This document shows, piece after piece, positions 1 to 64,000 of a stretch of DNA of 64,000 nt. Source of the stretch: Nageia nagi (lineage: Eukaryota > Plantae > Pinophyta); contig JBITNC010000001.1 in assembly GCA_050084985.1 (NCBI GenBank), forward strand, positions 80,228,001 to 80,292,000, in the 5' to 3' direction. Positions within the stretch are counted from its first letter, which is position 1; every line of letters starts with the position of its first letter. The translations under genes were made by a program, and so were the position numbers. The notes under the pieces were generated by a model. It saw only the letters and a program-made list of their open reading frames with translations, searched no databases and had not been told where the DNA came from.

Positions 1-2730
1 TATATTATGTATTCTAACCAGCCACTATTGATCAAAAGTATCCTCCACTATTCCTTAGTAATACATTGCTCAATTTAGAAGGAAAGAATCTTGTAAACAC
101 CTATAATCTTTAGGTATACTTCCCATTTTCTTTTCTACTAGAGAATCTTTGTTTTCTCAGTAGTCTTTCTACAAGACTAGTAAATGGCTTTGCAACCATA
201 ATTGTAAACTCTTTAAAAACACTATGATCTAATACAATTTTTTTTAACTAGCAAAAAAAAAAATATCATGAGTATTTATTTTTGTAAATACAAGTTTTAG
301 TCTTTTATATAAAAAGCCCCTTAGTTTACTAGTGGTCTTTTTTTATCTAACAAAAAGATAAATAAGTAGTATAGTCAAGATTATAATAGAACACATTAAC
401 TCTTTTATTGTATTGAAGGCCTTAGTAATGATTTTATCTAGATCAAGGTATCTTTCTGCTATAAGTTATTTTTATTTTTTTTCATAATCTCTTACAAAGT
501 TTTTATAGTTTCTTATAAATTCCAAAAACCACTTAACTCTTTTAATTTTTTTAGAAAATATCTATTCTTTCATCATATAAATTTACTTCTTATCCACTTG
601 CATTGCATTTATTATAATAATATAGTTTAAAATGTAATATTTTTTATACTCTGAGAAAGAACTTATATTTATTAACAAGAAATTTCTCTTTTTTCAAAAT
701 ATAAAACCTTTTACCATAAATTACAAAAGATCTTCTGAAGTTTTATTTTAAATCAATATAGATCATTAAAAAAGTACTAAAATAAATTTCATCAAAAGTA
801 GCTAGAAAACTAATTTTTTAAAACTCTAAAATAGTGATAAGATATTAATGAACCAAATGGCATACTAAAATCACATACTTATTTTATAATTTATAATATA
901 TGTTTTAGAAATATATTCTTAATTTAACCTTAATTTGACAAAAGAAAGACCTCTTAACATAGTGAAAATTTGAGCACTATATAATTCAATTAACTGGAAA
1001 TCCATAAAAAATAAGCTTAAAGAGGGATCCTTGATTAGGTTTTTCATTGTAATAGTCTAGATTTAATGTGATCAAGGGTCCTTAACCTCAATCAAATAAG
1101 TGAAAAAATAATAATAAGATTGTAATAATTATTATTATAAGATTGTAATAGCAAGTAGCATGAAGAAGCACAACACCCAAATGAATTTAATGATATTTAT
1201 GTATAAAGTAAGCATCATATTATAATATTAAACTACTTGTTATTATGGATCAAGTTGTTAAATAAACGTATATACCAAAATGAATAACCAAATTTTCACT
1301 TGGTTGAAAAATATAAATTGAACATAACAAGAACATTTCAATTATTGCATATTCTTAACTATGGGAGAATAACATCATGCTTACTTTCCCATGTATTTAA
1401 AAAAATATTTACAATTGAAATTCTGGAGTTTTTTGCACTACCCTATGCATTTACAAAGCACAAAAATTAGAATGCAAAATATAATGATCAATGGTAAGCT
1501 TCAAGTCTTCAAACATTTTAAAAATATCTGCTTCAATTTTTATATCTTTTATTTTCTTTGCGTGAACCATCAACCCTTTAACCAAAGATAGATTAATAAA
1601 GTTATATTTTCTACAAGGATTGATGGAAATAGTAAGAGCTTTCCCTTGAATGAAATTATTTTCTTGAGAAATTCAATTTTTAAATACATTAGTATTATCT
1701 TTCTTTTGAGTTTCCTTAACTTCCAAACCATCATCCTTATTCATTCCCAAGACATTTTTATTATATATTTTTGTAACTCTTTTTCTTCATCAAAGAGTTT
1801 ACATGTCTTTTAATTTCTTATCTCTAACATCCAATTGTTTAAAAATGCAACATCAAAATGTTCCTTTATGTAGTTATACTTATGTTCCTCTTAAAATTAG
1901 AATATTATTTTTTGTTTTTAAATCCTAAGAGCTTAATAGAATGAATATCAGGTAGTGATTTTAAACCTTTCCACTATTCCCAAGAATCAATACCATCATC
2001 CATGCTTACTAACATCCATAAAAAAATGTAATAAAATTTTCAATTCCAATCTAATAATTTAGATTTTTTTCTATAAGTTAGTTGGCTAACCTTTTTTCTC
2101 CCTCGAAAATTTTATTATCAAATTTAAATATTAATTTCTCAAAACCTTTAATGAAAGTAATTGTTATATGCCCTCAAATGCTAAATTAATGGAAAATTTA
2201 ATTTAGAAATAAATTATTTAAAATAATCTCAATTGAACTACAATTTGGACTATAGCTTAATAATAATTATTCCAAACTACCTATAAAAGTTTATATAAAG
2301 ATGATACATGAAGAAAAGCTTATGAATGCTTTACCTTTATCCTTTCTACCAAAAAATCTAAATCTCAAATTTTGTGAAGAAACCATAATTTTAGCATAAG
2401 CTAAATATTATGGCTCCAAATGAATTCAACCTTTTATTTAATTTTTACCATAAGTATAAAATTTGTGCCCTAAAAAATCAACAAAAACTTTGCAAGCATC
2501 CACCTTGTACAAGACTATTTTTTTAAATTTCAAATATCGATAACACCATAAATATAACTTAGATTCTCTTAAAATTTGGACTCTAATGTTTCAATAATAT
2601 TTTTTATTAAACCCCTCAAAATTTAATTAAAATATTCACTAACATGAGAAAGATATAATTATATTACTAGAGCCTTAAAAAAAATAAAGAAAAGGTGTTA
2701 TTTTTCTCTACAGGTAACCAAAATCAATGC
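1..2730 (-). mobile_element. Degenerate Ty3/gypsy internal region (gag-pol; RT/RNase H remnants), runs off the left end
   Basis: Minus-strand translation gives decayed RT motifs: MPFG (~855-865), FLATFDEI for the FxDD motif (~785-810) and KTTSKLRGF (~310-340). An RNase H-like segment lies near 15-60. Many stops and frameshifts. A PBS lies immediately to the right. Confidence 0.7.
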
Positions 2731-2740
2731 TTTGATACCA
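2729..2740 (-). promoter_or_regulatory. tRNA-iMet primer-binding site, with LTR terminus at ~2743
   Basis: Plus GCTTTGATACCA reads TGGTATCAAAGC on minus. It is followed on plus by TGTTATAG, an LTR ending in CA on minus. The LTR probably extends to ~3300; the far boundary is not fixed. Confidence 0.7.
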
Positions 2741-4796
2741 CTTGTTATAGTCCCTGTAATAAAATAATAGACTATTATTCCAATAATATCAAAGTAACAA
2801 AATTAAATAATAACATAAGTATAATATCATCAGATACTATCAATTCAATAATAACTCATAATAGTCAAACTGAATAGAAGTTTAACCCTTAAGGTATAGC
2901 ATCATTATAAGATTCTTCATTTGGAAGGAAACTACTCCAAAAGGTTACTCAATGCATACAAAAATTACAAATGACCTCTTTAGTTGTTAATGAATTAAGC
3001 CTAAACCCATTTATAGCCATTTGTGAGGAGGGGATGTCTCATATCCTAAGATGCATGATATATAATTATTAGATAACAAATAAAATAATAATTAGTTACA
3101 TATGATAATTATGTGGTTAATTGAAAGGGAGTTAAAGATATTCCAATACAAAGAAACATAATTTTATAAACCCTTCATGACCTTTCTATGAATCTAACCT
3201 TGGCCCACACTAGAATATTTTACCACAATGAAGTATCATAGGTTAAAGAGTGAAAAGTTTCATTCCCCTTTTGCTATCAATAATATCCTTAATAGAACCA
3301 AATTCCATATAATATGTACAATTTATTTGTTAATGATGTCCCTTTAATTATTTTTACATTTAATAGCTTTAATTGGCTCTCCCACCCCTACTTCAACTAC
3401 CTCCCACCAACCTACCCCATATCTACTCACCCAACCACCTCTCTCATAACAATATCAAACAATTCATGATGGATACAATAAATAGTTTAGAAGCCTCCCT
3501 TACACACCCTTGTCACTTATTAAGACCAATATTTAATCAAAAAGCTTGAATAAGTGGCATAATCTATAAACCTATGTATCTATCGATGAAGATAACCCTT
3601 TCTTTCATAGAAAGATAGGTCTCGATGTAGTCATATTTGAATTGGGAGAAGGTGAAAGTTCTATAAAATCATGGATTGTGATCATTCAATAGTTAGAGAG
3701 AATATCAAATCTATTTTTCACCTACAAAATTCATAAAATATATAATTGATATGTGATTTGTCCACCCTTTATGAACAAAAATAGATGATCTATACATCAT
3801 AACCATTTATTGGTCCATGCTCACCTTCATTACTTTATGGCCATAAAAATACTACACCCATAATAATTAGATCTTTCTCACATTGAAGGAGTCTATGATA
3901 TTTATAATAGTGAATGCAATTGTGGCTTCATGTTCACCCATCTACCTTGCTTTGACTGAATCTAGAGGTCAACCTCCTAACCTATGTAAAGGATTGTAAA
4001 GATCCCACTATTTGAATAAGCAAAGAAAGCCTCCAACTCTATTGATTTTTCATGGGTAGTATAGTGATTAATACAAATTGTTTCAATCATATGGTGAGGC
4101 TTGGTTTATTAGTCAATTTTTTTCTTTTTTGAATGATAGAGTTTTAAATTAGTAAAAATTAAATCATACAAATGTGTATCTTTGAGATAAATATATCTTA
4201 TATAGTAAGCATTGTAAATAAAATGAAATAATTTATCACATTGTTAGTAGGAAGGAATTTATTAAAAAAATACTTACCATACACATGGTATTTCACAACA
4301 TTATTGACATAATTATTTAAAGGTTAAAAAAAATAAATGCCAACTTCATCATTACTTGGAACAAATGCAAATGCATTAAACACCATTAAGAGGAGGGGGT
4401 ATTACCAATATGCATGTTTTCTCCTCAATATTCTCCATTTTCTCATTATATTTTCATACATTGGAAGGGATCTGTGGCCAGTGTGCACTCTTCAATATTT
4501 CTCAAATGTCATACCAACTTGGGTTGTTTGATGTATGATCAATAGTAAAGGATTGTGCCGCCCATATATCTATTATTTTCTTCTCTTCATTAATTGTATA
4601 ATTCATTAGATTCAACCAACTACCAACTACACCATCACCATCAACTTCAGTGTGACTAGGTGCTCAACCTTCATTATAGTAGGAGGAGCTCAAATGATCA
4701 TCCCAAACATGTTCCAAAATATATATTTTAATATTATAGTGACATTTCATATTAAAATATATTCAAAACTAAATTTAAAATTTAATGAGCTTGATA

Positions 4797-7700
4797 CACT
4801 AGTACAAAAGTAACAATATATTAATAAATAAACTACCAAACATTGTAGATAAATGATTATTTTTTATCACGTTACCATTACTAGTTTATTGTTGGTCATT
4901 TATCTCATGACCAAATTTATGACTAAACTATGTTAGTAATTTATTTGGTCATTCATTTAGTCACCAATTTAGTCATGAATTTAGTAGTATATGTAGTCAT
5001 CAATTTAGTTATGAATTTAGTAGTATATTTAGTCATTTATTTAATCATATATTTAGTCATGAATTTAGTACTATATTTAGTCACCGATTTAGTTATGAAT
5101 TTAGTATTATATTTAATCATTAATTTAATCATATATTTAGTTATTAATTGAATCGCATATTTAGTCATTGCATTCATCATATATGTAGTCATTACATTAG
5201 TTATAAATTTAGTCATTTTTATTTATTGATTAACATTAGTTGGTAATAAATAAAGTCACAAAATAAATAATTTATTAAATACCATAAATCTTATAATGCA
5301 AAAATAGCATAATATTAAACTTAAACTAAAAAGATAAAAGTAAATAAAAATATTAAACATTTGAACAAGATACAACATGCTAAAATTAAAGGATTAATTC
5401 AACATCATGATAAATAAAGGCAATGTGCAATTAAAAAATATTAATAGAAATATACATATCAAATTATAAGATGTCAAATCTGTCTAAGAGTGTATATGTA
5501 AATATAATAAAAAATGCAAAGTTGTATAAGAGCTTCCAACTCTTTCAAGAAAACCTTTATAATTAAAATCCCTAAACAAAAAATAAAATACTACATAAAG
5601 TAGTGAGCCATAATGTTTAACAACTAGTACATGATAAACATGATTATAAACTATGCAATCATTTTTTGTAAATACTTTAGTGGCCATCATGTGAAGGATT
5701 ACTCTTTCTCTTTTAGGCAAGTAGCTCCATCTATTTTGTCCTCATAAGAAAGGGGTACATTACTTGTAACCTTTAAAATGTTTATATTCACATCTCTTGT
5801 TCCTTTCAAGTTAACTCCATGTACAATTGATATAGAGTAAATTCATCTAATGCCCACACATCAACATAAAATGGATCCAATACCTTAACTTTATCCTCTT
5901 ATTTGAGTTTATCAATACATTTCTACATAAATAAAAAATAATAACACATTATATCAATAAGTTATGAAAGGAAACAAATATAGACAATCATTACCATGCA
6001 TGCATAACAAAAATATAAGGTAATGGGATCATTATGACGCATTTGATTAGTCTAAACTTAATCAACAAATATTATCTGTTAGTTTCATAAGTAAAATGTA
6101 ATTCCTTAGAAACTATTTAAACAAAATTTACATGTCATTTCATAAGTAAAATATAATTCCTTAGAAACACTATAACCTCACATAACTATTATTGGGCTGC
6201 ACATTCTTGTCCACTAGTTCATGATCACTATCAATATTGGCATGATCTTTATTGGCATCAAGGTGTTTTTGATATTTTGTTGTTTTAATAAAATTATTCT
6301 ACATGTAGTAACAATGATCTCTATATCATTTTATGTTAGTAACATGTGTACAAAATAATACAATAAGAGTTCTCACTAACTCATTAACACATGAGGAACA
6401 GACAACAACTAATATCCATGCTTCTATCATTCCACAATAGTATATATAATAGCAAGAAGATGTATAATAGTAAAATAGGAAGGATTCCAACTATATTTAC
6501 CCAAGTATACAGAGAAGTGTCACCTTAAAATATGTTCTAGAATTAATAGCTTTCTTAAGTTTTCAGCCAAACTTGAGTTCACTTTGGATTACAAAATAGT
6601 CTTTAAATCTCCTTCGTGTTTTTTTTTTTTCCTAAAAAGAGCTTAATACTTTTCCAACATAATTTCAAGCTACTAAAGAAATAATTGGCTACAATACATA
6701 GAGGTCATATTCAACTATTGGTCAATAATATGCAAATATCACCTTTAGCACAAGATATATTATTATCTCAATTCCAACAAATTTGCAATCAAGAATAGAC
6801 TAGTTTAATTCAATTTCACTTCACATGCCATAATCATCACAACCAAAAGAAAAAAACATGAACTAATTCAAATCATAAGGTCTACTTTAAGATGAAATCC
6901 AATACAAATGTTTATATAATGTTTCCACTCTTAGGAAATACTATCCCCACATAATTTATACAAAGGGATCTTCCCCTTTTTCTAAGGATTCAAACATATA
7001 ATCTTCATTGTTAACATCATCCGTTCTTACTTTGCAACTATATTATTATACTAGACTATGCAATACAAGCATATGTTTTACCTTCTACATACATTAATCA
7101 AAAAGTTCCCATTGTTAACTATGATCATTACAAGCACATGTAGATAAATGTAAAAATTAAAAGTAATCTTTAATTACTTTTAATTAATACATTGATATGT
7201 AACTTCATTATCCATAAAGTGATTTCAAACAGTACAATGTGAACTCTCTAACATCATCATGAATAGTTCAGAAACTCAGTAAAATAAGTGACTTATAATT
7301 TAAAGAATATAAGGGTCTTCATTATGACCATGGAAGGGTCATATGATACACCTCTCCATAAGATATTCAACACATGGATATAAGTATCAAGAAGGAATAC
7401 ATATAAAATGAAATACATAATAGGAATATGAAATGATACATTGCTTGAACATTCAAAATTCAATTCAAACTATCTTTTGTAACCAAAAAATTAACAATGC
7501 ATTAAGGACAACTAATACTTCTCTATAGCATCCCCAAAAGAAGCAATAACAACATATAGTAAATATAACTATTCTTGCATTGGTATTCACTACAATAATT
7601 TACATCATTACACCCTTGAATCCAATACCATTATCATAATTAGATTTTGAAACACAACAACATACATATTTACATAGCAGTATTATAAATCAAATAGAAA

Positions 7701-10049
7701 TACCATTTTATATTTCTAATTTGGAATAACAACCATGAGCATACAAGTGAGTTACAACAATGGAATCAAATCAAGTTTAAAATTCCTCTCTATAACAAGA
7801 GTGTATAACAAGTATGAAATCACTAAACGATAAAGTTTCAAGTGAAAACAATTGTCCAAGATAGAAGTATTCAATTGGGGTTCTATCTTTGAAAAATAAA
7901 TACAACTGAGTATGAGATTTTTTAATCTTAGTGAGTTTAGAATTCAACCAAGAATACCACTAAATTTCTATAAAGAATTGGTACACCATCTACATGCAAG
8001 TTAGTATCGCTACAAAGGAATGCATACAAAGAGGAATAACAAATTTAAATCCCAAAATGAAATAATAGGAATGATATGCTAAAGAAGATATAATGCATTA
8101 AAGTATGATTCTTTTATGCAACATGTGTCTAAAAATTTAATGCAAGAATAATATTAAAAAAACTACAGTAAGTATATCAATCCAACCATGCAAAATGAGT
8201 ATTGTAGAACCAATTTAAAAATCATACATATTCATTTAGAGTAGATGATACTAACATAAATTCCTGATACTAAGTGCATATCCATTTTATCTTTACTTTA
8301 AATATATTTCAATTAGTTTTAGAATTGGTTTACAATTTTTACATTTGAAAAGGAAGGTGTTGGGGATTTATTGATCATGGATACAATCTCAAATTGTACC
8401 ATGATCATGGTCACCTATGGTTCCATTCCTAACAAATTAAAGTCCATTCACAAAACTTGTTGAATGTACAAGAAAAATAGTCTAAATCCTCATATGGTTG
8501 CTCCATAATTATGTTTCAAAATTAAGCATATTTTTAAAATGCAATAATTACAAAAGTGAAATGTTTCTTATTATTTTTGCTATGAATATTATATTATGGT
8601 GTTTCTTTCTAGGATCAATCATTGGTAGAATTGGTTAAAACCCAAAAACTCACCTCAATCCTTAATAAGATGAAACTTTTGTACAAAATCATATAGATCC
8701 AATTTCAACCTCACAAACTTCGTAGGGACAAGGTTCTAAATATTCAAATTCAACCTAACCAATGAGAAACCAGTGTAAGACAAAATCTCTTGGCGATTTG
8801 GTGCTCATAGGAAAAAATTATAATAATAATAAGAAATGAAATCCCAACAAATATGTAATCCAAAATAAAATTTTATATTCTTGTTGTAATGATTAAATAA
8901 GTACCGATCATGAGTTTGAACCAAGACATGAAATTTTTCTCAAAAATGTAAAAACACCAATCAAAGATTGAAGGAAAACTCACCCAAAATTGATTCCAAG
9001 TAGAGATGGACTAAATAAGATGATTCCCAAGTCTCCTTACAGCTAAAACAATGCTACTTAGAAAATAATCAAATAATGAAACTCAAGGTTTGAGTTTTTA
9101 GACCCCCACAAATCAAATTAAAGCATTGGAAAGCTCCCACAATGGGTAAATTTCATTTTCAACCTTCCCTCATGGTGCCAAGATCCCCTCTCATTCCCAA
9201 AACTATGATTTGTAGCATAAAAAAGCTCCCACAATGTGGGTATAATAGATTCACCATATTGTTTTACACCCAAAGAGATTTGCAACACCAAAACAATGAA
9301 TGGAGTAGTAGAAATCATCTTGTAGGATAAAAAATTGCTCCCAAACCCATCCATGGTGACCTAAAATAGTTCATTTGGCTTCTACAAGCATGGTAGCTAG
9401 GTTTTTCCTCTCATACCTTCCCAACATTGCAAGCCAAATGATTAGAGTTTCAATGAACATGGAGGATTTTATTTTCCTAATTTTATTTTCACTTTCCAAG
9501 CTAGATACCCAACGCTTGGAGAAAAATTAAGACATTTAATCTATTCCCTTTAGGTTTGAAATTTAGTACCTTTATCATGGTTAAAATACACAATGCATTC
9601 CATTATATTTTAGGGTTTATTTATTTATTTTTAATTTAAATCTAAAATTAAAAGGTCCCCCTATAATTTTTTTTATTTTTATTGATACACATTGACTTCT
9701 AGATGCTAAGTATATGAATGGTACTAAGTTTTTAAGAATCTTAGACCATGTTAATGCCACAAAGTATTTACATCAAAATATTTACCTTCATTTCCTACCT
9801 TATAAACATTAACTTATAAATTAAATCTATTTTAAGTAAATTTTAAAACAATAAATTTGACTTTTATTATTGAAAAATGTTGAAGGAGCAAAGCTCAAAA
9901 GGGGTTATGACATGATTTTACCTTGTGATTTTACCTGATGACTAAATTAGTCATATTTTTAGTCATTTATATTTATGAATTGCAAACCATTAGTATAATT
10001 TTATCAATTTTAGTCACATAGACATATATATACCAAATTTCTACTAGTG
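4797..10049 (-). mobile_element. CACTA (En/Spm) DNA transposon, internally deleted and decayed
   Basis: Left end CACTAGTACAAAA at 4797; right end TTTCTACTAGTG at 10049. 3-bp TSD ATA on both sides (4794-4796, 10050-10052). TTAGTCA subterminal motifs at both ends. Minus-strand YYCGMIE (~6425-6445) resembles the DUF4216 YYGxIEE motif of TnpD. Confidence 0.9.
4915..5220 (+). repeat. 12-bp tandem subterminal repeat of the CACTA element (TTAGTCATGAAT/TTAGTCATATAT type)
   Basis: About 24 imperfect 12-bp units are directly visible. They produce the periodic spurious ORF 4930-5151. Confidence 0.9.
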
Positions 10050-12855
10050 ATAATACATATTTAGTGATTAATGGTATTCTATACAGCACCAAATTTAGAA
10101 AGACAAACCCAAAGAGTTTTGATACCAATTTAATATCTAATAATAAATTAACAATGTGTTATAGTTGTCTAAAAGCTTTTATAAAACTTGTAATTATTTT
10201 TATTGTTAAAATTTAGGCAATTAGCTAGAGTAAAGGTTGTTGTGAGGAGACTAAGTCAATTAATAGTGTAATAGCAAAGGAAGGTGAATTGGCCAAGCAC
10301 ATCCAAAAAAATATGTGAATAATTAAAGTTTACTAATAAATTTGCTAATAGTTACATAAATGCATATAATCTAACCAGGCTAAAGAGAAGTATATAGCAA
10401 ATATATCCATTTCTAACTATCTTAACCTATAATGACTCAATCCATTATATTATATTTCCCAATTTTACAAACTAATTCCACCCTTTTCATTGCAACATAG
10501 TCATTGGTTATTGATATATTTTCATGTTTGTTTAATTTTTTGATTATGTCAAATTCTATTCTTAATAATTTAAGTTTTCTTCAATAAGTTCTTCAATTCT
10601 ATTTTTTGTAATTTTTTTTTATCACACCTTGCATAATGGCTTCTATTTCATAGAGTAAATCTCATGAAATAATTTAATTTTAATGCAAGGAAATAGTAAA
10701 AGCTTCTAGAGGATTATTTTAGATGCTTTTTATTATCCTTTAGAATGAGAATCTTCTAAACATTCTTGGATGGAAATTCACCAACTTTATTTCTAACAAT
10801 CTTTCCTTCTTCTTTCAACTTATTTCCAAAAACCCACTTGGTACCGATTACATTCTTATTGGCTGGTCTTGGAACAAGCTCCCATGTTTTGTTCTTTTCA
10901 ATTTGATTGAGCTCCTCTTTCATAGCTTCTATCCAATGTTTATCCTTCCAAGATTCCACCACACTTTTTGGTTCATATATTATATAATAATGAATAATTG
11001 ATATGCTCTTTAGATTGAACAATCCTTTCTCTAGTTTGAATATAAACTTGTGGATCACCAATTACTTGCTCTTTTGGATGATTTAACTAAATATACCTTT
11101 TAGGATATTTTAGAGTATATGGCTACACTTATTCATCTTCTTGCACTTCCTTTTCACCTTCAACAAAGTCATCATAATTAGGATGTTATTCTCTAATTGT
11201 AGTAATTAGTTCATCCCCTTCATTAATTCTTACATCAACACTTTCAATAACCCTTTTTAGCCTCTTATTGTAACATTGATATGCCTTCCTCTTGGAAGAA
11301 TAACCATGGAATATGCCTTCATCTGCATTATCATCAAACTTACTAAGATTTTCATTAGTTTTCTTAATATAACACTTTATACAAAAAATCTTAAAGTGTC
11401 TTACCATGGCTTTTCTAACATACCATAGTTCATATTGTGTCTTATCTTCATGTGGTATAAGTAAACACCTGTTATGAATATAGAAAATAGTACGTATGAT
11501 CTCTTTCCAAAAATGGTCAGCCACTTTAGTTTATGCTCTAATGGTTCTTTCCATTTCTTGAATTAATCTATTCTTTCTTTCCATAACACCATTTTGTTGA
11601 GGTGTTCATACTACTAAAAATTGCCTTCTAATACCATATTTTTTATATAAGTCAGCAAACTCTTCTGAAATAAGCTCACCTCCTCTATCTAACCTTAAAT
11701 ATTTGATATTTATTCCAATATGATTTTCAACAATACTTTTGAAATATTTGAACATATCAAGAGCTTCTAATTTATGCTTAAGAGTTGAACCCATGTTATT
11801 CTAGTAAAATCATCAACATATAACATGAAATATCTATGACCATGTACACTTTCAGTTCTAGTTGGTCAATATAAATTAGTATGTATAAGTTCAAGTGGTT
11901 TACTATTATATTAATTCTTAAATTTGAAATAAGATCTAGTTTTTTTACCTTTTTGGCATGAAGGGAATATGTGATTTGATGGCTTTGAGATGCATAGTAT
12001 GCCATAACCAATTTACATCCCCTGATTTAACATGCAATAACTTTTAGTAGTTTTAGTTAGAGTATATAAGTTACCAATTGTTCTTGTTCCATATGCCACT
12101 AGTTTGCCACTTTTTGTTCTTATAATTTCATAACCATGCTTTTTAAAAATAACATCATTTCTTTTTTCATTGATTTGACTCACATTTAGTAAGCTATGCT
12201 TTAGGAAAACCAAAAATAATACTTTTCATATTTAATCTTGACATTACCAAACTTAATAGTACCTCTAACTACTATTTTAGCTCCATCATTATTCTCAAAT
12301 TTCACAAATCCACCTTCACATTCTTCTAAATATTCAAATCTATGTTTATCACTAGTCATATGTTTGGAGCACCCACTATTAAAAATCCATTTCTTAGGTT
12401 TGCTTTGGGCTTTCAAGGCTTGAATTTTCACTATTTTCTTTCTATACTTTCTTAAGCTTGGACTTGACTTTATAATTAATTTTATTCAAGGAAGGACCTT
12501 TGTCACTTGTTTGATTCTTTTCTTCTCTTAAAGTTCTATTTTTGTAAAATTTAGTAAAATGACCAAGGTTATGCTATTTATAGCATTTAACATCATATTC
12601 AAGAAATGAAGCAAATGCATTTTTATGCACAAAGATTAATAACTAATTTCTAAATCTACAACTTACAAATTTATCATCAAAATTATTACATTTATAACAA
12701 TAACCATAAAATGTATTTCCATTATCAAGATACAGATAAAAAGATCTATTCGACTGATAATAATTGCTTGCAAATCCTTTTCTAAATCTCCTTTGATATG
12801 CAACATTGGTGAATCCATCACTAAGCTCTTGCTTATTTTTATACTAATTGGTATT

Positions 12856-13645
12856 TGTTATCACATAAAAATAATTTATGCATTTAATTTAAAACATTAG
12901 GAAGTATATGCTTGCACTTATATGTCTAGTTCAAGAATATTTATGATATTTTGGATATGATCAATATGTATCATTGACTTACTATATTCTTTTTTATGTA
13001 GGTACATGCTAACCTAAGGAGTAGGTCATATTATTATCTATATAAATATGGATCTAATAGTAAGTCCACATTAAGGAGATACATGATCCCATATCTGGTC
13101 TTGATGATGGCAGTCCTTTAGGTGTCTCTTGACATTGCCATTCAAGGTTGGGTTTGTGTACCTTCCTTATGTGAGTATTTTGACAATTCTAAGCTTATTT
13201 GAGTATCAAATTGAGACCATTGAGAGTTTATGTGGGGGAACAGAGTCAGTTCAAAATGAAGTATAGTCTAATGAAGATTATTGATGGTCCCTATTGATGA
13301 AAGTAGACCATCGATGCTCCTTTCAAGCATGAAATAGACCACCCATAGCTCTCTTTTTGGATCATCTTACTTCATAACTTAGGGTGCAGACTCCATTCAT
13401 TATTGAAGCTTTGTTAGTATCTTCTATTCATCCATATTAGGTACACTCCATGAGGTAAGTACACAAATTCAATCTTGTTTATTAATGTCATTTTGATTCT
13501 AGTTATTCATTATCTTCTATATTAGCTTATCTTGTTATAAATTGCTATCCATTAGCTCAAAATTTACAAATAGATATATGTATCTTTTGAGACTATAGAT
13601 ATTTCAGTTATTTTCATTATCTAATACACTTTTTATTTGTAAACA
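12856..13645 (+). repeat. 5' LTR of the Tat element
   Basis: TGTTATCACATAAAA...TTTGTAAACA; collinear with 20616-21412. Confidence 0.95.
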
Positions 13646-13648
13646 TTT

Positions 13649-13666
13649 TGGTGAACCTGATGTGAA
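13649..13666 (+). promoter_or_regulatory. Primer-binding site complementary to tRNA-Trp
   Basis: TGGTGAACCTGATGTGAA, 3 bp after the LTR. It matches the complement of the plant tRNA-Trp 3' end as recalled (TGGTGAACCCGACGTGAA), apart from two CpG>TpG changes. Confidence 0.8.
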
Positions 13667-16600
13667 ATCATAAGTAGTTGTGCTAAAACCCTAGGGTTTT
13701 AGTTAGGAATAATAAATAATTTTGTGAGTTGTTTTAGACATGGATCAGTCAAGAGTATTCTTGTGAAGTTTTTCAATAAGAAATCTTGATGAGCTCTTGG
13801 GAGATATTCAACATGATTGACCAAAAGTACCTAATGAAGAAGTTGAACATGATGATGGAAGTAATAATGATAACATTCAGGATACTATTGGGGGTATGCA
13901 AAGATAGATTAATCAATTAGAAAGAGGATTAGATTAGCTAGATAATTCAACTGAGTTTGGTAGTCCTCTATGTGATGAGATTCATGTATGCATGCCACCA
14001 CTAGATTATAAAGATTCCAAGTTTTATAAGTTCAATAGGGAAGGAGATCCTAGAATACATTTGTAAGGGTTTAAAGATGAGTGTGAGCTCAAAATTAGTA
14101 TGGATTCAAGATTACAAATGAAGTTATTTCCTCATAGTTTGGAAGGAGAGGCTCATGAATGGTTCTATTACCTACCTAAAAGGTTAGTTACATCATTTTG
14201 AGAATTGAGCAACTTATTTCTAGAATAGTATAAACATAATATCAAGCATAAAGTCATGGTTTCAGATCTATGTGCTATGAGGCAAGGTAGTAATGAGAAT
14301 CTTGAAAATTTTATTGTACAATTCAAGAAGACATGGCAACAAATCAAAATAAAGCTTACTAAAAAAGAGGCAAATAAAATTTTCAAGGATGCTATCATAT
14401 TTTCCTTACAATATTATGTCATTGATTATACACATCTAGCATTTTCTAATATGACATATAAGCTATTGGGATAAGAAAATGTCCTTGTGAAATTAGGGCT
14501 TGTGAAGTATTGAGACGATGACAAACCTAGGGCCAAAGATAAGTAGCCACAATCACCAAAGAAATATAAATCCATTCATGTGGTAGAAAAGGCAAATGAA
14601 AATAAAGAAAGGAAATTTATAAAGTTTCCTATACCTCCCAATTTTATCTTGAAATATCTAATGGCAAAAGGATTATTACAACCTTTACATGAGAGAGAGG
14701 AAGATGAAGTAGCAAAGAGGCTAGCATGGTACAAAGAAGACAAAAATTGCAAATATCATCAAACCAAAGGGCATGATACTAATGGGTGTGGAGGCCTAAG
14801 AAAAAAATACAAAGGCTTATAGAGGATGGATTCTATATTTTCCCTACTAAAGTTAAAGATATAGAGGAAGAGCAGCATGTCAATGTAATTTTCCATGAAG
14901 AAGTATGTGTAACACTTCCAAGAGGAAGATCAAGAGTAGCAACAAATCCTATTACATGTGAAAAAGAGCTTCTTAAAGATCCAATAAGTTTTGACCTCAT
15001 TGAGCAACTTAAGAAAACACAAGCTAAGGTTAGTTAGTTTGAATTAATTCAAATTTTAAAACAGTAGATAAATGATGAATCAAATTTTCAAGAATAGTCA
15101 AATAGATAGGAACATCTCAATCACTGCTTTTGCAAAAAATGTAGAAATATAGAGTAAAGGGGATGTTATTACTTTTCACCTTAGTGAAAGACCTAGCAAG
15201 GATGTGACCTGGTTACATCCGCCATTATTTATTGAAGTGAATATATTTGGTAATATAGTTAAAATATCATTGATAGATGGTGGGGAAGCTTTGAATATTA
15301 CCACCACTCACTTGCTTTCATAGTTTGATCTAGATTTGTTACCTCCAAGAGAAGAGACTACCATGAGAGTTAAGGGGTTTGATGGTGTTCCAAAGAAATG
15401 TGCAAGAATCATCACACTTCCAATCAAAGTGGGAAACAAGTTACTTTAGACCATCTTCTACATTATAGATGGAAAACCTTATTTTAAGTTTATTCTTGGA
15501 AGACCTTGGATACATGACATGGAAGGAGTAGCATCCACTTTGCATAGATGTTTAAAATTTTGTTCTGAAGGAAATGTTTACAAGGTAGAAGCAGATGAGT
15601 AGATAGCCAAGCAATGTAATTATGTTCTTACTAATATATTTATTTCATATGATGCAAAATATGAGGCTATCATAGCTAAGAATGATCAAATTTATAGAAA
15701 AACATTACAAAAAGTCAACATTAAGGGTATTGAATTTGGTTCATACACCATCACTAACATCAATAATATCAATCTAGAGAGAGATTTGGATGGATGATAG
15801 GAGGCTCAAGAAAAGGATTTCTCATGCTCCTCTAGGCTTCATAAAAACACCAATGGTCCTATTTAGAAGAAATCATAGAGAAAAACAAATATTGCATCAT
15901 TCCATATCATGGAGATGGTCATGATGGTTAGGTTAGTCATTCGTTATTAACACTAGAAGATGAACAGGTAAGAGAAGATCAAAATTGCTTTATTATTGAA
16001 TGTGAAATAGATGATGAATATGCAATACATGCTATAGAATTATTTTAGAATGATTATGCTTTCATAGAATCTATGGGTGCTAGAATTGAATATCCAACTA
16101 GGCATGGAAAGAGGACTCACAAACATTGTCTAGATGTGCATGCTTGCTTTGGTGAATCTATGGAAGATAAAATCAAAGGGTTGGGAGAGTTACCATTTCC
16201 CACACCATTAAAATTAGAAATGACTTGGTTGAATGAAGATATAGAGGAGGCCAACATTGGTTCTCAAGAGACATCGTAATTATTGAAAATGGGTAAGCTC
16301 CTTGAGGAACCTTTGCAAAATAAGTTGATTCAATCCTTTCATGATTATTCTAAATTATTTGCATGGTAATATAAAGATATGCTTGGATTAGATGAAAATT
16401 TTATAGTACATAACTTGGTTGTTGAGAAAGGAGCAGTTCCTATAAAGTGAAAACCAAGGAAGATGCCTTTTCATATTTCTTTACTAGGCAAGAAGGAAAT
16501 AGAGAAACTATTGGAAGTTGGTTTTATTAGACCCATTGATTATTCAGAGTGGATGGCCAATGTAATTCCAATAAAGAAACCCATAGGTGAAATTAGAGTA

Positions 16601-19600
16601 TGTACTAATTTTAGAGATCTCAATAAAGCATGTGTGAAAGATGACTTCCTACTATCCAACATAGATATGATCATTGACAATTTGGTAGGTTATGAGATGT
16701 TATCATTTACGGATGGATTTTTAGAATACAATCAAATCAAAATCAAGGAAAGTGATAAACATAAAATAGCCTTTAGAACTCCTTGGGTAACTTTTGCTAC
16801 AAGGTAATGCCATTTGGTCTTAAGAATGTAGGGGCCACATATCAAAGAGCAATGATAGCCATGTTTCATGACTTCATTCATAAAATAGTAGAGGTTTATG
16901 TAGATGATATCTTGATAAACTAAAAGAATAAATAAGATCATGTCAAGGATATAAAAGCTACATTTGAAAGGATTAAGAAGTACAAGTTAAGAATCAAGCC
17001 TTAAAAATGTGTATTTGGGATATCATCAAGAAAACTCTTGGGGCACATTATCTCTTGGAGAGGAGTTGAAGTGGATCCAAAGAAAATTAAAGCCATCACA
17101 AAAATGTCTCCTCCTACAAATCTTAAGCAATTGAGAAGCCTTCAAGGTAAAGATTCAAGCTATTATAAGATTTATTTGTCAATTAACAAATAATATAGCT
17201 CCTATGTCTCATTTACTTAAGAAAGAAGTTGAGTTTAAATGGGATGTTAAGTGTCAAGAAGCATTTGATAGAATAAAAGAGTATTTGTTACATCCATTGG
17301 TATTAGCTCCATATAGGCATGGAGAACCTCTTTTGCTTTATGTATTAGCTACAAAACATGCATTTGGGGTAATGTTGGAAAATAAGGAAGAATATGGTAA
17401 AGAGAGAGTAGTCTATTTTATTAACAGAACATTGAAAGAGTATGAAACTAGGTACACACCCATTAAGAAGTAATGTCAATGTATAGTATTTTCTACTAAG
17501 AGATTGAGGCATTATATGATCAATAACACAACACATGTACTTACTTAGGTAGACCCATTAAGATATTTGATGTCAAAATGGATCATGTTACTTTAGGATT
17601 TTGACCTCAAGTTTGTGAAACAAATATCAGTTAAAGGGTAGGAAGTCATAGACTTTGTTGCAGAGTTTCCCAAGGAGGATAGTACAAAACTTAGAGAAGA
17701 ATTTTAGGATGAATGTGCTTTGGAAAAAACCACAAAATGTGTAGAAGAGGATCACTTATAGCCTTCTTTTGAAGAAAATAGGAATGCTGATGTTCTTATT
17801 TTAGAGGTGTCAAAACATTGGAAAATGTATTTTGATAGATCATAGTGTATGCAAGGTTCAAGAGTAGGAATAGTGTTGATATCACATTAGAATGATGTTA
17901 TTCCCATGTCATATAAACTATCATTTGAATGCACTAACAATATGCCAAAATATGAAGCTCTCATATTAGTATTAATAGCAGCTATGGAGATTGGTATTAC
18001 ACATTTGCATATTTATGGGGATTCATAGCTGATAGTGAATCAAGTCAATGAGATCTATAACACCAAGGATGAAAAGGTTATTTCATATAAATTTCTTGTT
18101 ACAAAATGCCTTGCTTTCTTTGAATAATATTAATTAGATAATATTTCAAGGAATAATAACAGGTTGGCTGATGCAATGGCAAGTGTAGCTTCTCTTATAT
18201 CAATTGAGATAGAAAGTAGGGAGACTACTTTCACTATCAATAACTTGGGAACTCCATCATTTATTGAGGAGGACTTGAAAATGGTATGTGTTGCTCAAAA
18301 GGTTGGTCATGAGGTAAGTCCTTGGTACCAAAACATATTTAGATATTTGAGGGATGACATTATTGATGCTATGCTTGATAAGAGAGAATAGATTAGAATA
18401 AAAATGCTTGCTATAAAATATGTTATCATTGGTGATATACTTTATAAAAGATCATTTAATGGTATTGTTTTGAGTTGTCTTCATGATGAGGAGATTGAAA
18501 TAGTATTAGAGCATACTCAGAGAGGGGCATGTGGAGATCACTTCAACAGAAGATTAGTTTATGACAAATTGATTAGGATGGGTTATTGGTGGCCCACCAT
18601 GGAACATGATTATTATGAACATGTCAAGAAGTGTGAGCAATGTCAAAAGCATGCATACTTAGAATTAACACCTACTCAAGAGTTGAACTATGTTACATCA
18701 CCATGGCCTTTCTCAATGTGGGCTTTGGATTTCATAGGTGTTATCAATCCTCCATCTAGTGAGGGGTATAAGTTTATCTTGGTTGCCACCAAATACTACA
18801 CTAAATAGGTTGAGACAATTCCTTTGAAGATAGCTATACAAAAACATGTTATAAATTTCATCAAGGAATATATCATTTGCAGATTTGGCATACCTCAAAA
18901 GTTGATCATGGATAATGGTGCAAATTTTACAAGAAAATATATTAGAGAATTTTGTAAAAAAATGAAGGTTGAAGAGATGATTTTCTTCAATTTACCATCC
19001 CCAAGGGAATGGACAAGATAAAGCAACAAATAAGATAATCAAGAAGATATTGGTATAAACTATCAAAAAGAATGGTAGAGATTAGCATAAACAATTAACA
19101 TATGCCTTATGGGCATATAGAACAACTAAAAAAATAGCAACAGGTGCTACTCCATACTCTTTTGTGTATGGTGATAAATTAATCATTCCACTTGAAATTG
19201 AGATGCCTTCTTTGAGAATTGCACTCAAAGATATCATGAAGGGACCACAACAATGGGAAGCAAGATTAAATCAACTAGAGGCATTAAATGAGAAAAGAAT
19301 TAATGCACTAGAGCATCTTAAAACATATCAATAAAGAATAAAGAGGGCCTATGGAAAGAAAATGGTTCCCAAAGCATTTGAGGTTGGACATATGGTTCTC
19401 CAACAGAATGTTTCTAATACTACAGCAAAAGATGAACTTAAAGGAAAGGTTAAACCAAATTGGGTTGGTCCATACATCATCATAGAGGTCTTTGGTAGAG
19501 GTGCATATAGATTGTCTACATTCGATGTGGAGGTTATCAAAAATCCCATCAATGCTAGGCACTTAAATAAGTATCACATCTAGGAGACCTATGGGTCATC

Positions 19601-19785
19601 CTATGCATCTATTTCTATAAAAATGTTACTACAGAAATAAGCATGGAATAGATGGCACAAAAATAAAAAATAGAAGGTCATTTTAGTATCATAAGAGGAG
19701 GGCCAATGCTCCATTTTAGCAGAAAAGAATAGCCCATAGTCCTATTGTACAATCAAAAATAGCAAAAATAAAGATAATTAGATAC

Positions 19786-20180
19786 CCCTTGGTGTAGAGT
19801 TTCAGCTCCCAGATTGTAAGATTTGCATGCCTCTTAGTATAGAGTTTCAGCTCTCATATCATCATCCTAGTTTTCTACCCCTTATTATAGATTTTTAGCT
19901 CTCATCATCATATCATGCCTCTTGGTGCAAAGTTTCATCTCTCATATCATCATCCTAGTTTCCTAACTCTTGGCATAGAGTTTTAGCTCTCATCATCATA
20001 TCATGCCTCTTGGCATAGAGTTTTATCTCTCATATCATCATCCTAGTTTCCTAACTCTTGGCATAGAGTTTTAGCTCTCAACATCACATAATGCCTCTTG
20101 GTAGAGTTCTAGCTCCACTTCTTATTGCAATATGCCTCTTGGCAAAGTTTTAGCTCCTAATTTTATCATTATGCCTCTCG
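19786..20180 (+). repeat. Tandem array in the Tat 3' UTR; alternating ~48- and ~40-bp monomers (88-bp dimer)
   Basis: About 10 copies of the core CCTCTTGGCATAGAGTTTTAGCTCTCA. Central copies alternate the tails ...CCTAGTTTCCTAA and ...CATATCATG. Confidence 0.9.
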
Positions 20181-20615
20181 GTAGGAAGTTCAACTTCCAC
20201 AAGATCAATGGATAGAATCATTAATGACATGAGATCATTACACTTCACATATCAAAATATATCAAAAAATATGGGTAATTATCATCAATGACCTCTTTGT
20301 AGATGGCTTTGGACCCTAGAACTCTTTCTTTTGTAGGTTATCATTGAAGCTCATGGAGCACATCAAAATCAACTGGGAACAACATGATGGATGTCATATG
20401 AGGGGGTTTTCTTTAACTCATACATTTTGTCAATATGATTTCTTATCTTTCTTATATATTTATCATAGTTTAGTATCAAAATAGATTGATTAGTGTTGGT
20501 ATTATGTTTGTCCATACTTATCAATATTTGATTGCTATGACATTTTGGTTATACTTTGAATGAAAAATATCAATGCACCTAGTGATTTTCAATTTCTTAT
20601 CCAAAGTGGGGCATA

Positions 20616-21412
20616 TGTTATCACATAAAATTAATTCATGCATTTAATTTAATAAATTAGGAAGTATGTGCCTACACTTATATGTCTAGTTCAAGAATGT
20701 TTATGATATTTTGGATATGATCAATATATATATATATATCATCGAATTACTATATTCTTATTTATGTAGGTACATATCGACCTAAGGAGTAGGTCATATT
20801 ATTATCTATATAAATATGGATCTAATAGTAAGTACACATTAATGAGATACATGATCCCATATCTAGTCTTGATGATGGCAGTTCTTTAAGTGTCTCTTGA
20901 CACTACCATTCAAGGATGGGTTTGTGTACTTCCTTATGCGAGCATCTTGACAATTCTAAACTTATCTAAGTATCAAATTGAGACCATTAAGAGTTTTTGA
21001 GGAGTCATAGAGTTAGTTTGGAAAGGAATACAATCTAACAAATACTATCAAATCTCCTTGTAGATGAAAGCAGACCATCAATGCTCCTTCTAAGCATGAA
21101 ATAGATCACCCATGGCTTTCTTTTTGCATCATCTTGCTTCATGACTTGAGGTGTAGACTCCATTCATTGTTGAGGCTTCATTAGTATCTTTCCTTCATCC
21201 ATATCAAGTACACTCCATGAGATAAGTATACAAATTCAATATTATTTGGTAATTTCATTTCAATTTTAGTTATTCAATTATCTTCTATATCAGCTTATCT
21301 TGTAATAAATTACTATCTGTTAGCTCAAAATTTACAAATAGATATATGTATCTTTCGAGATTGTACATATTTTAGGTATTTGCATTCTCAAATACACTTT
21401 TATTTGTAAATA
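20616..21412 (+). repeat. 3' LTR of the Tat element
   Basis: Follows the PPT; ends TTTGTAAATA (CA>TA), then TSD GTATT. Confidence 0.95.
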
Positions 21413-22929
21413 GTATTCACATGTTATTTTCCTTTTCCATCCTCTAATACAACATTTGTTTCTGATGTGGGCTGATTAGAAGTTTCTCCTTAATCAAATC
21501 CTATTCCAAATTTGATAATTGGATTTCTTTGCACTTTCAGTATTTCATCAAACTTTTGTGTACTTTTTGTAAATTTGATACTATTACTTGCTTCTAGAGA
21601 TAACTTCTCTATTTGTACCTTCAATGTGACTATTTTGTATTTATAATTATAACATGCATCAATCCTATTAGTAAGATTCATTTTCAAGGATTCTTTGGTC
21701 ACTTTAGCTTCTTTAATTTGAATACATATCCAACTTAACTCTTCTAGCTTCTTCGATAACCTTCTATTTTTCATCATTTATTTATCTAATTCTTCTAAAG
21801 TAGATATGAGTTCTCCTTATATGTCTACTTCAACCTCTTACTCTTTAGCTTTAAAATTTTCATCAACTTTAAGATTATCTTTATTATCTTCATGTGCCAT
21901 AAAAATAGTTCATTGCAATCACCTTCAAATTTATCATTATCACTAGATTCCTCTTCTTTCTCTTCTAATATGAAGCTCTTTTTCTTATGTGTATCTTTTT
22001 TAAAATTATTTGCTTTATTTTTATACCTATTATCATCTTTCTTACTAGCATTATCATTATTATCATTTCTCTCTTTATAAGGATACTTGCTAGCAAAATG
22101 ACCAACTCCTCCATAACTAAAACATTTGAAGGGTAGTTTACCTTTATCCTTACCTTGTCCTCTTATGAATTTTCAAAAAAAAAAATATTCTTTAAGATAT
22201 GATGTATCTTCTTCTTTATAGTATACTCTTACTTTGGTGCTTTTAGTTGCCTTGAACACTACTTCTCTATTTGATGATTTTCCTTTTACAGTCCTCATTT
22301 CCCAAGTTGTTAAGGATCCATACATTTCATCTAATAAAAATGCACTCACATATTTGGCCTCTTCAATAGCTAATACTAAGATTCAAACCTTTGTGGAAAG
22401 GATCTAATAACCTTCTTAATAATTACTTTATCTTGTATTTTTTCTCCTAATCCTTTGATTGAATTGATCATCTCCTTTACTCTTAAAATGCAAGTAGATA
22501 TATCTTATTCATCACTCATCTTCATACTTTGAAACTCATATATGAATGTTTGTAATTTGGCCTCCTTTATCTTGTCATCTCCTTTATATATACTTTGTAA
22601 TTCATTCCACATTTTTCTATGAGTCTTACATCCCATAATATTTATGAATTCATTATCAACTAAGCCACACATGACAACCTTCTTATATTTAGCTTCATTT
22701 TCAAATAGTTTCTTACTAGTTGGATCTGTTGGAGGTGTGGAGGGTATTGTATATCCATTTGATATAGCTTTCCATATATCTAATCCTAAGGCATAGAGAT
22801 AAATTTGCATTCTAAGCCTCTAGAAAGAATAATTTATCTCATCAAAAAGTGGTGCCTTGTTGAAGAGAAACCTTCTCCATTGGCCATTATGTTACTCCTT
22901 ATATCTTATTAATTTGAAAAAGAAAACTT

Positions 22930-22941
22930 GCTCTGATACCA
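22930..22941 (-). promoter_or_regulatory. tRNA-iMet PBS of the copia element
   Basis: Plus GCTCTGATACCA is an exact TGGTATCAGAGC on minus, 2 bp from the LTR end. Confidence 0.92.
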
Positions 22942-24091
22942 ATTGTTATACTAAAATTGAAATTGAGAGGGGGGATGAATTAGTTTCTAAATATAAAAAC
23001 TATTGTTTTTTACTTTTAAAAATAAAATAGTGCAAAACTAAAAGCAAACAAAACATGCACATCAAGAAAATATCACATAACATAATATGTAATGAGGCTT
23101 ACTAGTTTGGCTACATCCCCAAAAATTACTACTTAGATATATGGTATAGATCTAGCCTTTGTAAAGCACCCACTTTACAATTTTGATAGCACTAACTATT
23201 AGGATTAGCTACAACTAACCCTTTATTTGTAGCACCCACTACAAGGAGCTTTAACTCTAATGCCAAACACCAACTTGGACTTTAGAATGAATACAAAGTA
23301 TGACATATAAAAATGAATTCACTATTAATAAAACATTATTTGGTTCTTAATTATTTTATCATTTTTATGATATTATTTCTCTACTTGATATTGCTCTCTA
23401 GTTCATTTTTCATCTTCTTTGTTATATAACACATACACCCCTTTTTTGTTCTATAACTATGTTTTTAGCATATTCTACAAATTTTCAATAGTTCAAAATA
23501 CTCATATGGTCTCTCAACACTTTTTACTTGGTAGCATCAATGTGTTACAAAAGAGAAGTGGTTATTAAATTTTGTGGGCAGTGTTTTTTCTTCTCAACTA
23601 TGACTTTTAGGGAGAACAATAGTTACCTATTTTTCATGATGGTTAGTCCTTATTTTGAAATATAATATGTTACTTTTTTTCTTTTTTTAAATATTTAAAG
23701 GGTAAATAGAAAAATAAATAATAATTACCTTTCTTTAACCATTCAACTAGCAAATAAAATGATGAAGTATTTTATGAACACATCACAGTCTAAAACTCAA
23801 AAATACTAAAAACATGTTGAAAAGTGCTTTAGAGCCATTCATTTTATAATGTTCATTTTTTATTCATCATATATCCAATGAATACCAAATTATATCCACA
23901 TAGTTTTGGTTTTGTGAGCTAAATTTGGTCCAAATTTCATCTCTTAATGCTTCAAGAATCACTCCCAACATTGTTCTAAAGTTGGCCTCTAATATAAAAT
24001 TTTCATCATTACTTAAATTTCAAGTGATAATACTTTAATAAGTCTAGCCATCCATAATATTTAGAATCCAATCTTAAATTATTATTACAAT

Positions 24092-25600
24092 AATTTTTTT
24101 ATTTAGTTTTTTTAGCTAATAGGTAAATTATATTAATAAAAAATGATGGATTATAAGTAGATCCCAAAACTAGTCATAAAGTAGTTTAAGCTAAAACCAA
24201 ATACCCAGCTATACTTGTAAGTAACTAAAATTTATTGAAATAACAAATAAAAAATAGCTGATATAGTTCAAATACTAACTAACTATAGACACAATGTATC
24301 TTACTCTATCAAATTAATCTATCACAATTGTAGTTGAGTTGTATTTGGGTTACAACTTTATTACGGCCAAATGCATCTTCATAACTTAAACATTTTAATC
24401 TACAAATCCTTTACTCATCCCAAAGGTGGGTTGAGTTTTAGTGACACGATCTAGAGTGATTTGAACACTATTTTCTCTATTAGTTTCTATGTAACTTAAC
24501 ATTGGGATGGATGCCTAATATGTGCTTTACATTTATTTAGAGTTTTCTTGTAACCTATCATTTGTGCTAGTGGGATTTTGTTCCTACCTTCCCTACTTTC
24601 ATGTTGAATTTTTGAAGAATGGATATATTCCTTCTAGTTTTATCATCTATCATTCCTTGTATATCCATGGATTGCTCCTCTAAACTATGATCATTGTTGT
24701 TATCATCAATAAAATTGATTACAACATAGGGGTTCTTACTTAACAAACTCTTTTGTTGGTTAGGTTGTTTCTATTATGATTATGGAGGATTCTTGTTATG
24801 AAATTGTTCTTTCTTCTTATAATTCTATGGTTGGAATATTTTTCAACCTTGTTTATATTTTTATTCTCCTTCTTTTTTCTAGACATTCTTTTGCATAGTG
24901 ATCAAAATACTTTCTTTCCCACATATGATCTATAAGTTTTCATAGATAATCTCTTACTCCCATATACCTCCATCTTCTTCCTTAATAAGTGCTATATCCT
25001 TCAATTCCTTACTAATATCAAGATTCACAAAAAATCTAGCCTCTTTCCTTCTTGACAACACCCTCATTTCTCTCTCAATTGAAATAAGAAAGCCTATTCC
25101 TTTAGCAATATGAGCTAGGATATTAACATTCCAAAATTCTATTGGGAGATGCGAGAGTGAAACCAAGGTGGGGATTAGGTCAAAATTTTCCCTCAAGGAA
25201 TTAATTATAGGAATTTCTCCATATATTCCTTACTTTAAAATTTGAAAAGTAAATATTTATTTGGAAGGACCATTAGCTCCACAGTATCTTTCATGCACCA
25301 TCTCTCAATCATTCATCTTTTAATCACATCAAAACTAGGTCTTATTCCTACAAATCATCTAACCAATGTGAACTTTTTTCAATCTTATTCTTGGACAATG
25401 ATACTCATAGGGACCTTGATTCAAATTTTATTTTTAGAGATAGTAGGTACTATATTAATCTCTATTTCCTTCATAATATTTGGTTGTTCTCAAGTAACAA
25501 AATTTATCCATTCCTTCAGAGGATTGGGGTTTGATCTCCTCCTTACTTTTTTTATCACTCTTCACACAACATTTGGTTGTATTACAACAATATTATAATT
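24092..25600 (-). mobile_element. L1-type LINE fragment (ORF1 remnant)
   Basis: ORF 24954-25196 LSHLPIEFWNVNILAHIAKGIG..ARFFVNLDISKEL matches the plant L1 ORF1 DUF4283/pre-knuckle pattern. The T-rich tract at ~24092-24113 may be the poly(A) tail. Confidence 0.7.
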
Positions 25601-27238
25601 TATTTAAGTTGTAACTCATATTATAATATCAAACCCTTACTTCTATAATAGTTGGCCTATGATTCTATTATAATTCTCTCATGATTGTATTACAATTTTC
25701 CAGCACGTGTTAAAATTAATAACATGAAATATAATTACCATTACTTGGATCAAATTTATCAATCTATTATTGTGATCATATCATGAGCATATTCAACTTT
25801 TTTTTTTATTACTTGGAATAAAAAAATCATTTGAGTTTAACCTTTTTTATTTTCATTTAACATATTTTTTATCATTTAGTTTACCTTGAAAGCTAAACAT
25901 ATTATAAGATCGTATATTAAATATTTTTAACCTTATCCACTAAAGTTAACTATCCTAAAAATATTATAAATTAATTTATCACTGTATCCTTAGTATTATA
26001 ATTGTTACCCTCTAATGTAACTATTTAATTTTATTTTATTGCTATGAGGAACTTCTTACAAAAATACAATCATTCATTTCATACTATTCGAAATGTTCAT
26101 GATCTCAATAGAAATAATAACCTCTTCTAAAGCATAATTGGTAACAAGAAAACTTATAACTTTTTCAATGCCAATACATATTTATCACAATATCTAAACT
26201 TAAATTACTTTTAATATAACTCAAATAAAAAATGTATTAAATTATGCAAAGCATAAGAAACAAAAGGATTCACTAATAAAATACCATGATTTGAGCTATG
26301 CTCAAGAAAATAATTAAGATGTTACAAGTAGTTTTCACTACCTTTCTTTTAGGAAAACCCTTAGTAATATCCTTTTATTATTATAATTAATAACATTACA
26401 TCCTTCATTGTAAATATAAACCATTATACATTTGCAATGCTTATAGACATACATTAATTTACATATAGCACTGTAACATAAATCTCTAAATATTTACAAC
26501 CAAACAATAGGAAATAATTTATAAAAATAAAATCTATAATAATACATATGCTATATCAAAAGTTTAGCTTCCGTATATTATTAACAAGATGCTTGATGTT
26601 CATCAAATTATGATTCTCTAGGGAACTATGAATTTCATTAATCAAAATGTTCTAATAAAATACTTATATCTTAACACCTATTATTCTTAATAATAATAAG
26701 GTATTCCTAATATAAACATCACTTAGCCAATGTCAACAACAAGTATAATTACATAAATAATAAGATGTCATATGGATCACAACACCAAATAATGAATTGT
26801 TCATAATACCTCAATTCAAAAGATAAGGTAATCTCAATATCATAACAACAAATAATGAATTACTTACCATACATTTTTTATAAATAATAATATGTTCAAA
26901 AATTATAACATCAAGTGGTAAAGTAATTTAGAATACCTTGATATATTAAATGTATTACTAAAAATATCACATGTATCAAAATACATCCTCACCTATAACA
27001 CATGACCAAGTTCTTGGCTCACCTATTAGCATAGGGTAGGTGTTCTAAAAAATCATAAAAACATTAAATATTTTACCACATATAAGTTAAGGCATTTGGT
27101 AAGAGTACACATTATCAAATGAAGGGAGACATAATACCTCAATATCAAAGCATAAGATATTTCTACAACACTGCAATCATCAAAAGAATAAGGTATCATG
27201 TATCACTTTCATATATGAAAACTATTATAATATATGTA

Positions 27239-27258
27239 CACACACACACACACACACA
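27239..27258 (+). repeat. (CA)n microsatellite
   Basis: Ten CA units are directly visible. Confidence 0.9.
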
Positions 27259-30200
27259 AAACAACCACTAATTTCATACCTATTAATCACTCAACACAAC
27301 TTATAAGTAATCCTAAGAAATTAATCATAAAACCTAAGGTTGGTCCTTATAATGTGATTAATAATGAAGAGACATGGGATAAGAGATCAATATATTTTAC
27401 TCATTTGTAGTTTTGAGGTTTCAAGTGATATTTAGGAATAAATAAAAGCAAACATATGTTTGATGAAGTATCAAATCACAAGTCCCTAAAATCTCATGAC
27501 CAATCAAGTAGGGAGAAACCTAGTTCAATAAGAGAGTAAGCCTCCTTGTCCACATTCAAATGGATGGTAAAAAGTATAAATAATTACTATTATGAAATAT
27601 TATATTCTATTTTGAATAATTATAATGCTATAAGATATGCTTTTTTGTTTAATTATATGGTCAATAAAAAATAAGATCTAAGATATAATGATTCTCGAAT
27701 AACCCTAGGTTATGAGTAAGCCAAACCCTAAGCATAAATATAAATAATTATTCAAAGTTAAATGATATGTAAGTAATAATACCTATGATGTAAAACAATT
27801 ATAGTTATACTATATCATTAAATTAAATGATATGTATATACAATATTACCAAGACCTTAACATGAAACCCTGAGATGATATTAGCCTAACATGCATATAT
27901 TCCATAAAAATTATACAAATAAGAAAATATATGTTAATTGAAGGGATAAAATTATCTAGTTTGGAATCATGATGTAACTTTAATCTATCAAAAAACATAA
28001 AAAATCAAGTGTTAATAACATAAAATATCAATGGAATAAAACTTACGTCAATCTTCCCAAGGTGGGGTGAGATTCCAATGTTGGAAGGAGAATATCCAAG
28101 GCTCATGTTAATGCCTTTAGGTAATTTCTCTCCATGATGATGTTACTAGTATATTTTCATGCTTAAAAGATATCAAATCTTATCATCTCAAATATAAAAA
28201 TGAAATGAAGATCCCAAAATATATCCCACATGTCTTATTTATAGAAATGATAGTCACAATCGTTCAAGATCATTTGGAATATTATGCAATTTTTTGGATG
28301 ATTAGCTTATGTGTTAGAATTTTGTTATGTTTCATTTTTTTATATCTTATATACATTTTCCTATCTTATCTTACCAATATTTATTTTGGGTGTGTTTATA
28401 GTTTCCCATTTTCACATTGACTTTTGCATGCATACAATACTTTGCACAAAACCTAAAGATAATTTTTTATGTTAAATGTGTTGATTTATTTTGATTTGTT
28501 TGATAATGAGCAATATTAGTTTGATAATATTCAATTATATTTTTCTAACTAAGATGGTGGATGGATGTACACATGCAAACCCACATAATATTAGGAGACA
28601 AATGCTAAATGATCTAAAATATATGATCAATGTAGGATGACCTAGTTTACGGAAATATGTGAAAAATGATTATATTATCACATGATATGCTCAATGATGT
28701 GACCATGATAAGGCTAAATTTTTCCCATGTTTAATGGAAATAAAAAGGATATTTCCCCATGTTAAATGGAAAGAAATAAATGATGTTATTTTTCCTATAT
28801 TGAATGGAAAGAAAAATGATGACAACGCTTATGATATGATCACAACACTAGAATGATAAGCCTTCCCCCATATAATTGTAAGTTAAAGAATATGTATAAG
28901 AAAGATGTTATAATTCAAGGATATATGATGTGTTTCCAACATGCTTGGATATGATGGTATTGATCTTAACTTAAGATATTAAATATATCACCTCTCGAAT
29001 AATGGAATATGGGTGAACAAAATGAAGTAAAAAATATCATTATTGGATGTTAAGTACTCATTAATCATGGATATGATTATATCAAAAATCATCTTTACTT
29101 GATATGTAAGGTTTTTTCTCTCTTTTTTTTCTATTTATGTTATTATATATATATATATATATTTGTGTGTTGTTTTTATACCCAAAAGAAAACACCATGG
29201 TTATATATAGTGCATATGATTATGTACAATGGCTATAATAAGATATATATAGTGATAATTTATAAGGATAATACACACAATATATATAACAATATATGTA
29301 CAAAGTGGGACTATAATTAGACTATGTGCAAAGACATATGTACACATATGGTATGATTTAAAACTAATAAAATAACAAGATTACACATGATCTAAACTTG
29401 ATGAAATATGGTTATTGCTCATTTATTAAGATAGAATATGAGAAAAGAGATTTACCCATATCAATATCATTATCACTTTTTCCAAAGACTATGTTTCCCT
29501 CATAAGTCATGATAGTCAATAATCCATGATCAATCCCCAAGGAATAATTTTAAGGAGACCCAATTTTGATTGTGACACAAGTGGTTACATCGTTAAGGGA
29601 AATGTGGTATATAGATAATGGTAATAACAAAGACTTAAATAGACCTCAAAAATACATGCATATGATTATATATTAAAATAAAGACACATATGATGAAAAT
29701 AAACAATCAATGATAGTGATGAAATATAAGGGAACAAGAAAAACACACACAAGAGACAAAGATAAAGAATGGAGACATGATACAAGATAAAGGCTCACAA
29801 AGCATTATATATAATAAAAATTTAAAATTATATGATAATGAAAAAATGATATATACCACATAATGATACCATACAAATATAGTGCTACCAATATATGATG
29901 ATAAGGAAGTACACGATAAGTCTAGGAGATGAGTGAGTTTATCCTACCTCAAATTCTTACTAGTGAAAATCACAAAAGTGGAGTAGGCTTCATTTTTTAC
30001 TCTTATGATCTCAATATGATAATAGTCTATCTTAGTAAAATAACCAAAGTGATAATTCTCAAATTCCAAGATAAATGATAGGAATAGTGATGATACAAAT
30101 ACAAGGAAGATGAAGAAATTAAAAGGATTAACTCAACTGATAAAATCATAAGATTGTGGTGGCTCCATATTATGATAAGCTTTATCCATATTTGTAGATG

Positions 30201-32369
30201 TATTCACTTAATTTACATTGTGTCTAGAAAAAGGATTATTGAAAATTTCTAAATTTTGATTAAGTGGTTTAATTGGATTTTCTGTTAAGACTCATCAATT
30301 TTCAATAAGATCTTGGATATCATGTTTTAATTGCATGCACCCACTTTTGCTATGTCATCTTTGCCTATTGTATTCATAAAATTCATTTTCTTTGTCTAAG
30401 GTCTTGTTGATGCCATCGTAGTTTCTTTTATTTTAGGAAATGTTAAGATATTTGCTTGAATAACATTTTGCAATGCATCCAATATACGTTCTCCCAAGGG
30501 ATTAGCTTTTTTTTTGTAAAGGTTCTTCCTCATTAAGTTGACCTTTTCCCTTATCCTTAGTTGTTATGGAGGTTGTGTTGCTATGGCTAGTTGTATTTGA
30601 TTAACATTATAAGATAGTTAATTCTTATAGGGCTTTTAATATATTTTTTTATTTCCTCTATTATCCTTATGTTTTTGAGAATTTTTTTATTATTATTCTT
30701 ATCATTCTTCAAATGATTAGGAGTCATTCGGATGACCATAGGTGCACCCAAATATTTCTAAATAAAATGCAAAAATCATAAGTCTTGTGACAATAAAACC
30801 TACCCAAGTACAACATAAACCTATTAGGGGATTGTTTTCACCTAAGAACAAATAATAATCTAAACTAAAATACCAAAATTTGCTTCAAAATTAATAAAAT
30901 TACAAAAATAGGTAAAATCATCATGATACATAACGAATGGATAGCCATTCAAAAAAGTATGCAAAATTACTCTCCAAGTGTACAATTTATAAACAAGATT
31001 GGTTGGTTGTAAGATGATTTGGTTCAAATAATGATTTAGACTTTGAAACATCTAGATCTAGTATTGTACCCTACATGTAATCCTTTTTGCAAAATAGAGA
31101 CACAATGAGCCACTAGAGTTCACCAAAGAATGAGAAAATTCAAAATAAAAGAAACCACAAAAAATAAGTTGGAGGATTAGAAATGACCTTTTGTTCTTGA
31201 AAATTTAGGACCAACAAGGTCCCACTATGACTACCATTTTTGTAATGCCTAATTTCCTACCTATGAATCACTCAACATAATTTATGAACAAATCCAATAA
31301 ACTAACCATACAACTTAAGATTGGTCCCTATAATGTGATTAATAATGAATAAGGTAGGGATGGGAGATTAAGATAATTTTTCATTTTGTAGTTTGAGGGA
31401 TCAAGTAAGATCTAGGCAGACTTGCAAGAAAAAAAATGTTACCTAGGAAGCATCAATTATTAAATCCTTAAGACCTCGTTACCAATCAAGTAGGGAAAAA
31501 CCCTAGCACAAAAGAGAGAAAGCCTTCTTATCCATATTCAAATGGATAATAAAACATAGAAAGAATGCCTATTATTTAAAATGATACGCTCTTTTAACTA
31601 ATGTTCATACTATATGATGTTTTGATATGTTGAATGATATATATACTGAGAAATAGGATGGAAGATAAAATGATTCTTAATAAAACCTAGATTACGAGTA
31701 AATAAAACCCCGAGCATAAATCAAGAAAATGATCTAAAGCCAAATGATATGCTGGTAATAATAACCATTAGGGATCATTTTAGCCATGAATATTCACTAA
31801 TAAGTAAATTTTAGGAATTGCAAAATTGAAAAATGGTGAATTTTTTAGTTTAGAACAGTACCTATGTCGCTAAATTCTTTTATTATTATTATTTTGGGGC
31901 TGGGTCATGAAGTCAAAAATAAATTTTAAATTAAATTATTGTTAATTCACCAATATTTTTAAATAATAACTAACAAAATTTGCCTTGAAATTATAAATTA
32001 TTATTTATTTTTTGATTAAATTGCCCCATATAAATACCTTAATTAAAAAATAAATTTGATATATCCATTTTTATTCTCTTGGATAAATCTTCTTTGTGCA
32101 AGCATGTTAGAAAAGCCTACAGAATCTAAAAAGAGTTTGAATCTATGATAATTGGTAAGATCATATTTTTAATTTTATTATGTTTCATCATTTGAAATTC
32201 ACATCTATCTCTAGATTGTAGCAGATGTCTCTAAACAATCCATAATGCTTCAAATAGTGGCATATGTGACCACATAGTGGCATGTGTTTTAGATGCTATA
32301 ATTCTACCTTTAAAGGTACCAAGGTACTACTAATTGATGGCATTCTACTTCTAATTAGTGGTAAGTTGT

Positions 32370-32590
32370 TACTATCCTATGGCCTGCTATCATTCGATAG
32401 TAACCTACAACCATTTGGTAGCAACCTACAACCACTTAGTAGCAACTTACAACTATTTGGTAGCAACTTGCAACCATTTGGTAGAAACCTACAACCATTC
32501 GATAACAACTTGCTACCACATGGTTGCATACTAAACCAAGTGGTAGTAAAAATGCAACCGCATGATAGCAACCTTTATTGGATGGTAGCT
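32370..32590 (+). repeat. 21-bp quasi-palindromic tandem array, left part of the hAT
   Basis: About 10 units like GGTAGCAACCTACAACCATTT / GATAACAACTTGCTACCACAT. Confidence 0.88.
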
Positions 32591-32639
32591 GATTATTCAA
32601 CATGTATTAAATTTTTTATTCAAATGGTAATTACAAATT

Positions 32640-35300
32640 CTATGGACTCTAAGAATAGTAGTAAAGGGGATGAATAAAGGATATATTATCTTATTTTGCT
32701 AATGGACAATCACAAAATGAAAGTACTCATGAAGCATCTTCAATTGATATAGGTACTTTTCTTAGCTATTATTTTTAACATAAGACTTGAAATTCTAAAT
32801 TTATTAATTTCAATATATGGAAATACATTTTAATTATAATGATATACCACATAATAATAATCATGTTCCTCCTAATTTTGGTCCAATTAATAATAATGAT
32901 AATTTTTAATTTCAAAATGCTTAAAACCCTAATAATCATGTACCACCTAATTTTACTCTAATTGATGTACAACCACTTTTAGTTGAGTACCCTAAATATG
33001 GAACACCTTTACATGATGATAATTCTCCTAACCCTTCTATAGAAAAAATTTCACAAAATGTACAAATAAATCTACAAAAATAATAATGGAAATTTAAAAA
33101 GAAAACATAGTGCGAAATGGACTATTGGAAGAGTTTTTCAAGTTGATTGGGTAGCAACATATTCATTCATTGAACAAATTGATCCTAGTGATGGAAATAA
33201 TCCAACTGAGTGCAAAAGTAAAATATGTTTTTGAGAAACAAAAAGAGAACCTTGAATGCAATTGAAAATAGATACAATACAAAAACATTATGGTAAATTA
33301 TATTACAACAAAATAGATGAGAATGGATAGATAATTAAGTGCTGCAAGGATAAAATTGAAGATGAGTGTAATCACTTACGATATAAAGTATAATATAAAA
33401 GGTACATGAAAGAAAACTAAGATCTACAAGAAAAAGGTGGAACACTAGAAACACATTTTGAAAAAATTACTGATGCAAAAAGGTTAGCAAAATTTACTCA
33501 ATTTTGTACTATATTTTATATTCTTAAACAAGGTAGACCTATTGTAGATTTAATAAATTTTAAAAGTTTATATCAAAGAGTTGGATTACAGAATGTACCA
33601 AAAAAACATTGGTTAGAGACAAGTGCTTGGGAAATAGAAAAATATTTTTCGATGGTTAGGATTGAAAATTTAAAAAATAAAGTTAAAAACTCATAATTTA
33701 TTTCACTATCACTTGATGAATTTATAGCAGTGGACAATACTTTATGGGTTTGTATGCATGTATACACTTTTTAGAATAATTATAGAACACCACATCTATT
33801 GAATGTTCATAAAATGGATGAAAATTATAATGCAAAAAATCTTTACAAGTTAGTTATTTCTAACTTAAAAGATTTTTTTGGAATGTATGATTATGAAATT
33901 GATGCAAAATTGATATGTGTTGGAGTAGATGGTGCATAAGTAATGCAAGGTAATCAAAATGATCTTTGTGTTAGATTATAGACTTTGGTAGCTCCTTATA
34001 TGATTCCCATTCATTGTATGGTACATTGAATGAACCTTGTATATAGAATTCTTAGCACTTTTATAAGTGTATCAAAAGTGGAAGATGTTATTCATGATTT
34101 GCATGCATAGATTGCAAGAAGCCCAAAAAGATATAGAGAGTTTAAAAATTACTTTTTTGGAATAATTGATGGAAATAAAATTTTAAATTATAATGATACA
34201 AGATGGATTTTATCATATGAACCAATAAAAAGAGTTTTTATTGAATATCCCTCTTTAATTGGTCTTATGTATGAACACTGTAATGTGATTGATAAAGCAA
34301 AAGATTTACTATTCCATTTAACAGGTTTTCAAATATTATTGACTTTATGTATAATTATTCCAATGTTATAAGATATCAATACTTTAATGAAACATGCTTA
34401 AGAAAGATCTATATGCATATTTGATTTCATGTCTTTGAGAAAATAAGTATCTTTATCTTTGGATATGCTTTATACAAGTCCAAACAATTTTAAAGGTCCT
34501 CTATTTCAAAGATGGAAAATTTTGACAAATGTTAAACATCCAAATAATTTTTTGAAATTTAACATCAATGATCATCTTTGTATATAGGTGAAAGGAAAGT
34601 TGATACCATTACATGTTCAAAATATGAGAAGGGATTTGGTTGGAGTAAAATATGAAGATGAACCTATAAATCATCTTCTTTTTTTTATAATTGTATTTAT
34701 GAAACACATGTTAATTTCATAAAGATTTGTGCCTTAACCAATAAAATCCATGAACAATTTCAAAGAGATGATTTACTTGAATCTATGGTAGTTTTGAATC
34801 CCAAATTTTGGAATACAGATAATGGTGAACAATTAATTCATGATTTATTTCATAAATACATGGTAATTCTTGGAACACATTTTGGTAAAATTGTAGAAAT
34901 AAATGGATAAAACATTAATGATATTTTAATTAAAGAGTCATTGACAACACAAGCCATCCATTTTGGACTTGCTATGATTGAGAAATACTCTCTATTATTA
35001 GAACCAATAGAAAATGGTGCCATTAAATGTCTTTGGGTGAAACTTAATCCAAGTTCTTATCTTCAAGGTAATATTAGTGAGTATTTTAGGTTATATGAAT
35101 TGTGTCAAATAATAATTTTGGGTTCTATTGAATATTAAAGGGTATTTAATGCTTTATCTTTATTAAATCTAAGATTCAAAATAAATTAGACAAAAGCTTG
35201 GATACATGTATTAGGTTATATGTTTCTTCTTATGCTCAAGATTCTTTTTTGATGTAAAGGGCAATGGATCATTGGTTTTCTGCTACATAATGGAGAGGTG
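32640..35300 (+). pseudogene. hAT transposase (ZNF862/TTF zinc-finger type), decayed
   Basis: RVFQVDW..CKSKIC..KH zinc-finger region (~33130-33290); FISLSLDE (~33700-33720); CVGVDGA*VMQG (~33915-33950); IHCMVH (CxxH, ~34010); DTRW (~34195); C-terminal LGSIEY*RVF dimerisation motif (~35120). Multiple stops and frameshifts. Confidence 0.9.
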
Positions 35301-35639
35301 TAGACAATTGTGAAGAAAATATTCCAACAAAAAATTCCATGCCAACAATAAAAAATTAGAACAAAATAAGTTGTTGAAGGGTTTGAATTTGAAATACCTG
35401 AATAAAACATTTTGTTGAAGGGTTTAAATTTCAAATACTTATAATATTGGATCTTAGATTCTAAAATTTGCTTTGCTAATCAAATTTGTTTCATGTTATT
35501 GTTGACTTATAATTTTAATTAGTATATTTTTTTTCTATGTATGTTATTGTTTAATTTAAATTCAATTAGTATATTTGTATTTTTTTCTAAAATATTTCTT
35601 ACTTGTTATTATTTCCAAATCAACATAAATTTGAATAAC

Positions 35640-36330
35640 TATATAAATTTTAACAAATATAACATTCAACCATAACATTTCAAAGAATCAAATATAACAT
35701 AAGCATAACATTTCTAATATAAAAACAAAATCATAACATTTTAAATATTAAAATAAACTTAACATTTCAAATATAACATATAACATTTCAAATAAATGTA
35801 ACCATAACATTTCAAAAAAAACACAACCATATAACACTTCAAATAAGCATAACCATAACATTCAACTAGAAAATTCAATTACAACATAAATTTGAAATAT
35901 AAGATAACCATTACATAAATTTCAAAGATAATAAAATATAACCATAAAAACTATCAATGTAGTCTAAATCAAACTAGTCTTAACAATAACATAACCATTC
36001 AAATAAGTAGAACCATAACATTGAACTAGAAAATTCAATTACAACATAAATTTGAAATATAATATGACCATCACATAAATTTCAAAGATAGCATAACCAT
36101 CAACGTATTGTAAATGTAAAATAACATAACCATCAAAGTATTCTAAATCAAACATAACCATAGAAAATATCAATGTAGTCTAAACAAAATAGTCTTAACA
36201 ATAACACTAGAAACCATCCAAGTAGTCTAGCAAAAACCATCAAAGTAGTCCAATAGAAAACCATTAAAGTAGTCCAATAGAAACCATCAAAGTAGTCCAA
36301 TAGAAATCATTAAAGTACTAAAAAGTATTA
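35640..36330 (+). repeat. Repeat-rich spacer between the two convergent hAT genes
   Basis: Many AACCATAACATTTCAAA-like motifs; a ~90-bp block repeated at 35841 and 36001; about five 23-24-bp units AGAAACCATCAAAGTAGTCCAAT at ~36208-36318. Confidence 0.8.
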
Positions 36331-36341
36331 AAAGTATCAAA

Positions 36342-39256
36342 TCAATCTAATATTCCTCCCCCTTCTCTTCCTCCTGAACCCTCTAGCTCATCTGATGAAA
36401 GATCGATAAGATCAACAGCTTCAGTAAGATTGAATAATATATTCTTATCTAATGTAGATCCATTATTTGATGAAAGCAAACTTAGATCCATAGTATTTTT
36501 TTCTTTCCATAAGATATTTGGATCAAGTTTATGCTCCTTAATTGTCATTATATAAGCATTATTCATTTTCTTCAATTGGGCCATTTCATCCTTCATTTGA
36601 ATGGCTATTGTGACACTTTTTTTTGTAATTTTCAAATAAATTTTAAACATTTGAACATATTTTAACAATTTATCATACCTATCATACAATCAAATAATAA
36701 TACATAAATCATAAACATGGATATGAAAATATTTTCAAAATATAAACATAAAATATGTAAACATTGAAAGTAAGAAAGCAAATTGTTACCTCAGCTTGTT
36801 CCTTTTTCATCTTCACAATCTCTACCAAATTTTAATCTCTTGACCAAATTTCATAGTAAGCTTGGGCCTCTACATTTAAATTTTCCAAATGGTTACACAT
36901 AATACCTATAATGTTATCATTATATTCACATTGAACATTGACTGAACTTGCTTGTACTTGAGTCATCAAACTTTCTATTTTAGCAAGTTCATTCTCAATC
37001 AATTTGTACAAAGAATTACATTGAGAATGATTATGATAATGGGTATTAATTTCCTTTATCAATGCTTTGTCCCATACTTCCTATGTCTTTAAAATATTGA
37101 CTTTATCTAGGACAACATCATTCAGCTATGCCAATGTAGCATCTAAAACAAGTGTATTCAATGGAAAGTAGGTGAATTCATTTTTCATTTTACCAATAGT
37201 GTCATCCACATTTTGTGAAGGTGTTGTAGTACTTTTTTATTGTGAATGAAAAATAATAACTTGAATCTAACTGATATCATGGGTGTTCAACTATGGATTT
37301 GAACTAGTATCCATCCCTAAATAATCCACATCCAAAGGAAAGTTTCATAAAGCAAGAATACCAACACTTTGTACATCATCCAAATGTATATAAAAAAAGA
37401 AGACATTATTGATAAGTTCACTATTATGTGGCTTATGGAAGGAGCATCTTGTTGTATATTCAAATTTTTTCATGCTCTTCTTATGGAGATTGGAAGTGCA
37501 ATAGGAGGAAGAGTAGGCATGGGTGACCTCCTTTTTTGAGAACTAGATCTGCCACCTATATAAATTTTTTTTAATTATGAAATATGAATTCATTTTTATG
37601 GGATAACAAGTTTATATAAAACAAAATCCAAAACTAGTTACCTGATGGAGGTGTAGTGGATGTAGTTTGAAATGGCTGATTAGGTGAATCTGGAATATCT
37701 TGATCTTCAACTGTGATAACTTAAATAGAAACTAAATGAAAAATTAAAAATATTTAGTATCTATTTATAGACTAAAAGTCAATGTTAAAAATATATAAAT
37801 ATATCACACACATTTTTGTTCATACATCAATAGAATGCTACCACACAAAAATAGAATGCTATCTTGTAACCATATGGTAGTAGGTTGCTACCATGCAATT
37901 GCATCCTACTACCATACATTAGTAAAGTTTAATAAAAAAGATAAAAATAACAAATTTACTATATTACCTCCATTTGTTACATTTTCATCGAAGGATTTTC
38001 TTCTTTAACCACAAAATTTGAATGCCTATCAAGAAAGCTTGTCCTAGGAATAACAACATTTCCTTCTCCTACAACCATAACAATATGTTTAAAATTTAAA
38101 ATAATATAAATAATTTAATAAAAAAATATTAATTAAAATGTAAAATACCCATATTCATTAAACATTTACAAATGGCAGGAGGTGATGCATTCCTTGTCCT
38201 CCTTGTAGAGGATCATCTTAATATTAATGGACTTGAAGTGTTTGTAGACTCATTATCACTAACACCTTCTAGATGAACTCCTCTTAGTGTTTCTTCCCTT
38301 TTCTTTGATGTATTTTTCTATGAGATGCTGAAAAAATATAATTTAGTTAATATTCATAAAATTTTAAACATTCAAACATGTCAACTTAAAATCAAAAATA
38401 AATTTGATTTCTAAATACTTTGATTTCCTTAGTTGATAATGCTAGAGCTATCATTTACAAATCCAATATCATAGGAATTGGAGCTGTATTGATAGCATTA
38501 TGAAAAGCTTCATAATAAAGAGTTAAAATGTAATTTGCACATGATATAAAACTACTATCATTTTGAATGGTAAAAGACACATCATATTTATTTTTGTTTG
38601 AAATATATGAACACTAATCAAATTTTTGACCACTCAACAAACATAGGATGTAAACTATAGACCATAATGGAATGTTTGACATTCTACCTTGTAAAATAAT
38701 TATGGACTAAAAATTCACAATTGCTTTGAAGTAGTGATGGGGGGAGTTTTAGTAACCTATTCCTCTTTGTTTCGATATTTTGCACAAAAAAGATGGAAGT
38801 GATTAATCAATTAACTTTTAGTTATACATTAATATATAAAATTAATTAAAATGAAATTTGAAAAATAACTTACACATTATCGATTTGGATGTGGTAAGTT
38901 TCCTCTAAATACCTTTTGTCTTCTCCAGACAATAGAGCTTTAGAGGTAACTTGGCATTCATCATCACCATGATGTGGTAAATTAGTAAATGACTAATGTT
39001 TGTAACAAAAACTCCAAAGGAAAAGCTTCTTGATTTTGTAAACACATAAAACCTTGCTTCCTTGATATCATAAATGGCCATAAGATAGTCCTAGTAAATT
39101 TGTATCTATTTCAAATTGCAGCATAAAAGAGCCCTCTAAACCTTGTCTAGTCCACCCATTCTGAGTAATATTATGGGGTGAAATAAGATAAAGTACTAGG
39201 GCATGATATATTCTTATAGGAAAATTGATAGTTGGTGGATGATGAAGGTGGGACAT
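36342..39256 (-). pseudogene. Second, intron-containing gene inside the hAT; unknown protein with a coiled-coil-like C-terminus
   Basis: ORF pieces 39068-39256, 36832-37062 and 36342-36689, plus coding-like blocks between short AT-rich introns. Minus-strand splice sites: GT|GTAAGT (38873), TTTTCAG| (38328), TTGTAG| (~38070), GAG|GTAATA (~37967), CAG|GTAACT (~37641), TATAG| (~37556), GAG|GTAACA (~36789). Internal stops are present. Confidence 0.75.
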
Positions 39257-39559
39257 GGTTATAAAAAAGTAAAAACTATGGCTAAAGGTAAAATATTATA
39301 GGAAAAAGCAATGAAATGATAACTCTAACAAGTCAAATTATCTAAAACTACCACTAAAATATTACTTAGTGAAAAAGAAAAGCACATGGCATCTAGTTAT
39401 AGGCTAGAGAAAGGATTTGGGAGGAAAAGAGAGCTCTAGACAAGTGGGGAAAATGATAGAATGAAGAAAATGAGTCATGTAATGTGCATATATAGGTAAT
39501 TCACATGTGGTCCTTGATTTGGAAGTTAAAATGTGGGGGATTTGGTGGAATTGTATAGG

Positions 39560-39865
39560 TTTGCTACAGCAAAAGTTTGCTATCATGTAGACTACTATCG
39601 TACGATGATAAAATGCTACCGTATGATGGTAAGCTACTTCCATATGGTAGCAAGATGTTGTTGTGCAGTAGCAAGCTACTATCATGCAATAGAATACTAT
39701 TGTATGATGATAGACTACTATCTTATAATGGTAAGCTACTTCCATGTGGTAGCAAGTTGTTGTTGTGTGGTAGCAAGCTGTGATCTGCGATAGCAGACTG
39801 CTACTACCCAATAGCAATCTCTTACCATGTGGTAGTAGAAGCTAGCCTAATACCACCTGACGGTA
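39560..39865 (+). repeat. 21-bp quasi-palindromic tandem array, right part of the hAT
   Basis: About 14 units like GGTAGCAAGCTACTACCATGT, the same motif family as 32370-32590. They produce the spurious ORFs at 39404-39817, 39533-39793 and 39577-39783. Confidence 0.88.
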
Positions 39866-41029
39866 GTCTATTATTCCTTTCATCTAATTCACCAAAAAAA
39901 TTATACTTTTTTTTAGTAAATTCAAATTCTCCTTTATGTTTTAGAATTTTTAATTTAAAATCATCTCTACTATGAATCTAATTCACTTCAAATTTTCCAA
40001 GTTAGTTTTAAAAAAGGGCTCTTAAAATGATCTTTGATAACCATGATATCAAATAATTATAGCTCAAATAGATCATCAAATTAAATGATATGGGTATGCA
40101 AGAATACCAAAATTCTAACATGAAACCATAGGATGATATTAGTCTAAATATACCTATATGCCATAAAAATGATATAAATAAGCAAATCTATATTGATTGA
40201 AGGGATATAATTCTCCACTTTAGATGCAAGATGTAACCTAAATTTATCAAAAACTATACAAAATCAAGAATTAATGATACCAAATCTCAAAGGAATAAAA
40301 CTTACCTCAATCTTCACATGTTAAAGTGAAATTTGAAGATTGGAAGGTGAATATCCATGGTGTCAATAGTTTGTTGTCACACTTAAAAGATGTTAGATCT
40401 TATCAACTCAAATCTTTGGATAAAGTGAAAATCCCCAAAACATAGTCTACATATTTTATTTATAGAAAAGACAATTATAGTTGTATAAATGACTATGAGG
40501 TCATTATGATTTTTTGAACAATTATGCAATCATTCAGATGATTAGGTTATGTGTTAGAATCTTTTTTATGCCTAACATTTTTTATTTTTTATATATATCT
40601 TTCTATCTTCTCTTACCAATATATGTTTTTGGGTTGTTTACCACAAATCAAGAAGGAATATCAATATAGGTTTATCAATTAAGCAAATTATTATACCATT
40701 TATGCCCATAAAACTAGAAAATAGATTCCTTTGGTGATTGCAAGCCAAGTCAAAGGATTCATTAATACAAGTAAAAAGTTGATACTATTTATGGTCAGAG
40801 TTTTTAGTCAAACTATTACCATAAAAGGAATGCCAATTGTCCTATATGAATGAATTATATTTTCTATAAAAAGATGAATAAATACCATGCTATTATTTTT
40901 CCTATAGATAAGATTGGAAGAAGACATATAATAAAAAATTCCATGAAGGAATTAGGATCAAGATGTCTTGTAATAAATTCTGATTTAAGTTCTAAGTTTT
41001 AGAGGAGATGTATTGTAATGGAGAGCAAT

Positions 41030-44000
41030 ATGATTAAGATCATGTAATTAATTCAAGTAAGACAAATCCAAGAGTATAAGAGAATAAATAACTTTCTTAG
41101 AATATCAGTTAGTGATGATGGCTCTTCTCATGCCACTACATCATTTTCATTAAAACTAGAGGCCAAATTTGAAATCCTTACTTTTAGAGGAGACATAGAT
41201 GCCAACAAGATCAATAATTTGTTGAAACAACTTAAGATACAATTTCAAATTCAATGTGTTCATAATGATATTAAAATAATTTCATTTTCATAATTAAAAA
41301 TGGGACATCATGCACTGGTTTGGTGGGAGATTCATGTATAATCCCTTAAGCATGAAAAAGAACCATACATCTCTTTTAGGGATAAATTCAAGAATATTTT
41401 AAGAGATCAATTATATTAATTGGGTGATCAACATCATGAAATAACAATTTCTCCATCAACAAAGAGGGTAATTAATCCAAGAACACACAACAAAATTTAG
41501 AACATTAGCAATTTTTGTTATGATTTCTCTTAATGATCCTCAAATTTTAATGAAGTACATTAAAAGTTTGCATAGTAATTTACAAAATCTTACTATGTTA
41601 TTTAACCTTACTAAATTTGAGCTAGTTTTAATACAAGATTAATAAATTAAAGAAGATATGAGGCAAAAAAAAACAAATATGAAACTTCTAAGAAGAATTC
41701 AAACAATATAGGGGCCCAAGAACAAGGTAAATATAATGATAAAGACAAAGGCAAACAAAAACAACAAGAAAAGAAAACTACAAATACTTCAAAGAGGAAG
41801 AGTGAAATTAGGAATTTTTCACATTGTGACAATAATGGACATTTTGATGATAAATGTTTCAAGCTTCAACCCAAATTATATCCTTATAAGAAGAAGAAGA
41901 AAAATATGAAAAGTTTATTCAATTTTTAATACTGATTCATAAATTAATTAGAATTCTAAAAGTTTAGTGGGAGAGTTGGGGTTGAATACATACAATAATC
42001 CACATACATATCCTCTTGTAGGGCACAACAATATTTCAAATTATAAATCACCAAATAATATAAGTTGCAATTTAGCATAAGTAAATATTATCATGATGAA
42101 ATGTTAATTTATGTAATTAATTTAGATATATGTTATTTTGTGCTTGGAAATCCATATTTATGTGATAGATATGCCTTATATTACATAAACAAAATCAATA
42201 TAGGTTGATCAATTAAGAAAAGTATTATTTCATTCATGCCCATCAAAATAAAAATTAGATGCCTTTGGTGACTACAAGCCAAGTAAAAGGATTCATTAAT
42301 ACAAGTAAAAAGTTCATACTATTTATGGTCAGAGTTTTTTTCAAATTGTTCCCATAAAAAGACTTCCAATGGTACAATATGCAATGTAAAAAGACCACCA
42401 AAAATATATTTCTAGGAGAATTAGATGTAGGGATTGTTGTAGGACTTTCAATAGGTGTTAGTAGATCCATCATGTTTACCACCTAAGTGAGATATTCAAT
42501 ATGAAATATAGTTTCTTCCTAATTTCCCTCTTCTTAATAGAGAGTTGTATCGATAATCAATTTTGGAGAAAGAGAAGATCAAAAATTCAATTCAAAAGTT
42601 AGTTAATTAGGGTTTTATTAGAATTAATACTTCACCATGTTGGTAATTTATTATTTTGGTACCAAAGAAGGATGGTTTGTGGAGGATATGCATTGACTAT
42701 AGGCATTTGAACAACATCATCATTAATGATCGCTATCCATTACCATGAATAAATGATCTTATGGATCAATTACAAGGGGCAAGATTCTTTTCCAAGTTGG
42801 AATTGATGAGTGGTTATCACCAAGTGAGGATGAAAGAAGAGGACATATGGAAAATAATCTTCAAAAGAGGATAAGGCCTATTTGAATGGCTTGTTTTACC
42901 ATTTGATTTGTATAATACATGAACCACATTTTTTAAGGTAATGAATGAATTCCTTAGACCTTTAATTAATTCTTTTATTTTTGTACACATGGATGATATT
43001 CTTGTGTATAGCCATACTTGGGAAGAAGTTATGATACATCTTAGAAAAGTAGTTCAAACATTACATGTTGTAAAAATTTTATTTAAAATAAGTAAATATG
43101 AGTTTGGAAAATAGTCTTTGGTGTATTTAGGCAAAAGTTTTGTGGTGGAAAACTCAAGATAAATCCCATGAAAAGTAGAGCCATTACAATTGGCCAAGGC
43201 TAAGATATACAATATAAACAAGGAATTTTCTTGGGGTTATTCTATATTTTAAGAAGTTTATTGTTAATTTCTCCAATATTTCTTTACCTTTACATGACAT
43301 AATAGGTAAGAGACAATGTTTTTCATGGGGGTATTCACAAAAAACCTTAATTTAATTTTCTTAAATACATGATTATTAATGCACCTATCTTAGTACTTCC
43401 TAATTTACAACAAATGTTTGAGATTGACACTCAATCTAGTGAGAATACTATGGTACTGATTTTTATGTAAGGGAGAAGATCAATTTATTATCATTTTAAG
43501 AAGTTTCATCCAACAATTTTAAATTATCCCACTTATAATAATGAGTTGTATGCTCTAGTTCAAGAGGTGAGGAAGTATAAGCATTATGTGATGAGAAGGA
43601 GATAATTATCCATAATAATAATCAACCATTGCTATAATATAAAAATTAATCAAATTTGTAACAAACATGAAATTATCGATGTATGGGATACTTTACTAGT
43701 TCTATTTGGTGCTAAAATACAAGAAAATCCAACTACAAATGAAATTATTGGCATGCTATCTAGGCCTCTTATTGCAGATAAAAGGAGTTTCATTGGTCTT
43801 AGTTCTAGATCAAAAGGATTAGTAGTGGTCCTTCACCATTATAATTTTATGAATATGATACTAATGCATTTTTATTCATTTGTTTAGGAGTCTTTTTAGG
43901 AAGCTAATTTATAGGATTCAAACTTTATGTATGAGTATCAAAGTTGAAACACTCATCTACACCAAATTGTAAAGGTATGGATGGGCATCATGTTGATTAT

Positions 44001-45290
44001 GGAATTCTTTGTAAATTGAATTTATTTTGTGTTCTTAATAGTGAAAGAGTTAAATTGATCAAAGGAAAAACATAAAAAACTAATCATCATTTTGGAGTTA
44101 GAAAGATGGTCCTAACTTTGCAAAGGTATTTGTATTGACCTAAAATCCAAGATCAAGTTGCAAAATACATTCGAGGATATGTTATGTATTGTGCAAGAAA
44201 GCCAAGTAATAAGAAACTAGTTTTGTATCATTGACTTCTTATTCATAATCATCCTTGGAAGAGTATATCAATGAATTTAATAGATGGGTTTCCTATGTCT
44301 AAAATGGGACATGATTATTCATTTATTATGGTGGATCATTTTAGCAAGATGTGTGTTTTGATTCCATATAAGAAGAATATTATGAGACAAGAAGTTGTAT
44401 ATCATTTTTTTTAATTATGTGTATGTTTTGTTTGATTTTCCTAATTTAATTATTTAAAATAAGGATTCATGATTTCTAGATAAATTTTATACCTATTTGT
44501 GGTAGAGAATAGATACAAGGTTGAAGAGGAGTACCAACTTTCATCCTCAAATGGATGGTTAAATTGAATTGGTAAATATAATAATTATTCAACTCTTTAT
44601 AGGCTATTATGGTGAGCATTCTAAGACTTGGGATTATCATATTGTCCACATTCTATATGCATACAAAAGGGCAATCCATAATTTTACAAGCAAAGCACCA
44701 TTTGAGATATATTTTGGCTATCTTCCTCTATCACCTTTTAATTATATTTTTAGATAATAATAGGATAAAGAAGTTTAAATTTTGATAGAAGATAGACAAG
44801 CTAAAATTTTTATCGATTAGATTAGGCAAGTTCATTTCAAAGTTTGAAAGAAACTTAAAGCAAGTCAAAGTAAGTACAAGTTGATACATGAAAAGCATAA
44901 GGTTGATTAAAAAGTTTAAGTGGGAGATCATGTTTGGTTATATCTTAGTAAAGATAGGTTGCAAATATGAACCAAGAAGTTGAAACCAATTAGATATGGA
45001 TGATTTCATTTTATGGAGCAAGTGAGATCACATTCAAGTTTGATTTACCCACTTACATGAATATTTATTTAGTCATGAATGTGGAAAACTTAAAATTTTT
45101 TTATCCATAAATATTGATTGAAGAAGAATAAGAAGATAATCACATTTTTCCATCAGTTGAAGGCTTCATTCCTCACATCATGAATGCATTATAAGAAGAC
45201 TCATTTTTGTAAAAGAAGATGCATAGAAAAGGGAGGGATAAATAAGAAATTTGGTTGATTAGATTGAAGGAGAAAATGCTCAAACTGATT
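41030..45290 (+). mobile_element. Chromovirus-like Ty3/gypsy internal region, decayed, LTRs not recognised
   Basis: gag FEILTFRGDIDANKINN..ALVWWE and knuckle CDNNGHFDDKC (~41825); [30 protein letters not shown] and HMDD (42650-43000); RH ~43380-43770; integrase HPWKSISM..VDHFSK..FHPQMDG (44050-45100). Confidence 0.88.
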
Positions 45291-45890
45291 TGATTCTAGG
45301 AGTTGAGATTATCACAATCAATATTTAAGCTTGAAATTAGACATATCCATGTAGTTTAGTGATGTGGTGGTATAAGAAGTCTATTAGTAATGGTTTATTT
45401 CTTATCATATTTGGGCTTCTAGTGGTCCACATTATAGTTTCCTAGGAAATTGAACTATGAGAAGATATTTTTGGATTTGAATTATTTTCCTCTCCTGTAT
45501 ATTCCTAAAGGCTCTACATTTTGAGCTTGTTGAGGGATTGTGAAAGGTGTTTTGATGATTCTATGGGATTGTTGGAGTATGTTATTGACTATTTGAAGAT
45601 TTCGTATCTAATTCAAGGAGGTTACAGGTTGAAGAAGGAATTTTTCTATTCTACAATAGTGTCATGTCCATATTCTTCTTACTTATTATACCATTTGGTC
45701 CCCATAATGAAGAAGAGATGTTAAACTTGATGTTCATCAACATTAAGAGGAACTGGTAGAAATTTGTTTATGTTCCTTTATTTGATTATCATTTTTAATA
45801 TTTTTAATGATTTCCTTTAAGTATTTTACATCTTTTCAATGTAAAATTAGGGAATTCTGAGGTTAGGGAATTAATTCTGATTGAGGCTAT

Positions 45891-46600
45891 TAACCGCCTT
45901 CGTTACCTGTGTAAAGGATGGTAAACAGCCCGAGATCTGTATGAGAAAAGAAGCCGCCTCGTTTATTGAATTTCCGTCAGAAGTATAGTGATTAATACGC
46001 ATATAGGACATGCGGTTTTGGAATTCAGAGACATAAAAATGCTCGACGTCCAATTCAAGGACTACAAGAATGATTTTGGTGATTGTTCGTGCGAGATCTG
46101 CCAACAGGATCGTATACGTTGTAATAGTTTTGCTGAAACCCGATAGGAAGACTGCATTAGTTTTGTACTTGTATTAGAAGAAGATTACATGAGCATCGGA
46201 AAACAACATACCAGAATAGTGGATTTCCGTGTTGTGGCCATATTTTACTGCATATTTGAAACAATGAGTCTGAATGAGGTGGGTTGTGGATGCAGAAGCT
46301 CTTATAGACATTGTTGATGAAATAGCTATCAATGGGGTGTTCTGTGGCGGATCTTTGCTTGGCCTCCGCGGGCATGGCACATAGTTGTTGGAGGACTGAA
46401 TCTACGTCTTGAAGAAGAGTATCTGGAATTCCATGGTTGACAACTCTGAAAAATCCCCATTCTTGGCAAGCATTTTTCACTTTGGCAATGACCTCGTGAT
46501 AGTGGGCATCATGAGTTGTTTGTGCGAATGGTGAAAGGTCAATGAGAGGGAGAGCGGCTTCGAGACCAAGATCAGGGGAATTCTGCTGCGAGAACGGCAT
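45891..46600 (-). pseudogene. 2-oxoglutarate/Fe(II)-dependent dioxygenase (DOXC, GA20ox-like), frameshifted and 3'-truncated
   Basis: Exon 1 46600-46212 encodes DIOX_N (LPLIDLS..ACQEWGFFRVVNHGIP). A 79-bp GT-AG intron spans 46211-46133. Exon 2 from 46132 reads CKTITTY..MRINHY. The Fe-binding SHTDLGLFTILY..EGG lies one base out of frame after ~45952, and homology stops at ~45891, before the distal His and RxS motifs. Confidence 0.9.
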
Positions 46601-47083
46601 GGTGGAAGAACTTTGGAAGGCAGATGACAGCCAAAAGATATGTAAAACGGCAGAAAGTATCACAAGAATACAGCACACGATGAACGTGGCCGGCAGTGGT
46701 GGGGTTTGTTATTAAAAAGCTAAGATAGTGTGACGGGTATCGAGGTGGAATGTTCTGAGCTGTGTTGGATAATCGAACAAGACAAATGACGACTTCCGGA
46801 AGGAATACCACCGTTAAAAGGGGCGAGGCGTGAGCCTAGAATCTATTATAGTAGGAGCTCCACCTATAAACCCTACTATATAATAGCTCTTCCCGGTCTT
46901 AGGGTTGGCGGTGTCTGAATGCCGAACATGTGATATGGGAACGGCACATAGGTTTATTGGTTAATGATGTTCGGTGCTTAGTATAGCCTCATCTTATATA
47001 ATAGTCTCACGATCATGTGTGTAAGTATAAAATTCTAAAATTGGAATAATGTTGTAATCTCTTTTAATAAGAAGATTGATTTT

Positions 47084-50000
47084 TTGATAGATATATTTAA
47101 TAGAGTAGAAGAAGTCATAGAGAGAGCACATTCTAGAAATAGAATCATTGTTGAATCAAAAATAGAGTCTCTCTACGAAAAAATTGATTTATTGGTTTTA
47201 AAAGTAGAACCAAAGAAAACTACTTCTTATTGGGAACCCAAAGAGTCCAGCCATGACTCTGCCTCTTCTTCTGAGACTTCTGCTAGTACCCAAACCTAGT
47301 GTAAAGTAAAACAGTTGGCTGAAAAGTTGCTTTTAGTTGAGTATACCAAAAAAGCACTTGAAAAAGATTTTCTACCAGATAAAAAGGTGAATATGGCATA
47401 ATCTCATATGTTTGAGATTTTTAATGATGAAAAAGGTTAAGGAGAAACTTCTCAAGCCCAACCTTTGAATAGTACAGCAAGAACTCAAAATCTTTAGCTT
47501 TCCTATTATAAGATTAAATGTAAATCACCAGAATAAATATGAGAAATGATCCATGGTATTTTAGGATGGTCTAACAACCACATAGAATAGTTAAACAAGG
47601 ATCCTTACACTACAACTTAGCAAGTAGCTATTGGATTTGTTGGTATTTTAAAAGAGTGGTGGGATAACATCATGGAACAAAATCAGAGATTAATTTTATA
47701 GAATAGTATAGTTGGCCTTTGCAATACTATTATAGCATAATTTATTGGAAGTTTAGAACAAAATTTTGAGATTACCAAACAAAAATTCATGTCAGCTCGA
47801 ATTTGTGACATGAGTAAACTTAAAAAATATTAGTGTAAAATGTAAGGATGGTACTACAATTCTAGCTAGATACATAATGCATTAATGAAAATAAGGTACA
47901 TTGAATCCTTTTCTGAATTCTTCAGAGAGGCTTATAAAAAGAACATTACTATTTTAGGTCTTAATAAAGAAACACTTTTTTTTGCTCAAATCAATTAAAT
48001 TATTAATCAGACACAGAGAGTTGTGTCTAGAGCAGAGAAAAAAAAAGAATTAAAAAAGTAACATAAGCTTTTGGGAACTTCATTCTATCAAGAAAATATG
48101 AAAGAAGACTTTGATTGTTATTATGAACCAAAAAAAAAAGTTTCTCAAAGGTAAACAGTTTCATAAGTCTTACAAGTTTTTCAAATGCATAGATTGTAAA
48201 AATTATAGTACATCTTACAAGAAAACTCCATGGCATAAAAAGAGAAAAGTCTTTCATAAGCAATCTCATTTTTCAAAGAAACATATTAAGTGTTTTATCT
48301 GTAATGGGTCACATTATGCTATAAAGTGTCCTCAGAAAGTAAAATCTAGTGCTTAAAGAAAGGTTAACATGATTTCTTCTTTAGATATATGTGAATCAGA
48401 TTATCAATTAGTGTTATATACAAGTGGATTTGATTCTGATATTATATATAGTTCAGATGAATTTGTAAACCTTAATAAGCAAAATTCTAATTCTTCTTCC
48501 AACATTGATTCTAATGTAGATTTCCAGATCCATATGTTCAACCTCAGTAAACCTACTATTCTTGATATCTTAGAATAGCTTCAATAGGCTCAAGAGCATT
48601 TAAAAAAGGTTCCCTATTACGATCTTACTCAAAAAACTTATTATGAAAATCTAATTAGGTCCTTATAGAATTAGTATTTCAATGCTTTGTCAACTCAGTA
48701 TTCTACATCTGCAACATAGAAATGTGGTGAATTAGCAACTTCTTCCTCTACAGAAATGGTAAAATAATTTGCTACTTCTGAGCATTATAAGTTTTGCACT
48801 TGTAATGAGTATATGATGTCCCAAGGTTTACTTAAACCTAAAATTAAAAAAGTTTCATTAAGAAAAGAAACACACTATCTAGATATTCTTAGAAAGCAAC
48901 AGTTTGCAGAAAGAACAGAGTGGAAGATAAATAGAATAGAAAAATTGTAGAACTTCCTCAGAAAGGTAAAAGTTGAGTTTAAAGATCTGTTAAAAGAAGA
49001 AGATTACAATGAAGTAATTCTATATGAAACAGAATTAACAACAGCGATTTCTTAGAATCAAAGCCTTCCCACAAAAGCTACAAATCTTAATATAAATTTT
49101 GTCAAACACACTTATTCCCCTGTTTGCACCATGATAATCAAAATTGATGGTTTTAAAGCTTACAATCTTGATGCTCTCATTGATATAGGAGGAGAATGCA
49201 GTTTGGCATGAAGAAATGTAATCCTATAAGATCTTTGGATAGCAGATAAGGTTGGTCTAACTTTTAACTCTAAAAAATCTATATCCAATCTTTTTGCAAA
49301 AGTACCCTTTAAAGTTGGTGAAAAAATAGTACTCTTCAAGCTTGTGCAACATGAAATGAAAAATTATGATCTAATGATAGGTTATGATAATATGTCTAAG
49401 TTAATACCCTTCAACATTACAACAAATAATTATTTAAAATTATGAGTCAAGTTGCCATTGAAAAGCTTTTAAGAGTTTACTATTTTAGTCTAAGATCCAA
49501 AGCCAAAGATTAAGAACACAGATTGGATTTCAACATCCATAAATCTCAATTTTTTAAATTTGAATGAGCTAATAAAAAAAATAAAGGCTAATCTGTGCTC
49601 TAAAGATCCTATTGCATTTCAACATAGAAAAGTTCATGAATGTGGGATAGAATTAAAGCTTGAAGAAAAGAATGGATAAAAGGTAGAGCCCAAATTTAAG
49701 GTTCATCATATTGGTTCAAACCTTATTTGAGAAAAGAATGAGATTAAGAAATTTTTGATTTGTTAGCAAAAGGGTTAATAGAAAAATCAAATTCTCCTTT
49801 GGCTTGTACAACATTTTATATAAATAAAAGGTTAGAGGGAAAAGTAATAAATTATAAACCTCTTAACAAATAGGTATTACCAATACAACATCCTATTCCA
49901 TCCAAAGATGAGTTGTTAAGAAGACTTCAAAAAATTGCTATTTTTTCAAATTTTGATCTCAAGTTTGGTTTTTGGTAAATCTCTCTTAAACTGTCACATA

Positions 50001-50940
50001 GGTACAAAATAGCATTTGTGGTATCTAGACAATAGTATCAGTGGACTGTGCTTCCATTTGGACTTAAAATAGCTCTTATTTTTCAAAAAATCATGGATGA
50101 TATCTTTGAATCCTATCATTCTTTCATTTGTGTATATATTGATGATATTCTTGTATTTAGCAAAGATGTGAAATAGCATTTAAAACATCTTGAGTAGTTT
50201 CATGATATTTGCTATGAAAATGGTTTAGTACTGAGAAGATCAAAAAGTGTGTTTTGTATAAAAGAAGTTCAATTTCTCAAATTCCATAATTAAAGTTGGA
50301 AAAGTACAGTTACAAAATCATATTTTTGAAAAGATCAAAAACTTTCTAGATGAGATTCTCATAGTTAATTAACTTTAGCAATTTCTTGGTTGTGTAAATT
50401 ATGTGTCTGGTTATTATCAAGCTATTACATCTAATTGAAAGTTGTTAAATACCAGACTCAAGAAAAATGCTCCTTCTTGGACTCCTACAATGACTAAAGC
50501 AGTCAAAAGAATCAAAGATAAATGTTCTAAACCACCTCCTATGTCTCTCCTTAGATCCATTTTAAAGTAATTGAAATAGATGTAAGTGATAAGTTTTGGA
50601 ATGCTATTCTGAAAGAAAAAACAAAAATAGGTGAAAAAATTTGCAAGTATGCTTCTAGTAGTTTTTTTGGAGCTTAGTTAAGATATCCTTCTCCTCATAA
50701 GGAAATTCTTGTAGCAATAAAAGCAATTAAATCATTTCAGTTCTTTATTTAGTTTGAAAAGTTTATTCTAAGATCTAATTTGAATAATATGAAGGGATTT
50801 CTAAGTAAAAAGTTTGATAAAGCTTCAGACAGTAACAAAATGCTAAGGTGGAGTTTGTGGTTTGATGACTATGATATCACTTTTGAGTATATTTCAGGAG
50901 TTAAAAACTCTATTGAGATTTTCTTACTCAAGAATACCAT
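47084..50940 (+). pseudogene. Viral ORF1 polyprotein: coat protein, zinc knuckle, aspartic protease, RT, RNase H
   Basis: CP GFVGILKEWWDN (47633-47668); knuckle CFICNGSHYAIKC (48291-48329); protease ALIDIGG (~49175-49193); YIDD (50135-50146); RNase H ~50570-50937. Many premature TAG/TAA/TGA stops. Confidence 0.88.
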
Positions 50941-51690
50941 GTCAGTATGGTTACACATTGGAGAGCTAAATAGATAGTCATAAGCACTTTGTCAAAACTA
51001 TTTGAAGTATACTAAAGGAACTCTACATCTTGGTATACACATGAGCTATTCATTGAACAAAGAATGGCTATTTCTTTACCAGATGGAAGAATTATTAATG
51101 TTCCTAGCATATATCCCATACATATCAATATTGTTAACCATTTAATGGGATCTAGAGCTTTATTATGCCATCTAAGAGATATATATTGCAAACATTATTG
51201 ATATAATATAAATGAAGATTATTTTATAAGAAGGATAATAATTTTCATAAATAGGATTCATGGCATTTATCAATGGCCAACTCAAGATCCAAATCTTGAA
51301 ATTAAGATTAATGGGTTCAAACTCATTTACAAACCGTACAAAGGATATTTCTTTACCCTTCTTACTTATCAAAATTCCATATTTTCTCATAATTATTTTG
51401 TAAGGTTTGGTATAGGTTTAAGAGATAATTCTGGAGAAATTTTTTATTAGTTCAAAGAATGGTTTATGAAGTTTGGCTTAATAGTTGACCACTTTCCTCC
51501 TCAATATCATGATCTTACACCTCATTACCATTTCAAAATGATGATTGACATCCATGCCACCTGGCTGTTTCAATGGAAGTGGATAATTGAGAATCAAATC
51601 CTTACAGATGAATCACTTATTAAAGTCTTTTCAAAATAGATTGAAACAAAGTGGTATCCAACTCAGCAATGCATTCGTAAAGCATGGTAG
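50939..51690 (+). pseudogene. Viral ORF2, florendovirus ORF2-like, function unknown
   Basis: The ATG abuts the end of RNase H. Stitched translation ..TYQNSIFSHNYF..FKEWFMKFG..HFPP..WLFQWKW..IETKWY follows the YQN-xxx-HSWF / WWxxFG / PWIxxW / KWW pattern recalled for florendovirus ORF2. Confidence 0.7.
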
Positions 51691-51924
51691 GCCTTTTAAC
51701 CCATGTTAAATAATATTGGTTGATAATTTGATTTGGTTAAATCAAATCGGGAGTGCCCATCATAGCATCCTTATCCACTCAGGGTGTGAGTGGGAATAAA
51801 TTTATTATAAGTGGCTTGCTTTAAGTTACATCAAGTTACCATACAAAATATGGTGTAGCTTTAATAGCTTATATTTAGATTTAAGAAATATTTATTATAA
51901 TCTGTTGATCCATATTTGAGCCAT

Positions 51925-51932
51925 TATAAATA
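51925..51932 (+). promoter_or_regulatory. Putative TATA box of the viral pregenomic promoter
   Basis: TATAAATA followed ~12 bp later by CTCATTTGT, in the intergenic region after ORF2, where caulimovirid promoters lie. Confidence 0.5.
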
Positions 51933-52049
51933 AAGCATTCAAGCTCATTTGTGATTGCCTTATAAATATGGTGTAGTTAAGAGGCCTTGTATTTGTGGAC
52001 TAGTTTGTGTCTATATTAGATGTATGTTTTTGCATCTACATTGTGTTTT

Positions 52050-53110
52050 TTTGGTAGTTTTTTATTGCCTTGTTAGGTTCCTTCACAAGTCTCATAGCCC
52101 AACTCATGCTTTCTATCCTTTTCCTTAAGGTAGCTTATTTGAGTCCTTCGTGGATCTTATGGTGGTCTTCCCATTACCTTATCTTGTGACTTGCCATTTC
52201 TTCTTGTCAGAATTAAGGGGGGATTTTCAACTACAAATGCTTCCTCTTTTTTTATGGATCTCAACATACGAGCTCCAAGCTTGGTTCTCTAATGATGTGT
52301 ACTTTATTCTTTACATACAGGCTCCTCTCTTGGCTCTCTAATGATGTGTGCTCCTTATTCTCCATGGTATATAAGCTCCTCACTTATCTCTTGGCCTGGC
52401 TCTCTAATGACATGTTCATAAGAATTATGCTAATTTTTTTGTTTATGGTCTACTAGTTGCATTGTCAATATACTTTTCATAGTGGAGTTCATGCCCTATT
52501 TTTAGGTTGAGGGACTCTCTTTGTTGGTGTTGATTGAGTAGTGTTGTGTGGCTTGCTCCTGCATATTGGTAGCTCTTTGATCCTAATTTCTTTGAAGGTT
52601 CTTCACCTTCTAGCTTATATTTGTTCGTTGGCATCACTATACCGGATTCAATGAGCATGATTTCTTGAGATGTGATGGAAGTTATCCACCTTGTTGCTCT
52701 TCTCTCTCTCTTTTAAGGGGGATTTTTTCTTATGGGTTTTCTCCTTTTCTCTACTTGTGAGAGATTTTTTTTACATGAGTACCTAATCATGCCTTGTTGC
52801 TAGGACTCATTTTTTTATAAATGTGCCACTTTACCTCCTTGTTCACTTAAGGGGGGTGTTAGAGTATATTATACTTGGTATAATATGTGCTTAAGTTATC
52901 TAGGAGTATTTTATTCTTTATTCCTAGGTTTAATTATTTGTTATTTTGTTATGATTAGATCATAACAAATATTTATCATCTTTTGGATTTTATCCTCATG
53001 CATGGTTATCATTCATTTGTCCACTAGCTTGTACTTTGCCCTATTTATTTGGGCTGTACTTCATTATATAATATCAATTCTTATATTTCCTTTCACTCAA
53101 CTTCTTATCT
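52050..53110 (+). mobile_element. 3' end of an LTR retrotransposon (PPT plus short LTR starting at 52857)
   Basis: TTAAGGGGGG|TGTTAGAG is a PPT/LTR junction. Further TTAAGGGGGATTTT motifs occur at ~52214 and ~52713. Both outer boundaries are approximate. Confidence 0.55.
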
Positions 53111-54186
53111 TGGACCTATCTACTAAGGTTAAAAGTAGTCCCTATAATTAATTTAACTTTCACCCCTTGTATATAGTTCCCTTTTTACTAAAAGTTTTTG
53201 TGAATCATGTTTGGTTTATATATGATAACATTGAAATTTTTAGATCTCTATGCTTTCAGTAGATGATTCGAATTAAATGCAAAGGTCATAATACTTAGAA
53301 CCAAGAAGTAATCAACATTAAGAGTCTCCTTTTAATATATGATTTATTTAAACTATTCTAAGGTAATGATATTTTCACATTCACATGTTTATACTCTTGA
53401 TGGAAGACTATTAATATAAAGTTAAAGATCACATTTATCTATACTTTAAGATTATACAATAAGAACCTCTTTTGTTAATTTTACCATATATTTCCTAAGT
53501 TAACTTTAAGATCCCATATAAGCATAAAATACAAAATTATCACATAAGGATAAATAAGTAATATAACCCTAAATAAGGGTCCCTTTACAATGTTAATATA
53601 CATCAAAATTGATCTCAAGGGTCTTCAACATATCTTGTTCTCATGATGTAAGTCCTTCCATATTTGTCTTCAAGCTTCTTCCAAGAATCGAAAGGGATTG
53701 GGTTCAATACTAGGAAGAGTGGAGGATCAAGATAACCCTTTGAATTCTTGACCATGATGCAAATGAATTATGACATCTCATTCTTTAAAAGTATTCAAAA
53801 AACCTCAAGAGGATTTTCATCCTTTCCAAGGTTACCTCCCTTCCTTGGGCATATGGTAGTTTATTTACACAAAAATCTTTCTCAAAATTAAATCTATAAA
53901 CATCTCATATCACACATAATTCATACATCTTACTTTTTCTTAGTCAATAAATATGTTTTCATAAAAAATTCAATAAAGTTTGTATATTAATTCTATTTAA
54001 AAACTAGATACTTATAGTCATCTCTTACATATTTCAAAATTTAGTATCTATTAATAAATTTCATTTAACCATACCAATGAAATATAAATTTTCCTAAATG
54101 TGGATATACAATTCTTCTATTAAATATTTATTTAAACATTGGCTGCCTTCTATCATTATTTTTACTATAAATCAAATATAGAGGAA

Positions 54187-57100
54187 TGTTGAACTATGTG
54201 TGACATTGAGAGGGGGAGTAAATTAGTGTACCCTAATACTTAACACAAAATAAAAAAATTAAACTCAAAATAATCACACAAATTGCACCACACAACACAA
54301 GATTTATAGTGGAAACTTAATGTGGGGAAAAACACTCTTCAAAGGACTATTTGGACTCCCATTGAAATCCAGTCTCAAAAGTATGGTTGAATTTTACAAT
54401 ATTTTTATAGCACCAACTACAAGGAGCACCAACCTTGGAATTTAGCAACACTTACTTCAAGGAACACCAACCCCTGTTGACAAGCACCAACTTAAAAAAT
54501 CTAAAATTCTCTAATAAAAATTATAAATCTTGTCACAAGACCATGAGTAGTCTAGTTTATAAAATCTTCTTCTCTAAAATCTTGTCATAGTCTACACACT
54601 GATAATCATGCTTCATACATACTGATAAATCCAAACATACTATCTAAAAACTCATTTTGAACACACCCAAAACAAAAACCCTTTATTCAACCAAAACCCT
54701 TTTCTTGCAACTCAATCAAAACCCTCCTCTGCAACCTGCAAATAAAAACTCCACCCCAAAGAAATGTAAAATTCTCAAATATTTTTGTAACTAAAAAAGT
54801 AGGAAAAAAGAGCTCTAAAGGTATTTTTGAAGAGCCATAACTTTTTACTAATTAAACCATTTAAATCAAAATTTGGACCACATATTCTCCATATAATCAA
54901 ATACATTATGTAAACATTTTAAGGTCTACATCCTTATATTTTTTACATAGCACTTCTTAAAAAATATCCTCCGATGAAGATTTGCAAACATTTCGTTAAA
55001 TAGTTTGCATAACAAGTCTGGAAAAAATAGAAAAAAATGATCTTAGACCTATTTTTTGAAAGCCATAACTTTTTATTATGAATAGTTTGCATAACAAGTC
55101 TGGTATATTCATCTATGATCACCATGAATTTCATTATCCAAGTCCTCTTGGATAGCATTTTGTCAAACACTTCATATGCTTAGTTTTGTGCCTATTAGAG
55201 ATTCTCATACTTTAGGACCTCAAATTGAGATGATTCAAAATATAAAGTTACTCATCTCACCAAGTTATACATGTACAAAATTTGAAATTCTAAATTTGAA
55301 GACTTCGAGACCCCAAAACAACCATCCAACTATTCCATGACTTGCCAAAATTCGTGCTTAGAATTGGGAAAAGTTATAAAGTGGCATTTTATAGCTTGTA
55401 CTATTTTTGCTTTGATTATTGGATTGATCTAAAATTTGTACCAAATATTCTTTGTATATATTAATATATTTATTTTAAATTTTATACTCTGAATCATCAC
55501 TGTTTACTCGCAATTTGACTTGTACAAAGCCAATTTCACCCAAATTTTTTAACTATTCCAAAATCCATAATAGTTCATGAAACCAAAATATCATGGAATT
55601 TGATGATTCCAATGTTGCACACAACTTTTTTTATCATCCCAAAAACTTATCCAAACCATCTTTGGCTTTTTATCACCTTTCTTTTGCATTTTGGCCCCCT
55701 TGACAGCTTTTGGTACCTCGTGACAACTTTGTCCCTTTGTTGTTTTTGCATTCGATAACTTTGCAAATCTTGTTGATGTCATTTATTTGACATGTGCAAC
55801 CATGGAAACCATATGCATAGTGATCTCATCATGTTGATAATAATGACAACACCGTTACACCATACTCAACAATCTCTTCCTTTGGAATTATTAGCAACAC
55901 AAATGCAAAAACCTATTACTCTTCTCCCCCTATGACAAAAAATACAAAAGGGTGCCTTGGACTCCCCCTGAGTCCATACACACAATACTTAGGTGTAAAT
56001 TATACAAGAGAAAAAAGATAATAAAGTACAAAATTACTCCCCCTAATATTGTGCACCCAAAAACTATTTTATTGCCTAGGCAATGTCACCACTCATAATT
56101 TCTTTCATAGGTACTCAAAAACATCCTTGGGTAATGGTTTAATGAAGATATTTACTACTTGCTCTGATTTGAGAACAAATTCCAAATTTATCTCTTCTTC
56201 TACAATATTTTCCTTCAAAAAATGGTACCAAATGGTAATGTATTTTGTTATTGAATGCATGATCAGATTCTTGGAAATATTGATTGCACTTGTATTATCA
56301 CACATAACTAAAATGGATTCAATGATCTAAATACCTAGATCCTTAATCATTTATTTCATCTACAAAATATGTATAAAGCATGATGTCATTGTTATGTACT
56401 TTATTTCCATTATGGACAATGATGACAATTCCTATTTATTGATATACCAACTAACAAGATTATTGCCCAAGTAAAATGCACCACCATTGGTGCTCTTCAT
56501 ATCATATACACACCCTTCCTAATCAGCATCTAAGAAAGCAATGAGTGTGAAATCCTTCCCCTTGGGATACCATAGGCCATAGTCTAATGTACCTTTGAGG
56601 TGCCAAAAAATTTACTTTAGTACAATCACATGCATCTCCTTTGGATTTAGCTGAAATCATGCAACCATGAACACTTCTTGAAGTATGTCAAGTCTATTAG
56701 CTATCAAATATAATAAGCTCCCAATCATTGACCTATACATAGTCTGATCCATTGATAGGGACTTATCATCCTTGCTAAGCTTGCAATCTATTTTCATAGG
56801 AGTGCTAACAAGCTTGAAATCCTCCATAGTGAACTTTTTCAGCATCTCCTTACATACTTGATTTGTGAAATAAAAATTCCATACTTCAACTGATTAACTT
56901 GCAAACTAAGAAAATATAAAATTTCACCTATCATTGATATCTCAAACTTTGTTTGCATTTGGTTAATAAAATCTTTGCACATTTCATCCTTACTACCTTC
57001 AAAAATAATATCATCAACATAAACCACAATGATAACTTGATAATTATTTTCAAATTTAATGTAGAGATTACTATCCATCATACCCTTTTTGAAACCCATT

Positions 57101-58620
57101 GATAAAGATATGCATCAAGCTAGAGTACCATGCCTAGGATGCCTATTTTAGACCATAAAGTGATTTTTTTAATTTGCACATAAAATCTAAGTTTTTACTT
57201 ATTTGAAATTCATATGGTTGCTCAATGTAGACTTCCTCCTCAATATTTCCATTAAAAAATGCTAATTTTGCATGCATATGATAAACCTTATAGTTCTTAT
57301 ACACTGCCAAAGCAAGAAACATGTAGATAGCCTCTAATCCATCTACATGAGTAAAGGTTTCTTCAAAATCAATACCTTCAACCTAAGCATACCCTTTGTA
57401 AACCAAACTTGCTTTGTTTCTTATCACTTTCCCATCTTCATTAAGCTTTTTGGAAAAAACCCACTTGGTGCCAATCACATTTTTGTTCTTGGACCTTTGT
57501 ACCAACTTCCAAGTCTAATTATTTTCAATCTACTCTAACTCCTCATACATTGCCTTGATCTAACTCTCATCCTAACTTACCTCTGCAACATTCTTTGGTT
57601 CTATACTTGAAATAAGGGATTACATTCTTATTGTTCTTTCGTATGAACTCCACTACTCGGGTTTCCAATTATTTGATCATTTGGATGATCCTTTTGCCAT
57701 TCACCTATTTTATGTTTTTGATTTTTCTCCATATCTAAATCACTATGTGATTCACTAGAGACATTCTTTGATTGCTTTTTTGGTTATTCGTCCACCTCAT
57801 CTACCTCAATGTATTCTTGATAAATCAAAAATATTTCATCATCATCTTTTGAAGGTATTCTCATCTTATCAATCTTGACATTTGCACTCTCAATAATTTT
57901 TGTGAGTATTTTATTGTAACACTTATAAGTCTTGATTTTTTTTTAGTAACCAAGGAATATACCTTCATCCATTCTATTATCAAATTTGCCAAGATTTAAT
58001 TCCATCTTCTTGATGTAGCACTTACTCCCAAATACTTTGAAGTATCTTTTTGATGCCTTTTTTTTGAACCATAACTCATAAGGTGTATTACTCTCATGAG
58101 GTCTCAACATACACATTTTCTAAATATAAACCATTGTGTGGAATTATTTCCAAATCCTATTAGCTATGTTGCTTTCTATAAGCATTATTCATGCACTTTC
58201 TTAAACTAACTTGTTCTTTCTTTCCACCACACCATTTTGTTGAGGTGTCCTTGCTGTAGGAAATTATCTCCTAATATCATACTTGTGATAAAACTCATTA
58301 AAATCATTTGAAATAAACTCACCTCCTCTATCTGATCTCAAACATTTGATCCTCCTCCTAACCTAATTTTTTGTTTGGTTCTTAAAGGTCTTAAATTTTT
58401 TAAGTGCTTCTAACTTGTGTTTCAAAAACAATATCCATGTCATCCTAGAATAATTATCTATGCATAACATGAAGTACTTATCTTCATTTATACTTTGCAT
58501 CCTCATAAGACAACATAAATTAGTATGAAAAAGCTATAGGAATTTGCTAGAATAATACTCCTTTGTCTTGAAAGTGGATCTGGTGAGCTTACCCTATTGA
58601 CATGAAGAATAAATATTTCT
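54187..58620 (-). mobile_element. Second Sirevirus-like Ty1/copia, 5'-truncated (INT-RT-RH-3' LTR)
   Basis: Integrase CLRSDRGGEF and TPQQNGVVERKN (57900-58600); RT VIGTKWVF and VVYVDDII (56650-57600); RH CDNTSAI..KPLPKD (56105-56305). PPT at 55872-55885. LTR 54187-55871 has TGAGAGGGGG 20 bp from its end, as in the LTR at 22944. Confidence 0.9.
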
Positions 58621-61425
58621 TATGTGTTATTATTCTTTTGATACTTATTTAAGTTGGGAAATGAATTTGAAGAGCATTCAATAATTCATTTTCTATACTT
58701 GGATTGTTTGATCTTTTTGTAAACTTAAAAAAGCAATCAGCATTTTAGTGAAGAAAATATGAAGTGTTATGCAAGCTATGTAGCATAGTATTTCATTAAA
58801 ATAACTATGTATTCATGGATTAGAAGTAAAAAAAACTAATTCTAAAGTAGCTTACATAGAGCATATCATTTCTTACTTGTAACTTGATCAAATTAGATAA
58901 GAATTCTCCATCTTGGTTAAAAAAGGTTAAGTGATTGTTTACCTAACAGGATCAAGTGGAACAAACACTTAATTCAAGGGTAAGAAAAGTTGTGAGAAAA
59001 TCAAACTAAGTCTTTACAAATCCAAGGAAACAATGAAAAATATAAAAACATTCATTTAATAAGTGAAGAGATACTTATGTAAAACATATTACTACTTGAT
59101 TCATAACTTGGATAACTTGAGCAATTAAAATTCAGCTAAGTTACAAACATTAAGTAGTTGCTTACTTGTCACAAACTAGTGGAGCAAGTATTTAATCTAA
59201 GTATGGAAAATATTGTTAGAAAAATAACATAAGTCTTAACAAAATCCATTAACACTAAGATAAAATATCAAGAAACACCTCGTTAAAAGGAGTATAATAG
59301 ATCCCTTGATGTACCCATTTTCTCCTTGATAAGAAAAAATGGTTAACAAAATTGGAGACTATGCTAGGGAGGTGAATCAAGAACTATCTTTCGGGTAGCT
59401 AAAGCTAGCCTAGTGACTCATAAATAAGTTATTCACTTGGAAACAAAGGTTATTTTATACAAAACTCAATTCTATGATAGTACTATAATATCCTACTTAA
59501 TGGAAACAAAGGTTATTCTATACAAAAATCGAATTTTTACTATTGCACCTATTAGATCTCATACCTAAAAAAAATACCAATTTATGGCATCATTAACAAC
59601 TTAAGAAAATCATTAAAATGCTCAAAATATATATGATTTACTCAAAAATAAGACAAAGTAGAATATAAATAAAATCCTACCTCTAGAGCCTCAATATCCT
59701 ACTTAGAAGTGCAAATACAATGAAAAATATAATCATATCTTGTTATGAATGCAAAGTTGTGTGTAGCATTCTATTCCAGGATAGAAATATGTAAAAAATC
59801 AACCTACCAAACTATCAAAACTTCTCTTAATAGCTAAATACTCCTTCCTTAATCTAAAATATAGTGAGAACTACCCAAAAAATATGACATAAATAGGTCA
59901 AGATATTGGACTTGTCTATATCAAGCAGATTTAATGTGATTTGAAACTCATAAGTTCTCTACAAATGTATCACAAGTTGGGATCCCCACTCCTATATAGG
60001 TAATAATGAAATGCAAACCTCAAAACTTAATGAATATATCTCCTTGGTATGCATGACCTACTTTGAAGGCTATAAATGGTGTGCAAGATCAATAATATAG
60101 CTCTTAGAAGCTCAATGCTCCACCCCTAGCTAAGTAGAGAAAATATAATGTCATCTCTTGAAAAAAATCTAAAGTTTTAGCATAACCAACTCCCTCTTCT
60201 AGGGTAGATCTGAAAGAGAGTGCAAACTAATAGGGTTACCAAATCCCCAAAATTGATATGAAGTGAGCACTAATCTGAGTAAGTTAACAAGGGTTTTTTT
60301 CCTTAGATTTCTAGATAGAAAATGTAGCATACTCCATAAGGGTTTTTTTCCTTAAGAGAGTAAGAGTAAATTCATACAAAATGACCAAGGCCCTTCTCAA
60401 GTTCTTAATTGCCTCTTTTATTTGCTTTTTGCACCACTAACTCCAAATGTTAGACTTTGGACATTATATTTTATTAATGACTCCACACATGGGCATCTCC
60501 CTTTTTGTAACTCTAATGATTTCTTAAAATAAAACTTTAGCTAGGAGATGTAAGTAATATTTTATTTACAAAGGGACCACAAAAACACTAAAACACACCT
60601 TGATTCTTTATTATAAAATACTCTTTAAGTGCACCATACAACCAAAAATCAAAATCCCACTCCTAATAAGATATTTATATTTCTATATTGCATAATTGAG
60701 TGGGCCCCATAATGACCCTTCAATTCTAGGTCATTGCAAGTAATTATGTATATTATGTAAGCTTCCATATTATTAATAGATCCTTTTTTTAACAACCACT
60801 TAAAGAGAAGTGAAATACAAAATATAAATTTATAATTTAAAAAAATAGTACAAAATTATTATTTATGAGAAGATTAAAAACCTTTTTGTGACATGTAGTT
60901 TAGAATTTATGAAATATGTTGAAGAACAAAATCAATCGTTTGGAAAAATTCAAACTACCAAAAAGTGAATGAGTCACTCAACCTCAATAATTGAAAATAA
61001 TTTCATCATAACATAATTAAATCTATACAAAAAAAATGTTCAATCAATAATTGTTACATTGAACCATCCAAATAAGTTATTCATTTTCATTGCAATCTCC
61101 TCTTTAGGTAATTCTAGATATATTAAAAAATATAAAAACACAAAATTAGTTAACATGGTGGATGATGAAAATGAATTTTAATGTATTTATTTAGCTAAAA
61201 ATGGTATTTTATTTGTTTATCAAACTATATAGCTTTTTTAATGCTAGTATGTTATAATGGGCTTTATTATTTACAACCAAATAATGGTTTTGTTATAGCA
61301 ATCATTCCTTAATGATAGTATTAACTATTTATTCACCATGTTTACATATTATTGTTTATGTGTACTTGTGTATATTGCATATCGTCAAACATAGTAATTG
61401 TAAAAACATAATCATCTTCGCAACC

Positions 61426-64000
61426 TAGACCAACACCTTAAAAAATAAGAGGAGCATATTTAGAATAAAGATTAGCATCTTCATAACGTAGGAATTCATC
61501 TTTATAACAAAGATATTCATCTACATAATGAATATGAGCATCTATGTAACAAAGATGAGTATCTGTATAATGAAGTCAAGGGTTTGTGTAACAAATACGA
61601 GCATCTTCATGAAGTAGAAGTTCATATTCATAAAAAAGAAGTTCGTATACATAACTAAGATGTTCATATACATAACAAATATGAGCATTTATGTAATGAG
61701 AATGAGTTTTTATGGAAATAATATGAGTGTTTGCATAACAAAGATGAATGTCTACATAATGAAGATGAGCATCTATATAAAGAAGACGAACATCTTCATT
61801 ATAATATCAATAAGTACCTTTTCAAATAATTTCAAAAATATAAATATTTCACAAATAATTGACAATTTAAAAATATTAGTATTTCTCTAAAAATAACATT
61901 TCACTAAATATTCAATGAATAAAAATTTCATTTTTCAGTGAATAAAAATCAAACTAATGTTGCCTCAAACAAGACAAGCATGAAATATAAATTTATCTAT
62001 TAAATTGAAAATGACTATATTCAATATCACAAAAATAGAAACTACACAAATCAAATTTCATGAATTTGAAATAAATTCTTGGTTAGCTTCTTGGCAACAT
62101 TTCTATGTGTATTTGAATTTTGAGACATTGTCATATAAATATATTTATTATTGTTACTTTGGCATAATTAATCTTATTAATATTTATTCTCTCTATTAAT
62201 GATTTCTAGTATGGCATTGCTTTATCATATGGAAACTTATCAATATCGTAATATGAGACATATAATCATAAATAGTGCTTCAAATTTTTATCCAACCTAC
62301 TTTGAAGTTTGTTTTGCACAAAATATAGTGTCCTTAACACTCTCTCATCTTCCATAGATCCCAAAATCATTATTTAACATAGTTCATATAAATGGAAATA
62401 CTCACCCATAATTTATTGTAAAATAGTTTTTGGATAAAATTTCTTCCATAAATGTAAAATTGAACCTATTTCTAGTGGATCTTCTAGCTTTGGATATTGG
62501 TCAATCATAGTGGTCCCAAAGGCTCATGATTATTCAATCATTTTTTTTTCAGAATACCTGATATCTTAACATCATTTACATCAACCTCTTATGAAAAATC
62601 ATTGACAAGGACATTAATATATTTTATAAATGATTGACTTGTTGCATTATAGTTTGAAATAAGATCCCAAAATAATAGATTTACAACATCCATTACCTCA
62701 AGTAGATCACCTATTTGAAATCTTTCTCTAATTTCATTATCAAATTATTTGATATGCTCCTGTTTTTATTCTTATGCTACTTATAACCATCTAAATCTAT
62801 TCATTATTATGGGTATTTTATGAAGTTCATTTCTAGGGTATTTCATATATCTTTCAAAATAATACACAAGTATCTACTTATCATAGATGTAAATACAAAG
62901 ATCTCCTATAATGTTGAATTTTAAAAAATTATTTGGATCTTTTTAGTTTCTAAGGACTTTCTAATCTTCAAATAAAGGATCAACAAAATTCCTCTCATAC
63001 AACTTATCAATCCATAAACAAACATATTTTTTCATTTGATCAATAATATAAATATGTCTTTCATAAGAAAGTTTTATCAAAAAGTTCATTTCATATAACA
63101 TAGGAAAAATACCATAAAATATGAGCAATGTCTCTAAACTCCTTGTACAAAAAAGTACATCTTTAGGCCTATTTAGTGCTCTTTTGTTTTTATATATAAA
63201 CACTTTTAAAGATTGGTATTCTTTGAATATCCTTTTTGTAGGCTTATACAATGAAATCCATCTTGTATCTATATCCTTTAACATCTTCCTACCATTTTTA
63301 TTCTTGTTACAAAGTCTTGAGACTCTATAAATCCTTTTGACTGATTGAAAAAATAAGAATATAGCTTACAAACTAGATCTTCAACTTCAACAATGTTTTC
63401 ATGTATGCTCTTAATTTTGTAAGAAATGTTTAGTATATATACCATGCATTGAATGGGTATCATGTATGGGGCTACTATTTTCTAAAGTCAAACAAAAAGA
63501 CCATTTCTATTCCCTTGCATGACAACAATGACATCTACTCCCATATAAATTAACTTCCTTACAATTTCAATATCATCCATATTAGTAACTTCTTTCAAAT
63601 TTAAAATAACAAGATTGTAGAGATTCTCAGCATTACAATTCTCTAGCATTTTATAAAATTTAAGAAAGTGTAGTTGCCTTAAATTACCATAAAATATGTA
63701 AACATTCATCCATATCCAAGAAGTGTTTTCAAAATAGTAACTTCATCAAGAGAAATTGAAATGAAGTTGGATTTTTTAACTTTTTATCTAAGATGATCAA
63801 TTTCTACCAAAGCAAGATATTTGGACATCTATTAACCATTACAATATGACCAATGGGCACCAGGCAAATTTTGAACATTTACAAGTTTGAATAAATTTTT
63901 GTAATCAATGAAATCAATCATAAATTTACCCTTTTTCAATATTGTAAATATAGTAGAAAAGTGTAAGACCTTAGAAACTAAAATGGTATTCTGCTATTTT
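61426..64000 (-). mobile_element. Second hAT element of the same transposase family, runs off the right end
   Basis: Minus-strand transposase ~62180-64000: FISISLDE, MGVDVIVVMQGN, IQCMVY, DIDTRW, MILGSMEDERV. Collinear with 33500-35300. The left terminus (TAG at 61426) is only tentative. Confidence 0.85.
61470..61800 (+). repeat. 21-bp tandem subterminal array of the second hAT
   Basis: About 15 units like GAGCATCTATGTAACAAAGAT. They produce the spurious ORF 61660-61890. Confidence 0.85.

Follow-up and report, generated by a model that had tools for sequence, protein, structure and literature searches.

A hAT-type transposable element of 8,268 bp occupies positions 31769 to 40036 of the window, the 64-kb stretch of DNA that was analysed here. 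It is bounded by target site duplications (TSDs) and terminal inverted repeats (TIRs), between which lie a plus-strand transposase, a convergent, spliced gene on the minus strand (gene 2), and clusters of a palindromic motif of about 21 bp (Table 1). The two TSD copies are identical at 8 of 8 positions, 8 bp being the length that marks hAT insertions, and their sequence agrees with the Ac-type pattern, nTnnnnAn. The TIRs, TAGGGATCATTTTA and CAAAGATCATTTTA, have a length within the 10-25 bp range of the superfamily and its YARNG start; they differ at three positions out of 14, each time by a transition. Pairs of TSDs and TIRs are not rare in a window this rich in A + T, where 13 were seen and 10.7 expected, but a pair situated no more than 1 kb outside both motif arrays has a chance probability of about 0.013. 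The first-pass annotation of this DNA had described a single hAT unit with these ends, holding a transposase and a convergent gene at 39256-36342, and the ends as well as both genes can be read in the window.

Neither gene is intact in the window copy: some 18 in-frame stops interrupt the transposase and no fewer than 12 interrupt gene 2, which makes pseudogenes of both, and the CpG observed/expected ratio of the DNA is 0.11. What stands at 31769-40036 is one complete, long-dead insertion of the hAT superfamily in an extremely AT-rich, CpG-depleted, gymnosperm-like genome, whose composition fits Welwitschia. Since the copy is dead, it informs on a lineage rather than on a working system. It is also a single data point.

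Table 1. Features of the element and its immediate flanks, in order along the forward strand
Feature	Position	Strand	Details
Left TSD copy	31761-31768		ATAACCAT; read directly; identical to 40037-40044
Left TIR	31769-31782	+	TAGGGATCATTTTA; paired with right end, 11/14
Left subterminal array	32371-32575		units of ~21 bp with dyad symmetry, consensus CATTTGGTAGCAACCTACAAC
hAT-type transposase pseudogene	~32817-35252	+	~18 in-frame stops; start coordinate tentative
Spacer of tandem repeats separating the 3' ends of the genes	35600-36333		units of 23, 26-29 and 160 bp
E8, last exon with stop codon	36342-36683	-	open, 0 stops/113 codons
E7	36790-37231	-	3 stops/148 codons; helical region; 5' boundary tentative
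E6, tentative	~37400-37555	-	GT/AG sites and frame
E5, tentative	37642-37719	-	GT/AG sites and frame
Internal motif cluster	37828-37925		within intron 4, the stop-rich stretch that separates E4 from E5
E4, tentative	37968-38068	-	GT/AG sites and frame
E3, tentative	38170-38327	-	GT/AG sites and frame
E2, candidate	38423-38786	-	4 stops/129 codons; both boundaries uncertain
E1, candidate	38874-39256	-	ATG at 39256, donor GTAAGT at 38873; 2 stops/128 codons
Right subterminal array	39588-39800		core CCATATGGTAGCAAG; 102-bp period = ~5 degenerate 21-bp units
Right TIR	40023-40036	-	CAAAGATCATTTTA, read inward; reverse complement of right end
Right TSD copy	40037-40044		ATAACCAT; read directly; script-confirmed

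The reading frame of the putative transposase shifts two or more times (near 33080 and near 34720), and by eye the translation displays a series of motifs in the following order: FQVDW...C..C (zinc-finger-like), SLSLDEF, VGVDGA*VMQG, HCMVH*MNL, DTRWILSY, and IEY*RVF. A second transposase, about 48% homologous to the first at the amino acid level, lies at 62200-64000 of the same window, and conceptual translation of the two gives LDEF, VDGA.VMQG, HC/QCMV..(M/L)N(L/I), DTRWI, and E.ERV(F/L) in the same order. The exons and stop-free pieces of both pseudogenes were searched individually. The Pfam families that bear on this transposase are PF05699 (C-terminal dimerisation) and PF14291 (found in the ZnF-TTF/DUF4371 type), and hmmscan of 15 stop-free transposase pieces (8 + 7) did not bring up any hAT family at thresholds as loose as E ≤ 1. 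Nearby retroelement fragments of 80-110 aa served as a control, and Pfam does recognise these. The PDB yielded no match to the transposase pieces or to a two-copy profile in phmmer and hmmsearch comparisons, one piece had no relative in metagenome, viral, and genome collections, and an AlphaFold2 model of a 134-residue piece (pLDDT 50) was too poor for a structure search. Assignment of the putative transposase to the hAT type rests on the structure of the element's ends and on the motifs read by eye.

Each of the two genes begins just inside an array of one motif family, as had been claimed from a first reading of the sequence. The left array has a period of 21 with 5.2 copies at 84% matches, and the putative ATG of the transposase follows it after about 240 bp. 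The right array (tandem-repeat score 293) is 87% complementary to the left one and precedes the ATG of gene 2 by about 330 bp; short subterminal repeats inside both ends are a further feature of hAT elements. The same annotation had placed this motif in an intron of gene 2 as well, and the internal cluster there does contain an exact GGTAGCAAC (37884-37892) along with two TGGTAGCA sites. Over the full 64 kb, TGGTAGCA occurs 10 times against an expectation of 0.97, and 8 of these occurrences fall within the three clusters of the element (32416-32518, 37836-37893, and 39645-39775). Gene 2 lies inside the element and is flanked by arrays of one motif.

Gene 2 extends from 39256 to 36342 and can be divided into eight candidate exons (E1 to E8) and seven candidate introns, where about six introns had been noted earlier. 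Independent support among these introns belongs to the last, and comes from a protein of Taxus and from the distribution of indels, both described below; canonical GT..AG sites for this intron put the frame off by 1-2 bases, in the window copy and in a related contig alike. Measured against a background of 7.7%, stops are depleted in E1, E2, E7, and E8 (Table 1). The region from E3 to E6 (37400-38327) encodes a basic stretch rich in S, T, P, and R, for instance RRTRNASPP and QKRRSPMPTLPP, and its short exons have a stop content indistinguishable from chance. In E8, IKEHxLDPxIL is a conserved motif and VDLIDLSSDE forms the tail. Taken from the reading frames, the whole product would amount to about 680 residues, of which the first 260 or so would form an orphan domain, followed by a nuclear-looking linker that is basic and rich in Ser/Pro, and then by the helix. 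The length of an open reading frame was rejected as evidence, since shuffling the element produces a frame as long as 115 codons in 7% of cases, and the arrays themselves give rise to spurious frames of 135 and 145 codons.

Another copy of the same arrangement comes from a 2.2-kb metagenome contig (JGI contig Ga0068628_1015030, L001), collinear with window positions 37011-34429. It spans E7-E8, the spacer, and the tail of the transposase at 80-86% nucleotide identity (86% in E8), and keeps the tail-to-tail layout. One independent copy, represented by its 3' halves, thus joins gene 2 to the same transposase in the same order, which supports the view that gene 2 is not private to the copy at 31769-40036 and answers the concern that it might be limited to one copy. 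The spacer differs in length between the two (387 gap columns), and the last intron, of 106-110 bp, has undergone four indel events, compared with none and one in the exons on either side of it. Apart from one stop in the tail of the transposase, in-frame stops are private to the window or to the contig; the TAA at 36832-36834 in E7 of the window, for example, reads AAA in the contig, and the corresponding residue is K in two protein relatives (P0002 and P0009). Since the stops are private in this way, the common ancestor of the two copies was open in the parts compared, namely some of E7, E8, and most of the transposase tail.

Relatives of gene 2 are also found among predicted proteins. One of them (P0001) is 76% identical to E8 and another (P0002) is 68% identical to E7. 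A HMMER search of 1.84 billion representatives with a profile of E8 matched nine proteins, comprising JGI/Logan fragments and four proteins of Taxus chinensis annotated as hypothetical and partial, the latter on four different very large contigs (KAH9326984.1, KAH9311201.1, KAH9290624.1, and KAH9331555.1). Relatives outside Taxus include P0011, encoded on a 20,065-bp JGI/IMG contig, and P0008, from a Logan contig of 3,005 bp. The Taxus proteins match gene 2 at 31-45% identity, with E values of 2e-7 to 3e-6 in the library of 1.84 billion. One of them (P0009) matches E7 at 45% identity over residues 1-55 and E8 at 31%, skipping the last intron, and another (P0010) is a chimera with an aminotransferase. 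This dispersed, multi-copy pattern is not that of an ordinary conserved host gene. On the question of whether gene 2 might be one, Pfam gave no match, and the E8 profile found no full-length annotated plant homologue among the 1.84 billion representatives. The divergence of the Taxus relatives supports considerable age for gene 2, in keeping with the long residence proposed for it in the first-pass annotation, and conservation of the protein with Taxus argues for past constraint.

The C-terminal portion appears to be a long helix. An AlphaFold2 model of a Taxus relative consists of a single helix of 93 residues (residues 14-106, pLDDT up to 94), and Foldseek returned nothing at E ≤ 0.001 with this model, as expected for a single helix. 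The evidence shows in part that the C-terminal ~260 residues of gene 2 fold into an extended alpha-helix or a coiled coil and that this portion has been conserved, in Taxus as well as in other copies; the coiled-coil-like C-terminus described earlier is borne out to this extent. When about 20 pieces of gene 2 (30-115 aa, in all plausible frames) were compared with Pfam at E ≤ 1 and E ≤ 10, no relevant match was obtained. The plant mobile domain (PMD, PF10536) and DUF1985 (PF09331) gave no match to these pieces, which are too short to exclude a very remote relation, and the suggestion that gene 2 is PMD-like found no backing even at E ≤ 10. Nor did Pfam profiles for the CACTA TnpA (Transposase_24) or the Harbinger Myb-like ORF match gene 2, and there was no match among solved structures. 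Comparison of an alignment of the gene 2 tail and of the N-terminal pieces with metagenome, viral, and genome collections gave no match, and two pieces submitted to the ESM Atlas returned nothing above the noise level. The gene 2 N-terminus is not a rearranged piece of transposase, as tblastx showed no counterpart of it elsewhere in the window.

All told, these observations show in part that the family carried two convergent genes between its ends, a transposase and the spliced gene 2, and we consider it probable that this was a two-gene hAT element whose gene 2 was element-borne and formerly coding. How much of the minus strand belongs to that gene is a separate matter. On one reading, which is possible but rather unlikely, the element-borne gene comprises E7-E8 only, with at most about 260 residues that form mostly one long helix, and E1-E6 are non-coding element DNA or other remnants. 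In its favor, all of the relatives found cover E7 and/or E8, stops in E3-E6 are not depleted beyond chance, and no relative of the N-terminal pieces (E1-E2) turned up in Pfam, in the ESM Atlas, by a word search, or in two scans of sequence collections; strand and order are the sole links between E1-E2 and E7-E8. However, E1 and E2 together contain 6 stops in 257 codons where about 10 would be expected in each exon, and the edges of E1 are an ATG and a GTAAGT donor. The Taxus models, being partial and beginning within E7, leave the 5' end undefined, and decayed pieces of only 30-60 residues have little power in a search. Of the three-part protein drawn in the first-pass annotation, then, the helical C-terminus stands, the N-terminal half has found no relatives that would place it in the same gene, and the middle (E3-E6) has stops at chance level.

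Plant DNA transposons do take up fragments of host genes, and gene 2 could in principle be a host gene or fragment that the hAT captured once, by transduplication, and then carried as a passive passenger with no role for the element. Such capture is established for Pack-MULEs and reported in other superfamilies (PMC2528002). Comparison of the window with the metagenome contig is compatible with a passenger in that it provides no evidence of selection: NG86 estimates of dN/dS are 0.33-0.43, but a permutation control shows no synonymous excess (gene 2, p = 0.06; transposase, p = 0.6), a test that is uninformative because both copies decayed neutrally. We nonetheless think capture improbable. The 1.84 billion representatives contain no full-length or annotated host homologue, the matches being fragments or partial hypothetical Taxus models on four contigs, one of them the chimera. 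Upstream of gene 2, moreover, lies an array of its own, one of its introns bears the motif of the element, and relatives at 31-76% identity imply long persistence as a multi-copy sequence.

More improbable still is a composite origin, in which an ancestral hAT copy received, downstream of its transposase, an insertion of some unrelated mobile element or gene, and the composite was mobilised afterwards. In favor of this, a block of tandem repeats that varies between copies separates the two genes, and no gene 2 adjoins the other hAT of the window (tblastx beside its transposase found no relative). Yet a repeat search detected no TIR, TSD, or LTR around gene 2, a finding that also speaks against the nested element considered in the first-pass annotation; transposase tail, spacer, and gene 2 tail follow one another identically in the metagenome contig, and the motif of the element is present both in the gene 2 intron and past its 5' end. 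Any nesting would predate the family and so be practically the same as a two-gene element. That there is no second gene at all, the minus-strand frames being chance openings in AT-rich repeat DNA, is scarcely credible despite the long frames produced by shuffles and arrays, given Taxus matches at the E values cited above, one of them joining two exons across an intron, and the concentration of indels in that intron; for E7-E8 this reading is effectively refuted.

The two-gene reading would set this lineage apart from its relatives. The hAT superfamily is the textbook case of single-gene cut-and-paste transposition, and Ac, Tam3, Tag1, and Tip100 are known to encode a transposase only. Partner genes are known in Mutator, CACTA, Harbinger, and Transib/RAG elements, and several of them are regulators that counter host silencing. 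The present element resembles Ac/Ds, Tam3, Tag1, and Tip100 in its 8-bp TSD, its short TIRs (here starting YAGGGAT), and its clusters of subterminal repeats, and the CxxH, RW, and ERVF-type blocks of plant hAT transposases can be read here in their usual order; the Ac ends begin CAGGGATGAAA / TAGGGATGAAA. It differs from those elements in having an extra convergent, multi-exon gene of about 2.9 kb and a third motif cluster inside that gene. The layout had been put forward as undescribed, and in line with this a literature search turned up no account of a hAT that carries a second gene.

Several two-component systems offer points of comparison. ProtoRAG, a Transib-related TIR transposon, carries tail-to-tail RAG1-like and RAG2-like genes, of which the latter encodes a non-catalytic partner; unlike the element described here it is an animal transposon with a 5-bp TSD and another transposase family, and RAG2L has kelch repeats where gene 2 is predicted to be helical. 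VANDAL21 (Hiun; VANA and VANC) shares with the present element TIRs, an extra gene, and motif arrays upstream of genes or in introns. The VANDAL21 arrays are binding sites of the accessory protein VANC. (For context on that system, see bioRxiv 10.64898/2026.08.24.746577.) It belongs, however, to the Mutator-like superfamily, and gene 2 lacks a DUF1985 or PMD signal. MuDR (mudrA/MURA and mudrB/MURB) is similar in that its genes are convergent and each begins just inside one end, whereas its Mutator affiliation, 9-bp TSD, TIRs of about 200 bp, and lack of sequence similarity distinguish it. MURB, a lineage-restricted protein in which no domain can be recognised, binds the N-terminus of its transposase (PMC12973397).

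In En/Spm, TnpA is a plausible model for a coiled-coil protein paired with palindromic subterminal units. TnpA dimerises, binds subterminal motifs at both ends, promotes transposition, and reactivates the silenced element. There are differences: TnpA and TnpD derive from one alternatively spliced transcription unit and not from convergent genes, and gene 2 has no Transposase_24 or HTH signal. With TnpA for En/Spm and VANC for VANDAL21 as parallels, we tentatively suggest that gene 2 encoded a nuclear cofactor of the element that formed oligomers. Its sites of action would be the palindromic ~21-bp units that cluster ahead of each gene and within one intron; it would bind these units directly or else a transposase already seated on them, and would assist in pairing the ends and/or in sustaining the activity of the element's two promoters. 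A bolder and doubtful version holds that an ancient hAT lineage, common to gnetophyte-like and conifer genomes, depends on an element-encoded coiled-coil regulator that recognises palindromic, CpG-containing units of about 21 bp, making it a hAT counterpart of VANC/TnpA anti-silencing that evolved independently from an orphan protein.

If a hAT with a second gene were indeed common to the genome of the window and to Taxus, it would be the fourth plant superfamily with a partner gene, and would bring with it a new domain-less protein together with a candidate DNA target in the palindromic 21-bp units. At the level of annotation, it would account for gymnosperm gene models that are listed as hypothetical and partial or that are chimeric, such as Taxus KAH9331555.1.

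The hAT-type unit at 31769-40036 (8,268 bp) is quite probably a complete but dead copy of a two-gene family, in which a plus-strand transposase is accompanied by a convergent minus-strand gene (gene 2, 39256-36342, with candidate exons E1 to E8 numbered 5' to 3'). The first-pass annotation had bounded this unit by terminal inverted repeats and an 8-bp target-site duplication, and both are present as claimed. Of the 14 positions of the inverted ends, 11 are identical; the other three differ by transitions only, the changes that deamination of an ancestral CAGGGATCATTTTA would produce. A perfect 8-bp repeat with an 11/14 inverted pair is not rare by itself in AT-rich DNA: the window holds 13 such pairs 2-20 kb apart, and first-order Markov sequences built from its base transitions hold 10.7 on average. 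This pair gains its credibility from its position beyond the motif arrays described below (p ~0.013 for one such pair within 1 kb outside both), together with a start in YAG, typical of hAT elements, and a duplication that fits nTnnnnAn.

Features of the element and its surroundings (positions within the window)
Feature	Position	Strand	Remarks
Left terminal inverted repeat	from 31769		TAGGGATCATTTTA
Right terminal inverted repeat	inward from 40036		CAAAGATCATTTTA
Target-site duplication	31761-31768 and 40037-40044		ATAACCAT; flanks both ends
Transposase pseudogene	~32817-35252	plus	legible in two or three frames
Gene 2, E1	39256-38874	minus	ATG and GTAAGT donor; 2 stops in 128 codons
Gene 2, E2	about 38786-38423	minus	4 stops in 129 codons
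Gene 2, E8 (last exon)	36683-36342	minus	open for 113 codons
Second transposase pseudogene, same kind	62200-64000	minus	~48% protein identity to first; cut by window end
Tandem array	61441-61890		3' of second transposase
Ty3/gypsy RNase H and integrase remnants	16451-18805 (17-19 kb)		RT_RNaseH_2, Integrase_H2C2
Ty1/copia remnants	10759-11530, 22508-22819		SH3_retrovirus, RVT_2, Retrotran_gag_2
Ty1/copia polyprotein remnants	56100-58600	minus	RVT_2 at 56842-57382 (56.8-57.4 kb); integrase-like frames up to 58533

The arrays are confirmed as an element-specific feature. The motif TGGTAGCA occurs at 10 sites in 64 kb against 0.97 expected, and 8 of the 10 fall in three clusters (32416-32518, 37836-37893 and 39645-39775), confirming that the same motif lies inside both ends and within the span of gene 2. 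Tandem Repeats Finder resolves the left array as 5.2 copies of a 21-bp period with 84% matches, and the right array as a 102-bp period composed of roughly five degenerate units of 21 bp. The units are dyad-symmetric, their core resembling GCTACCATATGGTAGC; a few copies retain CpGs (TACCGTATGATGG, ATCGTACGAT), so the ancestral unit of about 21 bp probably carried them. The left array ends some 240 bp short of the putative start codon of the transposase (ATG at 32817), the right one lies about 330 bp upstream of the gene 2 ATG (39256), and the internal cluster falls between E4 and E5, where every frame is interrupted by stops.

The transposase is heavily decayed: 33070-34719 contains 15 in-frame stops, and the tail of the gene a further three. 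Many of them replace Q, R or W of relatives (DGA*VMQG, HCMVH*MNL, and ING* vs INGQ in L001, a second copy of the element), the mark of decay by C>T and G>A changes. The blocks recognized by eye are, in order, RVFQVDW...C..C (zinc-finger-like), SLSLDEF, VGVDGA.VMQG, HCMVH.MNL, DTRWILSY and IEY.RVF, which we take, from established descriptions, to be the hAT block order. Pfam found no hAT family in 15 stop-free pieces of the transposase, PDB searches with such pieces gave no match, and the AlphaFold model of the longest was unusable.

Evidence that gene 2 belongs to the element comes from L001, a 2,233-bp JGI contig from one metagenome scan. It is collinear with the window from 37011 down to 34429, reading from within E7 through the last intron, E8 and a tandem-repeat spacer into some 830 bp of the opposite-strand transposase tail, and thus represents a second, independently decayed copy with the same tail-to-tail layout. 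Nucleotide identity is 81-86% in exons, spacer and transposase tail and 91% in the intron; indels number four in 106 bp of intron, none in the E7 part and one in E8, beside the stop. Each in-frame stop but one is found in only one of the copies, which indicates that the compared parts of gene 2 were open in their last common ancestor: where the window has TAA at 36832-36834, L001 has AAA and the related proteins P0002 and P0009 have K, and a TGA of L001 is TGG in the window. The sole exception is the TAG at 35187-35189, the one in-frame stop that the copies share in the transposase tail; the transposase may have been truncated already in their ancestor, or this stop may have arisen twice. The NG86 dN/dS between the copies is 0.33-0.43; under permutations that preserve the mutation spectrum, gene 2 has p = 0.06 and the transposase p = 0.6. 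Divergence of the copies was essentially neutral, and the ratio gives no selection signal either way. That gene 2 is a nested foreign element is unlikely, given that nothing bounds it, that the junctions have an identical layout in L001, and that the gene both contains the element's own motif and is flanked by it.

Protein relatives likewise extend gene 2 beyond the window copy. E8 is 76% identical to P0001 from an ENA assembly, and E7 is 68% identical to P0002 from a Logan assembly. An E8 profile run with HMMER against 1.84 billion representatives matched only nine proteins. Five, from JGI/IMG and Logan, are fragments of close or intermediate relationship (four traced to source); the other four are 'hypothetical' proteins of Taxus chinensis, the closest named source among the relatives found, on four different contigs of 0.68-1.05 Gb. 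The most conserved stretch across relatives is NN..(I/T)IKEH.LDP.IL.K. One Taxus protein, P0010 (KAH9331555.1), joins the C-terminus of a class IV aminotransferase (Aminotran_4) to a gene 2 tail and is an annotation artefact from this transposon gene family; such chimeric models are typical of transposon debris swept into gene prediction. Further gene 2 tails lie on a JGI/IMG contig of 20,065 bp (P0011) and a Logan contig of 3,005 bp (P0008), lengths sufficient to include an entire element or its flanking sequence. Capture of an ordinary host gene is also unlikely, since the search with E8 returned no full-length or annotated homologue and the relatives are dispersed and fragmentary, at 31-76% identity.

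A more serious rival is that E7 and E8 alone make up the gene. The multi-intron structure first proposed is supported at its 3' end. Residues 1-55 of the 174-aa Taxus protein P0009 align with E7 (36957-36793, 45% identity) and residues 58-150 with E8 (36680-36405, 31%), and this alignment skips 36792-36681, giving the last intron independent support. Its sites are a donor GAG/GTAACA at 36790/36789 and the only AG acceptor, GATAG/G, at 36679/36678. In both copies, this canonical GT..AG intron (window 36789-36679; L001 222-340) shifts the frame by one or two bases; either the true junction is another one, or the copies' ancestor already carried a small lesion there. Upstream, the structure fares less well. 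E1 and E2 hold 2 and 4 stops where about ten would be expected in each, a scarcity suggestive of coding, but no search returned a relative or family match for either; E3-E6, the basic S/T/P/R-rich middle, are not distinguishable from chance in stop content. A 115-codon open frame of gene 2 is not significant by length alone. The PMD-like identity suggested for trial, and likewise DUF1985, is not supported in this copy, with no Pfam match even at E<=10. The C-terminus was called coiled-coil-like, reasonably so by an AlphaFold2 model of P0009 with eight aligned relatives, which predicts a single unbroken helix from residue 14 to residue 106 (pLDDT reaching 94) and two short helices after it; Foldseek with this helix model returned nothing specific.

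If the two-gene reading holds, the long, presumably dimerising helix, the basic Ser/Pro-rich linker and the palindromic units repeated ahead of each gene and within an intron suggest, tentatively and with rather poor odds, that the product would be a nuclear oligomeric cofactor acting at the ~21-bp units. It could resemble TnpA, with end pairing and reactivation, or VANC, with sequence-specific anti-silencing. Equally well, the units may be binding sites of the ordinary kind for a hAT transposase. The literature searched gave no description of a second gene in a hAT element, and a 2025 survey of active plant TIR elements treats accessory proteins for MULEs only (PMC12973397). The window copy is dead, the gene 2 protein is an orphan, and its function is one that we only infer.

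The element sits in a transposon-dense region crowded with decayed retroelement pieces. Its base composition (27.4% G+C, CpG observed/expected 0.11) is close to that of the window (28.8%, 0.12). The 8 kb beyond the 3' end of the second hAT contain a copia element and no detected relative of gene 2; these Ty1/copia remnants may have disrupted or replaced the distal part of that hAT. In contrast with its surroundings, a 183-codon minus-strand open frame at 46160-46708 has 45% G+C and a CpG observed/expected of 0.62; it contains a DIOX_N domain (2OG-dioxygenase N-terminus, E = 1.7e-18) and probably represents one exon of a live host gene.

What the first reader, a model, noticed from the sequence alone, without database searches (positions are those of the whole stretch)
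46832..51952. Compact florendovirus-like pararetrovirus with no movement protein
Seen: leader, then a ~150-aa coiled-coil/low-complexity N-terminus, then CP, knuckle, AP, RT, RH, ORF2 and TATA in ~5.1 kb, with no integrase or LTR. No 30K movement-protein motifs were recognised, and there is too little room for that domain before CP. Known: Caulimoviridae are generally 7-8 kb or more and encode a 30K MP; florendovirus ORF1 is MP-CP-AP-RT-RH, and bipartite florendoviruses have been proposed. Inference: this is one component of a bipartite virus, a helper-dependent satellite, or a cell-autonomous MP-less lineage between retrotransposon and virus.
Basis: partly seen in the sequence, partly recalled or inferred. 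Interest (0 to 1): 0.85.

Follow-up and report, generated by a model that had tools for sequence, protein, structure and literature searches.

The report
Decayed pararetrovirus fragment lacking movement gene
A heavily decayed copy of a DNA plant virus (Caulimoviridae) sits in this likely-gymnosperm genome without its movement-protein gene, most likely because this one copy is cut short or deleted at its front end rather than because the virus itself lacked that gene.

Summary
The anatomy is real: coiled-coil region, capsid with zinc knuckle, protease, RT, RNase H, ORF2 and a TATA-like box in about 4.9 kb. There is no integrase, no LTR and no movement protein (MP) in any frame. A host dioxygenase gene lies directly upstream, so no room is left for MP. 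It is probably not a florendovirus: its nearest proteins are from Taxus, Ginkgo and an unnamed 1768-aa polyprotein (P0040), and those long enough to tell carry MP. From position 47039 the copy runs colinear with P0040 residues 459-1764 (1298 codons vs 1305 aa); P0040's first 458 residues, which hold MP, are simply absent. The copy is dead (48 stops in 1537 codons, frameshifts, a gap in RT). The 200-nt 'leader' has host-promoter-like GC and CpG and no full primer-binding site. Best reading (0.70): a 5'-truncated or privately deleted integrant of an ordinary MP-bearing virus. An MP-less genome component (0.22) is not excluded, because homology starts at a methionine-bearing motif. No sister copy could be obtained, so the decisive test is open. 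MP-less components are already described in grape and sorghum.

The parts
46212..46600 (-). Host 2-oxoglutarate/Fe(II) dioxygenase gene, first exon (not viral); bounds the element on the left
   Evidence: PF14226 DIOX_N E 1.3e-17; exon limits read by eye
46832..47030 (.).
   Evidence: GC 41-42%, CpG kept; change point 46945-47028; no MP or linker homology; folding z -0.39; no Rfam match
47039..47480 (+). N-terminal linker of ORF1, starting at the N-W-x-N motif, with a likely coiled coil and a Ser-rich patch; in MP-bearing relatives this part follows MP
   Evidence: aligns with Taxus P0028/P0029; motif at residue 319-487 in MP-bearing relatives; 'virion-associated-protein-like' is a recalled label, not tested
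47481..48290 (+). Capsid protein region, broken by stops and one frame change near 48100
   Evidence: DUF7746 at 47513-47689; best hits P0028 101 bits, P0029 96 bits
48291..48329 (+). Zinc knuckle, C-x2-C-x3-H-x4-C spacing
   Evidence: read directly; same spacing in P0040, P0031, P0033, P0044; x4 spacing in P0009, P0011, P0059, P0037
49137..49412 (+). Aspartic protease, catalytic motif degenerate
   Evidence: PF02160 E 1.7e-4
49721..50549 (+). Reverse transcriptase; YIDD intact; stops, a frame change near 50290 and a 6-7 codon gap in a conserved N-terminal motif
   Evidence: PF00078 E 1e-22; 51% to P0040; gap seen
50567..50935 (+). RNase H
   Evidence: PF17917 E 7e-12
50939..51700 (+). ORF2, about 250 codons, broken; homologous to florendovirus-type ORF2
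   Evidence: L003 E 4.5e-8, L009 E 1.1e-4 among 35 targets
51701..51955 (+). Likely viral promoter region with a TATA-like box at 51924; viral-type composition ends about 30 nt later
   Evidence: TATA pattern; GC 30%; AT skew turns to -0.39 after 51955

Best explanation
This is a dead, single endogenous copy of a caulimovirid, likely from a gymnosperm clade-B lineage, that holds the 3' three-quarters of ORF1 plus ORF2 and the promoter, and that most likely lacks MP because this copy was truncated on capture or deleted at the locus. Shown: the domains, their order, the decay, the absence of MP, and colinearity with an MP-bearing relative from the N-W-x-N motif onward. Inferred: the parent virus had a genome of about 7 kb or more, with MP at the start of ORF1. 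Its DNA was captured during double-strand-break repair about 400 bp upstream of a host dioxygenase gene (the mechanism proposed for such elements in PMC13308828), then methylated and mutated. Two sub-cases cannot be told apart: (a) the viral junction lies at about 46950-47030 and the 'leader' is host or other non-viral DNA (about 0.45); (b) the 'leader' is viral and MP plus linker were lost from this molecule or locus only (about 0.25).
For: Colinearity: P0040 residues 459-1764 (1305 aa) match 47039-50932 (1298 codons), all 8 intervals within 17 codons; a P0040-sized ORF1 would start at 45665, beyond the host exons. The three long relatives of this lineage all carry PF01107: P0040 E 2.5e-14, Ginkgo P0044 E 1.1e-15, P0031 E 1.7e-9. 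Taxus P0029 has 69 further in-frame residues before the motif. Private decay: 48 stops in 1537 codons, 4 frame changes in ORF1, and a gap in a conserved RT motif. The CpG-rich host island runs unbroken from about 45880 to 47010 and then stops; the best change point is 46977-46978 under 3 Markov orders, 7-14 log units better than 46832. No full primer-binding site. Base rate: of 80 florendovirus-type loci fetched, 14 had a forward capsid hit with at least 1.95 kb upstream; 11 had MP there, and the 3 without were rearranged copies (L023 and L032, identical in RT, and L052). Loci with less upstream DNA and reverse-strand L040 were not counted.
Against: Homology begins right at a motif preceded by a methionine in P0028, P0029, P0040 and P0044, a plausible alternative start; the Taxus gene model P0028 starts there. 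The 5 bases at 46832 match the primer-binding-site tail; that word occurs 11 times on the + strand of the window and once in 46600-47040. A left end at the primer site is what a linear reverse-transcription product would give (established mechanism, recalled). 207 nt fits the 64-869 nt from primer site to first long ORF in the fetched loci. 4 of 15 post-primer stretches in those loci are 9 or more points richer in GC than their locus, so GC-richness does not exclude a viral leader. CWG is low in 46832-47010 (o/e 0.22), unlike the host island (1.07-1.20). The test for linker homology upstream of the motif has little power: the true downstream homologue scored only 5.6 bits against a shuffled 95th percentile of 3.4 and maximum of 8.4.
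Confidence: 0.7

Rival explanations
1. The copy records a real MP-less genome component (primer site, 200-nt leader, ORF1 starting at the coiled coil, CP-AP-RT-RH, ORF2, promoter; about 5.5-6 kb as a circle). It would replicate and package itself but borrow MP from a partner component or helper virus sharing its intergenic region.
For: Homology starts at a methionine-bearing motif; possible primer-site tail 207 nt upstream; all other core domains kept in order at full length. Precedent: grape florendovirus component A sometimes lacks MP (PMC4241990, passages), and sorghum/switchgrass ePVCVL2 lacks MP (PMC5491270, section 9).
Against: No second copy with this junction and no partner were found, though these searches hold little gymnosperm DNA. 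The 'leader' looks host-like in GC and CpG. The known MP-less components also lose all or part of the capsid. The intergenic region here is incomplete.
Confidence: 0.22
2. A cell-autonomous, never-moving lineage between LTR retrotransposons and caulimovirids.
For: Only the absence of MP, integrase and LTRs.
Against: The RT sits inside Caulimoviridae (100/100 split from gypsy rows), next to MP-bearing P0040, so any loss of MP would be secondary. It keeps the post-MP linker and a florendovirus-type ORF2. Without integrase or MP it has no evident route to new cells or loci (inference).
Confidence: 0.04
3. MP is present but too decayed or diverged to detect, or lies displaced nearby.
For: The copy is strongly decayed and profile searches lose power across frameshifts.
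Against: Only 207 nt lie between 46832 and the motif, against roughly 550 nt for the domain; upstream is a host gene. No MP signal anywhere in the 64 kb, while the same queries found MP in 14 of 80 fetched loci.
Confidence: 0.02

Closest known systems
Gymnosperm endogenous caulimovirids of clade B (gymnendoviruses and new OTUs; Diop 2018 PMC5766536, Vassilieff 2026 PMC13308828); nearest proteins Taxus chinensis KAH9298135.1, KAH9291699.1, KAH9299475.1, Ginkgo Gb_05161 and Gb_35857, and unnamed P0040
   Same: Single polyprotein in the order linker-CP-knuckle-AP-RT-RH; N-W-x-N motif; x3 knuckle spacing (P0040, Ginkgo); RT 51-54% identical; grouped together in the RT tree (85/84)
   Different: No MP in this copy. 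The exact OTU could not be named, since no reference OTU sequences were on hand; RT identity is under the 62% OTU threshold, but the copy is decayed
Florendovirus (Geering 2014, PMC4241990)
   Same: Two-ORF layout; ORF2 is homologous, although that paper calls ORF2 florendovirus-specific
   Different: No MP; ORF2 about 250 codons against 45-58 kDa; capsid similarity far lower (28 bits to P0006 vs 98-102 to Taxus); different knuckle spacing; RT 48-52% and outside the florendovirus rows in the best tree (AU p 0.33, not rejected)
Bipartite florendovirus component A / non-autonomous ePVCVL2 (PMC4241990, PMC5491270)
   Same: RT-bearing element that can lack MP; similar size range (5.5-6.9 kb)
   Different: Those lose all or part of the capsid (the sorghum form lacks the zinc finger), occur as many independent copies and share a complete intergenic region with a partner. 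Here capsid and knuckle are kept, one copy is known and no partner is known

Membership tests
Caulimoviridae (as source of the sequence) | RT and RNase H that group with caulimovirids rather than Ty3/gypsy | tested here: met
   (100/100 split from 4 gypsy rows)
Caulimoviridae (as source of the sequence) | Capsid with zinc knuckle, and aspartic protease, upstream of RT | tested here: met
Caulimoviridae (as source of the sequence) | No integrase, no LTRs | tested here: met
Caulimoviridae (complete genome) | 30K movement protein | tested here: not met
   hence filed as a fragment derived from a caulimovirid, not as a complete member
Caulimoviridae (complete genome) | tRNA-Met primer-binding site | tested here: inconclusive
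   none within 2 mismatches in the element; 5-base tail at 46832; 3-error hits are background (161 of 500 random pieces)
Caulimoviridae (complete genome) | Circular episome of 7.1-9.8 kb | not testable with these tools
   one integrated copy only
Florendovirus | ORF1 with MP-CP-AP-RT-RH | tested here: not met
   MP absent
Florendovirus | ORF2 homologue after RNase H | tested here: met
   shorter than described
Florendovirus | RT within the florendovirus clade, at 62% identity or more | tested here: inconclusive
   48-52% to angiosperm florendovirus-type RTs; best tree places it with Taxus and P0040 (85/84); AU p 0.334. The florendovirus rows were labelled by me from host and layout, not from named references
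Florendovirus | Angiosperm host | not tested
   host not given; gymnosperm inferred from nearest viral proteins only
Bipartite / non-autonomous component | Many independent whole copies with the same structure | not testable with these tools
   no genome held; no run listed
Bipartite / non-autonomous component | Complementary partner sharing over 90% of the intergenic region | not testable with these tools
   no partner in the window or in 80 loci, which are of another lineage
Bipartite / non-autonomous component | Complete intergenic region | tested here: not met
   viral-type sequence ends about 30 nt after the TATA-like box; no full primer site
Ty3/gypsy LTR retrotransposon | Integrase and LTRs | tested here: not met

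The most novel reading that the evidence does not exclude
A gymnosperm caulimovirid lineage had a genome component that dropped MP but kept a full capsid, zinc knuckle, protease, RT, RNase H and ORF2, starting translation at the coiled-coil methionine. It would be a self-replicating, self-packaging component that depends on a partner only for cell-to-cell movement, a division of labour different from the components described in grape, rice and sorghum and independent of them.
Probability: 0.2. Interest if true: 0.6.

Novelty: new member of a known kind. Interest (0 to 1): 0.27.

Why it matters
As a truncated copy it is one of the tens of thousands of endogenous caulimovirid pieces known in vascular plants (47,135 RT loci in PMC13308828). 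Two small additions stand either way: a florendovirus-type ORF2 homologue in what is likely a gymnosperm lineage, and an insertion at the edge of a host dioxygenase promoter. If the MP-less junction proves shared, it would add an independent case of genome splitting in reverse-transcribing plant viruses, with a new partition (movement alone outsourced). Such forms could have been missed, because at least one gymnosperm survey rebuilt genomes only from copies holding MP-AP-RT-RH (10.1101/170415, methods passage).

Tried and rejected
Sister copies: no host genome is held. No sequencing run was listed (not evidence either way). Viral contigs gave no relative for the RT, P0040 or P0065; the alignment query there could not run. 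The leader motif scan gave 1 hit (L081), a 21-nt match with no wider similarity, taken as chance. Metagenome contigs gave 80 loci, none above 52% RT identity; 79 fell among florendovirus-type rows and L059 with a fern row. Earlier scan findings: nothing in 4 look-ups. Protein searches with the capsid region for long homologues gave 0 and 1 distant protein, P0065. ORF2: no Pfam hit; a profile of 34 florendovirus-type ORF2s did not detect it (score -1.5, null 95% 0.8), only pairwise comparison did; the PDB search used the wrong frame and is void; no ESM Atlas look-alikes were obtained. The leader does not fold better than shuffles (z -0.39) and has no Rfam match; the sigma-70 scan does not apply to a plant. 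No target-site duplication of 7 nt or more at either candidate left end; the 6-mers found are at chance level. A heptad count was not decisive (9 of 17). No poly(A) tail after the right end, so a LINE-made retrocopy was set aside (by eye). The 112-row tree finished only in quick mode; the careful tree used 24 of those rows, chosen by me. Searching 13 of 14 supplements of PMC13308828 for two RT motifs and three terms gave nothing.
Full report
1. What is there. Read frame by frame with X at stops, 47039-50935 gives a caulimovirid polyprotein: an N-terminal linker, capsid (DUF7746, E 5e-5, under the curated cut-off), a C-x2-C-x3-H-x4-C knuckle at 48291, protease (PF02160, E 1.7e-4), RT (PF00078, E 1e-22) and RNase H (PF17917, E 7e-12). 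A second ORF runs from 50939 to 51700, and a TATA-like box sits at 51924. No integrase was hit in six frames, and no terminal direct repeat appears among the 20 largest of 24 repeat families shown. The copy is dead: 48 stops in the 1537 codons of six homologous segments, four frame changes in ORF1 and one in ORF2, and a 6-7 codon gap in a conserved RT motif.

2. MP is absent. PF01107 was not hit at E up to 10 in six frames of 45800-47650 or three frames of 46832-47650. Four natural MP stretches found nothing in the window below E 0.7, while they found MP in 14 of 80 fetched loci. A profile from six MPs gave no domain above 0 bits in the six frames of the window. Left of 46700 lies a host 2-oxoglutarate dioxygenase gene on the minus strand (DIOX_N, E 1.3e-17), so MP cannot be hidden further upstream.

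3. Lineage. A full HMMER scan of 1.84 billion representatives with the N-terminus and capsid gave 31 hits. The best are Taxus chinensis models (P0028, P0029), followed by a fern model and Ginkgo models (P0031, P0033) and a short unnamed 65%-identical piece, P0034. Against the window, Taxus capsid proteins score 98-102 bits and florendovirus-type P0006 scores 28. The protease-tether stretch matches Taxus P0014 and unnamed P0040 (98-102 bits), with no hit from P0006 or P0009. The knuckle spacing is shared with P0040 and the Ginkgo proteins. In a careful RT tree of 24 rows the copy groups with P0014 and P0040 (85/84, not starred); forcing it into the 11 florendovirus-type rows is not rejected (AU p 0.334). 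So it is likely a gymnosperm clade-B caulimovirid and not a florendovirus, but RT alone does not prove this. ORF2 is nonetheless homologous to florendovirus-type ORF2 (L003 23.8 bits, L009 12.7; best shuffled score 9.7 in 200 shuffles). PMC4241990 (passages) describes ORF2 as specific to florendoviruses; 'ORF2' does not occur in the main text of PMC13308828.

4. What is missing. P0040 is a 1768-aa polyprotein with MP at residues 40-194. The window follows it from residue 459 to 1764: 1298 codons against 1305 residues, every interval within 17 codons. The reading at 47039 starts at an N-W-x-N motif found at residue 319-487 in P0067, P0044, P0040 and P0009, downstream of MP where Pfam places it. 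The 'coiled-coil N-terminus' is therefore the ordinary post-MP linker, not a new domain; likening it to the virion-associated protein is my recall, and one paper search did not test it. About 1.37 kb of ORF1 is absent, as are the primer-binding site and the RNA leader after the transcription start. Adding these back gives a genome in the usual size range (inference).

5. Is 46832-47030 viral? For host origin: GC 42% and 5 CpG in 169 nt, reached by 0 of 4748 windows of the viral body. CpGs continue unbroken from the dioxygenase gene to 47010. The best host/virus change point is 46977-46978 (2-unit interval 46945-47028) under three Markov orders. For viral origin: it begins with five bases matching the tail of the tRNA-Met primer site, a word seen 11 times on this strand of the window. 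Its length fits primer-to-ORF1 distances in the fetched loci. 4 of 15 post-primer stretches there are GC-rich. Its CWG content is low, unlike the host island. No homology to MP or to the pre-motif linker was found, but that test is weak. I put viral origin a little under even.

6. Mechanism. Most likely a piece of an ordinary MP-bearing viral genome was captured in DNA-break repair next to a host promoter, or lost its front end afterwards, and then decayed (0.70). Broken and rearranged copies are common: among the 14 of 80 fetched loci with enough DNA upstream of the capsid, 11 had MP and the 3 without were rearranged. The main rival (0.22) is a true MP-less component that borrowed MP from a partner. 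Its best support is that homology starts at a motif preceded by a methionine in four relatives, with a possible primer-site tail 207 nt upstream. A cell-autonomous intermediate (0.04) is at odds with the nested position among MP-bearing viruses.

7. Compared with what is known. RT-bearing, MP-less components are in print: grape florendovirus component A sometimes lacks MP along with capsid (PMC4241990, passages), and sorghum/switchgrass ePVCVL2 lacks MP and a zinc-finger capsid (PMC5491270, passages and section 9). I found no description of an MP-less form that keeps capsid and knuckle, or of any such form in gymnosperms, in six library searches. All five gymnosperm genomes rebuilt in 10.1101/170415 have MP, but they were seeded from MP-holding copies (passages). 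Also seen: PMC13308828 (parts 1-4 of 10, passages, first part of supplement 2, 13 of 14 supplements searched), and passages of PMC5766536, PMC10377300, PMC10458927 and PMC8256270. Sequence supplements of these papers, which I did not read, could name the OTU or hold an MP-less form.

8. Verdict. The observation mostly stands; the exciting inference is unproven and less likely than plain truncation. With no host genome and no sister copy from any search, whether the junction is shared remains open. New member of a known kind (endogenous caulimovirid fragment); interest 0.27.

Noticed in passing
window 45880-46600, - strand: Host 2-oxoglutarate dioxygenase gene (DIOX_N) head-to-head with the viral copy. 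Its second exon appears to change frame just before the H-x-D motif, and no further dioxygenase domain was hit in 40000-46200, where a gypsy element lies. Likely a pseudogene, yet its CpG island is intact (o/e 0.6-1.25).
   Followed up: partly
window 47039-51955: The viral body has lost CpG (o/e 0-0.18) but not CWG (0.5-1.0), whereas neighbouring retrotransposon DNA has lost both (CWG 0.13-0.31). This suggests a younger insertion or a different methylation history.
   Followed up: partly
window 51956-53100: T-rich stretch right after the viral TATA-like box, ending near 52850 in a purine run followed by TG, by eye like the 3' end and LTR start of a retrotransposon; no match elsewhere in the window. 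51846-51876 is loosely repeated at 51964-51994 (82%).
   Followed up: partly
window ~41100-44300 (+) and ~56000-58000 (-): Decayed Ty3/gypsy element (capsid, RT, RNase H, integrase zinc finger) and decayed Ty1/copia element (RVT_2) flank the locus.
   Followed up: no
window 12850-21400: LTR-like direct repeats 7.77 kb apart (79-92% alike) around a distant RT at about 16430-17050: probably a full-length LTR retrotransposon.
   Followed up: no
L023:1032-2629, L032:2042-3549, L052:1678-2984: Rearranged florendovirus-type copies: RT followed 420 nt later by capsid (L023 and L032, identical in RT, probably one locus), and an inverted RT/RNase H piece just before the capsid (L052).
   Followed up: partly
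window 4909-5220, 32371-32559, 35823-36327: Short tandem arrays with periods of 12, 21 and 23 nt.
   Followed up: no
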